Shown: one piece after another, positions 1 through 64,000 of the stretch
How the letters are laid out: every line of letters begins with the position of its first letter
How positions within the stretch are numbered: position 1 is the first letter of the stretch
DNA from: an uncultured Candidatus Saccharibacteria bacterium
GTDB lineage: Bacteria; Patescibacteriota; Minisyncoccia; Phycocordibacterales; UBA9973
Assembly: GCA_964527185.1 (NCBI GenBank)
Contig: CAZGOI010000001.1
Span: forward strand, 6,010 to 70,009
Direction of reading: 5' to 3'
DNA length: 64,000 nucleotides
The notes under the pieces: generated by a model
The model's database searches: none
The model's input: only the letters and a program-made list of their open reading frames with translations
What the model was told of the DNA's origin: nothing
Program-made: the position numbers and the translations under genes

Positions 1-1239
1 ATGATTCTCATAGTTGCGGGACTCACTATAGCTTTCTCGAAAAAAATAAAAAATATCCAAAAAATAATCGTAGCCGAAACCACAGCACTCGCTGGTGCGA
101 CAACTGAATCGCTTCGCAATATCGAGCTCGTCAAAAGCCTGGGGCTGACCATGCAAGAAGTCGACCGACTCAACGCCACAACAGAAAAAATCTTGCTGCT
201 TGAACTAAAAAAGTTGCGCTATTTGAGGACGCTGGATTTTATCCAAGGTACAGTGACCAATCTGGTTCGTGCAGGACTATATCTATTCCTTTTCTATCTT
301 ATCTTCACCGAGCGCATTACTTTTGGGCAATATGTTTCTCTAAATATTTATTCTTTCTGGTTATTCTTCCCTGTCGGACAAATCGCCGCCTATATTGGTA
401 CGTACAGGCAAGCCGAGGCCTCGCTCATCAACTACTCGACCCTTATGAAAACGGCGCCTGAACCAAAAGCACCTAACCCAACGATGATAGGGGGAGTGTC
501 TAACCTTGAATTTAGAGATGTCTCTTTCTATTATCGCTCGAGTGTATCGGTACCGGCGCTATCTAACATCTCTTACAAAGTGAACAAGGGCCAAACCATT
601 GCCTTTGTCGGGCCTTCGGGTTCGGGCAAGACATCGCTCATGAAACTCTTAGTCGGCCTCTATACACCGACATCAGGATCTATCTATTACAACAGTATTG
701 CTTATGACAAAATAGACAAAGAAGAACTTCGAACACAGATCGGGTTTGTTACCCAAGATACCCAACTTTTTTCTGGGACGATCAGAGAAAATTTGCTCTT
801 CGTTAACCCAAAAGCAACTGATAAAGAATGCTTGGATGCACTAGAAAAAGCCCAGTGCCAAAATCTGCTCGAGCGCGGAGGCAAGGGACTCGACACCGTC
901 ATAGGCGAAGGTGGGGTCAAAGTCTCGGGCGGAGAAAAGCAACGCCTGTCTATTGCCCGAGCGTTACTTCGAAAACCAAAACTTCTTATTTTTGACGAAG
1001 CGACGAGCGCGCTCGACACACTGACCGAACAAGAAATTTCAAAAACAATTAAATCAATCGGTGAAGCGAGTGAGCATGTTACTATTTTGATCGCTCACAG
1101 ACTCTCGACCATCATGCACGCTGACCATATCTATGTACTCGAAAAAGGTTCGGTCGTCGAATCTGGCTCGCACCAGAATCTGATAGACCAAAAAGGACTC
1201 TACGCCGCCATGTGGCGCGAACAGATCGGAGAGAAATAA
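1..1239 (+). CDS. ABC transporter permease/ATP-binding protein, C-terminal part (5' end truncated by the window edge); exporter type with fused TMD-NBD
   Basis: Walker A GPSGSGKTS, ABC signature LSGGEKQRLSIARAL, Walker B LLIFDEATSALD and H-loop AHRL. A TM region precedes the NBD. The ORF is open from position 1. Confidence 0.85.
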   Translation: MILIVAGLTIAFSKKIKNIQKIIVAETTALAGATTESLRNIELVKSLGLTMQEVDRLNATTEKILLLELKKLRYLRTLDFIQGTVTNLVRAGLYLFLFYLIFTERITFGQYVSLNIYSFWLFFPVGQIAAYIGTYRQAEASLINYSTLMKTAPEPKAPNPTMIGGVSNLEFRDVSFYYRSSVSVPALSNISYKVNKGQTIAFVGPSGSGKTSLMKLLVGLYTPTSGSIYYNSIAYDKIDKEELRTQIGFVTQDTQLFSGTIRENLLFVNPKATDKECLDALEKAQCQNLLERGGKGLDTVIGEGGVKVSGGEKQRLSIARALLRKPKLLIFDEATSALDTLTEQEISKTIKSIGEASEHVTILIAHRLSTIMHADHIYVLEKGSVVESGSHQNLIDQKGLYAAMWREQIGEK

Positions 1240-1247
1240 AAATTAAA

Positions 1248-2177
1248 TCATCTTTCTATTAAAACCTTCTTGAGTTTATATCCATTGCAATGAGAAATAA
1301 TTCCAAGATATGATTGTAGAGTTTCATTTGATAATTTTCTTCTCGCTTTTTTTAGTATTCTTCTCTTTGTATTAGTACGCAATACTTTATAATGAGGTAA
1401 AATAATGTACCCTAAAAAGTCAATTCCTTGTGTCACTTTTCTAATTTCTACTTTTCGTGGATGAAGAGGTAGATTTAGTCTTTCTTTCAGAAACAAAGAT
1501 ATATCTACAATAAGAGATTCGAGATATCTTTTATCATGAGATATAACTACAAAGTCATCAGCGTACCGTATGTAGTATTTTGCTTTTAATCTATGTTTCA
1601 TGTGCTGATCAAATTCATTGAGGTAGATATTTGAAAAGAGCTGACTAGTAACATTCCCAAGTGGTAATCCTTTACCTCTAGATTTTTCAAAGCTTTGAAT
1701 GATATTTTTTATAAGCCATTTGGTATTCTCGTCTATATAATTTTTAAAAAGTATATTTTGTAGTAAGGAGTGATCTATCGAGTCAAAAAATTTTGAAATA
1801 TCGCATTTGAGAACCCATGTAGGTCTAGTATAATTTTTACTCTCTTTTCTTATAAAATCTTCAAGTCTTTGTACTCCTTTATGAGTACCCTTACCAACTC
1901 TACATGAATACGAATCATGAATAAATGATTTATCATATACATGGTAAAGAACTCTATATATTACTTGGTGGACAACCCTATCTCTAACTTGTGACTTATG
2001 GATATGTCGGCGCTTTGGATCGTAGACATAGAATGATATATATGGCTGATTTGTATATGTTTTGTTGACTAATTCATTATGTAGTGAGAAAATATTTGAT
2101 TCTAAATTAAATTCAAATTTTTGAATATCTTTCTTTTTAGTTTTACCCTTCCTGAATTCTCGCCATGCTCCGAGCAA
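1248..2177 (-). CDS. Diversity-generating retroelement (DGR) reverse transcriptase, bRT-like
   Basis: The 309-aa protein has an RT palm with YADD (RYADDFVV). Its motif 4 reads LPLGNVTSQLFSNIYL, i.e. the DGR-specific [ILV]GxxxSQ in place of the group II QG motif. The N-terminus (AWREFRKGK) and C-terminus (GIDFLGYIILPHYKVLR) parallel Bordetella phage bRT. There is no maturase or endonuclease domain. A cognate TR/VR pair lies adjacent. Confidence 0.9.
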   Translation of the reverse strand: MLGAWREFRKGKTKKKDIQKFEFNLESNIFSLHNELVNKTYTNQPYISFYVYDPKRRHIHKSQVRDRVVHQVIYRVLYHVYDKSFIHDSYSCRVGKGTHKGVQRLEDFIRKESKNYTRPTWVLKCDISKFFDSIDHSLLQNILFKNYIDENTKWLIKNIIQSFEKSRGKGLPLGNVTSQLFSNIYLNEFDQHMKHRLKAKYYIRYADDFVVISHDKRYLESLIVDISLFLKERLNLPLHPRKVEIRKVTQGIDFLGYIILPHYKVLRTNTKRRILKKARRKLSNETLQSYLGIISHCNGYKLKKVLIER

Positions 2178-2304
2178 ATTTGAAAGAGATGTGATAGTAT
2201 GAAAAATATCACTATGAGTACCCCCCCCCCGACAAACTATTGAGCTTCCTATTATCGGTCATATAAAAAGAGTATACAAAATTATCTACACAATCGGAAC
2301 AGCA

Positions 2305-2592
2305 ATGCCGAAACACCACAAGCTTGGTATTCATAAAACAATAGAAGAAAAATGTCTCGCAATTCTATCGCTCTCGATCGACTGTGCATTGCGACCGAAA
2401 CAAGAAAAATCACATCTTGTAGCAACTTTACGCATAGAAATAGAGACACTAAAGCATCTCATTCGTATGGAAAACGAATTAGGAATTATTAAAGAAAAGA
2501 CATATCTCACTATTGCCGGTTTATTACAAGACATATCTATGATGGCAACCGGCTGGCATAAATCACTTCAAACACAAAAGCCCCTGCTCTAA
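2305..2592 (+). CDS. Avd-like four-helix-bundle accessory protein (23S rRNA IVS-protein family), short or truncated; opposite strand to the RT
   Basis: The C-terminal half (ATLRIEIETLKHLIRMENELGIIKEKTYLTIAGLLQDISMM) follows the IVP/Avd pattern A.GSL.EL.yhL.l...LGYI...Y..L....vs.ML.gL. It lies between the RT and the TR. It is only 95 aa, whereas Avd is usually about 110-130 aa. Confidence 0.45.
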   Translation: MPKHHKLGIHKTIEEKCLAILSLSIDCALRPKQEKSHLVATLRIEIETLKHLIRMENELGIIKEKTYLTIAGLLQDISMMATGWHKSLQTQKPLL

Positions 2593-2606
2593 GCAAGGGC
2601 TTTGCG

Positions 2607-2726
2607 AGAAACTTCTGACGAAGACCATAATCCGCATTACGGTTGTCACGATTGTCGTAGCTCACGTTGAACTGACCATTAGTGTTCCGGTTCATGTTCA
2701 TGGCGTTGCTATTAGAATCAAGAGCT
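2607..2726 (-). repeat. DGR template repeat (TR)
   Basis: The 110-nt core 2617..2726 aligns without gaps to 2974..3083. All 16 mismatches fall at T on the plus strand here, which is A on the minus (coding) strand. In the target frame the TR encodes AAC/AAT/GAC at the positions that vary in the VR. Confidence 0.85.
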
Positions 2727-2914
2727 TATCTGTATATAACCATCTACTCACCGTGTGTCGTATACACGATACACTGTGTTACACAGCTTGAGCTGGCTTT
2801 GTTTGAAATAATATATCTCCAGTTATACACAGGCAGTTTCTAAATAGTGGCAAACTATCATCTTTTTACAGACTAGCTTTATAGCCAAACTTAGTATATA
2901 TAAAAAAGTACACT

Positions 2915-2944
2915 TCACAAAATTTCGCAAAGTGTACAAGATAA
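2915..2944 (-). other. Inverted repeat/hairpin immediately 3' of the VR and stop codon: possible terminator and/or DGR homing-associated hairpin
   Basis: gtacactt-N14-aagtgtac forms an 8-bp perfect stem 16 nt downstream of the target stop codon, followed on the minus strand by a T-rich run. Confidence 0.4.
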
Positions 2945-2959
2945 AAAAAAATAAAAGGA

Positions 2960-3709
2960 TTAGAAACGAACTTGACGAAGACCATAACCCGCATTACGGG
3001 AGCCACGATTGCCGTAGCTCACGCCGAACTGACCAAGAGTGTTCCGGCACATGCTCATGGCGTCGCTATCAGAATCAAGAGCTGCAAAACGGGTTAAGCC
3101 TTTTACATCATACATCTTGCCGGTTTCAGTACGCTCACGGAATGCAGCAATCATGCCTTCAATCGGAATCATGAAAGTAATACTTTCTGCAATACCATCA
3201 TCGTAGCTTTTATTCAGCATGTCTGGCTCAAGCCCACCGATGTGGGCTATAACGCGGTCACCTGCTGGGCGATTTTGTTGCTCTTTTATAGCCTGGTCAA
3301 TGCTCTGCCATGCTTTCCAAACTGAATCCTTACCAAATTTTTTAGCATACGCTTCAAATACCTGATTGCAGGTAATATCTGCGAAAATGTATTCGATGCG
3401 TTTAAATGCATCGACTTTTTCTGGTAGGGTTACCTTTGTCCAGTCAATTGTACGGCCGAAGAATTTCTTGTAAAAAACTTCAATGCGTTTCTTCTCTTCA
3501 GTCCATTGGTTGGCTTTAATCCCGAAAATTTCTTCACAGAACTTTTCGGTCAACTTCTCAATTTCATGTTCAGGACTCAATACCAAGTGATTGGCATCTT
3601 CAAAAGAAAGTTTTCTGCTATCTCCAAGGATACGGGTAACAGTTCCAGCGATTTTGAAACCCACTGCGGACAGCTGTCCGTAACCGGCAGGGTTGAATTG
3701 ATTTGTCAT
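2960..3709 (-). CDS. DGR target (variable) protein, C-type-lectin/FGE-like fold predicted from the VR-encoded C-terminal motif
   Basis: A 249-aa ORF with the VR at its C-terminus. The terminal …GYGLRQVRF resembles the canonical …GFRxV end of CLec-fold DGR targets. No signal peptide is visible. Confidence 0.8.
   Translation of the reverse strand: MTNQFNPAGYGQLSAVGFKIAGTVTRILGDSRKLSFEDANHLVLSPEHEIEKLTEKFCEEIFGIKANQWTEEKKRIEVFYKKFFGRTIDWTKVTLPEKVDAFKRIEYIFADITCNQVFEAYAKKFGKDSVWKAWQSIDQAIKEQQNRPAGDRVIAHIGGLEPDMLNKSYDDGIAESITFMIPIEGMIAAFRERTETGKMYDVKGLTRFAALDSDSDAMSMCRNTLGQFGVSYGNRGSRNAGYGLRQVRF
2962..3083 (-). repeat. DGR variable repeat (VR) at the 3' end of the target gene
   Basis: Near-identical to the TR. 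It differs only at positions that are adenines in the TR, and it encodes the last ~40 aa of the target (…ALDSDSDAMSMCRNTLGQFGVSYGNRGSRNAGYGLRQVRF*). Confidence 0.85.
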
Positions 3710-3810
3710 TTGACTCCTCCTTTTGTTTTAAATTAGAAAATAACTATCTAGTATTTACAAATTATAAATACACGAGTCTGGCAGAATTATACACCTAAAT
3801 AGACTTTTTG

Positions 3811-4566
3811 TCAAATATAAATAGCCTTATAAAAAAGGGTTATCTGACCAGCATCACCAAGTGAGGTAAAAAATTCTGGCTCTGTTTTGATACCCGCTGG
3901 TAGAATATTATATTCTTTCACCATTTCCTCTACCCTTCTCACTACTGCAGGTGCAGGGTCGATAATATTTACTTTATCTCCTAAAATTTTTTTGATGCGA
4001 TTTATGAGGAAAGCATAGTGGGTACAGCCGAGTACAAGCTGATCAATATTTTTCTCTATTAGTGGTTTTAAATATTTTCGCAAAAGTTTTTCAGCTTCGT
4101 CACTATCTCCCCTTCCATCTTCGATGAGTTCGACGAGTCCGTCACCAACTACTGTATGGACTTCTACATTACTAGTAAATCGCTCGATCGTATCATGGAG
4201 TTTCTGCCCTTCTGCCGTGACTTTTGTGGCGAGTACACCAATATGCCCAGTCTTCGAATTTTCGCTTGCGGGTTTTACCGCAGGTTCAATTCCTACGAAT
4301 GGCACATCGTATTTATCACGCAGGGTCGATATGGCTGCCGAGGTCGCAGTATTACAGGCAACTACTATGAGTTTGCATTTTTTTTCTATTAGAAAATCTG
4401 TGATATCGCATGAGTACTTTATAATCTCCTGGCTAGTATGGTTACCATAAGGGACATGGGCCTGATCGGCAAAATATATATAGTGATAGTTAGGCAACTT
4501 TTCAGTCAGATACTTAAGTATAGAAAGCCCCCCGATGCCAGAATCGAAAATGCCAATATTATTCAT
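3811..4566 (-). CDS. murI: Glutamate racemase
   Basis: IGIFDSGIGGLSIL at the N-terminus, VVACNTA and GCTHY motifs; about 250 aa. Confidence 0.9.
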   Translation of the reverse strand: MNNIGIFDSGIGGLSILKYLTEKLPNYHYIYFADQAHVPYGNHTSQEIIKYSCDITDFLIEKKCKLIVVACNTATSAAISTLRDKYDVPFVGIEPAVKPASENSKTGHIGVLATKVTAEGQKLHDTIERFTSNVEVHTVVGDGLVELIEDGRGDSDEAEKLLRKYLKPLIEKNIDQLVLGCTHYAFLINRIKKILGDKVNIIDPAPAVVRRVEEMVKEYNILPAGIKTEPEFFTSLGDAGQITLFYKAIYI

Positions 4567-4570
4567 GGGA

Positions 4571-5260
4571 TTATTTTACCACAATCAACTTCTTTGGTGA
4601 TTTGGTAAGTGGAATGCACCCTGCATCTGTTATATGGCAAGTGTCTTCTATCCTTATGCCCAATTTATTTTTTATATAAATCCCGGGTTCGATTGTAATA
4701 ATCATATTTTCTTTTAGAACTGGGCGAGTCTTTTTATAATATATCCTAGGTGTTTCGTGAATCTTAGTACCGACCCCGTGCCCAAGAGTATGAATAAAGT
4801 TTTTGGAATATTTACCTAAAAAATTTCTAACATATGCATCTAGGCTTGCGCATTTCTCGCCTATATTTGCTATATTTATTGCGCCTTGTTGAGAGGCAAG
4901 TAATTTATTATATAAATCTTTTTCTTTTTTGGTTGGTTTACCTATATAGAGAGTCCGTGTCATATCCGACATGTACTTTTTATATACCACGCCAAAGTCG
5001 ACAATAACAAATCCAGAAAGTTTTTTATCGAGCGGATCAAAAGGGTGAATTTCGTTGCCGGCATGCCTGCCTGAAGTAACGATAGGTTTAAAACTTGGCT
5101 TTAGTTTTCTTTTTTTAATCTCATAGAGAATAGAGTCGCGAAGTTGTCGTTCGCTAATATTCTTGAGATCTTGTTTTAAAATATTTTTAAAAATGGCATC
5201 CGTTGCTTGGCATGCCATTTTTATTTTTTTAATTTCGCTTTTAGTTTTTATCTGGGCCAT
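4571..5260 (-). CDS. M24 family metallopeptidase (methionine aminopeptidase-like pita-bread fold)
   Basis: Metal-ligand pattern D..D (VIVDFG…SDMTRT), HGVGTKIHE, TIEPGIY and IRIEDT; 229 aa. Confidence 0.7.
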   Translation of the reverse strand: MAQIKTKSEIKKIKMACQATDAIFKNILKQDLKNISERQLRDSILYEIKKRKLKPSFKPIVTSGRHAGNEIHPFDPLDKKLSGFVIVDFGVVYKKYMSDMTRTLYIGKPTKKEKDLYNKLLASQQGAINIANIGEKCASLDAYVRNFLGKYSKNFIHTLGHGVGTKIHETPRIYYKKTRPVLKENMIITIEPGIYIKNKLGIRIEDTCHITDAGCIPLTKSPKKLIVVK

Positions 5261-5263
5261 TGA

Positions 5264-5683
5264 TTAGTGCCAAGCACCGAGAATTAATCCGAAAACTGCA
5301 AATGTTAGAAATTGCGCACCAGTAGAAATCCAGAACAATTTCCAAGCCATTTTTTTTGATTTACCACTCCAAAGTGCCGCACCAGCCGTTGTTGTCATCA
5401 CAAACCCAAACCAACTGCATAGAGCAATCGCAATCGCAGGAACACTTTTGTCCCCCCAATTTACTATGTGATAATCTAGAACTCCAGCTGTAATAAGTGA
5501 GAGCACAAATTGCAAAAAATACATTCCGCCCATGCTTTTTTTCATGGCTGCTTTCTGTTCTGGGCTCATCATGTCTGCGCCCATTACCTTCATATAAGCC
5601 TTACCAAAGATTGGCCCATACCACAAAAACCCTACGACCATTGCTGCTATACCACAAACCAAAACCGCAACATAATTAATCAT
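5264..5683 (-). CDS. Small membrane protein, DUF1761-like
   Basis: The WYGPIFGKAYMK motif and 3-4 TM helices. The start was chosen at an internal Met (MINYVAV) because the long ORF would overlap msrB. Confidence 0.5.
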   Translation of the reverse strand: MINYVAVLVCGIAAMVVGFLWYGPIFGKAYMKVMGADMMSPEQKAAMKKSMGGMYFLQFVLSLITAGVLDYHIVNWGDKSVPAIAIALCSWFGFVMTTTAGAALWSGKSKKMAWKLFWISTGAQFLTFAVFGLILGAWH

Positions 5684-5733
5684 AAATTTGTAATAATATT
5701 TATAATTTTTGCAGGGACTGGCTGCAAATATTG

Positions 5734-6114
5734 TCAGCTGCTTTTCTCCAAATCGAGAGCGCAAGAATTCATGCAAAAGCGCTGTCCGGTTGTTTCGCGC
5801 GGACCATCGTTGAATTTGTGGCCCAGGTGCGCGCCGCAGTTTGCACATACAACCTCGGTACGATTCATGCCGTGGCTCGTATCATCTCTAAATAAAACTG
5901 CATTGGGCAAAGACTCATCAAAAGACGGCCAGCCTGTACCAGAATCGAATTTTTTATCCGAAGAAAAAAGTGGGTTGCCGCAGACTTTGCAATTATAGGT
6001 CCCATTTGCTGTCTCTTTATAATACTTGCCAGAAAAAGGAGCTTCAGTTCCCTTTTCTTGGGTCACATGATATTCTTCGGAAGTCAATTTTTTCTTTAAT
6101 TCTTCTTTATCCAT
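5734..6114 (-). CDS. msrB: Peptide-methionine (R)-S-oxide reductase
   Basis: SelR domain with two CxxC pairs (CKVCGNPLF … CANCGAHLGH) and GTGWPSF. Confidence 0.9.
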   Translation of the reverse strand: MDKEELKKKLTSEEYHVTQEKGTEAPFSGKYYKETANGTYNCKVCGNPLFSSDKKFDSGTGWPSFDESLPNAVLFRDDTSHGMNRTEVVCANCGAHLGHKFNDGPRETTGQRFCMNSCALDLEKSS

Positions 6115-6120
6115 AAATAC

Positions 6121-6990
6121 TTACGGAGTAGGTGTCGTGGTATTTGTTGTCGTATCTCCTGAACTTGGTAAGGTTCCGAGTTGTTTCTTCATCCACATTT
6201 TAAACCTAGGACCTACTATGCCATCTTGTCTTAATCCATTCTTTTTTTGCAATTCCACGACCGCGCGCTTTGTGGTCGGACCGAATTTACCGTCCGTAGA
6301 AATATTGAATCCTTCAACATTTAGAAAAGTTTGTAGCCTTTTAACATCGTCATTTCCTTGTGTATTTTGATTTGAATCACCAGTTTGTAATTCGTCGATT
6401 TTCTGATCCATTGCTCCTTGGCGAAGGATTTTCATTATAAGATCACCTTGACCATTTGCAATCAAAGCCTTGAGTCCGTCGACGATTGTTTTGATTTGAT
6501 CAGGGGTGAGTTGTAACTTTGGAATAATACATTTAGTAGTGATGTCGGTTGTTGATTGTGCATTTGATACTGCGCACGGAGTAGGCATGGGTACTGGGGG
6601 AATAGGATGAATATCGCCACTTGTGCTTCCGTTAGAATTTTGTCCGATAGGAGGAAAAGTTTGAGGGTTTATAGTACCTCCTGTAGTTCCACTATCTGAT
6701 CCAGTTGAAGTAGTCGGCTTCGGACAAAGAGCGCCCGTCATCGGATTGTACATATAATTCGTCATACACCCACTACCGTCCTTTGGTGGCATGGGTACTG
6801 GAGGAAGAGGATATGTATTTATGTCGGTATTACTTGTAGTTGTGGCACCGAGTACTGATCCTATATTTTTGTAACTATCGAGGTCGTTTACTACATCCGA
6901 TAATGTCATGGCACGACCAATAAAAGGGAAACTTATTATAAAAGCAAAAAATGCTATTGTAAACAATGTTAGTTTTTTCATAATCTGCAT
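6121..6990 (-). CDS. Secreted protein with C-terminal peptidoglycan-binding domain (PG_binding_1-like) and Pro-rich repeats
   Basis: N-terminal TM/signal peptide, repeated PIPPVPMP segments, and a C-terminal DVKRLQTFLNVEGF…GKFGPTTKRAVVELQKKNGL…DGIVG. Confidence 0.6.
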   Translation of the reverse strand: MQIMKKLTLFTIAFFAFIISFPFIGRAMTLSDVVNDLDSYKNIGSVLGATTTSNTDINTYPLPPVPMPPKDGSGCMTNYMYNPMTGALCPKPTTSTGSDSGTTGGTINPQTFPPIGQNSNGSTSGDIHPIPPVPMPTPCAVSNAQSTTDITTKCIIPKLQLTPDQIKTIVDGLKALIANGQGDLIMKILRQGAMDQKIDELQTGDSNQNTQGNDDVKRLQTFLNVEGFNISTDGKFGPTTKRAVVELQKKNGLRQDGIVGPRFKMWMKKQLGTLPSSGDTTTNTTTPTP

Positions 6991-7685
6991 TATACCACTT
7001 GTTTCTGCATATAGGCAAGCCAGTAATCGCGTTTATAGACTTTGCTACCCATTCTGGTGTAGCCTGCTTTTTTCATAAGTTTAAGTATCTTGAAAAACCC
7101 TCCGTACGCGAGAGTGAAATCATCTTTTGAAAAAACTCGCTCGGTTAAATTCAGTTCTTTTAAAATGTATGTATCTTTTTCTTTGCCGGGGTTATTTTTT
7201 AATAAATTTTTCACATTCTTGTTTCCATCTTTGCAAAGGGCTCGAACAAAAAAATATCCGCTGGGTTTTAAGACTCTGTGTACTTCCTTGATATAAACTT
7301 CTCTACCACGCTCGTCGAGAGAATTTGACGAAGTGACATCAAGCACGATATCGATCGATGAATTTTCTATATCATATTTGTCCCCGATATTATGCAGGCG
7401 GTAGTCTACATCGACACCCGCGTCCGTCGCGTTATTTTTTGCCAGAGATATTGCAGTTTTTGAAATTTCAAAACCTATAACTTCATTTCCAAGGCCTGCC
7501 AGATAATTTGCATTGCGACCAGTACCCGAGCCTAGGTCGAGTATTTTTAGGTTTTCTATTTCAAGCCCCATCTCTTTCTTTAAAAATTTCAAGAACCGCA
7601 AAACATCGTTTTGTGGTTTGTCGCCGCCGGTCATCAGTTTTGGGTTTTGGTACTCTCTGTCCCAAATATTTCTTTGGTCGGGCAT
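6990..7685 (-). CDS. Class I SAM-dependent methyltransferase
   Basis: Motif I ILDLGSGTGRNANYLA and a Rossmann-like pattern. Confidence 0.75.
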   Translation of the reverse strand: MPDQRNIWDREYQNPKLMTGGDKPQNDVLRFLKFLKKEMGLEIENLKILDLGSGTGRNANYLAGLGNEVIGFEISKTAISLAKNNATDAGVDVDYRLHNIGDKYDIENSSIDIVLDVTSSNSLDERGREVYIKEVHRVLKPSGYFFVRALCKDGNKNVKNLLKNNPGKEKDTYILKELNLTERVFSKDDFTLAYGGFFKILKLMKKAGYTRMGSKVYKRDYWLAYMQKQVV

Positions 7686-7686
7686 G

Positions 7687-8934
7687 TTAGGCTTTTGTTA
7701 TATCTCGAGGGAAAAACATATTGACACACCAATCTACAAATATTTTTATTTTCTTTGACGGTGAAATAAATTTAAATAGGTAGACCACTCGCCAGATGAA
7801 CCAAGCAACTGGTCCACGAAAGTTGAATCGACCAAATTGGGCGACTGCATTCCATTTGCCAATCGAAGCCAAGGACCCTTGCGATTTGTACGAGAATGGC
7901 GCCAGGGCCTTGCCGGCAAAAAACCTTTTGATATTGTGGCCAGTCAAGACGCCTTGTTTTTCGGCTACTTGGGCAAGCATTGGCAATGGCTTGCCATCAG
8001 GGCCAGCTAGACTTGCGATATCGCCAATGGCAAAAATATTTGGGCGATCTTTGATTTGAAGTGTGGGGGTAACGACTATTCTACTCCAGTTATCGAGTAA
8101 AACATTTTGTTCGAATTTAATTGCGTTTGGTTTGACCCCAGCTGTCCAAATTACGTGGTTTACTTTTATTGAAGATTCATCTGTAAAAACTATCTCGTCT
8201 TTACGAACTTCTTTAACGCTCATATTCAATATGACTTTGACTCCATTTCGACGCAGAGTATTGAGTGCATTTTTTCGCAGTATTTGATGGAACGGTAAAA
8301 GAATTTCTTTGTCGCGATTTATTAGATATAGCGTTATGTCTTCGCAACTTATGATCCCGTGATAGTACCGCACAAATGTATCACTAAATAGCTCGGCCAT
8401 CTCAGCCACAAGCTCGACCCCGGTCGGGCCACCACCGACAACCGCAAATGTCAGTTCCTTCATTTTTGTGTCGTGGTTTTTCATTTCTGATGCTTTTTCG
8501 AAAGTTTCGATAAAAGATGTTCGCAACCTGATGGCGTCGCGCAAGTCTTTCAAAACAAAAGTGTATTTATCAGCGCCGGGTGCGTTGAAAAAATTTGTCG
8601 TCGCCCCGAGTGCCACGACCAAAACATCATAGTGCAATTCGTCTATTGTTGTTTTGACTGTATGTTTGTCGCAATCGATAGAGACAACATCGGCGACGTG
8701 CAGTTTGTCGTTGCCTTTGTATATTATCTGCCTGATCGACTCGACGACCTGGTGGTGGGCGATCGAACCAGTCGCAACTTCGTGCAGGAGTGGGGTGAAG
8801 AGAAAATAGTTGGTGCGGTTAACGATGGTTACATCTATCTCGTTTTTATTGAAATATTTATAGAGGCTCTTGTATGTATAGAGCCCCCCAAATCCGGCAC
8901 CTAGTATAACTATTTTTTTCTTCTGTTTTATCAT
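7687..8934 (-). CDS. ndh: Type II NADH:quinone oxidoreductase (NDH-2)
   Basis: Two dinucleotide-binding motifs (IVILGAGFGGLY and VVGGGPTGVE), and FAIGDIA. Confidence 0.85.
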   Translation of the reverse strand: MIKQKKKIVILGAGFGGLYTYKSLYKYFNKNEIDVTIVNRTNYFLFTPLLHEVATGSIAHHQVVESIRQIIYKGNDKLHVADVVSIDCDKHTVKTTIDELHYDVLVVALGATTNFFNAPGADKYTFVLKDLRDAIRLRTSFIETFEKASEMKNHDTKMKELTFAVVGGGPTGVELVAEMAELFSDTFVRYYHGIISCEDITLYLINRDKEILLPFHQILRKNALNTLRRNGVKVILNMSVKEVRKDEIVFTDESSIKVNHVIWTAGVKPNAIKFEQNVLLDNWSRIVVTPTLQIKDRPNIFAIGDIASLAGPDGKPLPMLAQVAEKQGVLTGHNIKRFFAGKALAPFSYKSQGSLASIGKWNAVAQFGRFNFRGPVAWFIWRVVYLFKFISPSKKIKIFVDWCVNMFFPRDITKA

Positions 8935-8979
8935 CTATCTTATTATTTTATGATAAAATTGCTTATTCTACAAATAAAA

Positions 8980-9001
8980 ATTCGACGCCGTAGCGCCGAA
9001 T
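8980..9001 (-). terminator. Rho-independent terminator after CDS 9021..9596
   Basis: Hairpin attcgacgcc-gta-gcgccgaat, followed by a T-run on the minus strand. Confidence 0.5.
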
Positions 9002-9020
9002 TTAATGGGTAACATAAACC

Positions 9021-9596
9021 TTAGAAACCGACTGGGCCAATACCTTCTTTTTCCCAAAGTTCTTTTCCGAGGTTAGGATCGCCATTTCCGAAACTTTTCA
9101 GTTCTTTGGATTTTGAATAATCAAAGGGTTTCTCTTTTGGTTTGCTTTCTCCTTTTTCATTATTTTCAAATTTCTGTTTCATCTCCTTGCGGTACTTGGC
9201 TGCTTCCACGCCGACAAAATGCATAAAAATTTTGGGGGCAATCTTCTGAAGGTCAGTACCTGAAACCCATGATAGATAAGCTGAAAAAATAAACGCTGTC
9301 CCTTTTATTTCATTTTGTCTGATCCGTACCAAATGCTTTATACCGGGCACTTGGTGCAAGCCCTCAACGTAAGCAAATCTACCGATGAATAAGTTTGAGT
9401 GGTAGCCGAGTTTTCGATAATAGCTAAAGAGTATTTCCATCCGTTCTTCTATGGTTTTACTATTTGCTTCAAAAAACTCTTGGCAGGCAGCTTTGAAGGC
9501 GTGATATCGGTTAACAATTTCAAGACAGGTCTTGCCTATTACAAGCAGGAGCTGACTTCTTTTTTGGGGAGTAAAAAATTCTATTTGATTTTTCAT
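9021..9596 (-). CDS. Hypothetical protein
   Basis: A 191-aa ORF with a coding-like codon pattern; no recognisable motif. Confidence 0.5.
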   Translation of the reverse strand: MKNQIEFFTPQKRSQLLLVIGKTCLEIVNRYHAFKAACQEFFEANSKTIEERMEILFSYYRKLGYHSNLFIGRFAYVEGLHQVPGIKHLVRIRQNEIKGTAFIFSAYLSWVSGTDLQKIAPKIFMHFVGVEAAKYRKEMKQKFENNEKGESKPKEKPFDYSKSKELKSFGNGDPNLGKELWEKEGIGPVGF

Positions 9597-9713
9597 AACA
9601 AAGAGGTTTTATTGATTACATTATAAAACCAAATAGATTAAAGTCAAGTGGGGTTGGGTCCACCGGGCGATTTATATTTTTGCGATCTATTTTGAATTTT
9701 TAGTTTGAGATAT

Positions 9714-10190
9714 CTAGATCGGGCACCCACCGTATGGGGGTTTTGATGTTACTTTGTTGAATGTAATTGTTTGATTTACAAAATCTATTTTAATCAACTT
9801 CTCAGACACGCCTTCGCAGGCATAACCTATGTCATCACCCACATTTATAGTTTTTGGTTGGCCACTCATCATCGCAACTGGGTATGATTGGTACCATAAA
9901 CCATCGACAGTTGTTTGATTAATTTTTTTAACCTCAAAAGAACCTTCGCGCTCTCCGACACGCAGAATAACCCGGGTACCATTTGGTGATGGCGGTGTAT
10001 TTTGGTTAATTGGATTCGGATTGTTGTAAGGAGGATTGGGTAGGATATTTGTAATCGGGTTTGGGTTGTAAGAAGAATTATTATATAGAGAAGTTGTCGC
10101 AGGTCGCTCTAAAAGAGTGCGTGTGGCGGCGGCGACAATTAAAGCCAGCAAGATTACCAATATTATTTGTAGAAAACCTTTGTTTTTCAT
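9714..10190 (-). CDS. Hypothetical secreted protein (signal peptide, Pro/Asn-rich linker)
   Basis: N-terminal hydrophobic segment, then a NPNPITNILPNPPYNNPNP low-complexity stretch. Confidence 0.5.
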   Translation of the reverse strand: MKNKGFLQIILVILLALIVAAATRTLLERPATTSLYNNSSYNPNPITNILPNPPYNNPNPINQNTPPSPNGTRVILRVGEREGSFEVKKINQTTVDGLWYQSYPVAMMSGQPKTINVGDDIGYACEGVSEKLIKIDFVNQTITFNKVTSKPPYGGCPI

Positions 10191-10323
10191 AGCATTTATT
10201 TATACCATTATATTGTATCACATGTAGACAAATATATGTCTAGGTCCTGTCAAACTCCCGCCATTTTGAGGAGATATTATAAAAGGGCGGGGATGGCTCC
10301 CGTGAAATACAAAACTGCAAGTA

Positions 10324-10566
10324 TTATCTTAAGAAAAGAGCAACGATACTTACAACTATCGCTAGTATTGAAATAATTATAGCGTAACGCGAATTATTAG
10401 CATCATCTTTTTTCAAAAGTGCATCAATGATAATTTGACGCTCGATAGTTCCATTTGAATTTCCGTATGAACGAATTTTCCACTTATTTGCCTCAGCTTC
10501 AAGCTCAGCATCGTTCATTCGATAGTACTTATTAACTGAAATAATGTTCAGAAATTTATTTAACAT
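10324..10566 (-). CDS. Small hypothetical membrane protein
   Basis: 80 aa with a C-terminal TM helix; overlaps the next gene by 11 nt. Confidence 0.35.
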   Translation of the reverse strand: MLNKFLNIISVNKYYRMNDAELEAEANKWKIRSYGNSNGTIERQIIIDALLKKDDANNSRYAIIISILAIVVSIVALFLR

Positions 10567-11488
10567 AAGTGATGTTATTTATGTTTTGTACAACCCCACC
10601 ATTTTCATAGTTACCGGTGCTTACCCATGTAGGAATACCAAGGAGACAAAGTTGATCTTGGGGATTAAGTGATAACGCTACACCTCCTGAATTTCCGCTA
10701 TCGATTTTTGCTGAGATAATATAGTTAGAATACGGAGCATTTAACGAGGATGCTCCACCATAGCCACTTATTACACCGTTGGTTGTGATGAGGGCAGACC
10801 CTCTGCCATATGCCGGATATCCCAATGCAATAACTGGTGAGCCTTGTGCCATATTGTTTACACATTTTGGCAAATCGCCGACTTTATAATCAAGAGTACT
10901 TATCACAGGAAAGTTAAAAGGAACTGTGCCAGTTATTTTATGGGGGTTGCTAAATTCGTGAAGTTTTAATACCGCAACATCTGAAAAAGTATTCCACGTA
11001 GTTGATTCGGCGGGATAAATTGAATACATACCTAATCCATTCGTCATGACATCAATAACGGTACATGATCCGTCACTTTCCGCACCTTGGTTTATTACAT
11101 GGTTATTGGTCACTACAAAATATCCATTATTAAATTTCCACAGTGAGCCCGTGCCACTATCTTTAGGACACTCAATTTCCACAACGCCGTCGAGAATAGA
11201 CGCAAGTTGTTCAGAAGTAATTTGATTTGACGAGTTTGAGGTTGGGGCAGAAACCTGTTTGATTATTGTTTGTAGTTTTTTATTTTTCAAATCCTCGACT
11301 TCTTTTTTAAGAGTATCCATCTGGTCTTGCTGAGAATTAGATTGAGTTGTAGCAGAGGAATTATCTTGCGGAGTCAAATTCTGATGTTTTTGAGAAAACA
11401 AAACATAACCACCCAACCCGAGCAGGGCGATAAGTAAAATAATCACGACTGGATTATTAAAATGATTTTGTTGATTTTCTGATTCCAT
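10556..11488 (-). CDS. Secreted trypsin-like serine protease (S1 family, no PDZ domain)
   Basis: Catalytic triad context: TNNHV (His), DVAVLKL (Asp) and GNSGG (Ser). N-terminal TM anchor. Confidence 0.75.
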   Translation of the reverse strand: MESENQQNHFNNPVVIILLIALLGLGGYVLFSQKHQNLTPQDNSSATTQSNSQQDQMDTLKKEVEDLKNKKLQTIIKQVSAPTSNSSNQITSEQLASILDGVVEIECPKDSGTGSLWKFNNGYFVVTNNHVINQGAESDGSCTVIDVMTNGLGMYSIYPAESTTWNTFSDVAVLKLHEFSNPHKITGTVPFNFPVISTLDYKVGDLPKCVNNMAQGSPVIALGYPAYGRGSALITTNGVISGYGGASSLNAPYSNYIISAKIDSGNSGGVALSLNPQDQLCLLGIPTWVSTGNYENGGVVQNINNITYVK

Positions 11489-11544
11489 TATCTCAGTAAT
11501 TATATCAAGAAACCTTTATTTTACCTCAATTCAAAGTTGCCAAT

Positions 11545-11635
11545 CTGGCGGAGGAGAAGAGATTCGAACTCTTGATGCCGTTTCCGACATACATCCTTTC
11601 CAGGGATGCCGATTCAACCACTCTCGCACTCCTCC
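11545..11635 (-). tRNA. tRNA-Ser (anticodon GGA), CCA encoded
   Basis: Reverse complement GGAGGAGTGCGAGAGTGGTTGAATCGGCATCCCTGGAAAGGAT…GAGTTCGAATCTCTTCTCCTCCGCCA. It has a 7-bp acceptor stem, a long variable arm, the T-loop GTTCGAATC, and anticodon loop CT-GGA-AA. Confidence 0.8.
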
Positions 11636-11647
11636 AAGAAATTTTGT

Positions 11648-12169
11648 TTATTTAATTACGATTGGCACGAGGATGTCTTTGTCGTTTTTAGGGTCGCCGG
11701 AAGCATTGTCATTTTTTATTTCGATAAATGCCTGGCCGGGTTTGACTTGGGATAGATCTAAAATCCCAGCAAAGGCCACGGGGTCGCTCGTCATCCACTT
11801 TGTAATAGCCTCGGCGTGGTTTTTTATTATCGGTTGCTTATTTTTGTCTAAGATATTAACCAAAACATTTCCTTCGAAAAAATAACCATTTTGCACCGAC
11901 CCAGCATAGCCAACAATATCTCTCGGCAATACGCTGCCCGGCCAAATCGAAAAGTAGACGAGGTCTTTTTTGTTTCCCGAAATTTCGGTTGCTGCCTGTA
12001 GATCGGCAGAGTTATTTATAGAAGTCTTGTCGCGACCACCGAGCATCGGGAAGTAGGTATACCTGTCCTGCCACATATAGCGCAGAGCGACAACCATGAG
12101 CACGATTAAAACAAAAAGCAATACTGTGTTTAATTTTGACCCAAAAAACCAAAATTTGTTATTTTGCAT
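11648..12169 (-). CDS. Hypothetical membrane-anchored protein
   Basis: The start was chosen at MQNNKF, which is adjacent to the secF stop. N-terminal TM helix. Confidence 0.5.
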   Translation of the reverse strand: MQNNKFWFFGSKLNTVLLFVLIVLMVVALRYMWQDRYTYFPMLGGRDKTSINNSADLQAATEISGNKKDLVYFSIWPGSVLPRDIVGYAGSVQNGYFFEGNVLVNILDKNKQPIIKNHAEAITKWMTSDPVAFAGILDLSQVKPGQAFIEIKNDNASGDPKNDKDILVPIVIK

Positions 12170-12170
12170 T

Positions 12171-13052
12171 TTATTTTTTCTTTTGTAAATTTTTAAACAT
12201 GACAAGGAGCGGCGAAGCCAAGAATATCGAAGAGTAGGTTCCAAAGAACATGCCGGCGACCAGCATCATGGCAAAAACTTTTGTACTCTTTGGGCCAAAG
12301 AAAACGAGCGACAAGAGCACGATGATAACGGTCGATGAAGTCGCAATCGAACGGGTGTAAACTTGCTCGAGGCTTCGGCCGACTGTCTCTTCAAATGTTT
12401 TAAAGTGGCCGACTCGAATATTTTCGCGAATACGATCAAATACCACTATCGTGTCTGAAACCGATAGGCCAAGGACGGTCAAAACCGCGACGACAAACAG
12501 GGTGTCGACTTCGGTGCCGTATATATGCGAGAGGATGGCAAATGCCCCGACCGGAATCATGATGTCGTGAATGAGGGTGATGATGGCGATCAATCCGTAT
12601 TTCCATGAAGAGACTGGTTTTGAAACTTTGCGGAAAGAAAACGCTATGAAAAATATTATACCTAGAGATACCAGAATAAATGAAATTATAGATTTTCGCA
12701 CGAGTTCGGCGCCGACCGATGGGCCGATAGATGTGAAGCTTTTTTCTGTGGCATTTGGGCCAAGGGCTTTGACTATCGATGCGCGCTCGGCATCGTTTAT
12801 AGCCTTTGTCTTTATGCTATAACCAGTCTCCCCTGTCGGTTGGACAACAAATTCGCCGAGCGAAAGCGGGGCAAGGTCGGTCTCGATAACACTCTGGGTT
12901 GGCAGCGGGCCTGTGAATTCTATTTCAGAGAGCGAACCGCCTTTAAAATCAATCCCCAATTTTAAACCAAAAATACTGATAGCGATTATAGACAAAAGCA
13001 CGAGTCCGGCTGAAATGAGTACGAATATTTTTTTGTTTTTGATTACGAACAT
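12171..13052 (-). CDS. secF: Protein translocase subunit SecF
   Basis: SecD/SecF family TM pattern, immediately downstream of secD. The start was chosen at MFVIKN. Confidence 0.85.
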   Translation of the reverse strand: MFVIKNKKIFVLISAGLVLLSIIAISIFGLKLGIDFKGGSLSEIEFTGPLPTQSVIETDLAPLSLGEFVVQPTGETGYSIKTKAINDAERASIVKALGPNATEKSFTSIGPSVGAELVRKSIISFILVSLGIIFFIAFSFRKVSKPVSSWKYGLIAIITLIHDIMIPVGAFAILSHIYGTEVDTLFVVAVLTVLGLSVSDTIVVFDRIRENIRVGHFKTFEETVGRSLEQVYTRSIATSSTVIIVLLSLVFFGPKSTKVFAMMLVAGMFFGTYSSIFLASPLLVMFKNLQKKK

Positions 13053-13053
13053 A

Positions 13054-14436
13054 TTATTTTTGCGCTTTGGCAGAAGTAAATCCCGACCCGAATAAAAAAT
13101 TTGTAACCTTGCTTGTCTTTTCAATATTTAGAGCGTGGAGGAATAATTTTGTTATCGAAATGGCTGAGATCATCGAGACGAGAACTCCGATTAGAAATGT
13201 CAGAGCAAAGCCTTGAATCAAAGTCGTGCCAAACCAATACAAAATAATAGCGGTAATGATGCTCGAGACATTTGAATCGCGAATCGAAAACCAGGCTCTT
13301 GAAAATCCATTTTTAATAGATTCACCAATGGTGCGACCACCCCGAAGTTCTTCTTTGATACGCTCGAAAATAAGGACGTTGGCATCAACCGCAATACCAA
13401 TCGATATGATGAACCCGGCAATGCCTGCGGCGGTTAAGGTGACTGGAATGAGTTTAAACAATGCAAGCATCAGCGCCACATATATAGAAAGAGCGAGGAC
13501 TGCAACCAAGCCAGGGAGTCTGTACCAAATAATCAAAAATATGGCGATGGCTAAAAACCCGATTAAAGCTGCTTTGACACCAGCGTTGGTCGCCTGGACA
13601 CCAAGCGATGGGCCGATAGTTTCGGTAGAGATTAGATTTATCGGCACAGGCAGTGCCCCAGAATTTAGGCGGCCAACTAAAGTTTTTGCTTCTTGCGGTT
13701 TGAAATGGCCAGTGATTTGAGCTTTGCCACCAGTGATAACTTCATTGACTGTCGGAGCCGAGATAACTTGGCCGTCTAGGAATATGGCAACTGTTTTGCC
13801 GACATTTTCTCGTGTAATTTTTTCAAATAAAGCTGCGCCGGCGGAATTAAATTGCAGCGAGACTATCGGCTCGCCTGTCGTCTGGTCAAATTCAAGTGTC
13901 GCCTTGTCTAGGTATCTGCCGGTTAGCCCAGTTGAAACATATGGGTCTGGGGCAGTTAGATTGACTTTGCCATCTTTGCCAACTTGAACTTTCTGTGGAG
14001 CATTTTGATTTGGATTTAGAGTTTTAAATTCGAGCACAGGTGTCTGGCCGATCATTTCGATTGCATTAGAGACATCTGTTACGCCTGGCAGGTCAACGAT
14101 CAATCGCTCTTCGCCGGCGTTCGAGAAGCCGCCATTTTCTACTTGAACAATTGGCTCGGAAACACCAAAGGTATTGACCCGGCGTTCGATAACATCACGG
14201 AGTGCATTCATAGAGTCGTTGACATCATTTGGGGCAACATTTGAAACATCGGCATGGTAGACCAAGTGGCTACCGCCAGAGAGGTCGAGGCCGAGTTTGA
14301 ATGGAAATTTGGAGACACCCGTTGGTGTGGCATCTTTTGCGAGCTTGCGGTGGGCCATCTCGGATTTATAAACAAAAAACCCGACTCCGAAGCCGATGGC
14401 TAAAATGACAAGCGCCGTAATTCTCTTTTTCCACAT
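13054..14436 (-). CDS. secD: Protein translocase subunit SecD
   Basis: 460 aa with a large periplasmic domain plus a C-terminal 6-TM SecD/F domain. Confidence 0.9.
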   Translation of the reverse strand: MWKKRITALVILAIGFGVGFFVYKSEMAHRKLAKDATPTGVSKFPFKLGLDLSGGSHLVYHADVSNVAPNDVNDSMNALRDVIERRVNTFGVSEPIVQVENGGFSNAGEERLIVDLPGVTDVSNAIEMIGQTPVLEFKTLNPNQNAPQKVQVGKDGKVNLTAPDPYVSTGLTGRYLDKATLEFDQTTGEPIVSLQFNSAGAALFEKITRENVGKTVAIFLDGQVISAPTVNEVITGGKAQITGHFKPQEAKTLVGRLNSGALPVPINLISTETIGPSLGVQATNAGVKAALIGFLAIAIFLIIWYRLPGLVAVLALSIYVALMLALFKLIPVTLTAAGIAGFIISIGIAVDANVLIFERIKEELRGGRTIGESIKNGFSRAWFSIRDSNVSSIITAIILYWFGTTLIQGFALTFLIGVLVSMISAISITKLFLHALNIEKTSKVTNFLFGSGFTSAKAQK

Positions 14437-14476
14437 AATGGCCTTATTCTATAGGCTTTTGGCAAAATATGCAACC

Positions 14477-15259
14477 CTATTTAAGAAAAAGTACTGAAAG
14501 GACTACGAGGCCGAGGATAACCCTGTACCAACCAAAAATTTTAAATGAATGGGTCTTGATGTAGTTTATGAGCCACCTGATGACAACAATAGCAACCACA
14601 AAGCTGACGATAAAACCGAGGGTAAGGGTTCCCCACTCGTCTTTTGAAAAAGAAAAACCAGATTTGTATATATCATAGAGCGTAGCCAAAAGCATCGTCG
14701 GTATAGCGAGCAAAAATGAAAATTCGGTGATAACTTCACGAGGAAGCCCGAGCATTCGCCCACCGACTATAACCGCGCCAGATCTCGAGACCCCAGGCAC
14801 AACGGCAAGAGATTGGGCAAAGCCTAGGGTGAGAAGGTCGCGTAGTGAAAGCGATTCGATATTTTTTGAAATAATTTTTTTTGAACTCTTGCTTGCTTTT
14901 GATTCATAAACGAGGATGATGATCCCTCCGAAAAACAGCATCGAAGCCGCGATCGCCAAGTTGCCCAAGAGAAATGATTTGATTATTTTATAGAGCAAGA
15001 AGCCGACAATACCAGTTGGAATGAAGGCAAGCAATATAGCCAGAAAATATTTTGAAGACGAGAATATTTTCTTTGCATACAAAACGACGACTGCGGCGAT
15101 CGCCCCAAGCTGAATGATGATTTCAAAACTTTTTATAAAATTACTGCTTGCAATGTGCAAAATATTTTGAGTAATCTCGAGGTGGGCGGTCGAAGAGATT
15201 GGTAAAAATTCTGTGATACCTTCGACTATGCCTAAAATGATTGTATGGATAATTGTCAT
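14477..15259 (-). CDS. uppP: Undecaprenyl-diphosphatase
   Basis: N-terminal GIVEGITEFLPISSTAHL and the multi-TM BacA family pattern. Confidence 0.9.
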   Translation of the reverse strand: MTIIHTIILGIVEGITEFLPISSTAHLEITQNILHIASSNFIKSFEIIIQLGAIAAVVVLYAKKIFSSSKYFLAILLAFIPTGIVGFLLYKIIKSFLLGNLAIAASMLFFGGIIILVYESKASKSSKKIISKNIESLSLRDLLTLGFAQSLAVVPGVSRSGAVIVGGRMLGLPREVITEFSFLLAIPTMLLATLYDIYKSGFSFSKDEWGTLTLGFIVSFVVAIVVIRWLINYIKTHSFKIFGWYRVILGLVVLSVLFLK

Positions 15260-15756
15260 AATTTTTTATAAAAATATATGAGCACTCGGCTCGAAAGGAA
15301 ACCAAGGATGCCTCCAGCTATTATATCAGAAGGATAGTGCAACCCGATAATGAGACGCGAGATGCTGATCAAAATGGCAGCTAAAAACATTATGATTCCA
15401 ACTTTCCTATTGAGAAAATACGAGCTCGTCGCCACGGCAAATGCGATGGCCGCGTGTTCTGATGGAAAAGAAAAATCTGTTTCAGAGACAAGCGGTATCA
15501 ATTTCAGAGAAACAAACGGCCGCGGAATATGGAAAAATAGCTTTAAATAATAAGCTAAAATCCAGGCGAGGGCGCCAGAGAGAGCAAGTAGGCAAAGAGA
15601 GCGGGTTTTATTTTTTGAAAAAATGAGTACAAGCAGGATGGCAACAACTGGCCCAACATACATAACAAACGGCGAATAAGAAAAAAATATTGCCAGGTTT
15701 GCAATAGAATGAATACTGGATAGATTGAAGAAAAAATAAAATATTGCGAGGTTCAT
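15256..15756 (-). CDS. PAP2 superfamily phosphatase
   Basis: PSEHAA … SRLIIGLHYPSD acid-phosphatase motifs. There is a 4-nt overlap with uppP. Confidence 0.7.
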   Translation of the reverse strand: MNLAIFYFFFNLSSIHSIANLAIFFSYSPFVMYVGPVVAILLVLIFSKNKTRSLCLLALSGALAWILAYYLKLFFHIPRPFVSLKLIPLVSETDFSFPSEHAAIAFAVATSSYFLNRKVGIIMFLAAILISISRLIIGLHYPSDIIAGGILGFLSSRVLIYFYKKL

Positions 15757-16586
15757 TTGGTTTTTAATTTTTCTGCTACGTGAAAAACATTTGATAGGAG
15801 CATGGCCACAGTCACCGGCCCGACGCCGCCTGGGGTCGGCGAGACAACGCTCGCCACCGGCAAAACTGACGGCAGATTGACATCGCCGACGATGCCGGAA
15901 TTAGATTCTGACGTTCCTGCATCGATGACGATTGCTCCTCTCTTTATCATATCACCTTTTATGTAGTTGCCGTGGCCGATAGCTGTGATTAAAATATCGG
16001 CTGAAGCAATTAATTCATTTTTATTTTTTGTTTCGCTCGATATCGTGGCGACATCATAGCCTCGGCTCTTGAGTAAATAAGAAACTGGCCGACCGACCAA
16101 AATCCCCTGTCCTGCCATAACAATTTTTTTATTTGAAAGCTCTACGCCAAGCGAATCAAGAATCCGCAGGCAGGCAAGAGCCGTCGGAAAAGCCAGAACA
16201 CTGGCACCACTATAGAAATTTTTTTGTGATTTTTGGCTTAGGCAATCGACGTCGATGCGCTCGTCGATGGCGTCGAGGGCTTGATCTTGATCTATATGTT
16301 TTGGTAATGGTAGTTGAACGATCAGACCGCACATGTTTGGCATTTTATTTATTTTTTTTATTTCTTCGACAAGTTCAATGGTCGAAATATTTTCATCAAA
16401 CTTCGCCTGATGAAAATCTATACCGACCGACTTAGCATTTTTCTCTTTCATATTTACATATTGCAAAGAGACTGGGTCATTGCCGACAATGACGTCGCAG
16501 AAAACTGGTCTAAAATCGAGCTTTGCTACTTGTTTTTTCAGGTCGTTTAATATTTCTTTTTTTATTTTTTGGCCGTCGATTATCAT
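15753..16586 (-). CDS. folD: Bifunctional methylenetetrahydrofolate dehydrogenase/cyclohydrolase
   Basis: MIIDGQKIKKEI… at the N-terminus, GRPVS, and a C-terminal PGGVGPVTVAML. Confidence 0.9.
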   Translation of the reverse strand: MIIDGQKIKKEILNDLKKQVAKLDFRPVFCDVIVGNDPVSLQYVNMKEKNAKSVGIDFHQAKFDENISTIELVEEIKKINKMPNMCGLIVQLPLPKHIDQDQALDAIDERIDVDCLSQKSQKNFYSGASVLAFPTALACLRILDSLGVELSNKKIVMAGQGILVGRPVSYLLKSRGYDVATISSETKNKNELIASADILITAIGHGNYIKGDMIKRGAIVIDAGTSESNSGIVGDVNLPSVLPVASVVSPTPGGVGPVTVAMLLSNVFHVAEKLKTK

Positions 16587-17701
16587 ATACCTAAGAATTC
16601 GTTGCGCATATCGTCTTTGTGGGCAACGCGTTTATATCTGTTCATACCCATCAGTATGCCGAGACCGACAAACTCTGTTAAAAGATGCGAGCCACCATAG
16701 CTCATAAAAGGCAGGGTCACCCCAGTCACCGGCATAACACCGATGTTCATACCTATGTTTATTATGAATTGGCTCATGAAATAAATAGCGAGCCCTACCC
16801 CGTAGAGGATTTCAAAATTTGTCGCCCCGAGGAGGGCGATGTGCAGTACCCGCCAGACGATGAGACCGATCAAGATAAACAAAAGTATGGCCCCGACAAA
16901 GCCCCACTCTTCGCCAAAAGCCGCAAAGATAAAATCATTTTGATATTCGGGCAAAAAATTGAGACGCGATTGGGTGCCAAAGCCGACGCCCTTGCCAAAA
17001 AGTTTTCCCGAACCGACGGCAATCGTCGACTGGTATATGTTATAGCCCGAGCCGTGGATATTTGAAAGCGGTTCGACAAAATTTACAATTCTTGCTTTTT
17101 GGTATGGAGCAAAAACAAAAACCCAGAGCATAGCAAAAGCTACTACCCCAACGCCAAGCACGACTAGTATGTGGCGGCCAGAAATCCCCGAGATGAGCGT
17201 CATGCCAAGCCAGATAAAAAATATGATAATTGCCCCGCCAAAGTCCGGCTGAAACAACACGAGCAGAAACGGAATCAGGGCATAGAGGCCAGAAATAAAA
17301 ATGTGTTTGAAATTATCGATCTCGACGTGCCGGCGCGAAAAATATTTTGCAAGCATGAGGATGACGACGAGTTTCATCATGTCTGAAGGTTGAAAAGAAA
17401 AAAGACCGAACGAAAACCAACTCTTGGCCCCGTTTGAAATATGCCCGCCGACAAACAAAATGAGAAGCAGCGCAGAGAAGATTGAAAACAGGACAACTAG
17501 AATTTCTGTTCGCTTTAAAAAACGGAAATCAAAATACGACAACCCAAAAAAAACAACAAAAGAAATCGCTATCCATATCAATTGGTGCGAGAAATACGGC
17601 GTCTCTTCGGTAAAAGACTTCATCGTCACGAGACCGGCGCCGAGCACCGGCAAAATAAAAAGAAATAGGAGCCAATCGATCTGGGGCAAGCGGAGTTTCA
17701 T
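16583..17701 (-). CDS. SEDS family peptidoglycan glycosyltransferase (FtsW/RodA)
   Basis: 372 aa with about 10 TM helices and a conserved C-terminus …PFMSYGGSHLL. Confidence 0.85.
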   Translation of the reverse strand: MKLRLPQIDWLLFLFILPVLGAGLVTMKSFTEETPYFSHQLIWIAISFVVFFGLSYFDFRFLKRTEILVVLFSIFSALLLILFVGGHISNGAKSWFSFGLFSFQPSDMMKLVVILMLAKYFSRRHVEIDNFKHIFISGLYALIPFLLVLFQPDFGGAIIIFFIWLGMTLISGISGRHILVVLGVGVVAFAMLWVFVFAPYQKARIVNFVEPLSNIHGSGYNIYQSTIAVGSGKLFGKGVGFGTQSRLNFLPEYQNDFIFAAFGEEWGFVGAILLFILIGLIVWRVLHIALLGATNFEILYGVGLAIYFMSQFIINIGMNIGVMPVTGVTLPFMSYGGSHLLTEFVGLGILMGMNRYKRVAHKDDMRNEFLGI

Positions 17702-17707
17702 AAAATT

Positions 17708-18484
17708 TTAAAAAGAAGTTAGGAAAGGATTAATCTCTACCATGATATCTTTAGTAACCGGCGTGCCGGAAAATGCCTGCGGCCAAGTAAAGAGGACGAG
17801 TGATCTGTCGTTGCTTAGAAGGCCGTCTTTGTGTGTTTTTGAAGCATTGATGGCGTTGTGATCGGCATCGTACAAAATAGCAATGACATCAAAAGCTGGC
17901 AGATTATAGATCGATTCGTTTGAAATAGTGGCTGTTAAAGATGGGCTGTTGATATCGCCACCGAGTGTTGTGTCTTCGACTTTGATCGGTAGTGTTTGTA
18001 TGGTCGGGGCTTTCTTGACCCAGACAAGTGGCGAAGTGAATTCAAATGTTACACTTTTGATCTGGCCGGCGTCGGCGTCGAACCGAGGCTCGAATATTGC
18101 AAACTCTTGGTTGGGCGGGATGTATGTTGAACCTTGACGGCGACCGATTAAGATATTGTTCTGGTCGTAAATTTTAAATTGGTATGAGACATTTTCTACT
18201 GCCGCGCCTGAATTGCTATTTTCGATGTAGGCGACAAGATTATAAAAATTTCCAGTCACTGGAAAGGCTCTGTACCAGAGTATGACCGGTTCGGCAACAT
18301 CGGCATTGCAAATCCTCTGGCAGATGCCGCCGCAGTCTACCCCGCGCTCGCCACCATTTTGCTTGCCGTCCGAGCAAGTCGGGGCTTTTGTTAGGCTCGG
18401 CAAAAAAAACAAAAAGGCAATGAACCCAAGGAAGGCCAGAAGACCGAAAATATATTGTGCTTGGCGACGCGATGCCCATGACAT
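17708..18484 (-). CDS. Hypothetical membrane-anchored/secreted protein with Cys-rich segment
   Basis: N-terminal TM helix, then CSDGKQNGGERGVDCGGICQRIC. Confidence 0.5.
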   Translation of the reverse strand: MSWASRRQAQYIFGLLAFLGFIAFLFFLPSLTKAPTCSDGKQNGGERGVDCGGICQRICNADVAEPVILWYRAFPVTGNFYNLVAYIENSNSGAAVENVSYQFKIYDQNNILIGRRQGSTYIPPNQEFAIFEPRFDADAGQIKSVTFEFTSPLVWVKKAPTIQTLPIKVEDTTLGGDINSPSLTATISNESIYNLPAFDVIAILYDADHNAINASKTHKDGLLSNDRSLVLFTWPQAFSGTPVTKDIMVEINPFLTSF

Positions 18485-18540
18485 ATATAGCTATAATAGC
18501 AAAATTCCGCCCCCTTGTGGAGCGGAATTTGTTTAAATAC

Positions 18541-18656
18541 TTTGTTCTGGCGACGGCCTACTTTTGCCTAAAAGACTATCATCGGCGTAGATGGGCTTAA
18601 CTTCCGAGTTCGGAATGTGATCGGGTGTGACCCCATTACCAAATCACCAGAACAAA
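18541..18656 (-). rRNA. rrf: 5S ribosomal RNA
   Basis: Reverse complement TTGTTCTGGTGA…GTCACACCCGATCACATTCCGAACTCGGAAGTTAAGCCCATCTACGCCGATGATAGT…TCGCCAGAACAA. This matches the conserved 5S loop C/helix IV sequence, and the terminal stem pairs. Confidence 0.85.
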
Positions 18657-18782
18657 ATATTCAAATATCAGATACACTCGTCCCGAGTAAACTCGAGGGA
18701 TGATATCTGAAAACTGAATGCTAGAACCCGCCTTCGTTAAAACGAATTCGGGCGAACGCAAAAATATGATTTTCTGATTTCC

Positions 18783-22213
<3,431 letters not shown>

Positions 22214-22448
22214 CCTATTAGGAAATCTGAAAACCATCCCGACTCCGTAAAACGGAGGGGGACGACATTTTGCAAAATAGGAACCGCTTCCAAATTTTTG
22301 CACCATGTCTTAAATCATTGCGTTCTGTCTGCAACCCGATAAAAGACCCTAAAAAAATTTAGGATAACAGTGGGTCGCAACAGCATTCAGTTTTCAAATA
22401 TCATGTCGCCCTTCGAATCTCTCAGGACTAGATGTCTCAATAAAAAAA

Positions 22449-22464
22449 TCCGCCTTCTGGCGGA
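22449..22464 (-). terminator. Rho-independent terminator (second of two in tandem)
   Basis: Hairpin tccgccagaaggcgga followed by TTTTTTT on the minus strand. Confidence 0.55.
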
Positions 22465-22574
22465 CAAAGCAAAACCGTGGATAGGCTTAACTTCTCCGCA
22501 GATTTTTGTGATTAATTAATATTAACATCGTGGGCCTATTGTATACCAAAAGAAAATTAAAGTCAAGCAATAGA

Positions 22575-22600
22575 AAAACCCTTTGGGTAAAGGGTTTTTC
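22575..22600 (-). terminator. Rho-independent terminator after CDS 22619..23305
   Basis: Perfect hairpin aaaccctttgggtaaagggttt flanked by A and T runs. Confidence 0.65.
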
Positions 22601-22618
22601 TAGCTAGCCGCTATTAGA

Positions 22619-23305
22619 CTACATTGACATATTGTTTGTGAACTTATCGACTGCGCGTGAGGCTGCCTCTTTGCCACCAAGGCCAAAGGCAAGACCGCAT
22701 GCAATAGCGAGGGCCGCAACCAATCCTGTAAATAGGATCTGCATAAATGCCGAAGCGATACCAAGTTCAGAAAGCGCAATGATGAATGCAAAGACCCAGA
22801 TAGAATATCGGGTCACCGAGCCAAGCATATGTGCCGAGCGAACGTTGGCAGCTTGTGCGGCTGCTTTCACATATTTCTTCATTGTGTCAGATATAACTGT
22901 CGCAATGATAAGAACGAGCGCAGCGATAATAACCTTTGGCAAGTAAAATATCACTGTGTCGTGCAAGAAACCGCTGACATCAGTGAGACCAAGATAGTCG
23001 AGCGATGCCATGAGGAACACAGCAATGATAAACCACTTGACCACCCAACCGATGAATCCACCGACGCTGAGCTTGAGGCCCGCGCGGTTCATAAGATCGG
23101 CTGCGCCTGCACTCTCAAAAAGCTTGTCGAGCTTTAGAGCACCTAGGAGTTGTGCGATTGCTTTACCAATCACAGATCCGACAACCCATCCGACTATAAA
23201 TAGGATGATTGCGAGTAATAGATTAGGGACGAAGTGAATGAATCCTGCCCAAAGGTCCATCAAGGATGCATTGAAAACATCTCCCCAACTTTGTATAAAC
23301 ATCAT
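22619..23305 (-). CDS. Membrane protein with repeated 'conserved TM helix' units (MscS N-terminal-like), no channel domain seen
   Basis: Repeated GxxIGKAIAQLLGALKLDKL-type amphipathic and TM segments. Confidence 0.5.
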   Translation of the reverse strand: MMFIQSWGDVFNASLMDLWAGFIHFVPNLLLAIILFIVGWVVGSVIGKAIAQLLGALKLDKLFESAGAADLMNRAGLKLSVGGFIGWVVKWFIIAVFLMASLDYLGLTDVSGFLHDTVIFYLPKVIIAALVLIIATVISDTMKKYVKAAAQAANVRSAHMLGSVTRYSIWVFAFIIALSELGIASAFMQILFTGLVAALAIACGLAFGLGGKEAASRAVDKFTNNMSM

Positions 23306-23395
23306 AAGATCGTTTAATAAATAAATAATAAGGGTACTTACAAAGCTTCGACCTTTAAAGTACGCTTATATTATAGCAAAAATAGCCCTTAGGGG

Positions 23396-24013
23396 CTATC
23401 GGCTGGCTATGTATGTGGATAACTGGGGATTGTCTAAAAGCTTAAGGTGGGGCAAGTCTATTATGTCGCAGACGAGCTTGTCGTACATATCGAGGCGGTA
23501 TTTAAATTCCTCGGTGTCGAGTACTACGTAGTCGAGCTCCTTGCCTATTTCGGCTTCTAAGCCTTTTATTGTTTGAGCTAGATTGTTTTTCTTCAATCGG
23601 TCCCCAACCAAAAGAAGGTCGGCCCGGCTATTTTGGTCGCCAATGAAAACCCCTGAAACTATCATGAGTTTAACCTTGCCTACTTGCTTAAATTTATCGG
23701 TTAAATTCTCTTTTATAAGGAGGTTGGGGTCGACAAGCAACTCGCGGACCGCCTCGAGGTATTCAAAGTTTTGATTGAGTTGCCAGGCAGAGACTTTCTT
23801 CTTGCCACCGCGCGAGCCTTCTTTGGTGATGCTTTTTGGTTTGATAAAACCTATAGCCGACAGAGCGTTTATCTCTTTGCGAGTATTAGGCTTTGCCACC
23901 CGGCTGCGGCTAGCAACCTCGGCCACCTCAAATGCGCTCGAACTATTGAGTAAAAATAGCCTCATAATTTTCACTTTTGCATGCCCGCCAAGCAGTTTGG
24001 CCAATATTTCCAT
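23396..24013 (-). CDS. Hypothetical protein (Lys-rich; weak winged-helix-like segment, not called a DNA-binding protein)
   Basis: The start was chosen at MEILAKLL so as not to overlap the rplL terminator; otherwise as in the ORF track. Confidence 0.45.
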   Translation of the reverse strand: MEILAKLLGGHAKVKIMRLFLLNSSSAFEVAEVASRSRVAKPNTRKEINALSAIGFIKPKSITKEGSRGGKKKVSAWQLNQNFEYLEAVRELLVDPNLLIKENLTDKFKQVGKVKLMIVSGVFIGDQNSRADLLLVGDRLKKNNLAQTIKGLEAEIGKELDYVVLDTEEFKYRLDMYDKLVCDIIDLPHLKLLDNPQLSTYIASR

Positions 24014-24024
24014 AGCCCCTAGTA

Positions 24025-24082
24025 TACGCCAAGCAAAAACACCCCGCAAGTCCTGTTTGAGACAGGCGAGGGGGTGTTTTTG
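24025..24082 (-). terminator. Rho-independent terminator after rplL
   Basis: On the minus strand: AAAAACACCCCCTCGCC-TGTCTCAAACAGGA-CTTGCGGGGTGTTTTT, a long GC-rich stem followed by a T-run. Confidence 0.65.
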
Positions 24083-24105
24083 GATAGAGAAGTTTATAAA
24101 TTTTT

Positions 24106-24507
24106 TTATTTAAGGGTGACCTTGCCACCGACTTCTTCGATTTTTTTCTTGATCTCTTCAGCTTCTTCTTTCTTGACACCTTGTTTAAGAACCGAAGGAG
24201 CGTTGTCAACTAGGTCTTTGGCTTCTTTGAGGCCAAGCGTTAGAGCTTCTTTGACTATCTTCATGACCGCAATCTTTTGCTCGCCACCAGATGTCAGTTC
24301 AACTGTGAACGAATCTTTTGCTTCAGCACCAGCATCCCCTGCCCCGCCAGCAGCTGGGCCAGCGACGGCGACGGCCGCAGCCGAGACGCCAAATTTTTCT
24401 TCTAATACTTTAACGAGCTCGTGCAAATCAATCACAGACATTTCTTCAATTTTTGAAACTATATCTTTGAATTTTGCAGGAACTTCGACATTTTTTGTTT
24501 CTTCCAT
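24106..24507 (-). CDS. rplL: 50S ribosomal protein L7/L12
   Basis: N-terminal dimerisation helix, an Ala/Gly-rich hinge ([16 protein letters not shown]), and a C-terminal …EVGGKVTLK. Confidence 0.95.
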
Positions 24508-24531
24508 AATCTATTTGTAAATTACTAATAA

Positions 24532-25020
24532 TTACGCTTTGCTTTCTGCAATTGCATTAACAACAACTGCAAATCTTTGGATCGGTGAATTGATGAGGTT
24601 CACAAACATTCCGCGCAAAGTCTGCAGTGGTGGAATTGTTGCGATCGACATCATTTCACTTGCGCCGATATATTTGCCTTCGAATATTCCGCCGATGATT
24701 TCAATATTTTCTTTGTGAGTCTTGGCGAAATTGTTGACTTCGCGGGCTGGGGCAAGCAAATCTTCCCCATACGCCATCGCGAGTTGGCCGGGCAACTCTG
24801 GCAATTCGCCAGAGAATTTGTAGGTTTCTAGGGCACGCTTCAGAAGTGTTTTCTTTGCAACTTTGTAACCGATATTTTCTTTCTGCAAACCTCGGCGAAA
24901 TGAATTCACGTCGGCCACAGTTAGCTTATCGAATTTTACAAAGACGACAGAGTTGGCACCTTTGAGCGATTTCTCTAGGCTGCCCACAAGCTCTTTTTTC
25001 TTTTCTAATGTATTTGCCAT
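24532..25020 (-). CDS. rplJ: 50S ribosomal protein L10
   Basis: 162 aa matching the L10 family pattern, immediately upstream of rplL. Confidence 0.9.
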   Translation of the reverse strand: MANTLEKKKELVGSLEKSLKGANSVVFVKFDKLTVADVNSFRRGLQKENIGYKVAKKTLLKRALETYKFSGELPELPGQLAMAYGEDLLAPAREVNNFAKTHKENIEIIGGIFEGKYIGASEMMSIATIPPLQTLRGMFVNLINSPIQRFAVVVNAIAESKA

Positions 25021-25198
25021 ATTGTTTTTTAAAATTAAAAAGACCCTTTCGGGCCGTCATATCGTAGAACACTCACGTGTGTGAATCTTCGACCTCGGTA
25101 GGGTCTATTTATGTGTCTCTGGCTTGCGCTCGGGTCCTCTGACTCTGAGAGTCTCGGACTCGAATGAGATCACGACCTACTGTCTACGGCTACCCTGC
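25021..25198 (-). promoter_or_regulatory. Structured 5' leader of rplJL (candidate L10 autoregulatory leader)
   Basis: A roughly 180-nt GC-rich untranslated region between the predicted promoter and the rplJ start, containing several stem-forming segments. Confidence 0.35.
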
Positions 25199-25227
25199 CA
25201 TACTAGCAAACTAGCCTAATTTGTCAA
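25199..25227 (-). promoter_or_regulatory. Sigma70-type promoter for rplJL
   Basis: On the minus strand: TTGACA, a 17-nt spacer, then TAGTAT. Confidence 0.45.
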
Positions 25228-25235
25228 ATAAAAAA

Positions 25236-25254
25236 CCTCCCCGAGGGCGGGAGG
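25236..25254 (-). terminator. Rho-independent terminator after CDS 25473..25817
   Basis: Hairpin cctcccgccctcggggagg followed by TTTTTTATTT on the minus strand; it abuts the -35 box of the rplJL promoter. Confidence 0.55.
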
Positions 25255-25472
25255 CTTCTGATATCTAAGAGAGGCCAAAATTAACTATCTTAGTCGAAAG
25301 TTTACAAAATAAAACGGGGTGTGTCAATACTATTGATTCACACTCCCCGTCGGCTGGGCCTCTTGCGTTTTCGAATCACCTTTTAACGAATCCATAAAAA
25401 CTAGTAGAACTAGCCCTATAACTATAACTATACAAAAATCTACTATAACCTTAAATAAATGTTTGTTCATGA

Positions 25473-25817
25473 TTATAATCCTATGCCATTTTTCATAATA
25501 TATACAGAGTATAGAATGAATACGTTAGTAAGTATTAATATAATTGTAATTGCTTTAAGTACATACTTATAATATCTACTACGAAAAGCTAATTTATTTA
25601 AACAATAGAAATTTATCAATAATAAAATTAACTCTATTGTAAGCAGTATTATATAGAAATCTATTTGGTTAGTGAAATTTATAAGACCTATACTTTTTAT
25701 ATGGTTATTATTTTGTAATAAACTATAAATAAAATTTGTTAGTGGGAAGAATATAAATTCTATAGATAGAAATATTATTATTGATATTCTGTATAGTTTT
25801 TTATATATATTACTCAT
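25473..25817 (-). CDS. Small multi-TM membrane protein, paralog A (ends …KNGIGL)
   Basis: 114 aa with about 4 TM helices in an extremely AT-rich region; paralogous to 25841..26188. Confidence 0.5.
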   Translation of the reverse strand: MSNIYKKLYRISIIIFLSIEFIFFPLTNFIYSLLQNNNHIKSIGLINFTNQIDFYIILLTIELILLLINFYCLNKLAFRSRYYKYVLKAITIILILTNVFILYSVYIMKNGIGL

Positions 25818-25840
25818 TTTTTATTTTAATTTTGAATCAT

Positions 25841-26188
25841 TTAGAATCCTATTCCATGACGGAAAGAAAGGCCTACATAAAAAATAAAGGTTAGTAATAT
25901 TATCAATAGAAATAATAAAATTGAGTAGAGATTCTTTAATTTATTCTTATTGAATTTAATATTCAAAATTAAGAGACCTAATACTCCCAACAATTCAACC
26001 ATTACAGCAATAAAAATAAATATTTGGTTATCTGTAAAAAATTGCTGGTTTACAAATTTAGTCATTAAATAATTTAAATCAATCCCAAATAAAAATAAAA
26101 CAAAAGATATAACTGGGGAAAATAGTAATTCAGGAATTAAAAACATCCCTAAAAATATCCATATCCATATTTTCTGGTATTTATTCAT
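25841..26188 (-). CDS. Small multi-TM membrane protein, paralog B (ends …RHGIGF)
   Basis: 115 aa with the same architecture and C-terminal motif as 25473..25817. Confidence 0.5.
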   Translation of the reverse strand: MNKYQKIWIWIFLGMFLIPELLFSPVISFVLFLFGIDLNYLMTKFVNQQFFTDNQIFIFIAVMVELLGVLGLLILNIKFNKNKLKNLYSILLFLLIILLTFIFYVGLSFRHGIGF

Positions 26189-26221
26189 ACTGTTTAATTA
26201 TAACATTAAACAGAGAACTAT

Positions 26222-29098
26222 CTAGTAACCCCAATTAAAATCTCCTTTGTTTGTGGATACCTTCAATAAAACTAGACCATTTAAAATTTTATTTACTTTG
26301 CCAGTTTGGTCTTTCCCTGAAATTGTGGTTTTTAGCCCATCATAAGTTGCTTCAATATTATAGTCTTTTTTATTTTTTAACCTCTGATGTAAACCTTTTA
26401 GCACCTCTTGTTTATCTAACTTCCAATCAAAAATCATATCGTTTCTAGAAATATCAGTAGATACATTATTGTATAGTAGAGATTTTATTTCAGCTTTTAA
26501 TATGTGTTTGCGGTCTTTATCTTTCAGGATAATTTGAGTTGTGTTACCAGCTTCATCTTTCATGCCGATAATATTATCCTGGTCTGATATGATAATATTT
26601 TGTGATCTAGATATATTGTCTATTCCAGAGAAAAATAAATCTTTTGAGTTTTGATCAAAATATATATTGAATTCTGGACTAGTTTTATCTATTGTAAAAC
26701 TCAGTGTTTGTTCTTGTTCATTATTACCAGCATTATCTACAGCAAAGAATTTAATATTATGTAATCCTTCACTAGAAACTGTTATTTGATTTTGATATTC
26801 CAAATAACCATTATCATCTAGATTGAAAAAAATCTTATATACGCCAGATGGTGTAAGTGGTATATCTGCGTTGTCCACTGAAGATAGATTTATATTCACA
26901 TTGCTACTATAAAAATTTGTAGCGCCTGACAACCCAAAAACTTGTACCGATGTTGTAGGAGCCAAATTATCATATAATGCATCGCCTGTTATTGTACTGT
27001 TGGGGTTGAGGGTTATATCTTTTATGCCGTCGCCATCAGTGTCTATATTGAGTGATGGGGTTGAACCATCTACCAGACTGCCTTTCAGATTTGGGTTTAC
27101 TGGTATATTTGTAAATAGACTCGAAGATATTGTGTTACCACTAGATATAGTTTCATCTTTAAGAGTGAAGGTGCCATTGTCTGTTCCCGAAAGATTAATA
27201 TTATAAGTTTGACCACCATCATTTGGAAAATAAATAAACTTATGATCACCAAATATTTCTACATCTGCATTGGGAATATCATTAAATATACTACCGTCAG
27301 ACGCAATACCAGAGTGGTTTCCATCTTGGTCAACAACATCTATAGATAGTGGACTATATATAGATATTGCTTTGCCATTTAACTGACATTTTGAAATATC
27401 TTGAGTTATTTTATTACCATCTACTAATAAAGAACTACCGGATAGTATGTTAACGATTTCTTGCCTCGAGCCATCTGCCGACATAAGTTTTGAATGTTCA
27501 CCTTTTAATGAGTAAAACCTTTTTGATGTATCGATTGGCAAATTATTAGAACTCTCAAAAGGCACTGTTCCATCACCGAGGGTTTCTTTGGGTTCGTTAA
27601 ACGATATTATTTTTTGCCCAAAAACATCTGTTTGTATTTTTTGGACTACTTTACCCATCGTCCATGTTTTACAACCATCTATAGCATATAGATCAACGCC
27701 AGCTGTACGAAGATCAAAATCATCAAAAACTTGTGTATGGAGATTATGAGAGTTATTCAAGGCTTGTGAATTTAATGAATAATCTTGGGTGAGTAAATTA
27801 TTTGTTTGATCAAAATTTAAATCAGTAGTATTTGATGATAGAAATCCCTGGTTTATTATAGACATAAAACTACCTTGGTTCGCATAATATTTTGCAGAAG
27901 GCATCAATTCATAAACCACTGGCAAATTTTGTGCAATTTTTTTCATTTCCGAATCTGCAAGCCAAGGTATGCTAAAATTATCTCCTTGGAGTAAAACTTT
28001 GATTGCCTTTGGAGCCCCCGTGTTTGGCACGCCCACGAAAACAGCCTTATTTATATGATTGTCTGATGGGTGATCAAAAACATATTTTTTCACTAACAAA
28101 CCCCCTGTACTGTGGGCGATAATATCTACTTTATCACTACCTGTTTGTTGTCTTATAGAATCTATTTTAGATTTAAGTAAATCGACATTTCCTTGGCTGA
28201 CGCCATAGCGCCAATCATATGGAAATGTAAATAGATTACTATTTGAATTTCCTTCTTCAATATAACCTTGATTTTTAAATTCGTTAATAAGTGAATCTGT
28301 ATAATCAAATGAGAAAACTGATATAGTTTTTTTTCTTATAACTTCACCTAATTTTAAACTAGAGTCTGAAGGAGTAAGATCGCTTTTAAATTGTAGTGGA
28401 TCCATAAATTGATCTCCTATATCAGATAAATTATGTAATAAATCTAGCCATAATTTATTTCCAGAATTATCCAAAATATCAGTTCCAGTTACACCTGGAA
28501 CAATAAGTATGGGGTTATGTGTACTTTGTGTGCTTATCTCAAACGCTGGAGTGCCATAGCCTATTGGGCTCCCAGTAAAAAAATCTTCAGTAATAAATGA
28601 AGTTGACGAATCCCCCGCCATCGTAAAGTCTGTGCCTTTTGCTGATGCATCAAAAAATACAAAGAAGGCAACATCATATCCAGGTTGGCCAAACTTGTTT
28701 GTAATATTAGTGCCAGTTAAATAATCAAAAACACAATCACTTCCTGCTGGGTTTCCTGTTGAGAAATTACCCATCGATGCATATGACCCATATTCATATT
28801 GAAAATATGCAAGAAACCCGAGTGATGTACAGTCTATACCAGTTGGCATAGGAATTTTTACTTTGTAGTGAGTATTTGAAGAAAGTGTAGTCCAAGAATA
28901 TTGGCCTAGGTTTTTAGGATCATTAACAGAACCTGTATTAATTAGTAGAAATCCTTTTTCAGAATATGTACCAACGGTTGAAAAATTAGTACTTGTGCCA
29001 GTTCTAGATAATATAGTTGCGGCAAGTGATTGATGATAAGAAAATAACAATAAAATAAAACCAAGTATTACTAAAGTTTTTGTGTAGTGTTTTTTCAT
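26222..29098 (-). CDS. Large secreted alpha/beta-hydrolase (lipase/esterase, Bacillus LipA/PGAP1-like) with C-terminal beta-rich (Ig-like) domains
   Basis: Signal peptide MKKHYTKTLVILGFILLLFS. Oxyanion-region HNPILIVPGVTGT, and a nucleophile elbow KVDIIAHSTGGLL (AHSxGG as in LipA). The C-terminal roughly 350 aa are Ig-like and Asn/Ser-rich. Confidence 0.7.
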   Translation of the reverse strand: MKKHYTKTLVILGFILLLFSYHQSLAATILSRTGTSTNFSTVGTYSEKGFLLINTGSVNDPKNLGQYSWTTLSSNTHYKVKIPMPTGIDCTSLGFLAYFQYEYGSYASMGNFSTGNPAGSDCVFDYLTGTNITNKFGQPGYDVAFFVFFDASAKGTDFTMAGDSSTSFITEDFFTGSPIGYGTPAFEISTQSTHNPILIVPGVTGTDILDNSGNKLWLDLLHNLSDIGDQFMDPLQFKSDLTPSDSSLKLGEVIRKKTISVFSFDYTDSLINEFKNQGYIEEGNSNSNLFTFPYDWRYGVSQGNVDLLKSKIDSIRQQTGSDKVDIIAHSTGGLLVKKYVFDHPSDNHINKAVFVGVPNTGAPKAIKVLLQGDNFSIPWLADSEMKKIAQNLPVVYELMPSAKYYANQGSFMSIINQGFLSSNTTDLNFDQTNNLLTQDYSLNSQALNNSHNLHTQVFDDFDLRTAGVDLYAIDGCKTWTMGKVVQKIQTDVFGQKIISFNEPKETLGDGTVPFESSNNLPIDTSKRFYSLKGEHSKLMSADGSRQEIVNILSGSSLLVDGNKITQDISKCQLNGKAISIYSPLSIDVVDQDGNHSGIASDGSIFNDIPNADVEIFGDHKFIYFPNDGGQTYNINLSGTDNGTFTLKDETISSGNTISSSLFTNIPVNPNLKGSLVDGSTPSLNIDTDGDGIKDITLNPNSTITGDALYDNLAPTTSVQVFGLSGATNFYSSNVNINLSSVDNADIPLTPSGVYKIFFNLDDNGYLEYQNQITVSSEGLHNIKFFAVDNAGNNEQEQTLSFTIDKTSPEFNIYFDQNSKDLFFSGIDNISRSQNIIISDQDNIIGMKDEAGNTTQIILKDKDRKHILKAEIKSLLYNNVSTDISRNDMIFDWKLDKQEVLKGLHQRLKNKKDYNIEATYDGLKTTISGKDQTGKVNKILNGLVLLKVSTNKGDFNWGY

Positions 29099-29565
29099 TC
29101 CACTGTCAGAGTATTTACGTTTTGAGCGAATGTGCAATCGATAGTGAAGGTTGTAGGAATTTTTGGAACGCTAACTGTTACGATTTTAAAATCATAGGGA
29201 GCGATGGGATATTTATTGCCGCCTATTGCAATGACTTCTGAATCGGGCGAGCGATTGTCGAGCATGACGGTCGAGCCATTTGCAATAGATAGAGATCGTG
29301 GGTGCGACTGGCAATTATTGTCGAACTGGAGCAGGTTGCCGCTATTTATATATTTGTATACTGCTTCAGTATATGAGGGATTGCTAGAAACTGGAATTCC
29401 AAGGTGGTGGAATGCAGTCTTTGGCTGCTCCATATTTGATGTCGAACTTTGGCCTATATCTAGAGGCTGTTCTACCTTTTTATGCTTCAGAGCAAAGATA
29501 AAAGCCACGACCAAAACAAGGGCAAGGATAGCTGCGCCAATAAGAGTTTTGTTATCGTATTTCAT
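29095..29565 (-). CDS. Membrane-anchored small beta-rich protein, paralog 1
   Basis: N-terminal TM helix. The C-terminal …MLDNRSPDSEVIAIGGNKYPIAPYDFKIVTV… is paralogous to 29659..30114. Confidence 0.5.
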   Translation of the reverse strand: MKYDNKTLIGAAILALVLVVAFIFALKHKKVEQPLDIGQSSTSNMEQPKTAFHHLGIPVSSNPSYTEAVYKYINSGNLLQFDNNCQSHPRSLSIANGSTVMLDNRSPDSEVIAIGGNKYPIAPYDFKIVTVSVPKIPTTFTIDCTFAQNVNTLTVE

Positions 29566-29658
29566 AATGCCGACATATTAGCACTTTTTAGACCTTTGGC
29601 AAGCACAATAAAATCGGCCAGCTGGCCGATTTTATTGTGTAAAATTATGCCACCAATA

Positions 29659-30114
29659 TTATTGAACAGTGATGGTCGCTACGTTTTGTTGCTTGTCGCA
29701 ATCTATCAAGATAGTTTTTGGAGTCGAAGAAACATAGACGTTCACAATTTTGAAATCATATGGCTTGACTGTGTATATCGAACCGACTTTTATGTTACGC
29801 GTATGTGATGAGCGATTGTCGAGCATGATATTTGTATTATTTGTAAAGGTCATGGCCCGTGGACTGACACCACAAGTATTATTGAATTGGAAAATTTTCC
29901 CTTTATAAATTTTTTGCGCGTCGACGTATTTTATAATCTGGGTCGACGGTGTTGTCGAAGAATCAGAAGTAGGGTTTCCTGAAGTAGAGAGAGATTGTGT
30001 GTTTGTTTCGTTTGATGGAGCATTAGCGCTCTGTGAACGTAAGAAATAGTAACCCAAAACAAGAACTATTATAACTGCAACTATGATCCAAAGATTTTTA
30101 TTTTTATTAGGCAT
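29659..30114 (-). CDS. Membrane-anchored small beta-rich protein, paralog 2
   Basis: …IMLDNRSSHTRNIKVGSIYTVKPYDFKIVNV…, with the same architecture as 29095..29565. Confidence 0.5.
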   Translation of the reverse strand: MPNKNKNLWIIVAVIIVLVLGYYFLRSQSANAPSNETNTQSLSTSGNPTSDSSTTPSTQIIKYVDAQKIYKGKIFQFNNTCGVSPRAMTFTNNTNIMLDNRSSHTRNIKVGSIYTVKPYDFKIVNVYVSSTPKTILIDCDKQQNVATITVQ

Positions 30115-30159
30115 GATATTTATTAGTTATTTTTAATACTTATATTATAGCACCAGTCT

Positions 30160-31173
30160 CTAGCTCTGGCTAACATATTTATAAGTCAAGCTCGAAACAT
30201 CTTTTATAAAAGCAGCTAGGTCATCATAGTTTTTGCCTTTAGTCATAACGCATATTAGATATGGGTTGTTTGGCAAATAGACGATGCCACAGTTGTGCAG
30301 TTCTATAGAGTCGATGACTGTGCCTTGGGTGTTGATATGTTCGCCAAATTTTTGAGAGACGATAGTGCCTTGGGGTAGACCAGCCACGATGCCGTCTTTA
30401 AATGTTGCCTTGCTTAGTATAGACAGAGCTTTTTCAGAATATTCGTGCGATAGATATGTTGCATTGTAGAGTATTCTGAAAAATAGTGAGTAGTCGCTGA
30501 CAGATATAGTATAGACAGAATTAATTTCTGGACCTTTAAGACCGAGGTCTAAATAGACTTTATTTAAATATGCATCAGTCATATCTGAGAGCAAAAGATT
30601 CATGGCGCCGTTGTCTGAATCGATGATCATTCGATTGATGAGATCTTCGACTGTATATTTTTTATCAATGACGAGTTTAGTGGCTGTATCAAATGGCTGG
30701 TCGTCTAGGTTTGAAATGTTTGGAGTGTATGTCAGCTCGCTATTTAAAATGGAAGATTCAGTTTCAGCTTCTTTGAAAAATGCCACCATGATAACAACTT
30801 TGAGTAGGCTGGCCGGGGCATATTTATCGTCTCTATTTATAGCAAAGAAACCGACATTGCTTTTGCTGCCATAGTTTACAAAATAAACCGATGCTGCAGA
30901 TATTTTATTTTGACTCTCGTCTTTGTTTATAAGGTCGTTCATATCTTTGCTCAATCCCCCGCTTGTATCTATTGCTAAATCCACTGGCCGATCAAGAGCA
31001 AGGAGTGGGTGAATAAATTTATAATCTGTGTCATTTTCTCTTATAGATTTGCTCGAGACAAACTCAACGCTCTTGTAATGCCGACCTATTGAAAAACCAA
31101 CGAGCAACGATATTATCGTAAGCCCGATTCCCAAGATCATAGTTTTTCTTGTATTTTTTGGGGATTCTCTCAT
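30160..31173 (-). CDS. Class A beta-lactamase-like serine hydrolase (membrane-anchored)
   Basis: SxxK (PASLLK) and SDN (IDSDNGA) motifs, with KFG in place of KTG. N-terminal TM helix. Confidence 0.6.
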   Translation of the reverse strand: MRESPKNTRKTMILGIGLTIISLLVGFSIGRHYKSVEFVSSKSIRENDTDYKFIHPLLALDRPVDLAIDTSGGLSKDMNDLINKDESQNKISAASVYFVNYGSKSNVGFFAINRDDKYAPASLLKVVIMVAFFKEAETESSILNSELTYTPNISNLDDQPFDTATKLVIDKKYTVEDLINRMIIDSDNGAMNLLLSDMTDAYLNKVYLDLGLKGPEINSVYTISVSDYSLFFRILYNATYLSHEYSEKALSILSKATFKDGIVAGLPQGTIVSQKFGEHINTQGTVIDSIELHNCGIVYLPNNPYLICVMTKGKNYDDLAAFIKDVSSLTYKYVSQS

Positions 31174-31281
31174 CTAAAATAATTTTACAATAAAACAAAC
31201 AAAACAAAAACCCCTGACAATATGTCAGGGGTTTTTGGCCGATTTATAGTTTCGACAAACTTTTACACTAACCGAGATCCA

Positions 31282-34200
31282 TTAGTTATGAATACTGTAT
31301 GAATCTGTTGGGTAGTTGTAAAGCAGAGTTTCTGCTTGAGGCGTGTTACCTGTGACACCACCTGCTACGTCGTAGTAGGTTGCACTAGATGAAGCACCGA
31401 GCTTGGTAGAGAGAGATGTTGTATTAACAGCACCACTAACTGTAGCTGCGGTTACATAAATGCGGAATGTCTTAGAGGTACCAGCTGGGATCAAGTAGCC
31501 ACCTGCGTTTGTCTGACCAGAACCACAAGCTGCTGTTGTAGTATCGAAACAGATTACGCCTGTTGCCGAACTACCTGTAGTCACACCGAATGTAGCGTTC
31601 TTGGTAGCGATTGTAGCACCTGATGTGTCCTTAACAACTATGTTGTCAGCAGCTGAAACGATCGTAACAACACCTGTTGATGTAACAGTGATTGGAAGTT
31701 GTCCAACTCTTATGTCACCCTTTGCGTTAGCAGTGACTGTAACTTCAAGAAGTTTGACAGAACCGTTTGCCAATGTGTCTGTTGAACCAGCAAGTGAGTA
31801 AGAAGGCATCGAACCTACGAGAGTCATAGTAATAGCTGAAGAAGGAACTGTAAGACCTGTTAAGGTGCTTGTTGAGTTACCACTTGTGTACTTGACTGTT
31901 GTAAGTGTGATAGCTGACGTTGTAGCTGAAGTGAGACCACTTGTACCTACCTCTGGGTAAGATACATATGCGTCTACGTTTACACCAGAACCACCGTTAG
32001 GAACTGCGATTGAAAGACCAGTCATGTATGCAGTACCAGAAACGAATGGAGCAGATATACCATTTACTTTGATGCTTGTAGCAGTTGTAGAACCACTTAC
32101 TGTGAAGGTAAGTTCAGAAACTGTCGATGGAGCATTTGAAGAAGTAAAGTTGAATGTCATCTTTGAGCCGTCAGTAGAACCACCATTAGCAGCAGCGACA
32201 AGCTGAGCAATTGTAGAACTAGATGTGACAACTGTAGGTGTAGCGACTGTACCAGTCTGGAATGTAATTGTTTGACCAGGAACAGCTGAACTTGTTGTAG
32301 AAACATTACTTGTCACACCGATAGATGTAACAGTGAGTGATGTCTGTACAGTAGCACTAGCTGCAGCAGCAGAACTTGAATCAGCAAAGACATCAATAGT
32401 CTTTGTTGCGCCTGGAGCAATTGTAAAGTCTGATGAGAAGGTATTGTCGGCATTACTTGAAGCAGCTGCTGTAGCAGGCTGTTGAGGTGTGCCGGCGTTA
32501 CCCGAAGTCTCAGAAGTTCTTAGACCAGCAAGATCAGCTGATCCTTGTGGACTAGTAGCTGTGAATGCACCGTAAGCAGTATTTACTTTAAGTGTTGTTA
32601 CGCGAACACTCTCAGAAGTACTCTGGTTTTGCAAAATGTATGAACCGATCTTAACACCTGCAGTGTTAGGAGCAGCATTTTGGTTTATATAACCAGCGTT
32701 CTTACCAATCGCAAGGGTAGCAGACTGCATAGTAAGGATATTACCAGTTGCAGTAGGACCTGTGATTGAAGCGTGTGATGACCAGCCTTCAGCTGTAGCA
32801 GCACCCATGTTTGCAGAAACACTACCAGCAGTATAGTTAGTACCACCAGTTGTGCGTAGATCTGCGCGAACTTCGAGTGTACTATCAGCACCTGCAGGAA
32901 CGATCATCTGTGAGCCAAGACTAAATGTCAAAGCACCAGATGTCCAACCTTGCTGTGATCCAACCTGCGCACCATTGAAGTATAGTGTCACATTTTGAAG
33001 ACCAGAAGCAGCAGGAGTTGTACCTGAGAGAACTGGAGTTATAGGAAGTGAAGTAACCTTTATATCCTCACCGTAGCCATGAAGCTTGAAGCGTGCGATA
33101 GCAACGTTTGAAGCACCAGCAGTAGTATTAGTCATAGTACTGAATGTAGGATCAACTACACCAGTGTATGAACCAGTACCGATACTGATCTGGCCAGCTG
33201 TGTTAGGAATAGTTCCAGAAAATGCAACGTTCACACCGATCTGAGGGTCTGTGACCATCAAGTCAGATGCCATTTGCAATGAAACTGTAAGGTTGTAACT
33301 TGAACCCTTTATAACATCACCACGAACTTCAACTGTGTGAGAACCAGTTGTAAGTGAAAGTGGATTTGCAGTCATGTCGAATGTCAAATAGTTAGAACCA
33401 TTTGTAGTCGTCATCATTGCATTATTTCCAACTTTAACACCATCAACGTAGAGTCCTACATTTTGAAGTGCATCAGAAGGGGCTGATCCAGTGATACGGA
33501 AGTTTGCAGCTTTAAGCCACAAAGAACGTGTATTCACTTGGATAGGAGCACGCCATACTGTGTATGAACTTGTTCCAGCGTTTACTGAAGCAGCTGAAAC
33601 TGTGTTTGAACCACTAACAGAAGCGGTAGCAAGTGATCCAGAGCCTGCAATAAACATATCATTACCCTTAACAGCAACTGTGTTTACAGTTGTGCCAACT
33701 GAGAATGATGAAAGTGTTACATAAATGTCATAAGAAGTTGTTGATGAATAAACATCAGCCTTAACAGCAACAGTTCGTGAACCATTAACTGCGAGACCGA
33801 GGTTATTCATAGTGATAGTACCATTCGTATTGAATGAGTAACCATCTGTCAAACGAGTAACTCCATCATAGAGGTAAACGTTTGTAAGGGTGTTTTGATC
33901 AGACACACCACCACGAGTGAGTGTTACAGAATTAACTGTACCATTACCTGTGAATTTGATGTGCATGAGGTCAGCTGTAGCTTGACCGGCAACTATTGTG
34001 CCAGTGGCAGGATTGTCTGTTGAGAGAGCAGCTGAAACTGGGCCTGATTGTGAACCACCAGAACCTGAACCACTGCCTGATCCTGAACCACCGCTTGCGC
34101 CTGCTGCGTTGAGAGCAGCTATTGTCAACTTGCCAACAATGCCATCAGCCTTACCCGATGAAGGGTGACCTGTTTGGAATACTTTGATTGCAGCTGTAGT

Positions 34201-34407
34201 TTTCTTGCCATAAAGACCGTCTACTACTAGACCAGCATTGTCTAATGCATTCAAAGTTTGCTGTAACCACATAACGTCAGCTTTTGAAGATGACTTTGTG
34301 ATTTTGGTTGCTGTAGTTGCCATCCAATCTGCATGTGCAACACCTGCAAAAGTGAGGACAAAAGCTACGAGCAAACCAGCGATTGTTTTTGAATTAATTT
34401 TTAACAT
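31282..34407 (-). CDS. Giant cell-surface protein: N-terminal peptidoglycan-binding domain, (GS)n linker, roughly 900 aa of Thr/Ser/Gly/Ala-rich beta-repeat region
   Basis: Signal peptide. PG_binding_1-like ADVMWLQQTLNALDNAGLVVDGLYGKKTTAAIKVFQ. A GGSGSGSGSGSGG linker. A long low-complexity T/S/G/A/V-rich repeat region. Confidence 0.7.
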   Translation of the reverse strand: MLKINSKTIAGLLVAFVLTFAGVAHADWMATTATKITKSSSKADVMWLQQTLNALDNAGLVVDGLYGKKTTAAIKVFQTGHPSSGKADGIVGKLTIAALNAAGASGGSGSGSGSGSGGSQSGPVSAALSTDNPATGTIVAGQATADLMHIKFTGNGTVNSVTLTRGGVSDQNTLTNVYLYDGVTRLTDGYSFNTNGTITMNNLGLAVNGSRTVAVKADVYSSTTSYDIYVTLSSFSVGTTVNTVAVKGNDMFIAGSGSLATASVSGSNTVSAASVNAGTSSYTVWRAPIQVNTRSLWLKAANFRITGSAPSDALQNVGLYVDGVKVGNNAMMTTTNGSNYLTFDMTANPLSLTTGSHTVEVRGDVIKGSSYNLTVSLQMASDLMVTDPQIGVNVAFSGTIPNTAGQISIGTGSYTGVVDPTFSTMTNTTAGASNVAIARFKLHGYGEDIKVTSLPITPVLSGTTPAASGLQNVTLYFNGAQVGSQQGWTSGALTFSLGSQMIVPAGADSTLEVRADLRTTGGTNYTAGSVSANMGAATAEGWSSHASITGPTATGNILTMQSATLAIGKNAGYINQNAAPNTAGVKIGSYILQNQSTSESVRVTTLKVNTAYGAFTATSPQGSADLAGLRTSETSGNAGTPQQPATAAASSNADNTFSSDFTIAPGATKTIDVFADSSSAAAASATVQTSLTVTSIGVTSNVSTTSSAVPGQTITFQTGTVATPTVVTSSSTIAQLVAAANGGSTDGSKMTFNFTSSNAPSTVSELTFTVSGSTTATSIKVNGISAPFVSGTAYMTGLSIAVPNGGSGVNVDAYVSYPEVGTSGLTSATTSAITLTTVKYTSGNSTSTLTGLTVPSSAITMTLVGSMPSYSLAGSTDTLANGSVKLLEVTVTANAKGDIRVGQLPITVTSTGVVTIVSAADNIVVKDTSGATIATKNATFGVTTGSSATGVICFDTTTAACGSGQTNAGGYLIPAGTSKTFRIYVTAATVSGAVNTTSLSTKLGASSSATYYDVAGGVTGNTPQAETLLYNYPTDSYSIHN

Positions 34408-35035
34408 ATTTTTTTAATTGTATACACGATTAAATCAGCTTCGACTCAACTCGACATTATTTCGAGCTGGAACTGAATGGGTGTATACTTTTTGTTTACA
34501 AAAATTGATCTCTATCAATCAAAAATCATAAACGATTCTCTAAACATATTCTCGCTCCTCTATCAGAGCAAAACATCTGCATAGAAAAAGAAACTTTTTT
34601 GAATGTTCTAGTTTTTTAGACTAGAAACATATCTGCCTTGTCGACAGGGCCGATACCACATCTTTTATTTTTATCTTTAGAGTATTCTCCTCTATCAAAA
34701 GAAAAACTTTCAGGCAAAAACAACAAAGAAGTGGGCGCGACCAATTGAAACATAATTACTAAAAAACCAGCTCAAGACTCCGAAAAGCCTAGAGGATTTT
34801 TAGAGCTACTGTGCCCTTGGTATTAGGGTAAAGTAGTATTAAATTTTCAATGATCGCCCCAGATGCATATATTTTTAAACGCATAAGGGATAGTGCAATG
34901 TTAGCACACTCTGCGAAAATACGCCAGCACTAACATGCAATAGCATTATATACCAAAAATATCTAAATAGGCAATAAATATGGCCTAGAATGTGGATAAG
35001 TTGGGTAGAATAAGTGGGCTATTGGATAAAAGCCT

Positions 35036-35860
35036 TTATTGGGTAATATAGCGGGACCAGCGTTTAGAACCGCTCTTTTTTATCTGACCCTTTAAAACCA
35101 TAGAATTAAGCTCCCTTTGAATTGTCTTCTCAGAGCAGTCAACAAAAGCTGAAGATATGTCTTTAATCGAGATACCATGTTCATTACCTGGTATATTTTT
35201 TCTGTCTTTTATGATGGACATTATTTTCTCAACCCTATCCTGTTTGTTTAAATCACCGTATTTATTGTCTTTCTGTATCAAGGACCTTCTTGGGAATCTT
35301 GTATCAGACATAAAGGACATATTAACATTGTTTGTCCTTTTGTCTTTTATATAGTTTAAATCGTTATATGGATTATTATTCCCAAGGGTTTCTAGATTAA
35401 ACATCTTGTCATCTAGGATGAATGGAAAATGCTTATCTTTAGATTGGTTGAATTCTACTTTTGATACTAAACCCACCAGCTCCCCTCTGAGTATTCCTGT
35501 GTTCATTTCAGATATTAGGCCTATTGTAGAGGAAATCTCGATAAGGGAAATAATCTCACCAATGTGGGATAGAACCACCCTAGTATAATCTCTTTTATCC
35601 ACAGGAGATAGATTGGGTAGTTTGTACATATCGGACAGTAGTTCAACTCCAAGAAGTCTGATCTTGCCACGCAAAGCATCTTCATAATCCATACAATCTG
35701 TTACCATATATAGCGCTGTAATCAGTTTTTCTGTCTTTTTATTGACGTAATCATAAATGGGCTTATTTATTAAAGATTTATTGCTTGAAATAGGTGGGTT
35801 ATTATTTCTATAACTACTATTAAATATGTCTGTCTTTTTGTTGTCTTTATGATAATCCAT
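35036..35860 (-). CDS. Hypothetical protein with C-terminal winged-helix-like segment
   Basis: The C-terminus …ISIKDISSAFVDCSEKTIQRELNSMVLKGQIKKSGSKRWSRYI resembles a wHTH. Confidence 0.45.
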   Translation of the reverse strand: MDYHKDNKKTDIFNSSYRNNNPPISSNKSLINKPIYDYVNKKTEKLITALYMVTDCMDYEDALRGKIRLLGVELLSDMYKLPNLSPVDKRDYTRVVLSHIGEIISLIEISSTIGLISEMNTGILRGELVGLVSKVEFNQSKDKHFPFILDDKMFNLETLGNNNPYNDLNYIKDKRTNNVNMSFMSDTRFPRRSLIQKDNKYGDLNKQDRVEKIMSIIKDRKNIPGNEHGISIKDISSAFVDCSEKTIQRELNSMVLKGQIKKSGSKRWSRYITQ

Positions 35861-35959
35861 GTGTCTTTTTGCAAAATTTATATAAATTTTTTGTCCTTGA
35901 TTTGTCCATTATATACCTAAAAAAATGCAATGCAAATAGTGTGTTATAATTAGCCGTAT

Positions 35960-38173
35960 ATGGCTAAAAAAGATGTTGGTGACGAAGAAATTGAAGCCTC
36001 GAGTAAGGGTGGTAGCAAAAATAAGAATAAAAAAAAGAAAGTTGAATTGAAAGATGAAACTCGCTACAGCATATGGGGTGTTGTCGTGCTTTTATTTGGG
36101 CTTATAATATTTTTATCTATATTTAGGTTGGCTGGTGTCGCCGGTAATTTCATATATAGTTTGCTTAGTTCCCTATTTGGTTTTGGGTACTATATTTTGC
36201 CAATTCTTTTGGTAATAGTTGGCATATCTTTTATGAAGGGCGACAAACCGCAGGTTGCAAAACTTCATGCTGTAACTTCAGCAACTGCCCTGCTTTCAGC
36301 ACTCGCCATTTTAAATATCGCAAGCAATGGAGCTGGCCCTTCTAACGATATTTCTTTTAGCGGCTATTTTGGCAGTATTGTTGCTTGGCCTTTCGTTAAA
36401 CTTTTTGGAATTTATGCTGGGATACTTATCTTGGGAACACTTTTAATAATTTCTCTGATTGCGCTTTTTGATAAGAGACCGAACCTAATGTGGCTGTGGC
36501 AGAAGATATTTAACTTCTTCAAGTTTATAATTAAAAAGCCAAAGTTTTCTATGGGTAAAACCGATGGCCTGCCCTATGATGAAGAAGTGCTAGACCAAAC
36601 AGAAGAAAAAGTAGAGCCACAACCAGTGGTTCAAGGAGTTGAAAGCCATATTGAAGAGGTGGGAGCTGATAATATTGATGAAATTGAAGAATCATTTCCG
36701 GCAAGGAAAAAATTTAAAACCACTTATGTTGCCCCTGCCCTTTCGTTACTTGAAAAAGATAAGGGTAAGCCGAATGTCGGCGACTTGAAAGGAAACATGA
36801 ACATAATTCAGCGGACACTTCTTAATTTTGGAATTTCTGTCGAGATGGATGAAGTAACGATTGGCCCAACGGTAACTCGCTATGCTCTCAAACCAGCTCA
36901 GGGTGTGAAGCTATCGCGGATCGTTGGTCTGCAGAACGACCTATCACTTGCACTGGCTGCCCACCCTATTCGTATTGAGGCACCGATCCCTGGCAAATCG
37001 CTAGTCGGAATTGAAATACCGAATAAAGTAAAATCTATCGTCGGTCTAGCAACGCTCCTTGATGATGAGAAATTTAGAAATTCGCCAAAGCCATTAACAG
37101 TCGCGCTCGGTCGCGCTCTTTCTGGCAAAGCAGTCTTTGGAAATTTAGCCAAGATGCCGCACATGTTGGTAGCTGGAGCGACTGGTTCTGGTAAGTCGGT
37201 GACAATACATTCGATCATCACATCGCTGCTTTATCGCAACGGGCCGGAAGATTTGCGGATGATCATGGTTGACCCAAAGCGCGTCGAGCTGACGCTTTAC
37301 AATAAAATCCCCCACTTGCTGACTCCAGTTATCACCGACCCGAAAAAAACTATTCTTGCGCTCAAGTGGGCAGCTCGCGAGATGGATAGGCGTTATGATA
37401 TACTTGAAGCAGAATCGGTTCGCGACATAGAATCATACCATAGCAATATTTATGGAAATGGTAAAAAAGAAGAAGCTGAGAGGATGCCATACATTGTGAT
37501 CGTCATCGACGAACTCGCCGATATCATGCAGGCTTACCCGAGGGAGCTCGAAAGCGCTATCGTCCGTTTGGCTCAGATGTCTCGGGCTGTCGGTATCCAC
37601 CTCATACTCTCAACCCAGAGGCCGAGTGTCAACGTCATCACGGGTCTTATCAAAGCCAATGTCCCTTCGCGCGTGGCACTGCAAGTTTCTTCGCAGATAG
37701 ATTCAAGGACAATCCTCGATGCTGGCGGGGCAGAAAAATTGCTCGGGGCTGGAGATATGCTTTATATATCGGGAGAAATGTCGCAACCAGAAAGATTGCA
37801 GAGTGCTTTTATATCTGAAGAAGAAGTTAAAAAAGTTGTCGAATATTTGCGCCGTGAGTATGAAGATGAATTGCCGGACACAATCGAACTCTCGGGTTCA
37901 GTCGAGCGGGGTACTAATTTATTTGGTGATAGTATCGAGGGTGGAGATGAAGATGATCTATATGAAGATGCGAGGATGACAGTCATGGAAGCCGGCAAGG
38001 CATCGACATCTTATTTACAAAGAAAACTTGGTGTCGGCTATGCTAGGGCTGCAAAATTGATCGACATGCTTGAGGAGCGCGGCGTCATCGGCCCGGGCAA
38101 CGGTGCCAAACCCCGCGACGTGTTAGAGCGACCGGTTGACCATACAAACCAAACAGCTGAAAATATTAATTAA
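35960..38173 (+). CDS. ftsK: DNA translocase FtsK
   Basis: N-terminal TM helices, a linker, and a motor domain with Walker A AGATGSGKS, Walker B IVIDELAD and a gamma domain. Confidence 0.9.
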   Translation: MAKKDVGDEEIEASSKGGSKNKNKKKKVELKDETRYSIWGVVVLLFGLIIFLSIFRLAGVAGNFIYSLLSSLFGFGYYILPILLVIVGISFMKGDKPQVAKLHAVTSATALLSALAILNIASNGAGPSNDISFSGYFGSIVAWPFVKLFGIYAGILILGTLLIISLIALFDKRPNLMWLWQKIFNFFKFIIKKPKFSMGKTDGLPYDEEVLDQTEEKVEPQPVVQGVESHIEEVGADNIDEIEESFPARKKFKTTYVAPALSLLEKDKGKPNVGDLKGNMNIIQRTLLNFGISVEMDEVTIGPTVTRYALKPAQGVKLSRIVGLQNDLSLALAAHPIRIEAPIPGKSLVGIEIPNKVKSIVGLATLLDDEKFRNSPKPLTVALGRALSGKAVFGNLAKMPHMLVAGATGSGKSVTIHSIITSLLYRNGPEDLRMIMVDPKRVELTLYNKIPHLLTPVITDPKKTILALKWAAREMDRRYDILEAESVRDIESYHSNIYGNGKKEEAERMPYIVIVIDELADIMQAYPRELESAIVRLAQMSRAVGIHLILSTQRPSVNVITGLIKANVPSRVALQVSSQIDSRTILDAGGAEKLLGAGDMLYISGEMSQPERLQSAFISEEEVKKVVEYLRREYEDELPDTIELSGSVERGTNLFGDSIEGGDEDDLYEDARMTVMEAGKASTSYLQRKLGVGYARAAKLIDMLEERGVIGPGNGAKPRDVLERPVDHTNQTAENIN

Positions 38174-38174
38174 A

Positions 38175-38573
38175 ATGAAATTTAAGAAAAACAAAAGCAT
38201 AAAATGGTGGATGAGTTTGGGTCTTTTTGTTGTCCTATTTGTTTTTATTGGGGGTTTTGCATATATGAAGATGCGATATTTGATCTACGGTGTTAATATC
38301 AGGGCTTCGATTACAAAGAGTGGCACGTCGTCGCTTATCGAAATTCTCGGCAATGCTAAAAACGCAACATATGTGACACTGGATGGCCGAGAAATCTTTA
38401 TCGATAAAGATGGTGCGTTCAAAGAGCAAGTGGCCCTCCTGCCTGGACTGTCGGTGTTTGCTATAGATACTGAAGATAAATTTGGAAATATGAAAGAGAA
38501 AAAATTAGAAGTCATGTATGAACAATCAAAAGGAGTTGTAGCAGTCGGCAATACTATTATTAATACAAATTAA
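38175..38573 (+). CDS. Small membrane-anchored hypothetical protein
   Basis: Start at MKFKKNKS just after the ftsK stop; N-terminal TM helix. Confidence 0.4.
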
Positions 38574-38575
38574 TT

Positions 38576-39625
38576 ATGCAAAAGAAAGTAAAGAGGGAAC
38601 CAAAAGAATTGGGTGTAGAGAAAATCGAGGATACCATTAAATCGATACAGACAAAATTCGGCGAGGGCGCGATCATGAAATTGGGCGATGCCGCCAAAGT
38701 AAATGTCGACGTCATACCGACCGGTTCTATCGGTCTTGATATGGCACTCGGGGTTGGTGGTGTGCCTCGCGGTAGAATTATAGAAATTTTTGGCCCAGAA
38801 TCTTCTGGTAAGACGACGCTCGCCCTCCACATCGTAGCCGAAGCCCAGAGAAAGGGCGGTATATGTGCCTACATAGACGCTGAACATGCTATGGACCCAG
38901 ACTACGCAGGTAAATTGGGCGTCAGCACTAAAGATCTGCTGATCTCACAACCAGACAACGGTGAACAAGCACTCGAAATAACAGAAAGTTTAATCCGTTC
39001 GGGGAAAATCGATGTTGTTGTTGTCGATTCTGTCGCTGCATTAACCCCGCGCGATGAAATCGAGGGCGATATGGGTCAGCAACACGTCGGCAAACAAGCG
39101 CGATTAATGTCGCAAGCCTTGCGCAAATTGACCGCAATAGTTGCTCGTTCAAAGACAGTAGTCATTTTCATAAACCAAATTCGTATGCAGATCGGTATAA
39201 TGTTTGGCAACCCAGAAACGACCCCAGGCGGTAAAGCTTTGAAGTTCTACACATCTGTTCGCATGGATATTCGTCGTATTGCTCAGATCAAGAAAGGCGA
39301 TGAAGTTGTCGGTTCGCGGACACGCGTAAAAGTTGTAAAGAATAAGGTGGCGGCTCCATTTAAACAAACAGAATTTGATATTCTCTATGGTGAGGGTATT
39401 TCGCGTGAAGGTGAAATAATAGCTCTAGGCGAGAAGCTTGGGATCATCGAGAAATCTGGAGCCTCGTATTCATATAAGAACAAAGATGGTGAAAAGGTTC
39501 CAATGGGTCGTGGTTATGACGCGACTCGCACCTGGCTCAAGGAAAATAAAAAGGTCGCCGACACAATTTTGAAAGAAGTAAAAAACCGCTTTGGCGAAAT
39601 ACAGATAACGAGCGCCGGAGAATAA
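38576..39625 (+). CDS. recA: Recombinase RecA
   Basis: GPESSGKTT Walker A, the ALKFY motif, and full-length RecA. Confidence 0.95.
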
Positions 39626-39668
39626 AAAAACTCCACCCATGCGTGGACGGAGTTTAATAAACTAATCT

Positions 39669-40034
39669 TCACCTTGATTTTTTGAGTCTTTCAAATATTA
39701 GGCATAGTAGCCAACATAAAATAGTGCCACACAGCGCTAAAAATATCGAATAAAATAAAATTAGAAGAAAACTATAATTATTTTGACTCGAAATCTTTTG
39801 GCAGGAAAGTATAAAAGATGTTGAGTAGACGACCATCAGTGCCCAGGGTAAATCTTCTGTACTTAATTTTATATTTACATATAAATAAATTACCGAACCG
39901 AACACAAAGATGGTAGAGATAAGCAAAAAATTTGTGACGGGGATATTTATTTTGTTAAAAATTTCTGGGAAAAGACTTAGCGCTGCACAAAATATCAAGA
40001 GTACAGAGGTAAATATTTTTAGGAACTTTTTCAT
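39669..40034 (-). CDS. Small multi-TM membrane protein
   Basis: 121 aa with 3-4 TM helices. Confidence 0.4.
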   Translation of the reverse strand: MKKFLKIFTSVLLIFCAALSLFPEIFNKINIPVTNFLLISTIFVFGSVIYLYVNIKLSTEDLPWALMVVYSTSFILSCQKISSQNNYSFLLILFYSIFLALCGTILCWLLCLIFERLKKSR

Positions 40035-40124
40035 AACTTTGAGTTTTATTTTTTAAGATTATGTTCTTTTTTAATATATTGTCAATAGCTTGAAAAAATT
40101 TCATCGATCATATAGAATAGCCCC

Positions 40125-40697
40125 ATGCTTGAATACAACGAAATACGCGAAAGAAAAATAATTATTTATGAAAGCGAACCTTGCGAGGTTATGGAAAGCC
40201 ACGTTGCGCGGACCCAACAACGCAAGCCACAAAATCAGGTGAAACTGAAGAGTCTGCTTTCTGGTCGCACTTGGAATGCAACATTTCATACTTCAGACAA
40301 AGCTGAAGAGGCTGAGATCACAAAAAAAGATGTAAAGTTTCTGTATGCGAATCGCGGCGAATATTGGTTTTGTGACCCGAACAATCCTCGCGATAGATTT
40401 GAGTTGCCAGAAGAAATTCTCGGCGATTCGGCAAAATATTTAAAGACAAATGAGTTAGCCATTGCTTTGGTCTGGGATAATAGTGGCCAAGACAAGATAA
40501 TCAGCGTCAAGGTTCCGGTCAAAATGGAATTTATCATCAAAGAAGCTCCGCCGGCTATCAAGGGCAATACCGCTTCAGGCGGCGGCAAGACAGCCACGCT
40601 TGAAAATGGAGTAAAAATAACTGTGCCGTTTTTTGTAGAAGCTGGCGACAGAGTCAGAGTCAACACCGAGACCGGAGAGTACGTCGAGCGAGTTTAA
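40125..40697 (+). CDS. efp: Elongation factor P
   Basis: 190 aa with the KOW-like N-terminus and OB domains typical of EF-P. Confidence 0.9.
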   Translation: MLEYNEIRERKIIIYESEPCEVMESHVARTQQRKPQNQVKLKSLLSGRTWNATFHTSDKAEEAEITKKDVKFLYANRGEYWFCDPNNPRDRFELPEEILGDSAKYLKTNELAIALVWDNSGQDKIISVKVPVKMEFIIKEAPPAIKGNTASGGGKTATLENGVKITVPFFVEAGDRVRVNTETGEYVERV

Positions 40698-40733
40698 TAG
40701 GAAATAAAAAATCCTTGAAAAATTAAGGTTTTT

Positions 40734-41447
40734 TTATTTCAACTTGATTCTTTTTATTTTTTCAAAAAGAGGTTGATATAGATCTTCTTTGATATCGATC
40801 AGGAGTTCTTTTTTATTTATCTTGTCAGTGAAATCAATTGACGCATCGGTGATGAGGGCAAGTGGTTGTCGTTCCTTCCCCTCCCCCATTTCAAGCACCG
40901 CGGCTGTAGCCAGACTGTCAGCCACATCAGTTCTTGATAATTTAAGTATTCTGCCAAAAATATCTGAGGTCCCCCTATAATCTCGAACACCCTTAAACCC
41001 GGCATAACCGAGAGCAACGCCTACTATACCAGCTCTAAGAGGAAATATTCGGCTGTCAGTTATCAATACGCCAAGGTTTTTTACCTTATAAATTTTTTTA
41101 AGCTTATTGCGAATTCTTGTCGCTGCTCTAAAACTATCTTTTGGAAGAAGAACTATCTTACCTGCTGCATTTGATTCATCAATACCAGCTGATGACATAA
41201 CCATCCCGTCTTTAATTGTAAGCCATGTGTACTTAGTACGTATTGCAATTTGACTTTCTTTTTTTATAATGAGTTCTCGATCTTTTTTATTACCGAGTGG
41301 GACCGTTCTATTTTCAGAAAGCGCAACAATTTTCGATGTTATGACAATAACAGAACACTCTGGCACGCGGCCAATATTGAAAGCGATGAAAGAAATAAGA
41401 TCTTCGCCTTCTTTAAATATTCTAGTTTTAAATGTTTTTATTTTCAT
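40734..41447 (-). CDS. CofE-like protein (F420-0:gamma-glutamyl ligase family, PF01996)
   Basis: Strong motif matches to CofE: AGIDESNA, LPKDS, GVLITDS, IVGVALGYAG, DIFGRIL, ADSLATAAVLEMGEGKE. Confidence 0.75.
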   Translation of the reverse strand: MKIKTFKTRIFKEGEDLISFIAFNIGRVPECSVIVITSKIVALSENRTVPLGNKKDRELIIKKESQIAIRTKYTWLTIKDGMVMSSAGIDESNAAGKIVLLPKDSFRAATRIRNKLKKIYKVKNLGVLITDSRIFPLRAGIVGVALGYAGFKGVRDYRGTSDIFGRILKLSRTDVADSLATAAVLEMGEGKERQPLALITDASIDFTDKINKKELLIDIKEDLYQPLFEKIKRIKLK

Positions 41448-42081
41448 TTCGAGAACGAAGTAGCCAAATGCCCAGATATGAAAGTGGCGTATAGCAGAGA
41501 CCCATTAGAACTTTAAATAGCCACCACGAGATAATGATATTTATAAGCGTATGGATAGGATAGATACCGAGAAAAGCGATGACCATAAAAATCACGCTGT
41601 CGAGCAACTGCGACCAAACATTAGAAAGATTTGATCTTAGCCAAAAATATTTACCTTTGGTAACTTTACGAAAAAAGAAAAAAGAAATGACGTCCTGGTA
41701 TTCGGCAAAAGCAAATGCTGTGAGCGAGGCGATCGAAACACGAGCCGATAAACCAAATACTTGTTCCCAACCGTCTTTAATCCAAAGACCTTCTTTAGCC
41801 CACGGGACGATAACTGATAGAAACGAGTAGAGAAGAAAAAGTAGAATGCTAATAACTCCGGCTAGGACAAATTGCTTGGCCATTTTCTTGCCATAGACTT
41901 CACCGATAACATCGGTCATGATAAAAACAACTGGAAAAGAAAATATAGCGACGCTCAAATGAGTGCCAAAAACAAACGGCATGATCTTGAGGCCAAGTGT
42001 ATTGGCAGCAAAAAGCGAAGTGATGTATAGAGTGAGGCAAATGAGAATTTTTCTGTAATCTTTTAGAGTGAGTGTTTCCAT
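41428..42081 (-). CDS. Queuosine-precursor transporter (VUT/YhhQ family)
   Basis: 6 TM helices and the …FAFAEYQDVISFFFFRKVT… family signature. Confidence 0.75.
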   Translation of the reverse strand: METLTLKDYRKILICLTLYITSLFAANTLGLKIMPFVFGTHLSVAIFSFPVVFIMTDVIGEVYGKKMAKQFVLAGVISILLFLLYSFLSVIVPWAKEGLWIKDGWEQVFGLSARVSIASLTAFAFAEYQDVISFFFFRKVTKGKYFWLRSNLSNVWSQLLDSVIFMVIAFLGIYPIHTLINIIISWWLFKVLMGLCYTPLSYLGIWLLRSRNENKNI

Positions 42082-42125
42082 ATTTCAAAAAAGATAAAAT
42101 CCCCTGGATGGGAGATTTTATAAGA

Positions 42126-42551
42126 TTATTCTACTGTAATACCGGCAGACCTAGCCGAGCCTTCGACGATTTTCATAGCTCCTTCAATATCTTTGGCATT
42201 TAGGTCGGACATTTTTTTCTCGGCGATTTCTTTGACTTGGGTGCGGCTTAGCTTGCCGACTTTTGATGTATTTGGCTTGCCAGAACCTTTTTCTAGACCA
42301 AGAGCTTTAAATATCAGACCGGAGACTGGTGGTGTTTTTACTTTGATGTCATAGGTGCGATCTTCATAAACTGAAATAACACAACCGACAGTATCGCCAG
42401 CCATACTTTGGGTCATGGCATTGAACTTCTGACAGAACTCGGCGATATTTACTCCCGCTTGACCGAGTGCCGGGCCAAGGGGCGGGGCTGGGGTTGCCTT
42501 GGCGGCTGGAATTCTTAATTTAACTTTTTTTACTACTTTTTTTACTGACAT
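42126..42551 (-). CDS. rplK: 50S ribosomal protein L11
   Basis: [14 protein letters not shown]…FCKxFN motif; 141 aa. Confidence 0.95.
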
Positions 42552-42565
42552 AAAATTTATATTAC

Positions 42566-43117
42566 TTATAATTTCTTAATTTGCAAGAAATCGAGTTCGA
42601 CTGGGGTTTCGCGACCAAACATCGAGACCAAGACTTTGACTTTACCGCGCTCGCGATCGACATCGCTGACTTTACCTTCGAGGTCTTTGAATGGGCCGTC
42701 TGATATACGAACGATCTCGCCTGTTTCAACATCGATCTGGTGTTTGGTCGGGCCTTCACTTTTATTCATCCGACCGAAGAGATCATCGACTTCTTGTTTA
42801 TTGAGCGGTACTGGGTTAACACCAGCACCGACAAAGCCCGTGACTCGCGGAGTGTTGCGAACCACGTACCAAGAATTGTCGTCGACAATCATATCGACGA
42901 GCACATAGCCGGGGTAGACTTTTTCTTCGACTTCAACTCTCTTGCCAGCTTTTATTTTTATCTTATTCTCAACTGGAACAACGACGTCGAAAATCTTGTC
43001 GTTCATGCCGAGTGAATCGATGCGCTGGCGCAAATTGCGCATGACCGCATTCTCATAACCAGCGTAGGTGTGGATAGCGTACCAATTTCTTTCTCCTTTT
43101 AACTCTTGCTTTGCCAT
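42566..43117 (-). CDS. nusG: Transcription termination/antitermination factor NusG
   Basis: [12 protein letters not shown] in the NGN domain and a C-terminal KOW domain. Confidence 0.9.
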
Positions 43118-43120
43118 AAT

Positions 43121-43306
43121 TTATCTTGTGAGTAAATAATCGAGCCCAGACGAGAATAATTTATCAAAAAATCCAAGATAGTACGCAACAAACAAAGAGA
43201 TCGCGAGGACTGCGATTGTGAAAAATAGTGTTTGGTTGCGAGTCGGCCAGGTGACATTTTTCATTTCAGATCTGACTTCTTTTAGATATTCGAGTGTTTT
43301 TGCCAT
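43121..43306 (-). CDS. secE: Preprotein translocase subunit SecE
   Basis: 61 aa with a single TM helix, immediately upstream of nusG; EVRSEMKKVTWP-like motif. Confidence 0.8.
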   Translation of the reverse strand: MAKTLEYLKEVRSEMKNVTWPTRNQTLFFTIAVLAISLFVAYYLGFFDKLFSSGLDYLLTR

Positions 43307-43427
43307 ATTCTCTTTATAAGTTTTCCTATTAAAAAAACCCCGAGGGGCTTGTAGCTAGATACTACTCTTTTGTGTGGGTAATGTCAATTAATATGAAAAC
43401 ACCCTTGATTTGCAAGGGTATTTTTAG

Positions 43428-44219
43428 CTATCTAATTTCGTATGTGATTGTAACACTTGAGGTTATCTTATTCTGCCCTTTAGGAAGCGTTGGGGCCGGA
43501 GCGGTATCGCTTGGAGCTGCGCCCATAGCCTTTGCTTCGTACATGATTGGATACGGAGAATTATTGTTTTCTGTAAAGCTTGTAATCTTACCGAGGTCAA
43601 CGTGTAGTTCGCGCGCAAGTTCTTTGGCCTTGGTTTCTGCATCATCGATTGCTATGCTTCGAGCCTGGTCTTTGAATGTATCTTCATTATCGACGCTAAA
43701 TGTTGGACCACTCATGTCTGTAACACCGATATTTGCAAGACCAGTTTTTATATCGTTGGCAGAATCGACATCGCGAATTTTAACAGTGATAGATTGTGTA
43801 GCGGTGTAGCCGATTATTTTTGACTGGGGCTCGGGGCAAGGGTAGACGAGGCATGCGATGTTGCTATATGAATATTTTGGGTTCAAGCCGCCGTATTCTG
43901 ATTTTATATCTTTGTCATCTATTTTTTTAGATTTTAAATAGTCTAGGGTTTTGGCAGTTCCATCATTAAGATTTGCTTGGGCTTCTTTTGCTGTGGCGCC
44001 ATCTTTAGAAAGATTGATCGAGATCGTAGCGATATCTGATGTGGCCATGACTTCCCCGCTGCCAGTGACAGTGATGATATTTGGTTGTTTGGAATTTGTA
44101 TCATCGTAACCACCTGTTTTTATCTCATTGACCAGCCGCATAAAAACCAGGAGTGATAGCAAAACTATAAAAATGGTACAGACATTGATAAATCTTTTAT
44201 TTGTAAAAATTGTTTCCAT
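43428..44219 (-). CDS. SIMPL-domain (DUF541) secreted protein
   Basis: ITVTGSGEVMATSDIATISINL… at the SIMPL N-terminus; the start was chosen at METIFTNK. Confidence 0.65.
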   Translation of the reverse strand: METIFTNKRFINVCTIFIVLLSLLVFMRLVNEIKTGGYDDTNSKQPNIITVTGSGEVMATSDIATISINLSKDGATAKEAQANLNDGTAKTLDYLKSKKIDDKDIKSEYGGLNPKYSYSNIACLVYPCPEPQSKIIGYTATQSITVKIRDVDSANDIKTGLANIGVTDMSGPTFSVDNEDTFKDQARSIAIDDAETKAKELARELHVDLGKITSFTENNNSPYPIMYEAKAMGAAPSDTAPAPTLPKGQNKITSSVTITYEIR

Positions 44220-44567
44220 ATTTTCATTATAGCATAGTATGTGAATTGACAAGTAAAAATATTAGAGTTAACATTTATTTTGAATTGTTTTTTATTGTAA
44301 ACACTCAAAAAATCAACCATGAGAAGGCCTGTATTAAATCTTGGTTTATTTGCAAAAGCCATCAAGAGCTTTTCAATTAAATTAATGAGCAACGAGAGAA
44401 AGAAAAAGAGAAGGAAGGAGTGGAGTGATTGTGTCAGAGAGCAAAGTGAATCCCTAAGGAAAACGGGTATTGTTTCTGAGGGTGATGCACTCCCTGTTGT
44501 TGGCTGGCGTAAACTGCGTTAAGCGGTTTAAAAACTTTCCCCGGGTAATTTTATTACTCGGGTTTTT

Positions 44568-45824
44568 TTATTCTTTATTCAGAGCTTCGATTGGGTTTAG
44601 ACGAGCAGCATTGCGAGCAGGAAAGACACCAAATGTCACCCCAATTACCATCGAAACAGAAACCGAGAGTATGATGCCGTAAAGTGGTATTACCAGATTC
44701 CAATAGAGACCGAGGCTCTGGGCAACTTTTGAAATTAGAAAGGATAAAAAAGCTCCGCCCAAGATACCGCAAGCCCCGCCGATAAGGGTAAGTAATATCG
44801 CTTCAAATAAAAATTCATAGAGTATGTCGCGGTTGCGAGCCCCAAGCGCTTTTTTTAAGCCAACCTCACCGATACGCTCTGTAACCGCAACATACATTAT
44901 ATTCATGACGCCAACTCCGCCGACGATAAGCGATATACAGGCAATGGCAAGCAGGAGCGCCGTTACGGCAGAGAGGATGGTATTGAAAGTGTCTAGACTC
45001 TCGGCCTGGGTTTGAACCTTGAAATCATCTTTTACTGGATCGGTAATCTGGTGGTTGTGGCGAATCGTGTCTGTGATATCAAGCGAAGTCGCGTCGGCTT
45101 TGTTGTTGTCTTCGAGTTGGACGATCGAATAGAGTAGGTAATCGGTCCCGAGAATTTTCTTTTGCAGAGTCTGGAGTGGAATGAAAACTTGTTCGTCGTC
45201 GTTTGAAAAACCAAAACTCCCCCGACGGTCATAGACGCCGATGATTTCAAAATTATAATTGCCAACTCGTATGTATTTGCCGAGCGGGTCGTCTTCTCCA
45301 AATAAATCAAAAGCTATATCGTGCCCGAGGATGGCAACTTGAGCCAGTGCTTGGTCTTCGTTTTGGGTATACGGTCGGCCCTCTGATATCACACCCTTGT
45401 CGATATCAAAGCGCGAGGCATCGGCGCCAAAAATAAAAATATTTTTAGAAACATTGCCGTAGGTCACAATCTGCTGACCGATCGAAGCGCCGTAAGCATT
45501 TAGGACATTGGGTAAACTTTTTATATTATCGACATCGCGAGATTTGAGAGTTGTAATTGGGACAGCATTTACGGCAGAAGTGTTGGCATTACTCGACGGA
45601 CCATTGGCTCGGGCTTTTGTCGAATCGGGAACGGAAGTCTGGATTATGACGGTGTTTGAACCAAAGGTATCGATCTGATTGTTGATGTAGCTTTTGAACC
45701 CCTCGCCGGCCGACAGGACCATGATGACAGTGCCGATGCCGATCATGATGCCGAGCGTGGTTAGAAGCGTCCTCGATGGGCTTCTTTTTATACCTTTGAT
45801 TGCTTGTAATAAATATTTATTCAT
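44568..45824 (-). CDS. ABC transporter permease, MacB/FtsX-like
   Basis: N-terminal TM helix, a periplasmic MacB_PCD-like domain, and a C-terminal FtsX 3-TM domain. Confidence 0.8.
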   Translation of the reverse strand: MNKYLLQAIKGIKRSPSRTLLTTLGIMIGIGTVIMVLSAGEGFKSYINNQIDTFGSNTVIIQTSVPDSTKARANGPSSNANTSAVNAVPITTLKSRDVDNIKSLPNVLNAYGASIGQQIVTYGNVSKNIFIFGADASRFDIDKGVISEGRPYTQNEDQALAQVAILGHDIAFDLFGEDDPLGKYIRVGNYNFEIIGVYDRRGSFGFSNDDEQVFIPLQTLQKKILGTDYLLYSIVQLEDNNKADATSLDITDTIRHNHQITDPVKDDFKVQTQAESLDTFNTILSAVTALLLAIACISLIVGGVGVMNIMYVAVTERIGEVGLKKALGARNRDILYEFLFEAILLTLIGGACGILGGAFLSFLISKVAQSLGLYWNLVIPLYGIILSVSVSMVIGVTFGVFPARNAARLNPIEALNKE

Positions 45825-47082
45825 ATCGTAGCGCTACGATCGGGTCGAGCCGAGAAGCTTTGATCGCAGGATAGAGGCCAAAGATGATTCCGACTAAAAC
45901 TGAAACTGAAGTTGCAAGGATTATCGACCCGAGTGAAATGATAAATGACCAATCATATCCCAAAAATCGCACGACAACAGTAATTAGATAAGAAATAATT
46001 ACACCGAAAATTATGCCGATGATCCCACCGGTTGAAGTTAGGATGATCGATTCAAATAAAAATTGATTACGGATTTGTTTATTAGTCGCGCCAAGAGCTT
46101 TGCGCAAGCCGATCTCTCGCGTCCGTTCTGAAACTGTCACGAGCATGATATTCATAATGCCAATTCCACCGACAACTAGCGATATGCCGGCCATCAGGCC
46201 GAGGAACATGCGAAGCACGTCGGTGATGCTAGTTAGAACTTTAATCGCATCGGCAAGGTCGCGTACCGAAAAGTCGTCATTGTCTGGATTGGTAATTCTA
46301 TGTTCCTCTCGAAGCACTCGGCGGATATCTTCCATTGTCGTCCCAACATTATCAGACGAGTCAACCTTGATACGGACAAATTGAATATAGTTTATACCGA
46401 GCAGTTGTCTTTGACCAATGGAAAACGGTATGAAGACTTGATCATCTTGGTTCTGGAATGCCACGGTCCCCATTTTTTTCTGAACACCAATGACTCGAAA
46501 TGGAATTGCCCCCAAATCGCTAGCTGTATTTTTTAATTTAACAACCGAGCCGATATCGTCGCCATTTGGAAAAAGAGATTGGTCGACATCGTAACCGAGC
46601 ACTATGACATTGGCGCCGGTATCTGCTTCTTCATCGGTAAAGAAATCGCCGTGATCCATTTCTACATTTTGAACTCGCGGGTAAGAGCCATCGGTAGCCG
46701 TGAAACTAGTGTCGACGCTCTCGCTACCTGATATGACAGTAACATTGCCGCGGACAAAGGATGCAACCTCGAGAGCATTTGGAATTTTGCTTTTGTCTTT
46801 GATAGCATCGATGTCTGATTTGACGAGTGTCTTGACTTGAACACCAAAAACAGCCGCTGGTGGGCCTTTGTCGTTACTTTTACCAGGTAGAATTCCAACT
46901 AAGTTTGTACCGAGTTTGGTAATCTGCCCTAGTACAAGGGTCTGAGCACCAGAGCCAAGTGAAACGATAATGATGACTCCAGCGACACCGATGACGATAC
47001 CTAAAATTGTCAGGAGTGACCTACCCTTGCGCGAGAGTAAGTCTTTGATGGTTGATTTAAGGGTTGATATGATGTTTCGCAT
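45817..47082 (-). CDS. ABC transporter permease, MacB/FtsX-like (second copy)
   Basis: Same architecture; the two permease genes overlap by 8 nt. Confidence 0.8.
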   Translation of the reverse strand: MRNIISTLKSTIKDLLSRKGRSLLTILGIVIGVAGVIIIVSLGSGAQTLVLGQITKLGTNLVGILPGKSNDKGPPAAVFGVQVKTLVKSDIDAIKDKSKIPNALEVASFVRGNVTVISGSESVDTSFTATDGSYPRVQNVEMDHGDFFTDEEADTGANVIVLGYDVDQSLFPNGDDIGSVVKLKNTASDLGAIPFRVIGVQKKMGTVAFQNQDDQVFIPFSIGQRQLLGINYIQFVRIKVDSSDNVGTTMEDIRRVLREEHRITNPDNDDFSVRDLADAIKVLTSITDVLRMFLGLMAGISLVVGGIGIMNIMLVTVSERTREIGLRKALGATNKQIRNQFLFESIILTSTGGIIGIIFGVIISYLITVVVRFLGYDWSFIISLGSIILATSVSVLVGIIFGLYPAIKASRLDPIVALRYE

Positions 47083-47085
47083 GGC

Positions 47086-47799
47086 TTAATCATTTGAAGC
47101 TTTTGAGTGTATTCGTTCGCTCGATGGAACTTTTTTATCGCTGACGATGGCGCCGTCTTTGATCGTGATTATCCGCTCGGCGTGTAGGGCAACTTGCATG
47201 TCGTGGGTAACGAGTATGATAGTGTGGCTTTCTTTATTTAAATTTTCAAGAATGTTCATGACAGTAGCACCACTTTTTGAATCGAGGTTACCGGTTGGCT
47301 CGTCGGCAAAAATTACTTTGGGGTTGCAAACGAGTGCCCGAGCAATAGCGACGCGTTGTTTTTGGCCGCCAGAAATTTGGTTGCTCATATAATCCATGCG
47401 ATCAGATAGACCAACAGCGGCCAGGGCTGATTTGGCGCGGCTTAAATTATTTTTTTTAACCGGGCTATATAGGAGTGGCAACATGACATTGTCGAGAACG
47501 GTTGTCCGAGGCAAGAGGTTGAAGGATTGAAAGACAAAACCAATGCGCTCGTTACGAATGTGGGCGAGCTCGTCATCGGTAAAGTTTTTTGTATCTTCGC
47601 CGTCGAAAAAATATTGCCCGTCGGTCGGTCGGTCGAGAAAACCGATGATGTGCATCAGGGTTGACTTGCCAGAACCCGACGGCCCCATGATAGCCACGAA
47701 CTCGCCTTCTGAAACTGTGAGGTTGATATCGTGTAAGACTTTAGTAACTACGCCACTCGAGTCGTAATTTTTTACAATATTTTTTAATTCTATTAACAT
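47086..47799 (-). CDS. ABC transporter ATP-binding protein (MacB/LolD type)
   Basis: Walker [10 protein letters not shown], signature [15 protein letters not shown], Walker [12 protein letters not shown]. Confidence 0.9.
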
Positions 47800-49310
47800 T
47801 ATGAATTCTTTATGAGAACAACAAATTCGTCTCCTTCTTTTAGGCCACTTGTAACCTCGACCATGCCACCATCGCCTTCAAGCCCTGTCGAGATTTTGAC
47901 ATCTTTGTAAGTTTTATTTTTTGTATCGGTGATGAGTTTGACTGTCTTTAAGCCAGATTTGTCTGTTTGGATAGCCCGGGCTGGGATTGCAATGATGTTG
48001 TCTTTGCTTTTTACATTGATCGTCATATTGGCGGTCATACCGGGTTTTATATCTTTGAATTGTTCAACAGAAGTTGTGACTTTGTAGTTTACAACCCCAG
48101 ATATGATAGTCGATGATGGGTCGATCTTGGTAACTGTGCCGTGAAAAACTTTGTCAGTACCAAATGCATCAAACGTGACGTCAACCGGCATACCGAGAGT
48201 GACATTTGCGATGTTGGCTTCGTTGATATTAGCCTCGAGGTAAACATTTGAAACATCTTGTAAAACCATGACTTCTTTTAGTGCTTGGGCCAGTTCGCCA
48301 AATTTTATATCGAGACTCGTGATTGTCCCATCGGCTGGGGCTCGAATAATTGTGTCTTCGTATTTTGCTTCGGCGGCCTGCACTTGGCCTTCGGCTGAAA
48401 CGATGTCGGCCTTGGCTAAGTCGACATCCGATTGACTTGCCTTTGCTTTTTTGAGGTCGAGTTCGGCTTGGGCTTGGGCGATAGCAAGGTTGCTTTGCGA
48501 CAGGGCAGCTTGGTAGGCATTGTAATTTGTCAGGTAGTTTGTTGCTTTTTTATTTGGTAGATTTATAACCCAGCTGTTTATGCTAGAGCTATATGATGTT
48601 GGAAAAAATATATATAAACCAGAGGTACCGATGGGTTGTGGGGTTGTATTTGAGACAGAACCAGAACCAGATACAATAAGCCCCGATGCAGTAAAACTTG
48701 GATTGCCGCTATTGTTTAGTACGTTAATATTTATAACTCCTTGGCTGTCGCCATTGTAGACCCCGCTAATTGTCGGCGGGGTGTAGTTAACAACATTTTG
48801 ATCGGCAGGGGTTGTCTCGGGAGTTGAGTTTAGTAAGTTGTGATAGGCATTTAAAACGAGTGTGGCTTGAGAGAGTTTTGTTTGGTCGAGCGAGACTTGG
48901 GCTAGGGCGATATCTTCGTTTGATGCGCCATCGAGAGTCTTTTTCAATTTGGCTTGGGCAGAGGCGAGAGCCCCGCGAGCTTCTGTTAGAGTTGCTAGAA
49001 CCGAACCCTGATCGAGTGTCGCTAGAATTTGGCCAGCTTTGACCTTGTCGCCGACGGCGACCTTGAGGGACCTAACTACCCCACTTGAATTAAACGAAAG
49101 GTCGAGGTCGGTCTTTGAAGTTACTTGGCCAGTGGCCAAAATTGTCTCTTTCAAATCGGTCAGCTTGGCTGTATCGGTAACAATATTTTTTAGATTTGGG
49201 TTAGGCCTAAAAGCAAAATAAAAAGAAATGATTAGTACGAGTCCAAGTAGTACCCAGGTGCGTTTTTTTCTAATCATTCTTTTCCAAAATGGTTTGCTTT
49301 TACGATCCAT
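47799..49310 (-). CDS. Efflux periplasmic adaptor (HlyD/MacA-like membrane fusion protein)
   Basis: N-terminal TM helix, coiled-coil and lipoyl-like segments, and a beta-barrel C-terminus. It lies upstream of, and overlapping, the ATPase gene. Confidence 0.75.
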   Translation of the reverse strand: MDRKSKPFWKRMIRKKRTWVLLGLVLIISFYFAFRPNPNLKNIVTDTAKLTDLKETILATGQVTSKTDLDLSFNSSGVVRSLKVAVGDKVKAGQILATLDQGSVLATLTEARGALASAQAKLKKTLDGASNEDIALAQVSLDQTKLSQATLVLNAYHNLLNSTPETTPADQNVVNYTPPTISGVYNGDSQGVININVLNNSGNPSFTASGLIVSGSGSVSNTTPQPIGTSGLYIFFPTSYSSSINSWVINLPNKKATNYLTNYNAYQAALSQSNLAIAQAQAELDLKKAKASQSDVDLAKADIVSAEGQVQAAEAKYEDTIIRAPADGTITSLDIKFGELAQALKEVMVLQDVSNVYLEANINEANIANVTLGMPVDVTFDAFGTDKVFHGTVTKIDPSSTIISGVVNYKVTTSVEQFKDIKPGMTANMTINVKSKDNIIAIPARAIQTDKSGLKTVKLITDTKNKTYKDVKISTGLEGDGGMVEVTSGLKEGDEFVVLIKNS

Positions 49311-49314
49311 AAAT

Positions 49315-49893
49315 TTATTTTATTGCAATTAGCTCGACGTCAAACACAAGGTCGGCGTTGGCTGGAATTCCAGAGCCGGGTGGTGGTGTTGCCCCATAGG
49401 CCTGCGTGGCTGGGATTAATAATCTGCGAGTCCCGCCAACCTTCATGCCCGGGATGCCATCGGTCCAACCTTTGATGACACCCGAGAGTGGAAATGTTAT
49501 CGGCGTTGGCCCAAAATCTTTTGAAGACTGAAAGACGACACCGGTTGCTGCTAGAGCGCCAGTGTAGTGCACACTAACGGTATCGCCTGGTTTGACTGCT
49601 GCCCCTGTGCCTACAACCTGGTCGATAGTTTTTAATTCAGAAACTTTTGCGACTGGAGTGAAATTTACCAATAGCCTTTGAGGTTTTTCCATTTGTTTTT
49701 GAGGAGATACATTAGTTTGATTTTGAATCTCCTGGTTATTTGTATTTTGTGTTTGGCCGCTATTATCGCCGAGTGATTCTTGGGGCGGGGTATTCGAAGC
49801 CTTTTGCATGAGACCCCAGACAATCAGCCCGATGATGCAGGCAACAACGATAAGCGTAATGATAATATTTACATTTCCTTTTTGGCTTTGCAT
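49315..49893 (-). CDS. FKBP-type peptidyl-prolyl cis-trans isomerase (membrane-anchored)
   Basis: C-terminal FKBP domain: GDTVSVHYTGAL…GVIKGWTDGIPGMKVGGTRRLLIP…LVFDVELIAIK. Confidence 0.8.
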   Translation of the reverse strand: MQSQKGNVNIIITLIVVACIIGLIVWGLMQKASNTPPQESLGDNSGQTQNTNNQEIQNQTNVSPQKQMEKPQRLLVNFTPVAKVSELKTIDQVVGTGAAVKPGDTVSVHYTGALAATGVVFQSSKDFGPTPITFPLSGVIKGWTDGIPGMKVGGTRRLLIPATQAYGATPPPGSGIPANADLVFDVELIAIK

Positions 49894-49955
49894 AGAAGAA
49901 TGAATTAACTAATATGCGAGAATTATAGCATTTTTTTAACCTATTTTAAATTAGA

Positions 49956-52100
49956 TTATTTGCGAGATTCGATGATACCAGTCGCCACATTTGTCGGCAC
50001 GATATCGTAGCGTAGGAATTCCATAGTGAAGCCGGCGCGGCCTTCGGTCATCGATCGAAGAGAAGTCATGTAGCCGAACATTTCAGATAGTGGGACGATG
50101 GCCCGGACGGCTTGATTCATGCCACGGGCTTCCATGCCTTCGATGATTCCACGCTTTGAAGAAAGCGAGCCGGTCACATCGCCCATGAATTTTTCTGGGG
50201 TCACAACTTCAACACTCATCATCGGCTCAAGTATTACTGGGTTGGCGGCTTTGCAGGCGTCTTGAACAGCCATCGAAGCGGCGATCTTGAAAGCCATTTC
50301 GTTTGAGTCGACATCGTGGTAACTTCCGTCCCACAGATCAACCGAGACATTTACAAGTTTAAATCCGGCTAGCACGCCGCGGTCGAGACCTTCTTTGAAA
50401 CCTTTTTCGCAAGCTGGGATGTACTCTTGAGGGATTGCCCCGCCTTTGATCGAATTGATAAATTCGAAATCTTTTTCGCGTTTTACATTTTTTGGCAAGT
50501 CTTCGGCATCAACCGACATGTCCATCGGCTTGATCTTGATCTTGACGTGGCCATAGTTGCCGCGGCCGCCAGATTGTTTTATGTATTTGCCTTCGGCATC
50601 AGAAGTCCCAGTAATGGTCTCGCGGTAGGCAACTTGGGGTTTGCCGACATTTGTTTCGACAGAGAATTCCCTCTTCATACGATCGACAATAATCTCTAGG
50701 TGGAGTTCGCCCATGCCCGAGATGATGGTTTCGTTGGTTTCAGAATCGGTTGAGACTTTGAACGTTGGGTCTTCTTGGGCCAGGCGATTGAGGGCCATGC
50801 CCATTTTTTCTTGGTCGGCTTTTGTTTTTGGTTCAACACGAAGAGAGATAACTGGTTCTGGGAAAATAATGCGGTAGAGTTCGATTGGGTTTGCTTCGTC
50901 GCAGAGTGTATCTGAAGTGATTGTGTCTTTGAGGCCGACGGCGGCGGCGATCTCTCCGGCAAAAACTTTTTTCACTTCTTCGCGGTCATTGGCGTGCATA
51001 CGCAGTATTCTGCCGATGCGCTCTTTGTTGCGAGTGCGAGGGTTGTAGATGTAGCTACCAGCTGAAAGCGTGCCAGAATAAACTCGGAAAAAAATAATTT
51101 GGCCGACGAATGGATCGGTTGCAACTTTAAAAGCAAGCGCCGAGAACGGCTCTTCGTCTGAAGCGTGGCGAGCGATTTGTTCTTCGGTCTCGGGATTGAT
51201 GCCGGTGATTGCTGGAATATCTGTCGGGCTTGGCAAGTAGTCGATGACAGCATCGAGCACGAGCTGGACACCCTTGTTCTTTAGAGCCGAGCCAGCAAAG
51301 ACTGGGAAAATTTCGTTGGCGATCACGGCCTTGCGCATGAGGGTTTTTAGAACGTCAAGAGTTGGGATCTTGCCTTCTAGATATTGGCTCATGACAGCAT
51401 CGTCTTGTTCTACAATTTTTTCGACGAGTTCGCTGTGATATTTTTCGGCCTCGGCTTTTAAATTCTCTGGGATTTCTTTTTCGACAACCTTGTTGCCCAT
51501 GTCCCCTTCGAAGTAGTATGCCTTCATCGAAAGCAGGTCTATAACACCCTCGTGAGCATCTTCAAGGCCGATCGGTATCTGCATGCGAATGGCTTTTTTG
51601 GTTAGGCGGTCGAGGATTGTTTTGTATGAATGCTCATATGAGGCGCCAGTTCGATCGAGTTTGTTGATGAAGCAGATGCGAGGAACGTGGGCTTCGTCGG
51701 CATAGCGCCAGTTTGTCTCTGACTGTGGTTCAACACCGGCCACGCCGTCGAAAACAACGACCGCGCCGTCGAGCACTCGAAGCGAGCGCTTTACTTCAAC
51801 TGTAAAGTCGATGTGCCCTGGGGTATCGATAATATTGAAACGGTATTTTTTATTTTTGTCTTTTTGGTCGGCGTATGTTGGCGTCCAGAAACATGTGACC
51901 GCAGCCGAAGTTATGGTGATGCCACGCTCGCGCTCTTGTTCCATCCAATCAGTTGTCGTCTCGCCGTCGTGGACCTCGCCGATCTTGTGCGAGCGGCCGG
52001 TATAGTAAAGCACCCGCTCGGTTGTCGTCGTCTTGCCAGCGTCGATGTGGGCAATGATTCCAAAATTTCTAACTTTCTCTAGTGGATAGTCTCTTTCCAT
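49956..52100 (-). CDS. fusA: Elongation factor G
   Basis: [10 protein letters not shown]1, DTPGHIDF, and full-length domains I-V. Confidence 0.95.
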
Positions 52101-52233
52101 ATGTATTATTATTTACTAAAAATAAAAACCCCAGTGAGGTTTACGTGCATAGAATATACAATAACTGGTCTTTTTTTGCAAATAAAAAGCCACATCGCTC
52201 AAGCGACACGGCTTTGAAAATATCAAAAGTAAA

Positions 52234-52944
52234 TTAAGCTACTTTTTTCCAATATTTTGGAAAACGAGAATAAATTTGAGAGATCTCTTTTACAGATAAG
52301 TTGCCAAATATACTATTTATTAAATAAGTTCTTTCTACCCCGATTTGATCATTTAATTTAAATTGATCGGCAGTGTTGAAGACTTTAAGTTCTTCCTCTA
52401 AGAAAGAACTACACTTTTTAATAAGTTCCTTGTCTTCTTTTTTATCTTTAAGGATGAAACCGAAGGAGTATTCGAAAAACACCTTTTGAATTCTGTTATA
52501 TGCAGAAAATAAATTGACTTGAGCCAAGAGGACCTGAACTGATATCATAGCTTTACCAACCTCTCTCCCAGATATAAGCCCGAGACCAACAGGGTCAAAT
52601 AGGGGTTTTGGTCTATCTTTGGTTTCTTCAGTTTTTCTATCAATCGCATCAGATATTTTCTCGTCAGAATATTTTTCATTCAATTGATTAGAATAAACGA
52701 TAATTTTATTTAACAAATCTCGACATTCATCGATTTTTTGAATTGTTTCATTGTTATAGAATTCGTTATTTTCATTTTGCTCCAAGAACAAAAAGAGTTT
52801 TTTTCTTTCTAGATTAGCAACCTCCATTGCTTTTGCTAGTTCTAGTTTTCTTTCATTTTTTAAAATCTGACGCTTTTTTTTATAGCGACGAACTATTACA
52901 ACTATAAGAACAATAAAAGTAAGGATGGCTAATAGTAATTTCAT
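52234..52944 (-). CDS. Hypothetical membrane-anchored coiled-coil protein
   Basis: N-terminal TM helix; AT-rich. Confidence 0.45.
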   Translation of the reverse strand: MKLLLAILTFIVLIVVIVRRYKKKRQILKNERKLELAKAMEVANLERKKLFLFLEQNENNEFYNNETIQKIDECRDLLNKIIVYSNQLNEKYSDEKISDAIDRKTEETKDRPKPLFDPVGLGLISGREVGKAMISVQVLLAQVNLFSAYNRIQKVFFEYSFGFILKDKKEDKELIKKCSSFLEEELKVFNTADQFKLNDQIGVERTYLINSIFGNLSVKEISQIYSRFPKYWKKVA

Positions 52945-53141
52945 GATCGTGAGTTTTTAAAGAGCGGTTGGTTTAACTCCGTTCACCTACAGACTAACAG
53001 TTCAAGGTATTTTTTGCAAACAAAAAGGAGGCTGGGGCCTCCTTGGTGAATGTTTTTAGAAAAACTATACAATTGAACTTTCAGGAATGTAGTCAAATAA
53101 AGAACCGGCTTTGGGGGCCGGTTCGGGTTGAAACATTTTAT

Positions 53142-53948
53142 TTACTTTGGGATTAAAATTAACCTTCTTTTTTTTAGTAAAAACCTTATCATGAAATGAT
53201 TCCCCGATATTTCGTTTAGAGATTTTTTAATAAAATCCTCTGCGTCGCTTATCGGTACTTGTATTACACAAGGTTCTTTTAAAGCCAGAGTGTGGACGAG
53301 GCCAGAAATAACAATTGGGGTGTAGCCCTCTTGTCGCAATTTGACACAGATAAATTTTATGTTTACTTCAAAAAAAATATCTTGTGCTGCGATAGCAATT
53401 GCTTTTAGTGCGCTGTCTTCTGTTTCTTTTGGGATATCTTCTACTTGCTTCAAATAAATCTGCGGGAAGCCAAAGTAGTCTATCGAATCTCTTTTTTCAG
53501 TAATATAGAAATATTTATTTTCCACCATATTTAAATACTCCATCGATCTGAAATAGGAATTTGCATCTCTTGGCCTAGTGTCGGCTGGCATCCATTTTGT
53601 GAATCCCATTTTTCTCATCTCTGGGGTTATCCAGATTGCTGAAGCAGAGTCGGTTGTTATCATGCCCATATTACAAATTGTTTCCGGGTACTCGACCACG
53701 AGAACAACTTTTTCGGGGTCGATAATTTTTGATAACATCCGGAAATGCTCGTTTATTATATCGATATCAGTATAGGCCATGTCGCCGTCATATATGGTGT
53801 CTTTGTGTATAACGCCGATGTTGGCAACTACATTCTTTGTCCCTGCTGGCAGGTAGGCCATGATGTATTTTTTTGTATCGGGCTTTTCCTGGGCAAATGA
53901 ATTAATCCACACTAAAAATGTGAGGAACGAGGTTATGATCTTTTTCAT
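53142..53948 (-). CDS. Hypothetical secreted protein
   Basis: Signal peptide MKKIITSFLTFLVWINSFAQ. Confidence 0.45.
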   Translation of the reverse strand: MKKIITSFLTFLVWINSFAQEKPDTKKYIMAYLPAGTKNVVANIGVIHKDTIYDGDMAYTDIDIINEHFRMLSKIIDPEKVVLVVEYPETICNMGMITTDSASAIWITPEMRKMGFTKWMPADTRPRDANSYFRSMEYLNMVENKYFYITEKRDSIDYFGFPQIYLKQVEDIPKETEDSALKAIAIAAQDIFFEVNIKFICVKLRQEGYTPIVISGLVHTLALKEPCVIQVPISDAEDFIKKSLNEISGNHFMIRFLLKKRRLILIPK

Positions 53949-54090
53949 AAGCTTTTATTTAGATTTTCGCAAAGTCTATCACTATTTTTTATTTAGTCAA
54001 CTAAAAATCCCCCGAGTGTGTTTCAAGAAAATGGCTTATTATTTTTGCAAACAAAAAAGCCCTCGCATTCGCGGGGACTTTTAACGAAGA

Positions 54091-55059
54091 TTAAAGTCCT
54101 AATTCTTTCAGAACATCACTTGTAGAAGTTGATTTGTGTTTCGAATTTAATGTTTTTGTGCTACTCCATAGCATTGAAACTAGCTGGCGGGGCTGAAAAC
54201 CAGAAACTTCACCGAGTCTGAGGATATAATTCTCCACAAGATCGTATTCCGTAATTCTTGGAGAAAATGGAACTATTTTATCCCTCCATTCGTATTCTTC
54301 ATGAAGATTGAAAGCTCTCATTAGCCAAGAATCAACAACGACGGCTTTTTTGTCTCCCAATATCGCTCTGGCAAAATTCATGATTTTCCTGCGACCATTG
54401 CGCGAATCTTTTCCAAATGCAAATTCTCCATTCCTGAAATCATTAAGAATCTTAACAACGGAAGGAAGGAAGCCTTCGTTCTCAAACTTTTTACCCTTTT
54501 TGTACAATTCATAGGCATGTTTTGCATGAATAAGGTTTGTCTTGAAATGATTACGAGGGCTCGTTATGGCAAAAAGCTTAACAAAAAGCTCTATGTCATA
54601 ATCACGAAACGTTTCCTTGAAAGCTTTCAGGGTTTCCGGATACCAGTTCCTTGCATTATATCCATGATATAGATATTTACTGATACTGAATTCATCGAAT
54701 TCGTATTTTTTCAGCAAATCTTCATTTTCTTCATAGAAAGATTCAAGAGCAAAAGGTTCATTGAAATTCATTGCCCCAGAAGTCAAAATAGATAAAAACA
54801 TGTCTGGATTTTCTGAAGCTGATTCTTCAGCAAAGCTTTCAATGTCGCGAGAAATACTTGCTAACTCTCTAGGATCATCCATTGGGGTAAACATTTCTGC
54901 AATAGTAAGACTATCGCATTGTAGTTGCGGTTTTTTCAAGCCACAGAGTACAAATAGTGGCAGAATCCAAACTTCATGCTTGGGAATATGCCTTGAGACA
55001 AACTCTGGCTTGTTCTTTTTAACAATAGTTGTTAGTGTATTTTTTTTACCTCGTTTCAT
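54091..55059 (-). CDS. Hypothetical protein
   Basis: A 322-aa ORF with no recognisable motif. Confidence 0.45.
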   Translation of the reverse strand: MKRGKKNTLTTIVKKNKPEFVSRHIPKHEVWILPLFVLCGLKKPQLQCDSLTIAEMFTPMDDPRELASISRDIESFAEESASENPDMFLSILTSGAMNFNEPFALESFYEENEDLLKKYEFDEFSISKYLYHGYNARNWYPETLKAFKETFRDYDIELFVKLFAITSPRNHFKTNLIHAKHAYELYKKGKKFENEGFLPSVVKILNDFRNGEFAFGKDSRNGRRKIMNFARAILGDKKAVVVDSWLMRAFNLHEEYEWRDKIVPFSPRITEYDLVENYILRLGEVSGFQPRQLVSMLWSSTKTLNSKHKSTSTSDVLKELGL

Positions 55060-55158
55060 ATATTAAGTTTTTAAGTTGATTTAGAACTACACTAACATTT
55101 TTTTAAAAATTGTCAATGAAGAAAACTCCCCCTTTCGGGGGCTTTTAAATTTGATTAT

Positions 55159-55629
55159 TTACCAAGCAAAGTGGGCAAAGGCTTTGTTGGCCTCGGCCAT
55201 CTTGTGAGTATCGTCGCGCTTTTTGACTGCGCTACCTTCGTTTTTTGAAGCCAGGATTAATTCTTCAGCGAGTTTCTCGTGTATCGGCGCGCCTTTTTTG
55301 CTGCGAGCAGCCAAGATGATCCATCGCATGGCGAGCGCGGTGCGGCGCTCGGGGCGAACTTCGCGCGGGACTTGGTAGTTGGCGCCACCGATTCGGCGAG
55401 AGCGCACTTCTACTTGCGGTCCGGCATTTTTAATAGCCGTATCGAAAACTTCGAGCGGGTTTGGGTTGCCAGTTTTTTCTTTGATGATATCAAAGGCTTT
55501 GTAGACAGATTTACGGGCAGTCTCTTTCTTGCCGTGGAGCATGATGCTATTTATGAATTTAGAAAGTCTTTCTGAATTGTAGACTATATCTGCTTCAACT
55601 ATATTTCGATTTTTTACTTTTCTTCGCAT
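55159..55629 (-). CDS. rpsG: 30S ribosomal protein S7
   Basis: 156 aa with an S7 family pattern (…AMRWIILAARSK…). Confidence 0.95.
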   Translation of the reverse strand: MRRKVKNRNIVEADIVYNSERLSKFINSIMLHGKKETARKSVYKAFDIIKEKTGNPNPLEVFDTAIKNAGPQVEVRSRRIGGANYQVPREVRPERRTALAMRWIILAARSKKGAPIHEKLAEELILASKNEGSAVKKRDDTHKMAEANKAFAHFAW

Positions 55630-55632
55630 AGA

Positions 55633-56055
55633 TTATTTCTTGGCTGCTTTTGGCTTTTTGTTACCGTAGAGACTTCGCGATTGTCGGCGCTTCTCGACGC
55701 CGGTCGTGTCGAGCCGGCCACGAACGATGTGGTATCTAACACCGATCAGGTCTTTGACGCGTCCACCGCGAATCATGACAACCGAGTGCTCTTGCAAATT
55801 GTGGCCTTCGCCGGGAATATAGGCTGTAACTTCCATACCATTTGTCAGACGAACGCGGGCGATTTTTCTAAGGGCCGAGTTTGGTTTCTTCGGGGTCGTA
55901 GTCGTGACTTTGGTGCAAACGCCACGCTTGAAAGGCGCCGGGTAAAAGACCGGTCGGTTTTTGATCGAATTAAAACCGCGAGCAAGGGCTACGGCTTTAG
56001 ATTTTTTTATGACTTTTTTACGGCTCTTGCGAACCAGTTGATTGATCGTTGGCAT
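55633..56055 (-). CDS. rpsL: 30S ribosomal protein S12
   Basis: [10 protein letters not shown]…[10 protein letters not shown]…; highly conserved S12. Confidence 0.95.
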
Positions 56056-56108
56056 TCTAAAATAAAAATAGTCGCTTGGACTAGTAGGGATACTCTACTA
56101 TAGGAGGC

Positions 56109-56756
56109 CTAAAATTGCAAGCCAGTCAGCCCCGAAAATACACTGAAAACAAAGGGCGCTACGTAGACCCAGAGGAATATAATGAAAAAGAGCAATAAAA
56201 ACATGCCCCAGCGCTCTAGAAAATTTTGAAGTGGTCGCATACCTGGCGGCAGCATCGAGAACAGGATTTTTGAACCATCAAGCGGCGGAATAGGAATGAT
56301 GTTGAAAAGGGTGAGGACTAGATTGGTTATGACGATCATCGTCGTGATTTTATAAAATGGGCTGACGATTGTCGGGTTATTTGTATATGATGGCAAGCCA
56401 AGCTCTGGCGCAAAACGAATGAGTAGACCAAATATTACGGCGATAAAAATATTTGCCAGAATTCCAGCCAAGGCGACTACGAGTGTCCCCCTTCGTGGAT
56501 TGCGCAAATTGGCAGGATTGTATGGCACCGGTTTGGCCCAGCCGACGACAAAACCGGCTTGGGAAAATATTAATAGGAGGGGCAGGATAACCGAACCAAA
56601 TGGGTCTAGATGCTTGAGCGGATTGAGTGTCAGCCGGCCAGAAGACCGGGCTGTGTTGTCGCCCAACAAGTAGGCGCTATAGCCATGGGCAAATTCATGG
56701 ATGACGATTGAAACTATCAATATGACCACATAGAAAATTCCGTCTATAGCTTGCAT
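56109..56756 (-). CDS. M50 family (site-2 protease-like) intramembrane metalloprotease
   Basis: HEFAHGY (HExxH within a TM helix) and a multi-TM architecture. Confidence 0.75.
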   Translation of the reverse strand: MQAIDGIFYVVILIVSIVIHEFAHGYSAYLLGDNTARSSGRLTLNPLKHLDPFGSVILPLLLIFSQAGFVVGWAKPVPYNPANLRNPRRGTLVVALAGILANIFIAVIFGLLIRFAPELGLPSYTNNPTIVSPFYKITTMIVITNLVLTLFNIIPIPPLDGSKILFSMLPPGMRPLQNFLERWGMFLLLFFIIFLWVYVAPFVFSVFSGLTGLQF

Positions 56757-56790
56757 ATATATGCCCTATATGATAGCATGTGGCTCACGT

Positions 56791-57036
56791 ATGGCAAAAA
56801 TTTGCGCTGTAACTAAAAAAGGTTCAAAAATGACGGGTGGTTACTCGAACGTTGTTCGTGCTACCAAGTTTAACCCGACTGGCAAAGTCCGCAAATATCC
56901 AAACCTTCAGAAAAAGCGCGTCTATGTGCCAGAACTTAAAAAATATATTCCTCTCACACTTTCAACTGGCGCCATCAAGACTATAAATAAACACGGGGCC
57001 TACAAAGTCCTCAAAAAAGCTGGTGTTATAAAATAA
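56791..57036 (+). CDS. rpmB: 50S ribosomal protein L28
   Basis: MAKICAVTKKGSKMTGGYSNVVRATKFNPTGKVRKYPNLQKKRVYVPELKKYIPLTLSTGAIKTINKHG matches the L28 family. The start was chosen at MAKIC. Confidence 0.8.
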   Translation: MAKICAVTKKGSKMTGGYSNVVRATKFNPTGKVRKYPNLQKKRVYVPELKKYIPLTLSTGAIKTINKHGAYKVLKKAGVIK

Positions 57037-57061
57037 AAATCCCGATTGATCGGGATTTTTA
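57035..57061. terminator. Bidirectional rho-independent terminator (copy 1 of an identical 27-nt element)
   Basis: aaaaatcccgattgatcgggattttta: a perfect 7-bp stem with A/T runs on both sides, between the convergent rpmB (+) and 57059..57700 (-). Confidence 0.6.
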
Positions 57062-57700
57062 TTCTTGAATTCTAAATATTTCTAGAAGTTCTGGGAGTTG
57101 TTTAGTTTCACAAACAAAAACTACTTCTGTCCATGTAGTTATTGTTTCAGTAAGTGAAATCTTTTTTTCCGCAATTTTATGAAGTAAAGAAAAAATAATA
57201 TTTGGTTTGAAATGATATTCCGAACTAATAGAAATACCTATTGCTGAGAGGTTTTTTATTAAGAGTATTGGTTTTGTTTTCATATGAGAAATAACCTTTT
57301 CTGATTTTGATTCACTACATATTATTATAATTGTGCGAGTATTTTGTGAAAAACTGAACCATTCATCAATTCCAGGGGAAATTGCTTTCTCTAAAGTAAC
57401 AAGTTTTTGAGAAATAGAAGGGTTTTTTTCAAATACGATTTCTGATAGGGGTGTTTTCACTGTAATATTGTCAATAACAACTTTTTGTAAAAGCGGATTA
57501 ACGCCTTCAAGTTTTCTGTGGAGACGAGAGAGGGACATAATGATTGTTGTTATTTTTACATTTTTTTTGGTTTTTAATTCAACTTTTTTATGGATTGTTC
57601 TGGAGTAGCTGGAAAGATTGAGTATACCTCGCGACAAGGCAGATATAGCTTCGTGGTCTTTCTTTATTATTTCCTCTACAATAGTTCCAACTTTTATCAT
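57059..57700 (-). CDS. Hypothetical protein
   Basis: A 213-aa AT-rich ORF. Confidence 0.4.
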   Translation of the reverse strand: MIKVGTIVEEIIKKDHEAISALSRGILNLSSYSRTIHKKVELKTKKNVKITTIIMSLSRLHRKLEGVNPLLQKVVIDNITVKTPLSEIVFEKNPSISQKLVTLEKAISPGIDEWFSFSQNTRTIIIICSESKSEKVISHMKTKPILLIKNLSAIGISISSEYHFKPNIIFSLLHKIAEKKISLTETITTWTEVVFVCETKQLPELLEIFRIQE

Positions 57701-57815
57701 GTTATAAATATAACAAATATTTATAATTCACACAAATTATAGTTTTATTTTGTTTTCAGTGACAGAATTTTTATACTAAAAAAGTAAATTTATTGTTCAT
57801 TAAAAAATAAAAAAC

Positions 57816-58118
57816 ATGAGACAGATCATTATTACAGTCGACATGACAAATGGAAATTTAATTTCTATGTCTGAGAAAATCGGAAAGGATTCCCCTATTT
57901 TAATAGAAACTGTAGATGGTTTAAATGGATGGGAAAAATTTAAAGAAACCACATTAGAAGACATTCTAAAGGCCCATAAAATATTTGGTGGAATAAGAGA
58001 GGCGCCAATAGGATGTAGTGGTTATGGAGCAATCGAAGATTTTATTAAATTAGAGATTGAAAATAGGAAACAAGCTACTGTTAAAAAAATTGCTAAATTT
58101 TTCGCTTCTATCCTTTAA
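57816..58118 (+). CDS. Hypothetical protein
   Basis: A 100-aa ORF. Confidence 0.4.
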   Translation: MRQIIITVDMTNGNLISMSEKIGKDSPILIETVDGLNGWEKFKETTLEDILKAHKIFGGIREAPIGCSGYGAIEDFIKLEIENRKQATVKKIAKFFASIL

Positions 58119-58133
58119 TTTTTTAACTCAGTG

Positions 58134-58160
58134 AAAAATCCCGATTGATCGGGATTTTTA
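58134..58160. terminator. Rho-independent terminator (copy 2, identical to 57035..57061)
   Basis: Identical 27-mer aaaaatcccgattgatcgggattttta located 16 nt after the 57816..58118 stop. Confidence 0.6.
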
Positions 58161-58161
58161 T

Positions 58162-58390
58162 TTGACAGTCTATTTTATTAATATAGAATTAAATTGAATT
58201 AGTGAGATTTCATGGTAATCAAGTAGGATTCCGCACTTAGAGTTTCTAAATGTATCTTTACCGAGATATTTTAGAATGCTGGTCTGTCTCAAAAACAGGT
58301 CCACAGTAGGATCTTGCTGTGGTTGCCCCTCCCAAATATAACTTCTCTTAAACAAGGGAGCCCCCTCTGGTTTCGACCGGAGGGTTTTTA
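58162..58390 (+). ncRNA. Candidate small RNA locus (~195 nt) with its own promoter and terminator; identity unknown
   Basis: Promoter: TTGACA (58162..58167), 16 nt, TAGAAT (58184..58189). Plus-strand terminator 58359..58390 (ccctctgg-tttcga-ccggaggg followed by TTTTT). There is no plus-strand ORF longer than 21 codons in between. Confidence 0.3.
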
Positions 58391-59248
58391 ATACATGAGC
58401 TTAACCCCATCGGTTTTAAAAATGATTGTTCCTTTTTGGAATGTTATGAGGTATGGGATGTGCAAGTCATCGAGCCGGTCGATAACTTCTTTGTGCGGGT
58501 GGCCATATTTATTGTTGAGGCCGGCTGAGATTACCGCAACTTGCGGCGAGACATCTTCAAGCCAAGACTCGCTCGAGGAAGTCCGTGAGCCGTGGTGGCC
58601 AAGTTTTAATACCTGTGAGCGCAGCGTCTCTACGGGTTCATTTTTCTCAATTAGCGATTCGGTATAGGCAGTTGCATCACCCATGAGCATAAAAGATTCA
58701 TTGCCATAGACGAGCTTGCCGACTATCGAACCGTCGTTGGTTTTCCAGGTCGAAACGTCGCGGTCTGGGAATAAAATATCAAAATAAATATTTTTATCTT
58801 TATCGAGAACTATCTTCATGCCGCGGCGGGCGATTTCTTTTTTAACTCCATCTTTTGCAATTTCATTTTCGAGTGTTTTGTAGGTTAGTGAACTATTAAA
58901 AGTCCCGGGTTCGAGAATCTCGCCGACTTTATAATTGCGCAAAACGTCGATAAACCCCCCGATGTGGTCGCGGTCTGGATTGGTGACAACGATCATATCT
59001 ATCGATCGGTCGCCAAACGGCATGACCTGCGAGAGCCGCGACAAAACTATGGCGTTCGGGCCACCGTCAACCAGTATCTGCCGGCCGTTCGGGGCTTCTA
59101 TATAGATGGCATCGCCTTGGCCGATATCTAGAAAAGCGACTTTCAGGATATTATTTGGAGTATTTTTGTGGTGGAAATACCAGATGGCCAGGATGCCCAA
59201 GATGGCGAGTATGGCTATATATGGCAGATATTTGCGGAAATTTTTCAT
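58388..59248 (-). CDS. ComEC/Rec2 C-terminal metallo-beta-lactamase domain protein (stand-alone)
   Basis: N-terminal TM helix. MBL motifs: VAFLDIGQGDAIYIE, LVDGGP, and HxHxDH-like NPDRDHIGG. C-terminal GHHGSRTSSS. Confidence 0.8.
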   Translation of the reverse strand: MKNFRKYLPYIAILAILGILAIWYFHHKNTPNNILKVAFLDIGQGDAIYIEAPNGRQILVDGGPNAIVLSRLSQVMPFGDRSIDMIVVTNPDRDHIGGFIDVLRNYKVGEILEPGTFNSSLTYKTLENEIAKDGVKKEIARRGMKIVLDKDKNIYFDILFPDRDVSTWKTNDGSIVGKLVYGNESFMLMGDATAYTESLIEKNEPVETLRSQVLKLGHHGSRTSSSESWLEDVSPQVAVISAGLNNKYGHPHKEVIDRLDDLHIPYLITFQKGTIIFKTDGVKLMY

Positions 59249-59380
59249 GATATACTGTCTATATTAGCATTATTGTAATTGGAGTAAACATTTTCAAGAA
59301 AAAACGTCTGGCCCGCGCCGCGATCAAGCCGACGGGGGTCCGAGGACTTTTTTATTTGAAATGTTTACGGACTAAATTTT

Positions 59381-59974
59381 ATGGAAAAATTTACAGAAAA
59401 AAAATTCGATATTCCTGAACTAAAAGGCATATCAAAGAAAAATATCGAGGAGCACCTTAAGCTCTATGCTGGCTATGTGAAAAATACAAATTTGATTTTT
59501 GAAAAAGTCGGCGAATTGATGGCTGACCCAGAAAAGAATGCCTATGTGGTTGGTGAACTCATGCGCCGGCTTGGTTTTGAATGGAATGGCATGCGCAACC
59601 ACGAGCAATATTTTGCATCACTCTCAGGTGGGGCAAAACCTCTTTCTGATGACTCCTCTCTTAAAATAGCGATGGAGAAACAAGCAGGCTCGATAGAAAA
59701 CTGGATGCTCGGGTTCAAACATTTGGCCATGACTCGGGGTGTCGGCTGGGCTGTAATATATTGGGACAAGGAATCAAAACAACTCGTACCAGCCTGGATC
59801 GACGAACAGCACTTGGGGCAATTGAATGGCCTCTCGTGGATACTCGGAATTGATATGTGGGAACATGCATATGTTTATGACTATCCAACCAGCGAGAAGA
59901 AAAAATATGTTGAAGCATTTTTTGAAAATCTAAATTGGTCTGTGATCGAAGAAAATTTTAATAAGGTGAAATAA
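59381..59974 (+). CDS. Fe/Mn-family superoxide dismutase (divergent N-terminal His cluster)
   Basis: DMWEHAYVYDY (DxWEHAYY), WNGMRNHEQYF, and the N-terminal IEEH…Y; metal ligands H, H, D, H are all present. Confidence 0.8.
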   Translation: MEKFTEKKFDIPELKGISKKNIEEHLKLYAGYVKNTNLIFEKVGELMADPEKNAYVVGELMRRLGFEWNGMRNHEQYFASLSGGAKPLSDDSSLKIAMEKQAGSIENWMLGFKHLAMTRGVGWAVIYWDKESKQLVPAWIDEQHLGQLNGLSWILGIDMWEHAYVYDYPTSEKKKYVEAFFENLNWSVIEENFNKVK

Positions 59975-60251
59975 AAAAAGCCCCTTAATCGTTTGATCAA
60001 GGGGCGCATGTTCACAAGTTCTTGGTTTTTGGATTGATTACTATAATAATTACGATCCGAAGGATAATTGCACATTGTTGCCTGTTTTTTGGATATACAG
60101 GGGGAATCGACAGAGGATTACGTTCAACAACATATAGCTTTTATACCTTGCCCATCTCCTTTTAATTATTGTATGGGGGATTAGGGTTGTTGTAAGTACT
60201 AAAAATACCAATCCTTTTTCGATTACTATTTTACTACTATATAGAATCTTG

Positions 60252-61547
60252 TCAATCCTTTTTCCACACCCAGACGCCAATGAGGAGATATAGCGCGAGT
60301 GTGAGTATAAGCGGGAATGAAGAAAAATTTAGACTGGCAAATGGCAGGGTCGCAAAGAAGTGAATGGTAGCAAGGATATAGTAGAGTAATAGGTGCGCAA
60401 TGTATGCAAACGGCAAATAAATAATCGATGGTATGAAGCTCAAAATACCAGTGATGAAAATCAAAAACATGGCAAGTGGAATAATCGGCAAGATTAAAAC
60501 ATTGGCCGGCAGTGAGACGAGCGAAAGAATTCCAGTCGAATACAAAAGCAGCGGTAAGGTCGCAATATTTGCCGCCAGTGTTGTAGACACGACTTCGCGC
60601 AAACCAAAGCGCGCAGGTAAAAATCTCATAGCTTTCATAACGTGCGGGGTAATATACAGTACCCCAAACGTTGCAAGGAATGACAATTGAAAAGAAATAT
60701 CAGATAGTATGCGCGGGTCGTAGGCAACCATAATAAAGAGTGCAGTGGCGAGCGCCCGGCCGGCTTCATATTTTCTGCCAGTCAGCCGCCCGATGAGCGC
60801 AATCGAGGCCATGATACCAGCACGAATAGCTGTTGCCCCGCCGCCAGATAAAATTATAAAAAGTATTATAAAAAGTATGCCGAGGCTGACCGAAAAAACT
60901 TGCGTCAGGATTAATCCAAAAACTTTCATCACACCTTCGGCCACAATCGTGATGTTATAACCCGATAAGGCAACGATATGAATGGTGCCGGTCGTAATAA
61001 ATTCGTTGCGCATATTTTGGTCAAACCCGCCGCGGGTGCCGAGCACCAGTCCGAGGGCCAAATCGCTTTCGGGCGGGTTGATTGCGTTATTTATATTTTT
61101 TGAAAACGCGTCTCTAAATTTAAAAAGCCAAGATTTTAAAATGCTCCCATTGCCGTGAGAAATTATTTCGACTTTTGCATTTTCTACAATATAGTAAATG
61201 TCTTGGTTTGCCAAATACCTGATGTAATTAAATTCTTTGCCCGATTGGGTTTCAAAATTTTTCGGCGTCGTTAGGGTGCCATCAATTTTCACCATATCTC
61301 CATAGGAAATTTCTATGTCTTTGTCGGCCACGACTAAAATATTTTCAGAACTATTTTCTGTCTCTACTATAATCCGCTGGTTTGCAAGTCTAATATCGGG
61401 CGGGCTACTGACTACGCCATTGAATGTAATAGCTTTGCCGATGGCACTACTATAGTCTCTCGGCTGCGGTAGAAAAAATAAAAAACGAACGAGGGCTATC
61501 GTCAGGAGTAATAAAATAATAATTATATCACTTCTCCTTAGATGCAT
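60252..61547 (-). CDS. comEC: ComEC/Rec2 competence channel protein (DUF4131 + Competence domain), lacking the MBL domain
   Basis: N-terminal OB-like domain, then the multi-TM Competence domain (…LGLVLGTRGGFD…TGTIHIVALSGYNI…). Confidence 0.8.
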   Translation of the reverse strand: MHLRRSDIIIILLLLTIALVRFLFFLPQPRDYSSAIGKAITFNGVVSSPPDIRLANQRIIVETENSSENILVVADKDIEISYGDMVKIDGTLTTPKNFETQSGKEFNYIRYLANQDIYYIVENAKVEIISHGNGSILKSWLFKFRDAFSKNINNAINPPESDLALGLVLGTRGGFDQNMRNEFITTGTIHIVALSGYNITIVAEGVMKVFGLILTQVFSVSLGILFIILFIILSGGGATAIRAGIMASIALIGRLTGRKYEAGRALATALFIMVAYDPRILSDISFQLSFLATFGVLYITPHVMKAMRFLPARFGLREVVSTTLAANIATLPLLLYSTGILSLVSLPANVLILPIIPLAMFLIFITGILSFIPSIIYLPFAYIAHLLLYYILATIHFFATLPFASLNFSSFPLILTLALYLLIGVWVWKKD

Positions 61548-61983
61548 AGGTGGTTGCGATATTGTCAGCCCGTTCGTTTAAAATGACTCCGGCGTGGCCT
61601 TTGACTTTCTGCCAAGAAATATTTCGACCAAGCTCTCTGGTAAGAGCAATTAGCTCCCGCCAGAGGTCTTGGTTTAAGACTTGTTTTTTGTTGGCAGTAC
61701 GCCAGCCATTCCTTTCCCAATTCTCTACCCACTCGGTCACTCCACCTAAAACATAGTTTGAGTCGGCATAAATTATGACTTTTTCTTTTTTATAATTTTT
61801 TATGAAATATTTAGTGGCTTCAATCGAAGCGACAAGTTCCATCCGGTTGTTGGTTGTATGTGATTCTCTTCCACCAAATTCTTTTACAACATTGCCACTC
61901 TCTGCCACCACCACTCCCCAGCCTCCAGGGCCCGGGTTGCCGAGTGATGAACCATCGGTATATATTTCTATCTCGTTTTTCAT
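61528..61983 (-). CDS. rnhA: Ribonuclease HI
   Basis: IYTDGSSLGNPGPGGWGVV…; the catalytic DEDD context. Confidence 0.9.
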   Translation of the reverse strand: MKNEIEIYTDGSSLGNPGPGGWGVVVAESGNVVKEFGGRESHTTNNRMELVASIEATKYFIKNYKKEKVIIYADSNYVLGGVTEWVENWERNGWRTANKKQVLNQDLWRELIALTRELGRNISWQKVKGHAGVILNERADNIATTYASKEK

Positions 61984-61985
61984 AA

Positions 61986-63635
61986 CTACATTATATCAAC
62001 AATTCGCAAGCGGAGTTCATTTTTACCCATAAAAGTATTTTTCTCAAATGTAGCGGTTAGGTCGATGCGCTCCCCTGCCGTTAGGCTGCGACCAAAACTG
62101 TCCCGAGTTTTAAAAAAAGAAATTGCTTTGATCTCCCTATCGCCCCCTTTAAAAAATGTAAGTTCGAGGTGGTTTTTGTCTTTGCCAAATTCTTTAATAG
62201 ATTTTATCGGGATATCTTTAAATAAAAATGTCGGCTTGGGGTTGCCCTCGCCATACGGGGCAAGCATTTCGATAACCTTGTAATTTTCAAAAGTAACATC
62301 TTCAACCGAAATTACTGCTTCGATATTGAAATCCTCTTCAATTTTTTCATCAGTGATTCCGTCAAAAACCTTAATCAATCTTTCTTCAAGAAAATGTATC
62401 TCTTGGTGCGAAACAGAAAACCCGCCAGCCGAAACGTGCCCGCCGTATGAAAGCAAACTTTCTTTTGGCAAGAGGCTCATGACTTCTACCAGATTTGCGC
62501 TGCCCCAACCTCGACAAGAACCGCGAATAGTTTCGCTGCCTTCTGACCCCCAAATAAATGCGGGCTTCTTATACTCTTCGGCAACTTTCGAAGCAACCAA
62601 CCCGAGCACCCCGACTCGCCAGGCCGGGTTGCCGATAATGATGACTGGTTTATCTTGGCGTTTATCTAAAACTTTTTTCACATCTTTCATGATATGGGCT
62701 ACGGTTGTTTTTCTGTCGTTATTTATTTTCGCTAGATGGTCTGACAGACTTCGAGCCAAGACAGAATCGCTCGTCGCTAGTATTTCAAAAGAAATTCGCG
62801 GGTCGTCCATCCGCGAAGCCGCATTTAATCGCGGTGCCAGAGTGAAAGTTATATCTTCTTCAGAAATATTTAGAGGGTTGACATCGGCTTTGCGAAATAT
62901 TTCAACCAGCCCTGGCCTTTTTGTTTTGCGTAAAACTTTCAAGCCGTAGTAGGCAAGTACCCTATTTTCATCGACCAGCTTGACTTGGTCGGAAAGCGTC
63001 GCGACGGCTACCATATCGAGCAGCCATTTCTCCCAACCATCTGTAATTTTAAAATACTCGCTATATTTTTTTATAAGCGCAGAAACCAACTTAAAAGCAA
63101 GCCCAGCCCCGCATAGATTTTTTTCTGGATAGTCGCAACCTTCTTGTTTTGGGTTTATAATTGCAAATGCTCTTGGTGCTTCTTCTTGAGGTAAGTGATG
63201 GTCTGTAATAATTACATCGATGCCTGCACTTTGCGATTTGGCAACTTCACTTACAGCGGTGATACCAAGATCGAAAGTAATGAGGAGCTTGACGCCATCC
63301 CCAATAAATTCATCGATTGCATCAGCGTGCAGGCCATAGCCCTCGTCGTGTCTGTGTGGAATGTAAATAGAAAAATTCTCATAACCGATTTTTTTAAAAA
63401 AGTCGTGCATTATAACCGCTGCTGGAATGCCATCACAATCGTAATCGCTATAAATCACTATTTTCTCCCCTCCCTCAATCGCCTCAAAAATCCGGACGAC
63501 AGATTTTTCCATATCTTTTAAAAGAAATGGGTCATAGAGATCTTCGTATCTTGGGTTTAAGAATTTTTCTTTGAGTGGATCTGTAATATTTCTATTTTTG
63601 AGAAGAATTTCTAGGAGTTTCGTCTGGTTTGGCAT
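61986..63635 (-). CDS. recJ: Single-stranded-DNA-specific exonuclease RecJ
   Basis: DHH motifs (IYSDYDCDGI, ITDHH), a DHHA1 domain and a C-terminal OB fold. Confidence 0.9.
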   Translation of the reverse strand: MPNQTKLLEILLKNRNITDPLKEKFLNPRYEDLYDPFLLKDMEKSVVRIFEAIEGGEKIVIYSDYDCDGIPAAVIMHDFFKKIGYENFSIYIPHRHDEGYGLHADAIDEFIGDGVKLLITFDLGITAVSEVAKSQSAGIDVIITDHHLPQEEAPRAFAIINPKQEGCDYPEKNLCGAGLAFKLVSALIKKYSEYFKITDGWEKWLLDMVAVATLSDQVKLVDENRVLAYYGLKVLRKTKRPGLVEIFRKADVNPLNISEEDITFTLAPRLNAASRMDDPRISFEILATSDSVLARSLSDHLAKINNDRKTTVAHIMKDVKKVLDKRQDKPVIIIGNPAWRVGVLGLVASKVAEEYKKPAFIWGSEGSETIRGSCRGWGSANLVEVMSLLPKESLLSYGGHVSAGGFSVSHQEIHFLEERLIKVFDGITDEKIEEDFNIEAVISVEDVTFENYKVIEMLAPYGEGNPKPTFLFKDIPIKSIKEFGKDKNHLELTFFKGGDREIKAISFFKTRDSFGRSLTAGERIDLTATFEKNTFMGKNELRLRIVDIM

Positions 63636-63658
63636 ATGCGAGATTGTATCATAATATT

Positions 63659-64000
63659 TTATTTCAGCGCTTTGATGCCAGGCAAGGTGCCTTTGACCAA
63701 AAAATCAAGGGTCGCTCCCCCGCCGGTCGAGACAAAACCCAATTTTTTTTCTAGTTTTAGTCTTGAAATAAGTTCGTCGGTATCACCACCACCGATGATA
63801 CTTTTGGCATCAGAGTTTGCGATGATTCTAAGCAAGGCATCACTGGCTGCGGCAAAACCATATTCATATTTCCCAAGTGGCCCGTTCCAAAGAATGAATT
63901 TTGATTTTGAGACCAGATTTTTCAATAGTTCTATCGTATCTTTTCCGGCGTCGACCATATACTCGTTGCTTTTAATTTCATTTGGTTTTGTAAATCTTTT
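63659..64000 (-). CDS. pgk: Phosphoglycerate kinase, C-terminal part (gene continues beyond the window end)
   Basis: …GGGDT…GFVSTGGGATLDFL… at the PGK C-terminus; the reading frame is open to position 64000. Confidence 0.85.
   Translation of the reverse strand, partial: KRFTKPNEIKSNEYMVDAGKDTIELLKNLVSKSKFILWNGPLGKYEYGFAAASDALLRIIANSDAKSIIGGGDTDELISRLKLEKKLGFVSTGGGATLDFLVKGTLPGIKALK

Follow-up and report, generated by a model that had tools for sequence, protein, structure and literature searches.

A Patescibacteria-type diversity-generating retroelement with a G/C homopolymer in the overlapping 5' regions of its reverse transcriptase and avd genes

Results

Gene content and layout of the locus

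Diversity-generating retroelements (DGRs) are reverse-transcriptase systems that rewrite the tip of a single protein at positions templated by adenine, and they are abundant in Patescibacteria. In the 64,000-nt stretch of DNA analysed here (the window), such a cassette is laid out along the minus strand: a target gene (3709-2960) ending in the variable repeat (VR) is followed by an invariant template repeat (TR), by avd (accessory variability determinant) on the opposite strand, and by the gene of a bRT-like reverse transcriptase (RT). The genes and repeats are:

1248-2258, minus strand: DGR RT; frame open from 2258, conserved N-terminus (GGGTHSDIFHTITSLSNLL) from ~2229, stop codon at 1248-1250
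2239-2592, plus strand: avd; RT and target lie on the other strand; frame open from 2218
2616-2726, minus strand: TR after re-alignment; 34 adenines, 14 of them substituted in VR
2960-3709, minus strand: target (variable protein) gene, 249 aa; its C-terminal domain carries VR
2973-3083, minus strand: VR after re-alignment; last ~37 codons of the target

An earlier note on this DNA had given the order as target-VR, TR, RT, which is correct as far as it goes, but it had missed avd on the plus strand between TR and RT. With avd at this position and in reverse orientation, the cassette has the layout TR-(avd)-RT of type B3, present in ~90% of CPR DGRs (PMC5758913), and therefore belongs to a known kind; we assign the locus with high confidence to the chromosomal DGRs of the Patescibacteria B3 type. 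Another 15 Patescibacteria loci, in varied genomic contexts, have this target-TR-(avd)-RT cassette, again with adenine-specific differences between TR and VR, and all named homologues are from Nomurabacteria, Paceibacteria or Patescibacteria. Genes for an ABC exporter, an Asp/Glu racemase and an M24 peptidase flank the cassette, in keeping with the housekeeping neighbourhood described before.

Reverse transcriptase and Avd

Judged by its match scores against the PDB and its motif, the RT is bRT-like and of the DGR type, as had been proposed. The best PDB match is bRT (8ub7_A; 160 bits, E = 9e-46, residues 3-306), versus at best 74 bits (E = 1.4e-19) for group II intron RTs, <=40 bits for RTs named Drt2 or Drt3a, and <=27 bits (3e-5 or weaker) for RTs named as retron. 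Both previously reported motifs, GNVTSQ (here within LGNVTSQ) and YADD, are present and align to the corresponding motifs of bRT, with LGNVTSQ opposite IGSLTSQ. Pfam detects RVT_1 only, and the maturase and endonuclease domains that the RT had been said to lack are indeed absent. Among the NCBIfam models none for DGR RTs matched, the nearest being group II, Drt and retron models, all far under their cut-offs; PADLOC gave generic matches only for the RT and none for target and avd. Homologues of the RT number ~7,700.

The RT frame comprises 324 codons without internal stops and retains all catalytic motifs. As assembled, it contains no ATG, GTG or TTG upstream of the annotated start, TTG 2177, and a start there would remove the residues that match bRT 5-20. 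The annotation of about 12-18% of the RT homologues leaves out the conserved N-terminus.

The annotated avd ORF encodes 95 aa from ATG 2305. Alignment and codon-position entropy show the 22 codons upstream of it (from ATT 2239) to be conserved and to have coding periodicity, and inclusion of this N-terminal extension raises the match to Pfam bAvd from 36.7 to 44.1 bits, over profile positions 6-106 and with a cut-off of 40 bits. The match to NCBIfam DivGenRetAVD (2.6e-10) lies under its cut-off. ATG 2305 was dropped as the sole avd start, as the upstream codons are coding-periodic and one related locus (L016) has TTA at this position. The avd frame has no internal stops; as assembled, it offers no ATG, GTG or TTG upstream of the conserved N-terminus from which the full-length protein could start.

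Repeat pair and target protein

TR and VR form a gapless direct repeat of 111 nt with an offset of 357, the only one of its kind in the window (n=1). A tabulation of mismatches by TR base, set beforehand as a check, places all 14 of them at a T on the plus strand of TR, corresponding to A on the minus strand (P = 6.6e-9 for 34 A in the 111 nt of TR). The restriction to TR adenines stated in the earlier note thus stands, and the TR and VR peptides given there are exact, while its 16 mismatches over 110 nt become 14 over 111 nt. On the plus strand the mismatches lie at 2631, 2643, 2644, 2646, 2655, 2667, 2668, 2679, 2680, 2691, 2692, 2697, 2707 and 2713. In the target frame all 14 fall in codon positions 1-2 and alter 10 codons, seven AAY (Asn) and three GAY (Asp); the TR adenine is replaced by G in nine cases, by T in three and by C in two.

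The 3' end of VR is 11 nt short of the stop codon of the target ORF. TR itself is non-coding; VR precedes it by 246 nt, and the RT frame follows 358 nt after it. In every locus the homology between the repeats breaks off at the same ...CGTCA, after which the flanks differ (VR AGTTCGTTTCTAA, TR GAAGTTTCT). No GC-rich IMH is evident at the 3' ends of VR and TR; a hairpin of terminator-like appearance is located 36 nt past VR. A simple block inversion of avd-TR was also considered and dropped, TR and VR being direct repeats.

Natural variants are available for a sister element, in which two 252-aa target proteins (P0041 and P0329) are identical save for 15 VR residues, all 15 of them at TR codons that contain adenine. 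For the strain of the window, VR is represented by one sequence and each protein by a single-member cluster. The homologues P0036, P0029, P0011 and P0024, followed as leads to population variants, are encoded at loci without the DGR core.

The C-terminus of the target has an FGE/C-type-lectin fold and matches known DGR targets; the structure check set beforehand thus agrees with the lectin-fold-like target that had been suggested. This CLec/FGE fold is a scaffold that tolerates VR variation. The N-terminus forms a four-helix region (~aa 10-84) without a match, and searches of the target against Pfam, NCBIfam and PDB sequences returned none. The protein is small, carries neither a signal peptide nor a lipoprotein or secretion signal, and is probably cytoplasmic. 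Its family comprises ~400 clusters.

Template RNA

The following elements surround TR on the minus strand:

2908-2937, minus strand: terminator-like hairpin and T-run of the target, 22 nt past the target stop codon; the stem covaries in related loci
2893-2920, minus strand: promoter-like site, putatively for the TR RNA (TTGTGA, 16-nt spacer, TATACT)
2727-2886, minus strand: structured 5' leader of the TR RNA, with stem-loop P1, an invariant AGAAACU (2835-2841) and a 12-bp stem P2 enclosing two hairpins
2607-2613, minus strand: invariant AGUUUCU directly 3' of TR, predicted to pair with AGAAACU 2835-2841
2571-2603, minus strand: terminator-like 3' end of the TR RNA, a hairpin followed by UUUUGUGUU; the stem covaries in relatives

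With these elements, TR appears to be part of a separate RNA of ~316 nt (~2886 to 2571) that has its own promoter, structured leader, closing helix and terminator. The -10 box of the promoter-like site is conserved in 16 related loci, and the hairpin of the terminator-like 3' end shares positions with the avd stop codon, which lies on the opposite strand. A consensus structure of the leader (RNAalifold, 15 loci) is 96.5% paired, with compensatory changes in 30 of 50 pairs, and its covariation was equalled by none of 500 shuffles. The minimum free energy fold of the window's own sequence is the same leader structure (z = -4.15). AGAAACU and AGUUUCU would form a 7-bp helix closing the template into a loop; this helix is invariant and for that reason has no support from covariation. 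Rfam contains no match to the DGR region, neither at the gathering threshold for the whole window nor at E <= 1 for 2150-3000.

A G/C homopolymer at the RT/avd junction

RT and avd diverge from overlapping 5' regions, in which three further features are located:

2214-2216, plus strand: ATG upstream of the C-run, antisense of an RT His codon; in the avd frame only at run lengths of 9 or 12
2221-2230, both strands: C10/G10 homopolymer in the overlapping 5' regions of avd (plus) and RT (minus)
2260-2262, minus strand: conserved ATG upstream of RT, antisense of an avd His codon; in the RT frame only at run lengths of 9 or 12

Within the 64 kb of the window, C10/G10 is the only G/C run of at least 7 nt. 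In 280 kb of related loci every G/C run of at least 8 nt lies at the RT/avd junction, and the junction run measures 7-11 nt in 16 of 17 related loci. It is not general to relatives, being mostly absent from the RT relatives in viral contigs (<=53% identity).

The reading frames that result from runs of 8-12 nt were worked out in silico. As assembled, the ORF from ATG 2214-2216 has only 9 codons (MSTPPPTNY) and that from ATG 2260-2262 has 16, while G9 or G12 yields an RT of 337 aa and an Avd of 125 aa. It is because of the G10/C10 run that RT and full-length avd lack a canonical in-frame start, and the element could therefore be inactive. The earlier description of an active-looking system is qualified by this lack of start codons in the assembled sequence.

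Across the 17 loci, the offset between the ATG and the frame beyond the run is 0 in 4, +1 in 11 and +2 in 2; +1 is predominant, but not conserved. At most +1 loci the RT has an in-frame ATG, TTG or GTG just upstream of the run, so a mismatch with the conserved ATG need not mean an OFF state. An in-frame TTG or ATG at this place was not counted as RT ON, as an open, AT-rich frame of ~25 codons should contain one by chance. Leaderless RT and avd mRNAs, suggested by hexamers that resemble a -10 box and precede both ATGs by 8 nt, were given little weight, the spacing being lost in L155 and L156.

A sister strain was assembled from seven samples, and four of the assemblies can be compared across both flanks of the run. 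The run is G9 in L123 and L124, G10 in L122 and G11 in L125. Over the 3498 nt upstream of the run the four have 0 mismatches; over the 1242 nt downstream L122, L123 and L124 again have 0, and L125 has 4, just past the run. In the other three sister contigs the sequence degrades or stops at the run. Poly-G is handled poorly by Illumina sequencing, and in view of this and of the three failing contigs the differences in run length may be partly technical.

Possible roles of the run

We infer that expression of the RT, and possibly of full-length Avd too, is gated by slippage of the G/C run in the overlapping 5' ends, a reading we hold tentatively and place a little below an even chance. The avd start codon would be the antisense of an RT His codon and vice versa, and a single run in the ~50-nt overlap would set both frames. 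With the assembled G10 neither conserved ATG is in frame, which would correspond to an OFF or very-low state; at G9 both would be in frame. A wider form of the proposal, in which a large Patescibacteria DGR clade has a built-in contingency switch, slippage between G9, G10 and G11 turns mutagenesis ON or OFF and the window has been caught OFF, is possible, though we would not call it likely.

Alternatively, the run may have no switching role and merely encode Gly3 of the RT and lie upstream of avd, with starts at ATA ~2243 (RT) and ATT 2239 (avd) and a low, constant expression. The Ile codon at window position 2239, which opens the conserved avd region, is ATT or ATC in all 17 loci while the residues upstream vary, which is in favour of this near-cognate codon as a candidate avd start. 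In the distant relatives L155 and L156, avd begins two codons further in, at a TTG just within the conserved N-terminus, and does not read through the run. Given a possible start at the Ile codon and this TTG start, Avd may not depend on the run. The RT of L028 keeps Gly-Gly-Gly with mixed codons. Against this reading, a pure homopolymer of 9-11 G, kept in 16 of 17 loci and found in a genome of 41% GC, is unnecessary for Gly3. Its length moreover differs among otherwise identical assemblies, and the window's RT has no in-frame ATG, GTG or TTG at all. We therefore regard a run without a switching role as rather unlikely.

Another possibility is an intact DGR with constitutive competence, in which the run really has 9 G and G10 is an assembly miscall of the homopolymer. 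With G9, RT (337 aa) and Avd (125 aa) would again start from ATG, and the sister contigs failing at the run show trouble typical of poly-G sequencing. G10 is however present in both the NCBI genome and the Logan assembly of SRR12313479, which possibly derive from the same reads, and of the 17 independent related loci 13 likewise have the conserved ATGs out of frame, far too many for sequencing errors. A miscall thus appears unlikely.

The predominance of one offset could instead point to recoding, in which +1 ribosomal frameshifting on CCC-C/GGG-G or transcriptional slippage, the run being as long as the RNA-DNA hybrid, would give full-length Avd and RT from the conserved ATGs at a low rate. 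RT and avd require an identical +1 shift at 11 of the 17 loci, a substitution that distinguishes L036 from L037 alters the run length and keeps the offset, and L011 is out of frame, yet its target has very recently been diversified. The tendency of tRNA-Pro to slip by +1 at CCC-C is also in favour. The offset is not universal, however, with 4 loci in frame and 2 in need of another shift; neither a conserved stimulatory stop codon nor a Shine-Dalgarno sequence is found near the run, and the run length varies between assemblies already at the DNA level. Recoding is in our judgement as improbable as a miscall.

Least probable is a decaying relic with a frameshift-inactivated RT, the VR differences dating from past activity: RT and full-length avd do lack canonical starts, many target homologues have no DGR nearby, so that cassette loss is common, and L010 retains TR after loss of RT and avd, but the RT (324 codons) and avd are free of internal stops with the catalytic motifs retained, the RNA elements are all intact and fold like the family consensus, and the sole lesion, +1 in the run, is itself conserved and variable.

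Discussion

The features of the locus suggest a working model of how the element may operate. TR would be transcribed as its own ~316-nt RNA, from a promoter just past the target terminator to a terminator that the convergent avd would also use. The structured leader and the 7-bp helix joining the TR flanks may present the template to an RT-Avd complex, which would make an adenine-mutagenised cDNA that replaces VR. Such replacement would diversify ~10-17 Asn/Asp codons on the ligand-binding face of the target.

The DGR itself is ordinary; it adds one more member, with a target family of ~400 clusters, to a class that is abundant in Patescibacteria. To our knowledge, the cellular restraint of DGR mutagenesis is poorly understood. 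If the gating proposed here holds true, a homopolymer acting on RT, and perhaps Avd, would superimpose a stochastic ON/OFF switch on targeted hypermutation. The self-contained TR RNA of ~316 nt would be a second, very different DGR RNA beside that of Bordetella, and its compactness makes it potentially useful as a small natural scaffold for engineered DGR mutagenesis. Neither a separate TR RNA with a structured leader nor a G/C homopolymer is mentioned in the DGR literature searched, Paul et al. 2017 aside, so that a prior description is possible; searches for DGRs together with homopolymer, phase variation, poly-G or frameshift returned nothing relevant in that literature.

Compared with the CPR B3 DGRs (Wu et al. 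2018, PMC5758913), the element is identical in order and orientation, with no architectural difference, and its target resembles the 'UVR' classes of the same survey in having no recognisable sequence domain. To the CLec/FGE variable proteins TvpA (2y3c), TaqVP (5vf4) and Mtd (1yu0) the target shows only 9-15% identity, and it differs from them in its unmatched four-helix N-terminus and in the lack of a lipoprotein or secretion signal. The differences from the DGR of BPP-1 (mtd-VR, avd, TR, brt) are more extensive. The latter is phage-borne, whereas the window's element is chromosomal and has its avd inverted and divergent from RT. In BPP-1, TR is part of an avd-TR-brt RNA, in contrast to the apparent short, separate transcript described here with its own promoter, ~160-nt leader and terminator. 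The window's element also differs by the absence of a GC-rich IMH, by a small target without signal peptide, and by the G/C homopolymer in the RT/avd 5' overlap. In this last respect it is similar to the poly-G contingency loci of Campylobacter, Neisseria and Helicobacter: 9-11 G at the 5' end of a coding region in an AT-rich genome set the reading frame, and the number of G varies from one strain to another and, perhaps partly for technical reasons, among assemblies that are otherwise alike. Those loci act on surface or restriction-modification genes, whereas the run in the window lies on a mutagenesis machine, at two divergent, overlapping genes.

Components of the retroelement

Re-alignment of the direct repeat gives an ungapped pair of 111 nt (2616-2726 and 2973-3083, offset by 357 nt), and a scan of the 64 kb found no other long direct repeat in the window. 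The earlier note had placed this pair at 2617..2726 and 2974..3083 (110 nt) with 16 mismatches; the pair is real, its extent has been corrected, and we count 14 mismatches. As that note had claimed, they are confined to adenines: each is a plus-strand T, i.e. a minus-strand A, in the 2616-2726 copy. With A at 34 of the 111 nt of this copy, the probability that 14 random mismatches would all fall on A is 6.6e-9. In the minus-strand frame of ORF 2960-3709, all 14 lie at codon positions 1 or 2 and alter seven AAY and three GAY codons. The copy within this ORF is the variable repeat (VR), the A-rich copy outside it the template repeat (TR); their peptides had been quoted exactly.

The target protein (249 aa) has no sequence match in Pfam, NCBIfam or PDB. 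It has 62 close homologues of ~248 aa, the named ones all from Patescibacteria, and a profile search returned 415 cluster representatives (50% identity). In the homologue alignment the body is conserved, while hypervariability in the C-terminus coincides exactly with the Asn/Asp positions of the TR. Two further genes complete the cassette:

2258-1248, minus strand: reverse transcriptase (RT), open from 2258, stop at 1248; Pfam RVT_1 only
2305-2592, plus strand: Avd homologue (Pfam bAvd, NCBIfam DivGenRetAVD)

Among solved structures, the RT is closest to bRT, the DGR enzyme of the Bordetella phage (8ub7_A, E = 9e-46, residues 3 to 306 aligned), with group II intron RTs far behind (1e-19) and RTs named Drt2/Drt3a or retron at 4e-9 or weaker. 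Its LGNVTSQ and YADD motifs align with their bRT counterparts, and RVT_1 is its sole Pfam domain, in agreement with the earlier description of a bRT-like enzyme with a GNVTSQ-type motif and YADD but without maturase or endonuclease domains.

The avd gene had been overlooked. Together with 22 upstream codons, it matches bAvd profile positions 6-106 with 44.1 bits (Pfam cut-off 40). The periodicity of these codons, which lie 5' of the annotated ATG, is that of normal coding sequence (entropy 0.91 at third, 0.50 at first and 0.32 at second positions), and the related locus L016 has TTA at the position of the "internal Met"; hence, full-length Avd appears to be translated from further upstream. 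Read along the minus strand, the cassette runs target-VR, TR, avd (inverted), RT, so that the order proposed before (target-VR, TR, RT) holds apart from the missed avd between TR and RT. The call of a complete DGR was right, with each component supported by the tests.

Searches of genome and metagenome collections revealed the same cassette in seventeen distinct loci with unrelated genomic contexts. In fifteen related loci, the TR/VR pairs have 12-22 mismatches at A; other mismatches number 0-10 and exceed 5 in a single locus. The GC content of the window's RT region (1200-2250) is 29-34%, versus 40-47% in the flanking ABC-transporter and housekeeping genes, which fits horizontal acquisition of the cassette.

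A predicted conserved RNA containing the template repeat

An alignment of the interval between target stop codon and avd from 16 loci reveals the following elements:

2937-2908, minus strand: hairpin and T-run just past the target stop, covarying
2920-2893, minus strand: promoter-like site TTGTGA-16-TATACT, -10 box conserved in the 16 loci
2603-2571, minus strand: hairpin, then UUUUGUGUU, covarying and overlapping the avd stop codon of the other strand

The -10 box is followed by a conserved leader, the TR, the invariant CGUCAGAAGUUUCU and the terminal hairpin. The structure predicted by RNAalifold has a stem-loop at the 5' side, two hairpins within a 12-bp stem, and a helix of 7 bp between the invariant AGAAACU 5' of the TR (2841-2835) and AGUUUCU just 3' of it (2613-2607). 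For the helices outside the TR, 96.5% of cells are paired, with compensatory changes at 30 of 50 pairs; none of 500 shuffles and no slid register come close. As the closing helix is itself invariant, we only infer its pairing. The window RNA folded alone adopts the same shape (z = -4.15), and it has no match in Rfam. The TR would be made as a separate RNA of ~316 nt, whose flanks may pair and thereby present the template.

A homopolymer where the 5' ends of RT and avd overlap

The overlapping 5' regions of avd and RT contain a C10 run at 2221-2230, read as G10 on the RT strand. No other G/C run of at least 7 occurs in the 64 kb; about 0.01 runs of at least 10 are expected from base composition. 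In the RT frame it encodes Gly-Gly-Gly directly before the HSD... residues, aligned to bRT from residue 5 onward; on the avd strand, the conserved coding region follows 8 nt downstream. In 17/17 loci, the avd-strand ATG is antisense of an RT His codon (window 2214-2216) and the RT-strand ATG antisense of an avd His codon (window 2262-2260). Owing to this symmetry, every run length frames both ATGs alike, either both in or both out. In silico, 9 or 12 G give an RT of 337 aa (MTDNRKLNSLSGGGTHSD...) and an Avd of 125 aa (MSTPPRQTIELP...), while the assembled 10 G leave ORFs of only 16 and 9 codons from the two ATGs. The window's RT frame contains no ATG, GTG or TTG before the annotated TTG (2177), and a start at this TTG would remove conserved RT residues; three of the 17 loci, the window among them, lack a canonical RT start. 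The system had been called active-looking. It is a genuine DGR, but judged from its sequence the window copy as assembled is probably OFF or at a low level, with G10 leaving the RT without a canonical start.

The run lies inside the RT coding region in every locus and measures G9 in eight, G10 in six, and G7 and G11 in one each, with one interrupted; eleven loci (window included) have an ATG/His offset of +1, four an offset of 0 and two an offset of +2. Across 280 kb of sequence from related loci, G/C runs of at least 8 occur only at the RT/avd junction. Among the best 120 RT homologues (54-73% identity), ~64 carry GGG or a longer stretch close to the N-terminus, and the annotation of ~15 leaves out the conserved N-terminus. 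RT relatives in viral contigs (at most 53% identity) are mostly without the run.

A sister strain (L029) is represented by assemblies from seven samples, four of which (L122-L125) are comparable across both flanks. These four have zero mismatches over 3498 nt upstream of the run, and L122, L123 and L124 none over 1242 nt downstream. L123 and L124 have G9, which puts both genes in frame; the run of L122 is G10, and L125 has G11 plus 4 mismatches immediately past it. Three further contigs of the strain degrade or terminate at the run. A hypermutable tract would give this pattern; poor poly-G sequencing could also produce it.

Of the roles considered for the run, a slippage-prone gate on the RT, possibly also on Avd, would be the likeliest. 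A canonical start for full-length Avd 5' of its conserved N-terminus is found in only four of the 17 loci, those with offset 0. L016 and L020 have an additional TTG at the third codon of this N-terminus, and in two more distant relatives the avd start is a TTG two codons inside it. The first conserved avd codon among the related loci is always ATT or ATC and could be a near-cognate start. With the distant TTG starts and this possible ATT/ATC start, Avd may be independent of the run. Among the possible readings, we would rank DNA-level phase variation first, followed by recoding in the RNA or at the ribosome; a run without any role comes third.

Variants of the cassette and its surroundings

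In a sister element, the target homologues P0041 and P0329 (the L011 target), 252 aa each, differ only at 15 VR residues, all 15 at adenine-containing TR codons, which we take as sequence evidence of recent natural activity. On its contig (ENA ERZ1426853), P0041 has a release-factor gene 100 nt downstream, not TR-avd-RT. The two targets, with 100% identical bodies, may be two copies, one next to the DGR and one remote from it, or may reflect a rearranged strain.

Roughly half of the target homologues lack a DGR core in their vicinity. At L010:4703-5037 (also in L034), a target homologue keeps a full TR RNA (leader, TR, terminator); this TR has 19 A-mismatches to its own VR, the last 20 avd codons remain, and no RT or avd follows within 3.6 kb downstream. 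The DGR core may have been deleted here, or the RT may act from elsewhere. L012 and L035 have the leader motif alone. L147-L150 share synteny with L122-L125 (SMC-like ATPase, target homologue, ..., S11 peptidase), and in one lineage two unannotated ORFs (209 and 53 aa) replace the TR-avd-RT core. Eight independent assemblies (L130-L137) have an identical target homologue (P0036) and all stop ~102-123 nt past its stop codon, roughly the expected start of the TR-RNA promoter/leader, which suggests that repeat or heterogeneous sequence breaks assemblies there. In the sister locus L002, a HicA/HicB-like toxin-antitoxin pair (7531-7959) lies directly 3' of the DGR RT, and the cassette adjoins rpsL-rpsG-fusA, a context wholly unlike that of the window.

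Elsewhere in the window, the 23S rRNA gene (18545-22220, minus strand) extends over 3440 nt where the model has 2925 positions, and thus contains roughly 500 nt of extra sequence; none of its ORFs of at least 90 aa looks real. A 5S gene is next, and the 64 kb contain no 16S gene. Extra sequence in the 23S gene and the absence of a nearby 16S gene are both often reported for Patescibacteria.

Comparison with known DGRs

The element is of a known and common kind, a CPR B3 DGR: its cassette has the TR-(avd)-RT layout of architecture B3, which makes up 90% of the CPR DGR set of Wu et al. (PMC5758913). Such elements being common already, the DGR on its own is only modestly interesting. In the literature searched, we found no description of a conserved self-contained TR RNA or of a length-variable homopolymer in overlapping RT/avd starts, and the apparent novelty lies in these two features rather than in the DGR as such. 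The TR RNA would be analogous to the avd-TR-Sp RNA of the Bordetella phage, but much more compact.

Follow-up and report, generated by a model that had tools for sequence, protein, structure and literature searches.

Organization of the DGR locus

The analyzed window, i.e., the whole 64-kb stretch of DNA from an uncultured Candidatus Saccharibacteria bacterium, carries a DGR with a target gene and its variable repeat (VR), a template repeat (TR), an avd gene and a reverse transcriptase (RT) gene. The positions of these features, together with those of a homopolymer, hairpins and promoter-like elements discussed below, are collected in Table 1.

Table 1. Features of the DGR locus, ordered by window position (+, forward strand; -, reverse strand).
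Feature	Position	Strand	Remarks
DGR reverse transcriptase	1248..2262	-	337 aa from ATG 2262-2260 if the tract is G9
Promoter-like TTGAAA-16-AAAAAT	2180..2207	+	ends 6 nt before the avd ATG; weak
Full avd gene	2214..2592	+	from conserved ATG 2214-2216, reads through the C tract
Antisense overlap of the avd and RT 5' coding ends	2214..2262	both	
C10/G10 homopolymer	2221..2230	both	Pro codons in avd, Gly codons in RT
Coding region of Avd helix 1	2248..2301	+	residues 11-28 of the 2218-2589 translation; same frame as the 95-aa ORF
TATACT, -10-like hexamer	2271..2276	-	exactly 8 nt upstream of the RT ATG
95-aa ORF flagged initially	2305..2592	+	Avd helices 2-4; begins at an internal Met codon
12-bp hairpin between A run and T run	2577..2603	both	avd stop codon in the loop; ~10 nt after the TR 3' end
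Template repeat (TR)	2616..2726	-	111 nt
13-bp hairpin and T run	2908..2937	-	~23 nt after the target gene stop
DGR target gene	2960..3709	-	249 aa, no Pfam family
Variable repeat (VR)	2973..3083	-	3' end of the target gene; only VR in the window

In the assembled sequence, the RT is open only as ORF 1248..2177 (309 aa from an internal TTG), such that conserved RT N-terminal residues (GGG-THSDIFHTITSLSNLL) are encoded upstream of this TTG. The ORF matches RVT_1 (E=3e-26) and carries the motifs LGNVTSQ and YADD. Its best NCBIfam match is a group II intron RT, which scores under the cut-off of that model in a set without a DGR-specific RT profile. The VR covers the last codons of the target ORF, and 14/14 TR/VR mismatches are located at TR adenines when read on the minus strand. 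Given these 14 adenine substitutions in the VR, the element was active in the past. No second VR was found within the 64-kb window, and an Rfam scan of window positions 1-6000 returned nothing in the DGR region. A CAGAAGTTTCT motif on the minus strand at the TR 3' end (window 2604-2616) is nearly invariant across loci with otherwise differing TRs; it may be an IMH*-like or an RT-recognition element.

The avd gene lies between TR and RT and is antiparallel to both, which share the minus strand with the target gene. The first-pass annotation had described this arrangement correctly and had offered a degenerate accessory gene, a mis-oriented remnant or a variant architecture as its cause. [quoted passage not shown] 2018 (PMC5758913). 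Order and orientation of target/VR, TR, reverse avd and RT as well as the host group are the same, and the B3 CPR DGRs correspond to DGR clade 2 of Roux et al. 2021 (PMC8144416). That is, the reverse orientation of avd is the published B3 layout and neither a remnant nor new. The term variant architecture holds only in relation to the Bordetella phage prototype BPP-1, whose DGR is of type B1 (avd-TR-RT). There, avd is co-directional with and upstream of the TR, whereas the window avd converges with the TR and diverges from the RT. Furthermore, a long spacer leads from TR into RT in BPP-1, while a terminator-like hairpin follows the TR within ~10 nt in the window. In both cases, avd is adjacent to a DGR RT and to a TR/VR pair whose differences are adenine-specific.

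A comparison with related genomes, as had been proposed initially, recovered the same layout in all fetched relatives, which are cellular, i.e., Patescibacteria MAGs or metagenome contigs, and 27 strains were found to share the homopolymer. No relatives of the locus were found among viral contigs. One relative that lacks the homopolymer (L044) shows two candidate target-like genes (557-1306, 249 aa, and 3165-3992, 275 aa) that flank its RT-avd pair, compared to the single target of the window locus.

Identity and start of the avd gene

The 95-aa ORF starting at ATG 2305 is present with the sequence quoted in the first-pass annotation, which had assigned it to the Avd/23S-IVS pattern with one helix apparently missing. 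The Avd part of this assignment stands: the ORF matches Pfam family PF22296 (bAvd) with E=6.4e-9 and 36.7 bits (cut-off 40 bits) and NCBIfam model NF033474 ('DGR protein Avd') with E=2.6e-10, under the curated cut-off of the latter. On the other hand, profile search with PF05635, the family named initially and a sister of PF22296, gives no match at E<=1 for either the 95-aa or an extended 124-aa form (see below). Both the PF22296 and the NF033474 match start only at profile position 21, and roughly one helix is indeed absent from the ORF as drawn.

This helix is not missing from the locus, since it is encoded in frame directly upstream of the flagged ORF. The reading frame remains open upstream as far as 2218, in a stretch that contains no ATG, GTG or TTG. 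The extended translation (2218-2589, 124 aa) reaches 44.1 bits for PF22296, i.e., above the cut-off of 40, with profile positions 6-106 of 107 covered, and spans positions 1-104 of 104 in NF033474 with 51 bits compared to an equivalog cut-off of 80 bits. AlphaFold2, supplied with an alignment of homologues, models the 124-aa sequence with a pLDDT of 88.3 and a pTM of 0.80 as four helices (11-28, 32-58, 61-87, 93-118). A search for PDB entries by sequence with the family profile matched nothing, and a fold search was used instead. Here, Foldseek superposes the model on Bordetella phage Avd (4dwl) with TM-scores of 0.76/0.87, an rmsd of 1.9 and probability 1.00; the two proteins are bundles of the same size with ~15% sequence identity. 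The Avd chains of the DGR RNP 8ub7 and Xcc0516 (2gsc) are also found with probability 1.00. For the PF05635-related structures 2gsc and 2rld, the likeness to the model is one of fold only. The structure prediction suggested in the first-pass annotation thus agrees with an Avd, and the extended protein is predicted to be a complete four-helix bundle.

We also compared the avd starts of related loci. Among the closest database homologues, 24/32 are likewise called at 95 aa from the same Met codon. Two others, P0002 (128 aa) and P0004 (126 aa), begin with MNSTPPR... and MNMTPPR..., respectively, and then run into helix 1. In-frame N-termini of the form M-x-x-T-P-P-R are found in P0002, P0004, P0050, P0053, P0077 and P0101, and full-length calls in the wider family (310 proteins, E<=1e-3) begin with M..PP(P), e.g., in P0050, P0053, P0077, P0087, P0093, P0094 and P0101. 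The wider family also has members that are in frame and free of the tract (P0063, P0072, P0080). At nucleotide level, the same ATG is directly in frame in the tract-less loci L012, L044 and L045 (ATG AAT AAT GTC ACC TCC ACC CGA) and L020, and the RT of tract-less relatives is called at 343 aa. Matches from tblastn in 29 related loci reach back to the first residues of the extended Avd query, and in 15/24 loci no canonical start is available between the tract and the helix 1/2 boundary. The apparent truncation of avd in the window comes down to a 1-nt frame offset in a conserved C tract located between ATG 2214 and helix 1.

Sequence variation in helix 1 amounts to 0.228/0.137/0.376 for codon positions 1/2/3. 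For the part of the RT N-terminus upstream of the avd ATG, the respective values are 0.298/0.175/0.419. The excess at the third position is the pattern expected of translated sequence in both cases.

Given these observations, a degenerate or remnant Avd of three helices, translated as 95 aa from ATG 2305, is barely credible and the least so of the explanations considered. The many homologues called at 95 aa from the same Met codon would fit such a remnant, but these calls in part reflect gene finders that avoid an RT overlap: for L031-L036, avd is in frame at a tract length of 9 and still called at 95 aa because of the overlapping RT call. Furthermore, helix 1 is conserved as protein in every locus, and the Met position of the flagged ORF is Ile or Leu in other relatives. 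With helix 1 encoded under coding-type variation, a predicted four-helix bundle and a B3 orientation, the initial suggestion of a degenerate or mis-oriented gene is not upheld. That is, the flagged oddity is ordinary: the layout is the known B3 one, and the Avd is complete.

Across the family, conservation is highest in the C-terminal Avd segment (ISMMATGW...QTQKPLL, window 2527-2589). Since this segment runs into the stem of the hairpin following the TR, its conservation may be partly RNA- or terminator-driven.

A homopolymer shared by two antisense gene starts

The C10 run begins 4 nt past the avd ATG codon and provides avd codons 3-6. About the first 16 codons of avd and of RT are mutually antisense, and the Met start codon of each gene is complementary to a His codon of the other. 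Due to this codon-register overlap, an in-frame avd implies an RT that is in frame from ATG 2262.

We simulated tract lengths n=8-12 in the window sequence and translated avd from ATG 2214 and RT from ATG 2262-2260 (minus strand). For n=9, both genes are full-length, i.e., an avd of 125 aa (MSTPPRQTIELPIIGH...) and an RT of 337 aa (MTDNRKLNSLSGGGTHSDIFHTITSLSNLLGAW...) are obtained, and n=12 yields 126 and 338 aa, respectively. The assembled length n=10 results in 9 aa for avd and 16 aa for RT, and only short peptides are encoded by either gene for n=8 or 11. Translation of avd as well as RT thus has to pass one homopolymer, the length of which determines the frame, and the assembled state puts both out of frame. 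Since both ATG frames stop early at n=10, the misleading ORFs of 95 and 309 aa appear in their place.

For the RT, this coupling is not universal. A canonical start upstream of the tract is available to the window RT in the n=0 mod 3 phase only, while many relatives have such starts in two or three phases. The RT is therefore gated by the tract in the window and not in all relatives. We also scored the RT as 'ON' whenever any in-frame ATG/GTG/TTG exists upstream of the tract; this score is uninformative and was dismissed, given that ~70% of all phases qualify compared to 79% at the observed lengths.

The frame dependence of avd would vanish if it were translated from a non-canonical start downstream of the tract (e.g., ATT 2239, ATT 2251 or ATC 2254), which would turn the tract into avd 5' UTR. 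In support of this, the NCBIfam Avd model has its first position at Leu 2245, translation from ATT 2239 gives a protein of canonical length, and 'ATTGA' is kept in most relatives. Nevertheless, we regard such a start as very improbable. The ATG-x-x-Thr-Pro-Pro N-termini are in frame in many relatives, tract-less ones included, the frame is open although the distance from the tract to IELP varies, and distant relatives have no ATT at the respective position. In addition, the RT still has to read through the tract.

Conservation of the tract

A run of 7-12 C's is found at the same place in the 27 related strains, down to ~41% Avd identity. The tract-bearing relatives are MAGs of Saccharibacteria, Nomurabacteria and Paceibacteria, and distant lineages at 41-46% identity carry the tract as well. 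In nearly every locus, 'ctATGaa..' is followed by the C's after 4-7 nt (18-22 nt in some distant lineages).

Long G/C runs are otherwise rare in these sequences. The tract is the only G/C run of at least 7 nt in the 64-kb window, followed by four C6 runs, and apart from the tracts themselves, 259 kb of related loci contain just one, a G7. Within the long ORFs of the window, CCC makes up 10.6% of the Pro codons and GGG 14.1% of the Gly codons. The existence of tract-less relatives implies that neither PPP nor GGG is required. That a pure homopolymer is retained even though both are dispensable points to selection at the nucleotide level. In part, the purity could also be explained by dual coding in the same register, where Pro CCC lies opposite Gly GGG, although the tract-less relatives speak against this.

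Candidate transcription signals

Neither the avd nor the RT ATG is preceded by a Shine-Dalgarno sequence. Most relatives show TATAAT where the window has the TATACT hexamer in front of the RT, and TGATAAAAT-like motifs are located 8-10 nt upstream of the avd ATG in the window (2195-2207, plus strand) and in relatives. This suggests that avd and RT may both be transcribed as leaderless mRNAs with overlapping 5' ends, although the motif conservation is confounded by coding constraints. A promoter in the divergent region had been proposed for checking by the first-pass annotation; a promoter scan of 1900-3000 yielded 4 matches compared to 5.1 expected from shuffled sequences, i.e., it gives no statistical support for a divergent promoter.

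The hairpin next to the TR is strong and is present at the same position in 20/20 folded relatives with differing stem sequences. Here, we relied on folds of the individual sequences, since the MAFFT-based alignment for RNAalifold was poor. The hairpin resembles a bidirectional terminator placed between avd and TR, which are convergent. In that case, the TR RNA would be a short separate transcript and not part of the RT mRNA. The second hairpin, downstream of the target gene, represents a terminator or else corresponds to the inverted repeat found after VR/IMH in other DGRs.

Length variation and frame states

We compared tract lengths between consensus assemblies of the same strain, i.e., with 100% identity over the 400 nt flanking the tract on either side (547 nt altogether for the third strain). 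Within the strain covered by L031-L036, the lengths are 9, 9, 9, 10, 9 and 9. The second strain (L025, L037, L038, L039, L040 and L041) shows lengths of 9, 10, 9, 9, 11 and 14, and L049 differs from L001, the same strain by its flanks, with 9 compared to 10. All of these are true indels and not substitutions of the next base. RT gene calls alternate between 339 and 308 aa in step with the tract length.

Part of this variation is technical. Three or four contigs, among them L005, L042 and L043, break off at the tract, the sequence past it is garbled in L040 and L041, and L049 (n=9) has a coverage of 1.7x. The observed breaks, the implausible lengths of 11-14 in the garbled contigs and the low coverage of L049 would also be in line with a true tract length of 9 throughout, with the extra base being a sequencing or assembly error in an ordinary and constitutively in-frame B3 DGR; moreover, the two assemblies of the window's genome probably derive from the same reads. 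We consider this improbable as a full account. Out-of-frame lengths recur with clean flanks in independent projects and with independent assemblers (10 in each of L046, L047 and L048; 10 in both L051 and L052), the differences are indels as stated above, and we know of no systematic +1 bias of short-read consensus sequences at runs of 9-10 nt. Even with wrong lengths, one would have to explain why an unstable pure homopolymer is kept across deep divergence. As a side observation, assemblies of public metagenomes repeatedly run into trouble at the tract, with contig breaks and garbling.

Frame states were scored relative to the conserved avd ATG for 27 strains, where L031, which has two adjacent ATGs, was assigned to the in-frame state by hand. 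Most strains are in the +1 state, with one C/G in excess of the in-frame length (17/27), six are in the -1 state (6/27) and four are in frame (4/27), an uneven distribution (chi-square p=0.004). Lengths of 9 (10 strains) and 10 (11 strains) predominate. For loci whose in-frame length is 8/11, 6/7 have a tract of 9, and for loci whose in-frame length is 9/12, 10/13 have a tract of 10. That is, the tract length follows the phase needed and not an absolute length (Fisher p=0.017).

Such a preference of phase over length (6/7 and 10/13), together with the excess of the +1 state, would fit programmed recoding. There, the +1 configuration would be the normal functional state from which full-length Avd (and RT) is made at a set low level. 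This could be achieved by RNA polymerase slippage that drops one nt on the homopolymer of 9-10 nt, or on the ribosome shortly after the start codon, where tRNA-Pro on CCC-C (tRNA-Gly on GGG-G) would slip by +1. A CCC-C close to a start is prone to +1 shifts, and the tract occupies avd codons 3-6, possibly on a leaderless mRNA. Precedents exist as well: conserved poly(A) frameshifts are rescued by transcriptional slippage in the reduced endosymbiont genomes of Blochmannia and Buchnera, and prfB with its +1 frameshift is mostly shifted and sometimes in frame across bacteria. As in these cases, the offset studied here is conserved in most relatives, with some in frame. In contrast to them, the tract varies in length, occurs in all three phases and consists of C/G. 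Further arguments against recoding are the strains in the -1 state (6/27) and in frame (4/27), tract lengths that differ between identical strains, unlike those of fixed recoding sites, and a zero frame that has neither a stop nor a rare codon directly at the slip site. In addition, documentation of slippage is scarcer for G/C runs than for A/T runs. Altogether, we rate programmed recoding as rather unlikely, with a chance that is still appreciable.

A candidate switch of DGR protein expression

Our best reading combines the gene models with the behavior of the tract. The flagged ORF would be the 3' three-quarters of an intact canonical avd of a CPR-type DGR, and the tract a slippage-prone switch on DGR protein expression; taken jointly, we judge this to be probable on balance. 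In this mechanism, the tract would change its length at the DNA level by slipped-strand mispairing. Avd, and in the window also the RT, would thereby be switched off and on in a reversible and stochastic manner, and with them mutagenic retrohoming. An Avd is by definition a pentamer that binds both the RT and the DGR RNA, and in the Bordetella phage system it is essential for cDNA synthesis. The length changes would have to be genuine events in vivo that can revert and that serve switching. What the locus reveals, pending read-level confirmation, is a C/G tract, conserved and variable in length, that the overlapping avd and RT starts have in common, i.e., a DGR combined with a putative simple-sequence switch or recoding site.

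There are observations that a slippage-prone switch does not readily account for. The excess of the +1 state and the tracking of phase are not predicted by simple unbiased switching, and the excess fits programmed recoding, or a bias, at least as well. Furthermore, the lengths derive from consensus sequences, and assemblies are demonstrably unreliable at the tract. For a generalization across CPR/Patescibacteria, i.e., a hypermutable C/G tract in the avd/RT overlap that switches targeted hypermutation on and off, or throttles it, in a heritable and stochastic way, we are more tentative and see a possibility that falls somewhat short of probable. If true, it would constitute a phase-variable mutator with which a lineage diversifies its target protein and then locks in a useful variant. 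A conserved slippage tract that sets the frame of Avd, and here of the RT too, would provide a specific mechanism, open to testing, for the bacterial group richest in DGRs.

Comparison with known systems

The tract shares one hallmark of contingency loci, i.e., a homopolymer of at least ~7 nt in the 5' coding region whose length sets the frame. The poly-G/C contingency loci (8-13 nt) of Campylobacter, Neisseria, Haemophilus and Helicobacter are likewise G/C homopolymers, compared to 7-12 nt here within 5' coding sequence of an AT-rich genome. In-frame and out-of-frame alleles occur among strains in both, and at our locus, going by the assemblies, possibly within strains as well. The G-tract pilus switch of Bifidobacterium breve (PMC9187656) belongs to the same class of simple-sequence contingency loci. 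Known contingency loci gate surface structures or restriction-modification, while the tract studied here would gate a mutagenesis machine. They also differ from our locus in that a single tract is here part of two antisense-overlapping frames and resides in a CPR bacterium, a group for which we came across no account of such a tract. Control of two divergent genes by a single repeat, as proposed here, has a parallel in Haemophilus influenzae, where one TA repeat controls the divergent hifA/hifB fimbrial promoters. The latter is a dinucleotide that acts on promoter spacing, in contrast to a mononucleotide that acts on the frame.

The cited B3 DGR literature (PMC5758913, PMC8144416) is silent on overlapping 5' coding ends, a homopolymer and frame states. 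More generally, the literature covered does not link DGRs to homopolymers, slipped-strand switching or avd/RT frameshifting; this excludes Paul et al. 2017 on CPR DGRs, where a prior mention is possible.

Independent of how the tract works, it affects annotation. Gene callers systematically report Avd fragments of ~95 aa (24/32 close homologues) and wrong RT starts. Because of such errors in Avd and RT, surveys that score DGRs as 'complete' or 'degenerate' from annotations misjudge CPR elements.

Follow-up and report, generated by a model that had tools for sequence, protein, structure and literature searches.

A predicted secreted LCAT/LPLA2-type hydrolase and its small membrane-protein partner in an AT-rich block upstream of rplJ in a Patescibacterium

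CPR bacteria do not synthesize lipids and are enriched in lysolipids, and their mechanism of lipid acquisition has not been identified (PMC7242380, PMC11665869). In the 64,000-nucleotide stretch of Candidatus Saccharibacteria DNA analysed here (the window), an AT-rich block encodes a lipase-like hydrolase beside two small membrane proteins. This raises the question of how the block came to its position and what its products do together. All three open reading frames existed as an earlier, sequence-only reading had described them, and they shared the minus strand with rplJ and rplL. The features of the locus were as follows:

29659-30114, minus strand: p151, a paralogue of p156 (43% identical, E 6e-24)
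29095-29565, minus strand: p156, a small N-terminally anchored protein, resident left flank, outside the cassette
26222-29137, minus strand: LCAT/LPLA2-family hydrolase (PF02450), predicted to be secreted; open reading frame of 971 aa from TTG 29137
25841-26188, minus strand: tm115, a three-helix membrane protein of 115 aa and LCAT partner, with homologues adjoining LCAT genes
25473-25817, minus strand: tm114, a divergent tm115 paralogue of 114 aa (25% identity)
25329-25469, minus strand: p46, resident right flank, a conserved tiny single-TM gene (MNKHLFKV...), gene-called on a Logan contig
25252-25239, minus strand: operon terminator hairpin (pattern scan), end of the transcription unit of the cassette
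25227-25200, minus strand: predicted rplJ promoter (pattern scan; TTGACA at 25227, TAGTAT ending at 25200)

With every gene in minus orientation, the block precedes the promoter and leader of rplJ, on their 5' side, and does not lie at an rplJL terminator, as had been proposed; the hairpin ends the upstream operon, after p46. Among the envelope-directed neighbours in this operon were a surface protein with PG_binding_1 and a protein of the Beta-lactamase2 family.

The true start of the hydrolase is probably the ATG at 29098-29096, which yields a protein of 958 aa (P0001). A database protein of 958 aa was identical and, like its gene call, matched this shorter start, and direct reading of the junction placed the candidate ATG in a four-base overlap (ATGA) with the TGA stop codon of p156. 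The best family was PF02450 (LCAT; 2.1e-20, 73.8 bits, cut-off 21), with Lipase_2 marginal at 21.8 bits. The motifs HNPILIVPGVTGT and VDIIAHSTGGLL were found as reported, but the catalytic core, previously called LipA-like, instead belonged to the LCAT/LPLA2 family. LipA was rejected on the basis of PF02450, the PYDWR motif, the invariant Ser343-Asp522-His548 and the LPLA2 fold. The parts of the hydrolase (codon positions checked) were:

29018-29098, minus strand: predicted Sec signal peptide, aa 14-40 of the open reading frame, MKKHYTKTLVILGFILLLFSYHQSLA with cleavage before AT, read from the sequence
28523-29017, minus strand: variable N-terminal domain, aa 41-205, unconserved among homologues and modelled at low confidence
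27428-28522, minus strand: catalytic alpha/beta-hydrolase core with LCAT-type cap, aa 206-570
28208-28222, minus strand: PYDWR codons
28109-28111, minus strand: codon of the nucleophile Ser343 (AHSTGG)
27572-27574, minus strand: codon of Asp522 (GDGTVP)
27494-27496, minus strand: codon of His548
27386-27388, minus strand: codon of Cys584, an invariant cysteine just outside the catalytic core
26225-27385, minus strand: C-terminal all-beta (Ig-like, beta-sandwich) domains, aa 585-971

In a 20-sequence alignment, the PYDWR, AHSxGG, GDGTVP and His548 columns were all invariant, including the nucleophile-elbow serine, Ser343; Cys489, within the core, was also invariant. Foldseek matched the AlphaFold2 model to LPLA2 (4x97; E 2e-12, target TM-score 0.70) and LCAT (4x96; TM-score 0.68) over the whole target, at an identity of only about 17–18%, and phmmer also matched the hydrolase to LPLA2 and LCAT chains. 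Tle4 was the next class of structural match, although a weak one (target TM-score 0.42), and the LipA:LipB complex was among the distant lipase matches. By sequence and structure prediction, the family, fold and triad are of the LCAT/LPLA2 type. The PYDWR motif, AHSxGG elbow, GDGTV motif and Ser-Asp-His triad are common to this enzyme and eukaryotic LCAT and LPLA2 (PLA2G15; PF02450). In contrast to these, it comes from a CPR bacterium, measures about 960 aa, of which about 390 aa form Ig-like domains at the C-terminus, has a variable domain at the N-terminus, and is encoded beside a small membrane protein dedicated to it. LCAT and LPLA2 combine PLA2 with transacylase activity. By analogy, the hydrolase is probably a secreted phospholipase A or transacylase acting on membrane lipids.

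The AlphaFold2 model contained a helix at residues 19–33, within the region of the predicted signal peptide, followed by low confidence (pLDDT <50 for residues 29–205). Alignments with homologues began at about aa 196–209, and homologues carried other N-terminal domains, for example a beta-helix. The C-terminal region was Ig-like, as first described, with beta strands throughout (pLDDT 80–95) and Foldseek matches to SiiE BIg domains. An OmpL47-type beta-barrel domain was detected at aa 758–816 (NF047446; E 3e-16, 59.6 bits, cut-off 40), and a Big_13 match was weak. The hydrolase had no anchor of its own in the form of a C-terminal TM helix or a sortase motif. Its nearest homologue was only 56–57% identical.

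The small proteins ended in GIGF (tm115, RHGIGF) and GIGL (tm114, KNGIGL), in line with the sequence-only reading, which had assigned them four TM helices; AlphaFold2 instead predicted three, the first one kinked (tm115 pLDDT 90.2). Their description as tandem paralogues held at the level of the family and not by direct BLASTP, where the match was not significant (E=17). A profile built without tm114 scored tm114 at 37.1 bits over residues 1–113 (E 2e-13), and the homologues P0126 and P0127 bridged the two subtypes. The family comprises at least 134 clusters, is unannotated and Patescibacteria-only, and matched no Pfam or PHROG-type family. TM1 was its most conserved part. The motif MFLIPELLF of tm115 contains Glu20, which was invariant in 65 sequences of the family and positioned mid-membrane. 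In proteins of this type, just a ~20-aa loop and a ~6-aa tail protrude from the membrane.

The principal new finding is that the LCAT and TM genes form a conserved, co-oriented pair across Patescibacteria, so that the pairing of a lipase with a small membrane protein was real, and stronger than the sequence alone had shown. In 27 of 34 loci, this LCAT subfamily had a TM gene beside it in the same orientation, usually ≤60 bp away or overlapping; the partner was a family-A or family-B TM gene in 25 of the 34 and a short family-B form in two more. In the reverse look-up, a PF02450 gene abutted the TM-family gene in all four cases in which the latter was on a long contig, and none of 59 rplJ-anchored loci of relatives contained a TM-family gene lacking an LCAT neighbour. 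Depending on the locus, the partner was located upstream or downstream of the LCAT gene. Tandem TM gene arrays occurred in the window, L080, L081 and L082, and L106 contained three to four copies. Co-evolution was only weakly indicated, with a mirror-tree correlation between LCAT core and TM partner of r=0.17 (Mantel p about 0.08), which counts against a cognate pair.

The block was sharply AT-rich, as first noted, with a GC content of 30.4% (25473-29137) against a window mean of 41.0%. The flanks were at 44.7% (22619-25328) and 41.5% (29138-34407); the roughly 50% given earlier was measured as about 44–45%. GC was not uniform along the window, of which the block was the lowest-GC 3.7 kb: across all 3665-bp windows (mean 0.411, sd 0.032), the minimum was 0.303 at 25451-29115 (z about −3.4), and the sole 400-bp windows below 25% in the 64 kb all started between 25351 and 25901. 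The block edges, at about 25400 and about 29100, were each sharp to within 100 bp. The TM genes had a GC content of 20.7% and the LCAT gene of 32.9%. The drop in GC3 was limited to the three cassette genes (tm114 0.157, tm115 0.241, LCAT 0.216), with neighbours at 0.36–0.53 (rplJ 0.47, p46 0.49, p156 0.41, p151 0.36).

Such a composition would also be expected if there had been no recent transfer, that is, if an LCAT-like gene beside rplJ were ancestral, lost repeatedly in relatives, and AT-rich in its own right, owing to the residues encoded, weak expression or a mutation bias of the region. We consider this unlikely. Part of the AT-richness is intrinsic to the genes, as the TM genes were AT-rich (22–30% GC) and the LCAT gene was at 31–40% GC in every genome examined. 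However, the LCAT gene matched its flanks in genomes of 33–38% GC and stood out only at higher GC, as in the window genome, and its GC3 of 0.22 despite normal GC2 means that amino-acid composition does not account for the drop.

Gene order in relatives supported the horizontal acquisition, or indel, proposed from the sequence. The block was located exactly between p156 and p46, which were direct neighbours in L006 and separated by about 430 bp in L031, and it did not occupy the same position in all relatives. Homologues of p46 were found by tblastn in about 20 relatives, normally 150–350 bp upstream of rplJ, and homologues of p156 were upstream of p46 and rplJ in L006, L031, L034 and L035. The cassette type was present in only one of 43 relatives with ≥2.5 kb upstream of rplJ, and most relatives with a 67–76% identical rplJ contained no such gene up to 10 kb upstream. 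L006, the closest relative, carried an independent insertion of a cassette of this kind at a different point and in reversed order (TM, then LCAT). Distant homologues occurred in unrelated contexts, some adjoining recombinase, Prim-Pol or IS200 genes.

Other features of the locus speak for an ancestral origin. No mobility genes (integrase), tRNA or flanking repeats were found at the block ends. The cassette was translationally coupled to resident genes: the ATGA overlap with p156, together with the ribosome-binding site of p46, which by direct reading of the junction is held in the last codons of tm114, is not as expected of a very recent arrival. Additionally, LCAT-like genes were directly upstream of rplJ not only in L006 but, as distant forms (24–26% identity), in the more distant relatives L017, L051, L052, L054, L055, L056 and L059. 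The neighbourhood itself thus seems prone to gaining or keeping genes of this kind, and the label 'accessory' needs this caveat. In contrast to the cassette subfamily, which was 45–60% identical across distant CPR classes, these distant rplJ-side genes belong to another subfamily with a beta-helix N-terminus, and both insertion point and gene order differed between the window and L006.

We favour, with middling confidence, a compact, horizontally moving two-component Patescibacteria cassette that inserted into a cell-envelope operon upstream of rplJ and whose membrane partner is immunity-like. The cassette would have entered the window lineage recently from a lower-GC Patescibacterium, and as there is no integrase, tRNA or repeat at its ends, it probably arrived by transformation and recombination. 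The multidomain enzyme, about 930 aa once the signal peptide is removed, would be secreted via Sec and, like LCAT and LPLA2, should bind to a membrane surface. Via an acyl-Ser343 intermediate, it would cleave an acyl chain off a glycerophospholipid and transfer the chain to water, as a phospholipase A, or to an acceptor lipid, as a transacylase, with lysolipid and fatty acid as products outside the cell. The membrane of a host or neighbouring cell is the likely substrate. The TM partner, linked to the enzyme gene as described, would reside in the membrane of the producer as its cognate protein, most likely keeping the exported phospholipase from harming the host-derived membrane of the producer. 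Tandem arrays, typical of immunity genes, were counted in favour of this role. With little exposed outside the membrane, the partner nevertheless seems poorly built for blocking a 900-aa enzyme, and its invariant intramembrane Glu suggests more than passive binding. The pair is a testable candidate for how lipid-dependent CPR bacteria attack or harvest the membranes of other cells.

LCAT-like phospholipases are also secreted by apicomplexan parasites (TgLCAT, Plasmodium PL). These are eukaryotic; compared by Pfam family alone, they are likewise LCAT-family enzymes of an obligate parasite or symbiont secreted onto host-derived membranes, and we know of no dedicated membrane partner for them.

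A possible though weaker contender is a lipid-scavenging hand-off, in which the enzyme frees acyl chains or lysolipids from the membranes of the host and the three-helix partner, without protecting the producer, docks the enzyme at the surface of the epibiont or takes in its products and flips them into the epibiont membrane via Glu20 (and Glu/Gln65). The invariant mid-membrane Glu, the conservation of TM1, the co-occurrence of the two genes and the missing anchor on the enzyme are consistent with such a hand-off, as are the absent lipid synthesis, lysolipid enrichment and lack of a known uptake route in CPR bacteria (PMC7242380, PMC11665869). The transacylase activity of LCAT and LPLA2 also fits. 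However, searches revealed no similarity of the TM protein to a transporter or flippase family, a conduit would need an oligomer of a three-helix protein, no LCAT–TM fusion occurred among 12 long homologues, and divergent tandem copies are seen more typically in arrays of immunity genes.

It is very improbable that the small proteins assist export or folding, whether by releasing the enzyme like a holin or by serving as its Lif-like, lipase-specific chaperone. Adjacent co-oriented genes are found in lipA-lif and with holin-dependent secreted enzymes, and LipA-Lif/LipB operons likewise combine a secreted lipase with a membrane-anchored partner; the distant LipA:LipB match fits with this. In contrast, Lif has a single TM helix and embraces the lipase with a periplasmic domain that is large (about 300 aa) and helical, whereas the cassette partner, of about 115 aa, is almost wholly in the membrane without a soluble domain. 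It also lacks the charged C-terminal tail typical of holins and any match to Pfam or PHROG-type families, and the hydrolase has its own predicted Sec signal peptide.

For the immunity-like role, the closest designs are the immunity proteins of pore-forming colicins and S. aureus TsaI (for TspA). These are small, have several TM helices and are encoded next to a secreted protein that damages membranes, often as divergent tandem copies. The cassette partner has the same small multi-TM design and tandem copies, with a different toxin class, and no sequence or fold similarity to small polytopic membrane immunity proteins was detected. Tle-Tli pairs of the T6SS (Tle4-Tli4, 4r1d) resemble the cassette in combining a secreted GxSxG phospholipase-like enzyme with a small cognate gene, in arrays of small-gene paralogues, and in being mobile and compositionally odd. 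Unlike these, the cassette is without T6SS, VgrG and PAAR genes, with export by the predicted Sec signal peptide. Its partner is a polytopic three-TM protein located on either side of the enzyme gene, whereas the Tli immunity proteins are soluble periplasmic proteins or lipoproteins. The variable gene order of the LCAT and TM pair is unlike that of most toxin–immunity pairs.

Every gene from 22.6 to 34.4 kb was carried on the minus strand. The AT-rich block (25473–29137) comprised a hydrolase gene (LCAT) and two small membrane-protein genes (tm115 and tm114), and lay between the resident genes p156 and p46. The features of the region were, in order of transcription:

34407–31282, minus strand: gene for a PG_binding_1 surface protein, first in transcription order
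31237–31205, minus strand: terminator after the surface-protein gene
31173–30160, minus strand: gene for a Beta-lactamase2-family protein, followed by p151
29659–30114, minus strand: p151
29604–29639: perfect 36-bp palindrome (CACAATAAAATCGGCCAG/CTGGCCGATTTTATTGTG) between the paralogous p151 and p156
29095–29565, minus strand: p156, tandem paralogue of p151 (43% identity over the C-terminal 90 aa)
26222–29137, minus strand: LCAT, an ORF of 971 aa
25841–26188, minus strand: tm115 (115 aa)
25473–25817, minus strand: tm114 (114 aa)
25469–25329, minus strand: p46, a tiny gene, last before the terminator
25252–25239, minus strand: terminator after p46
25227–25200, minus strand: rplJ promoter, followed by the leader, rplJ and rplL

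This order of transcription on the minus strand puts the block upstream of rplJ and away from any rplJL terminator, where the sequence-only reading had located it. The LCAT start is probably the ATG at 29098, in agreement with P0001, a database protein of 958 aa. It overlaps the stop codon of p156 as ATGA, and at the other junction the tm114 stop and the p46 start were separated by 2 nt. The palindrome may serve as a terminator or operator. p156 and p151 each encoded an N-terminal transmembrane (TM) helix, matched no family in a Pfam search and had homologues upstream of rplJ in four related loci (L006, L031, L034 and L035). p46 encoded a tiny single-TM protein (consensus MxNKHxFKVxxxFxGxIxxGLIxLVxIDS) that matched no named family. 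It was also gene-called on a Logan contig, and about 20 of the 59 loci of relatives (Paceibacteria) had it conserved at 150–350 bp upstream of rplJ. Searches with PADLOC and NCBIfam returned no defence system or named family for tm114, tm115, p156 or p151.

The GC content of the block was 30.4%, against a mean of 41.0% for the window and 44.7% and 41.5% for the flanks. The lowest value of any 3665-bp window (0.303, against a mean of 0.411 and an sd of 0.032) fell at 25451–29115, coincident with the block, and both edges were sharp to 100 bp or less. The two small genes had 20.7% GC and the hydrolase gene 32.9%; 400-bp windows below 25% GC started only between 25351 and 25901 in the whole 64 kb. 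Third-position GC was 0.157 in tm114, 0.241 in tm115 and 0.216 in LCAT, compared with 0.47 in rplJ, 0.49 in p46, 0.41 in p156, 0.36 in p151 and 0.39 in the beta-lactamase-like gene. The sharply AT-rich block described in the sequence-only reading was thus recovered both as the minimum of the window and gene by gene, and all ORFs and motifs quoted there were present in the sequence. Second-position GC of LCAT was normal (0.356), so that amino acid composition does not explain the deficit of the hydrolase gene; the deficit of tm114 and tm115 stems in part from amino acid composition, since their second-position GC was only 0.17–0.19.

Relatives of rplJ were collected from GTDB representative genomes (59 loci, best identity 76%; Paceibacteria by their titles), a set that did not include the window's own genome. 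Downstream, the order rplJ-rplL-p217-MscS-like was kept among these relatives, and the upstream side varied. In the closest relative (L006), 52 bp separated the p156 homologue from the following p46 homologue (4739–4939), and L031 had the order p156, about 430 bp, p46, rplJ. The window's three AT-rich genes stood exactly between these two. The block was missing from most relatives and by synteny is an indel, which supports the proposed horizontal origin. In L006, a same-type LCAT gene with its TM partner followed three unrelated ORFs and lay between p46 and rplJ. Because this cassette occupies a different site and has the TM-then-LCAT order, it is a second, independent insertion. The cassette was found in none of the 42 other relatives with at least 2.5 kb upstream of rplJ. 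Judged from gene order and predicted gene products, the window's cassette was inserted into an envelope-directed operon. Of the classical criteria for a genomic island, the block displayed compositional deviation and an indel with defined junctions; there was no integrase or transposase, tRNA target or meaningful flanking repeat, and no recombinase between 22 and 35 kb. The sole tRNA found lay at 11546–11635.

In more distant relatives (L017 2133–5657, L051 6969–9827, L052 6998–9844, L055 6606–9722, L056 7026–9833, L059 6522–8471 and also L054), the place directly upstream of rplJ was occupied by a second subfamily of LCAT-like genes. Its members combined beta-helix repeats with an LCAT domain and were 24–26% identical to the window enzyme. 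With such distant genes beside rplJ in seven relatives, the rplJ neighbourhood repeatedly hosts enzymes of the LCAT class. Small polytopic genes, homologous to each other, came after the LCAT-like gene in L017 (5654–6076) and L059 (8472–8873).

Residues 282–446 of the hydrolase matched the LCAT family (PF02450; 73.8 bits, gathering score 21, E 2.1e-20). Across 20 aligned homologues (42–57% identity), PYDWR (306–310), Ser343 in AHSxGG, Asp522 in GDGTVP, His548 and two cysteines were invariant. The Ser343-Asp522-His548 triad was intact, with the serine in a GxSxG-type elbow and the aspartate in the GDGTV motif; the nucleophile serine expected of a lipase-like enzyme was accordingly present in every aligned sequence. 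The AlphaFold2 model had a pLDDT of about 70–90 in the core and 80–95 in the C-terminal part, with residues 1–205 unmodelled. Its best Foldseek match in the PDB was lysosomal phospholipase A2 (LPLA2; 4x97, E 2e-12, target TM-score 0.70 over 403 columns), followed by LCAT (4x96, 0.68), Tle4 (0.42; a lipase of type VI secretion systems, T6SS) and, below these, ordinary lipases. The overall fold is predicted to be an alpha/beta-hydrolase core with an LCAT-type cap and membrane-binding insertions, and by every computable test (sequence, triad and fold) the catalytic domain belongs to PF02450. The label "LipA-like" was not retained: PDB chains of LipA aligned only with residues 293–372 (E about 3e-4), Lipase_2 (PF01674) was a marginal secondary match (21.8 bits against a cut-off of 20.3, profile positions 23–94 of 219 only), and LCAT and LPLA2 fitted far better in sequence and fold. 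The N-terminus reads as a predicted Sec signal peptide. The C-terminal 390 residues formed beta-sandwich domains, including one of the OmpL47 type, with adhesin-like fold matches.

A database search with the hydrolase scored 8000 candidates, and 530 proteins among them had E ≤ 0.001. The 120 homologues listed were 42–59% identical to the query (P0001, the window's own protein, excepted), all had PF02450 in their precomputed Pfam annotation, and every one named to taxon was assigned to Patescibacteria (Nomura-, Staskawicz- and Doudnabacteria, Paceibacteria). In genomes of 33–38% GC, the GC content of the LCAT gene matched its flanks, and in genomes of at least 40% it was below them, as in the window; this pattern is consistent with a gene pool that has its centre in low-GC genomes. 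Viral contigs yielded only distant LCAT-like fragments (24–35% identity), and this search gave no sign that the cassette is phage-borne. The genomic contexts of the homologues differed among themselves. In L005 (10954–17181) a PDDEXK nuclease, a serine recombinase and a Prim-Pol adjoined the LCAT cassette, and in L003 (11758–12429) an IS200-type Y1 transposase did. Type IV pilus genes (pilin-like with GFTLIELLVV N-termini, PilB and PilC, PilM) were located beside LCAT in L066 (2388–2891, 6431–7462), L067 (1572–2039), L003 (4782–7928) and L105 (7694–8854).

The recurrent neighbour of the LCAT homologues was a small hydrophobic gene directly up- or downstream. A profile built from these small genes was run against all fetched loci; in 34 of them the identity of the LCAT gene to that of the window was 45% or more. 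A TM-family gene stood immediately beside LCAT in 25 of the 34, always on the same strand and usually at a distance of -43 to +56 bp, and two further loci (L068, L084) had a shorter related form. Five of the remaining seven ended at a contig edge, so that only L066 and L067 truly lacked the partner; these were the loci flanked by pilin-like genes. The set contained duplicates and corresponded to about 20 non-redundant positives. In the reverse look-up, all four TM-family proteins on long contigs abutted a PF02450 gene. LCAT-like genes of other subfamilies (24–30% identity) were without this partner, and in L017 and L059 another kind of small polytopic gene came next. A fused TM-family domain was seen in none of 12 long LCAT homologues. 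By comparison of gene neighbourhoods, LCAT and its co-oriented, predicted three-TM partner are strictly linked, and the pairing of a lipase with small membrane proteins, noted from the window alone, extends to other genomes.

BLASTP between tm114 and tm115 was not significant (E=17), though their supposed paralogy held: a family profile built without tm114 aligned it end to end (37.1 bits, E 2e-13), and two database relatives of tm114 (P0126 and P0127) combined features of both proteins. AlphaFold2, run on a 65-sequence alignment (pLDDT 90.2, pTM 0.79), predicted three membrane helices (3–33, kinked at Pro25; 55–79; 85–110) and a short helical loop, instead of the four helices first assigned. 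A word-indexed search with tm115 found four proteins and an alignment-based repeat 134. The family thus has at least 134 clusters, all of 81–162 aa. Their names were "hypothetical protein" only, except for one JGI label (glucan phosphoethanolaminetransferase) on a 115-aa protein, and precomputed Pfam domains were absent in all clusters but one. Glu20 was invariant, and Gln5, Lys6, Phe16, Pro19, Leu22 and Gly68 were nearly so. The family had no match to Pfam, PDB sequences or PDB folds, and is a new small-membrane-protein family without a Pfam entry and with an invariant intramembrane glutamate. An SMR/EmrE-type transporter was considered for the size and the glutamate in the first helix, and rejected: there were three TM helices rather than four, no Multi_Drug_Res (PF00893) match in the 65-sequence alignment and no PDB fold match. 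Tandem copies were present in the window, L080, L081 and L082, and L106 had three members and a shorter form. In this Doudnabacteria locus (3669–5354), LCAT was preceded by an array of three TM-family genes (115, 113 and 117 aa), the short form of 93 aa and a secreted ORF of 76 aa; the N-terminal 25 residues of the three copies were almost identical and the remainder was divergent.

The enzyme family of the cassette was already known, and the enzyme class by itself is unsurprising; what is new is its conserved two-gene arrangement with a membrane-protein family that had not been described. With an adjacent cognate gene and strict co-occurrence, the layout resembles the Tle-Tli effector-immunity pairs of T6SS. 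However, no T6SS, VgrG or PAAR gene was found among the ORFs of the window or in the gene tables of nine related loci, and the window enzyme instead has a predicted Sec signal peptide. Tli immunity proteins are soluble and periplasmic, whereas the cassette partner is an integral membrane protein. The cassette therefore lacks both features that define lipase effector-immunity pairs, the link to a T6SS and an immunity protein that is soluble and periplasmic. A lipase-specific foldase (Lif) was likewise rejected, as it needs one TM anchor and a periplasmic chaperone domain of about 300 aa, and the partner has 114–115 aa, three TM helices and no soluble domain.

Sequence and structural model agree on a secreted enzyme of predicted LCAT/LPLA2 fold with an intact triad. 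It would hydrolyse or transacylate membrane phospholipids extracellularly, releasing lysolipids and fatty acids. We favour a partner that protects the producer's host-derived membrane, because its tandem copies are divergent, because it is strictly co-inherited with a single enzyme subfamily and because the cassette is mobile. Taken whole, enzyme and linkage included, this account is evenly poised. Its main rival, which we hold as a tentative reading, is that the partner serves in docking or lipid hand-off. In favour of such a role are the glutamate, which is intramembrane and invariant, the very small surface that the partner exposes and the lack of any anchor on the enzyme. A mirror-tree comparison of the LCAT core with the partner gave a weak correlation (r=0.17, p about 0.08) and did not separate the two roles.

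Patescibacteria lack lipid synthesis of their own (PMC7242380, PMC11665869), and lipidomics indicates that they obtain lysolipids from other bacteria (PMC7242380). Reviews describe no mechanisms of lipid uptake and breakdown for the phylum and mention a proposal that phospholipases damage host envelopes; in the literature collection searched, no paper linked LCAT with the Candidate Phyla Radiation (CPR). The large secreted LCAT/LPLA2-type subfamily is widespread in the phylum, moves between genomes and nearly always has a dedicated, unannotated three-TM protein. By analogy with enzymes of this type its products would be lysolipids, which may bear on the open question of lipid acquisition. It is quite unlikely, yet conceivable, that enzyme and partner together are the missing acquisition device. 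A surface-exposed transacylase would then strip the host membrane of acyl chains or lysolipids, and the partner would use its invariant glutamate to accept or flip lipids into the epibiont bilayer; this would account for the lysolipid-rich membranes of CPR bacteria and the obligatory co-inheritance of both genes. Self-protection and lipid hand-off are opposed, testable roles for the partner, and the two genes are clonable. The window contributes a further copy of the cassette, of particular value for the clean insertion junction beside a conserved ribosomal-protein operon.

Within 18545–22220 (minus strand), the 23S rRNA gene spanned 3440 nt against a model of 2925 nt, with about 500 nt extra; neither an intron family nor an ORF of 110 aa or more was detected. 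The Rfam search of 18.4–25.5 kb gave no L10 leader and no intron family. The 5S gene followed the 23S gene; the gene upstream encoded an MscS-like protein, so that the 23S-5S pair has no 16S gene directly upstream. The source genome has AT-rich accessory genes at scattered positions. Two orphans without a Pfam match lay at 57059–57700 (minus strand, third-position GC 0.21) and 52234–52944 (minus strand, 0.26). A second strongly AT-rich gene, probably mobile and separated from the next gene by 780 bp, encoded a 309-aa reverse transcriptase (1248–2177, minus strand; RVT_1, E 3e-26; third-position GC 0.21), the size of which points to a DGR or retron type.

Follow-up and report, generated by a model that had tools for sequence, protein, structure and literature searches.

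A possible lineage-specific non-coding transcription unit next to the split ComEC genes of a CPR bacterium

Does the spacer between a duplicated terminator and the stop codon of a convergent metallo-beta-lactamase gene (MBL; Lactamase_B, the ComEC C-terminal domain) give rise to an RNA of its own? A sequence-only reading had proposed a promoter-to-terminator unit without a CDS at this position, a candidate small RNA of ~195 nt. We followed up this proposal with searches for promoters, terminators, RNA structure, coding potential and homologues in the window (the whole 64-kb stretch of DNA that was analysed) and in related loci. The promoter, the terminator and their common orientation proved real and better than expected by chance, but conservation and membership of an RNA family were absent and the structure of the RNA body was weak. 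We tentatively favor an independent, lineage-specific non-coding transcription unit that would specify an RNA of ~190 nt. The coordinates of the features discussed are collected in Table 1.

Table 1. Features of the candidate unit and its surroundings, with examples of a dispersed repeat from related loci.
Feature	Coordinates	Strand	Basis or remark
Low-GC (~25-30%) cassette, two divergent genes, ~1.07 kb	57064..58133		Between repeat copies; context only
213-aa gene	57059..57700	-	Cassette
100-aa gene	57816..58118	+	Cassette
Bidirectional intrinsic terminator after 100-aa gene; second copy of 29-nt direct repeat	58134..58162	both	100% identity, fold energies
Candidate sigma-70-type promoter (-35 TTGACA, 58162-58167; 16-nt spacer; -10 TAGAAT, 58184-58189)	58162..58189	+	11/12 match
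Predicted non-coding transcript, ~190-195 nt	58196..58390	+	Ends inferred from promoter and terminator
Predicted three-way-junction domain, 18-bp closing helix with 5 G.U pairs around two hairpins	58214..58327	+	MFE and centroid agree
Unidirectional intrinsic terminator, 9-bp stem (58363-58384), UUCG loop, U5	58363..58389	+	-15.7 kcal/mol
21-codon ATG ORF (MLVCLKNRSTVGSCCGCPSQI), judged non-gene	58276..58341	+	ORF scan
25-codon TTG ORF running through terminator	58314..58391	+	ORF scan
61-codon TTG ORF downstream of MBL gene, judged spurious	58170..58355	-	No homologue; uncalled in public assembly
MBL gene, convergent to the unit	58388..59248	-	Lactamase_B
R1/R2 repeat, examples	L004:4862-4964; L014:1116-1218	+	
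R1/R2 repeat, examples	L004:5005-5108; L015:4853-4955	-	
R1/R2 repeat, further example	L089:3004-3105	+	
R1/R2 repeat, further examples	L003:548-648; L016:5092-5217; L091:3372-3474	-	

The candidate promoter lies directly after the terminator at 58134..58160, and we confirmed the near-consensus match reported in the sequence-only reading; the first two bases of the -35 box are part of the adjoining 29-nt repeat copy. Sites matching at 11 or more of the 12 positions occur eight times on both strands of the window, against an expectation of 1.9 ± 1.4 from first-order Markov random sequences, and a plus-strand site of this quality arose in 0.28% of random sequences with the composition of the spacer (P = 0.0028). 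At least three other 11/12 sites are located directly upstream of genes (3814->3786, 9647->9620 and 40085->40058), and two genes, with starts at 40125 and 14436, also have TAGAAT as their -10 box, 6-9 nt upstream of the start codon. Judged by sequence match, a chance origin of the candidate promoter is unlikely, and it appears to be of the same type as the gene promoters here.

The position of the promoter is informative because of the unusual architecture of gene starts in this genome. A Shine-Dalgarno-like motif was detected at only 2 of the 61 gene starts in the whole window, and for 19 of the 61 genes a -10 box (at least 5/6 match) ends 3-13 nt before the start codon, which points to leaderless or near-leaderless mRNAs; from its sequence the genome appears to be free of Shine-Dalgarno motifs and largely leaderless. 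Downstream of the candidate -10 box, the reading TTG-AAT-TAG ends immediately, a GTG frame runs for 12 codons, and the first ATG frame for only 4. A promoter of the local type with no gene after it is, as far as sequence matches can tell, the strongest single argument for a non-coding transcript.

The terminators on the two sides of the spacer differ in the strands that they would serve. The upstream terminator, real as proposed, is built on a perfect palindrome of 12 nt. It has an A run on one side and a T run on the other, which gives U runs on both strands, and its fold on the plus strand (-13.6 kcal/mol) is as good as that on the minus strand (-13.0 kcal/mol). The downstream hairpin had been described as a strong plus-strand terminator with an 8-bp stem containing a G.U wobble, followed by TTTTT. 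Its strength, the wobble and the T run stand, but the stem has nine pairs (six G-C and one G.U among them). Its U run (58385-58389) overlaps the MBL stop codon (58388-58390). On the minus strand the same hairpin reaches only -12.3 kcal/mol, the G.U pair becomes an internal C.A mismatch, and the next 16 nt are not U-rich, so for the convergent MBL gene the hairpin does not qualify as a canonical terminator; judged by these sequence features, it is a terminator specific to the plus strand. Since L28 and the 100-aa gene already have bidirectional terminators, an additional plus-strand terminator is needed only if transcription starts within the spacer. The next minus-strand terminator past the MBL stop codon is the bidirectional one at 58160-58134, so the MBL mRNA probably has a tail that spans the whole unit, and both strands of the unit may be transcribed.

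The putative transcript would start at G58196 or A58197, 7-8 nt past the -10 box, and would end within the U run of the downstream terminator. Folding of the 195-nt plus-strand RNA gave -61 kcal/mol (z = -3.3; none of 200 shuffles as good), compared with z = -1.1 for the minus strand. Without the terminator, the body alone reached only z = -1.8 (12 of 200 shuffles as good), compared with z = +0.2 for the minus strand. Much of the fold signal of the whole unit is thus due to the terminator, and the structure of the body is weak, marginal and not significant. The plus strand is nonetheless favored over the minus strand both with and without the terminator, an asymmetry that speaks for the unit. 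Within the predicted three-way-junction domain, the enclosed hairpins comprise an AU-rich one (~58241-58280) and a 7-bp one (~58281-58302), and the G.U pairs of the closing helix become C.A mismatches on the minus strand. The G+C content of the spacer (39-42%) is not informative as a signal of an RNA gene, as other intergenic spacers range from 30 to 49%.

The sequence-only reading had found no plus-strand ORF longer than 21 codons. This holds for ORFs starting with ATG but not for a 25-codon TTG ORF that runs through the terminator. With a maximum of 21-25 codons and no initiation signal, the plus-strand ORFs are what would be expected of a non-coding RNA gene. A small-protein gene, either the 21-aa Cys-rich peptide on the plus strand or the 61-aa ORF on the minus strand, which the sequence-only reading had passed over, is in our judgment very improbable. 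Both ORFs exist, and a G-rich stretch precedes the TTG start of the 61-aa ORF by 5 nt, but this ORF gave no match at E <= 0.001 among 1.84 billion representative proteins and no Pfam, PADLOC, PHROGs or NCBIfam match. The micropeptide alternative raised earlier fared no better: its ATG is 80 nt from the predicted transcript start, lacks a Shine-Dalgarno motif and is buried in the 3' arm of a predicted hairpin. Neither ORF fits a genome in which Shine-Dalgarno motifs are practically unused and promoters adjoin start codons, and neither peptide is hydrophobic like a type I toxin. We likewise rejected a type I toxin-antitoxin locus, as the small ORFs are not hydrophobic or membrane-like by inspection and none has an initiation signal.

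We searched for relatives of the unit at the level of RNA families, syntenic loci and viral sequences. At the gathering threshold, Rfam 15 yielded only 23S and 5S rRNA over the whole window and no family at the unit. Relaxing the threshold to E <= 10 over 57700-58700 gave best scores of at most 25 bits, against family thresholds of 40-120, and these belonged to terminator-like hairpins or eukaryotic families. The earlier failure to recognize SRP, 6S, tmRNA or RNase P RNA was thereby borne out, none of these matching even at E <= 10. Conservation in related genomes, which the sequence-only reading had suggested checking, was not found: blastn, nhmmer and tblastx searches of 167 syntenic or related loci (~1 Mb) returned no homologue, and exact-pattern scans of IMG/VR did not find the unit. 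The empty IMG/VR scans led us to reject a phage or mobile origin, and the lack of a second copy in the 64 kb led us to reject a dispersed repeat within the genome. A 21-nt match to one related locus (L102; E = 0.014) lies at a cut contig end, apparently at the start of an unrelated ORF, and was treated as chance. The nearest MBL homologue among 5.8 billion proteins is 72% identical; a close relative of the source organism is not yet sequenced. The same locus is known from one other assembly only (Logan SRR12313479), which shows no difference over 6.9 kb and so offers no strain variants for a covariation analysis.

Target searches were also uninformative. RNAduplex predictions at gene starts were long-loop artefacts. 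Over 17 nt (11 bp contiguous), 58275-58291 is complementary to the region around the start codon of the 100-aa gene; we rejected this match as chance-level, ~10 such helices being expected over the 61 gene starts by our estimate.

The surroundings of the unit are well conserved in order and variable in content. In more than 100 related loci the genes follow the order RecJ, RNase H, ComEC (membrane part), SOD (on the opposite strand), MBL, convergent L28, M50 peptidase, S12 and S7. ComEC is split into a membrane part (DUF4131 and Competence; 60252..61547) and the metallo-beta-lactamase part, which are separated by an opposite-strand Fe/Mn superoxide dismutase gene; this arrangement is kept in most of the related Paceibacteria loci examined. 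The gap between MBL and L28 measures 1351 nt in the window, compared with 27-38 nt in the closest relatives, where the two genes share one common bidirectional terminator. Across relatives the L28/MBL spacer ranges from 13 to 2313 nt, and its contents depend on the lineage (nothing, dispersed structured repeats or extra genes); the spacer is an insertion hotspot. Because the spacer in the closest relatives is only 27-38 nt long, the 225-nt spacer that holds the unit is a recent gain, and there is no sign of selection on its sequence.

Most of the remaining gap is occupied by a cassette that can be separated from the unit. A perfect 29-nt direct repeat (AAAAATCCCGATTGATCGGGATTTTTATT), present at 57035-57063 and again at 58134-58162, is a duplication of the L28 terminator, and since its copies bracket the 213-aa and 100-aa genes, the cassette represents one separate insertion at the L28 terminator. 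The repeat does not include the candidate unit (58163..58387), which lies between its second copy and the MBL stop codon. The duplicated terminator around the cassette is consistent with insertion of a circular molecule that carried the terminator sequence, by a single crossover (Campbell-type), or with duplication of a long target. The cassette (57064-58133) has no integrase or transposase, and none of the related loci examined carries it between MBL and L28. The 213-aa family is conserved in Paceibacteria (60 matches, 38-78% identity), where it occurs in other contexts with no similar RNA nearby, and neither the 213-aa nor the 100-aa protein gave a significant match to a defence, phage, Pfam or NCBIfam family. 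We therefore rejected the notion that the unit and the two low-GC genes form one system (toxin-antitoxin, defence or retron-like), given that the repeat brackets the genes only, that no family matches were obtained and that 213-aa homologues lack a similar RNA. A type III toxin-antitoxin or retron-type RNA was rejected as well: the unit contains no tandem or direct repeats, and its neighbors match no family and are a separate insertion.

Among the structured repeats in the spacers of relatives, we observed a ~100-nt dispersed element in Paceibacteria, which we term R1/R2. It consists of a 19-bp closing helix, a three-way junction and two hairpins, with conserved nucleotides CG-nAG, a G(A/U)CG loop, CGAG and an AGCA loop. 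The element is present in 28 copies in ~0.6 Mb, several per 9-kb locus, within the RNase H/ComEC, ComEC/SOD, SOD/MBL and MBL/L28 spacers, in either direction, some of them as inverted pairs. Compensatory changes were found at 34 of 34 pairs, with 95% of cells paired, compared with 39-51% when the partners were slid, in what is a model-fitted alignment. R1/R2 has no Rfam match, our literature searches turned up no description of it, and neither covariance model detected a copy in the 64-kb window. It looks MITE-like and selected for RNA (or single-stranded) structure.

Other parts of the window contain signals of related kinds. A second orphan unit (60255->59973, minus strand) has an 11/12 promoter match (TTGACA-16-TAAAAT at 60255->60228) that overlaps the stop codon of ComEC. 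The next ~220 nt contain no credible ORF, and they are followed by a strong terminator at 60005->59980 on the minus strand (-19.4 kcal/mol, U7), which directly adjoins the stop codon of SOD, the convergent gene. Its fold is better on the minus strand (z = -2.05) than on the plus strand (z = -0.8), and it has no homologue in related loci. The terminator could equally be that of the ComEC operon itself, in which case the unit would be an sRNA of the 3'-UTR type, made from an internal promoter. Good minus-strand promoter matches, with minus-strand terminators after them just upstream of genes, occur in other long spacers too, for example 25057-25472 (TTGACA-16-TAGTAT at 25227->25200, terminator 25055->25042) and 43121-43430 (TTGACA-17-TAGTAT at 43387->43359, terminator 43350->43335). 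These may be leaders, attenuators or further small RNAs; they have no Rfam match. The 23S rRNA match (18545-22220, minus strand) covers 3440 nt, compared with a 2925-nt model, indicating ~500 nt of insertions, and is followed by 5S. No 16S gene adjoins the 23S gene and none was detected elsewhere in the 64-kb window, and the only tRNA in the window is Ser-GGA (11546-11635).

The main rival of the ncRNA reading is that the spacer is non-functional, 225 nt recently acquired at a hotspot, with a promoter-like match, a hairpin that marks the MBL 3' end and a transcript that, if made, is noise. The varied length and contents of the L28/MBL spacer in relatives agree with this, as do the uniqueness of the sequence to one genome, the non-significant structure of the body, and the ~2 promoter matches of such quality expected by chance per window. 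Yet a promoter of this quality in this particular spacer and strand has a probability of only ~0.003, and its placement and orientation are right for the terminator, which has a U tract and a G.U pair suited to the plus strand only. CPR genomes are, moreover, compact, and the closest relatives manage with a few tens of nucleotides. We regard a neutral spacer as unlikely, if still a serious contender. Less likely again is that the region is nothing but the 3' untranslated tail of the MBL mRNA, ending at 58160-58134, with the plus-strand signals incidental. The minus strand has no canonical terminator before that point, and the homologous bidirectional terminator is where MBL ends in relatives; however, minus-strand structure does not exceed that of shuffled sequences with or without the terminator, relatives do without such a tail, and the plus-strand promoter and plus-specific terminator would be unaccounted for. 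The sequence-only reading had itself named as damaging a scenario in which the region is simply the MBL 3' UTR and terminator. The terminator half of that scenario fails, as the hairpin lacks a U tract and carries the C.A mismatch on the MBL strand, but read-through from MBL is probable. An MBL tail across the region is compatible with the ncRNA unit and not exclusive of it.

A decayed remnant, either an MBL 3'-end fragment left by recombination or a degenerate R1/R2 copy, is quite improbable. Of 200 shuffles, only 1 did as well as the best local alignments of the minus-strand spacer with the MBL 3' ends of two relatives (25 nt for L032, 15 nt for L010). The MBL gene of L010 ends in TGTTTTTGAGACAGA, which is also found on the minus strand of the spacer, and in translation this strand gives PVFETD, which resembles the family C-terminus VFETDG. 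In favor of a repeat origin, seven loci (L004, L012, L014, L015, L016, L088 and L091) carry R1 elements in the same spacer. Against an MBL fragment, the spacer does not stand out from shuffled sequences when scored with a protein profile built from 120 MBL homologues (282 of 996 shuffles did as well), a DNA profile of 159 MBL 3' ends gives 158 bits on the real MBL end and nothing in the spacer, and the two pairwise matches are not colinear and come from distant rather than close relatives. We rejected the MBL 3'-end fossil on these grounds, with some residual doubt. Against a repeat copy, no member turned up in the spacer or elsewhere in the window with the R1 and R2 covariance models, run with filters off; the best score within 58100-58450 is 7 bits, from a plain terminator hairpin, compared with 34-115 bits for members, and we rejected the unit as a member of R1/R2.

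The ncRNA reading builds on what the sequence supports directly: the candidate promoter, the terminator, their strand specificity, the lack of a gene and the absence from relatives. The second orphan unit, of the same build and 1.6 kb away, lends it further support. RNA polymerase would start at ~58196 from the near-consensus sigma-70 promoter, and the ~190-nt RNA would end at the plus-strand-specific terminator abutting the stop codon of the convergent MBL gene. The tail of the MBL mRNA would run through the whole unit to the terminator at 58160-58134. If MBL reads through in this way, the two RNAs would be fully complementary; and because the only partner that can be named with confidence is the complementary MBL 3' tail, the most likely mode of action would be cis-antisense, acting on the 3' end of the MBL message through RNA duplex formation, interference by convergent transcription, or both. 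We infer transcription, the transcript ends, the MBL read-through and any regulatory effect from these sequence signals. A bolder proposal, which we regard as a long shot, is that in this CPR (Paceibacteria) bacterium the unit specifies a functional, recently evolved cis-antisense RNA on the ComEC metallo-beta-lactamase mRNA that tunes DNA uptake and that, together with the unit at 60255->59973, it marks the convergent-gene spacers around the split comEC and sod genes as birthplaces of new ncRNA genes in reduced genomes of this kind.

Our literature searches turned up no regulatory small RNA described from CPR/Patescibacteria. If transcribed and functional, the unit would be among the first described in such a genome, and it adjoins the split ComEC genes for DNA uptake, genes regarded as central to the way these bacteria live. 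At present the unit is a prediction from one genome, of an ordinary and common kind of sRNA. The more useful by-products of the analysis are the apparently Shine-Dalgarno-free and largely leaderless genome, the L28/MBL hotspot, and the strongly covarying, apparently undescribed 100-nt repeat in the same spacer of relatives.

The candidate belongs to no described RNA family nor to any family that could be built here, and its likeness to known systems is accordingly one of organization. It shares with R1/R2 the L28/MBL spacer, occupied by the repeat in several relatives, and a long closing helix around two hairpins, but it has none of the conserved CG-nAG, GACG, CGAG and AGCA-loop motifs; the repeat exists in many copies, in both orientations, whereas the candidate is single-copy in the 64 kb and has its own putative promoter and terminator. 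The likeness to 6S, SRP, tmRNA and RNase P RNAs goes no further than the range of sizes (6S is ~180-200 nt long) and the predicted independent transcription. Unlike in 6S RNA, the 5' and 3' ends of the candidate do not pair into a rod with a central bubble, and its absence from relatives is unexpected for a housekeeping RNA. Cis-antisense RNAs and overlapping convergent 3' ends, as in the 'excludon' arrangements in Listeria, offer a closer parallel, in that the promoter would fire toward the 3' end of a convergent gene and the complementarity would extend over ~190 nt if MBL reads through. The unit differs in stopping exactly at the MBL stop codon, outside the coding region, so that any overlap depends on the inferred read-through. 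Stand-alone bacterial intergenic sRNA genes have their own sigma-70 promoter and intrinsic terminator. Compared with these, the candidate lacks conservation, no homologue having been found, and has a weakly structured body and a CPR host; it resembles them in its promoter (by near-consensus sequence match), its same-strand terminator, its predicted length of ~190 nt, its lack of a credible ORF, its intergenic position and its predicted stem-loops.
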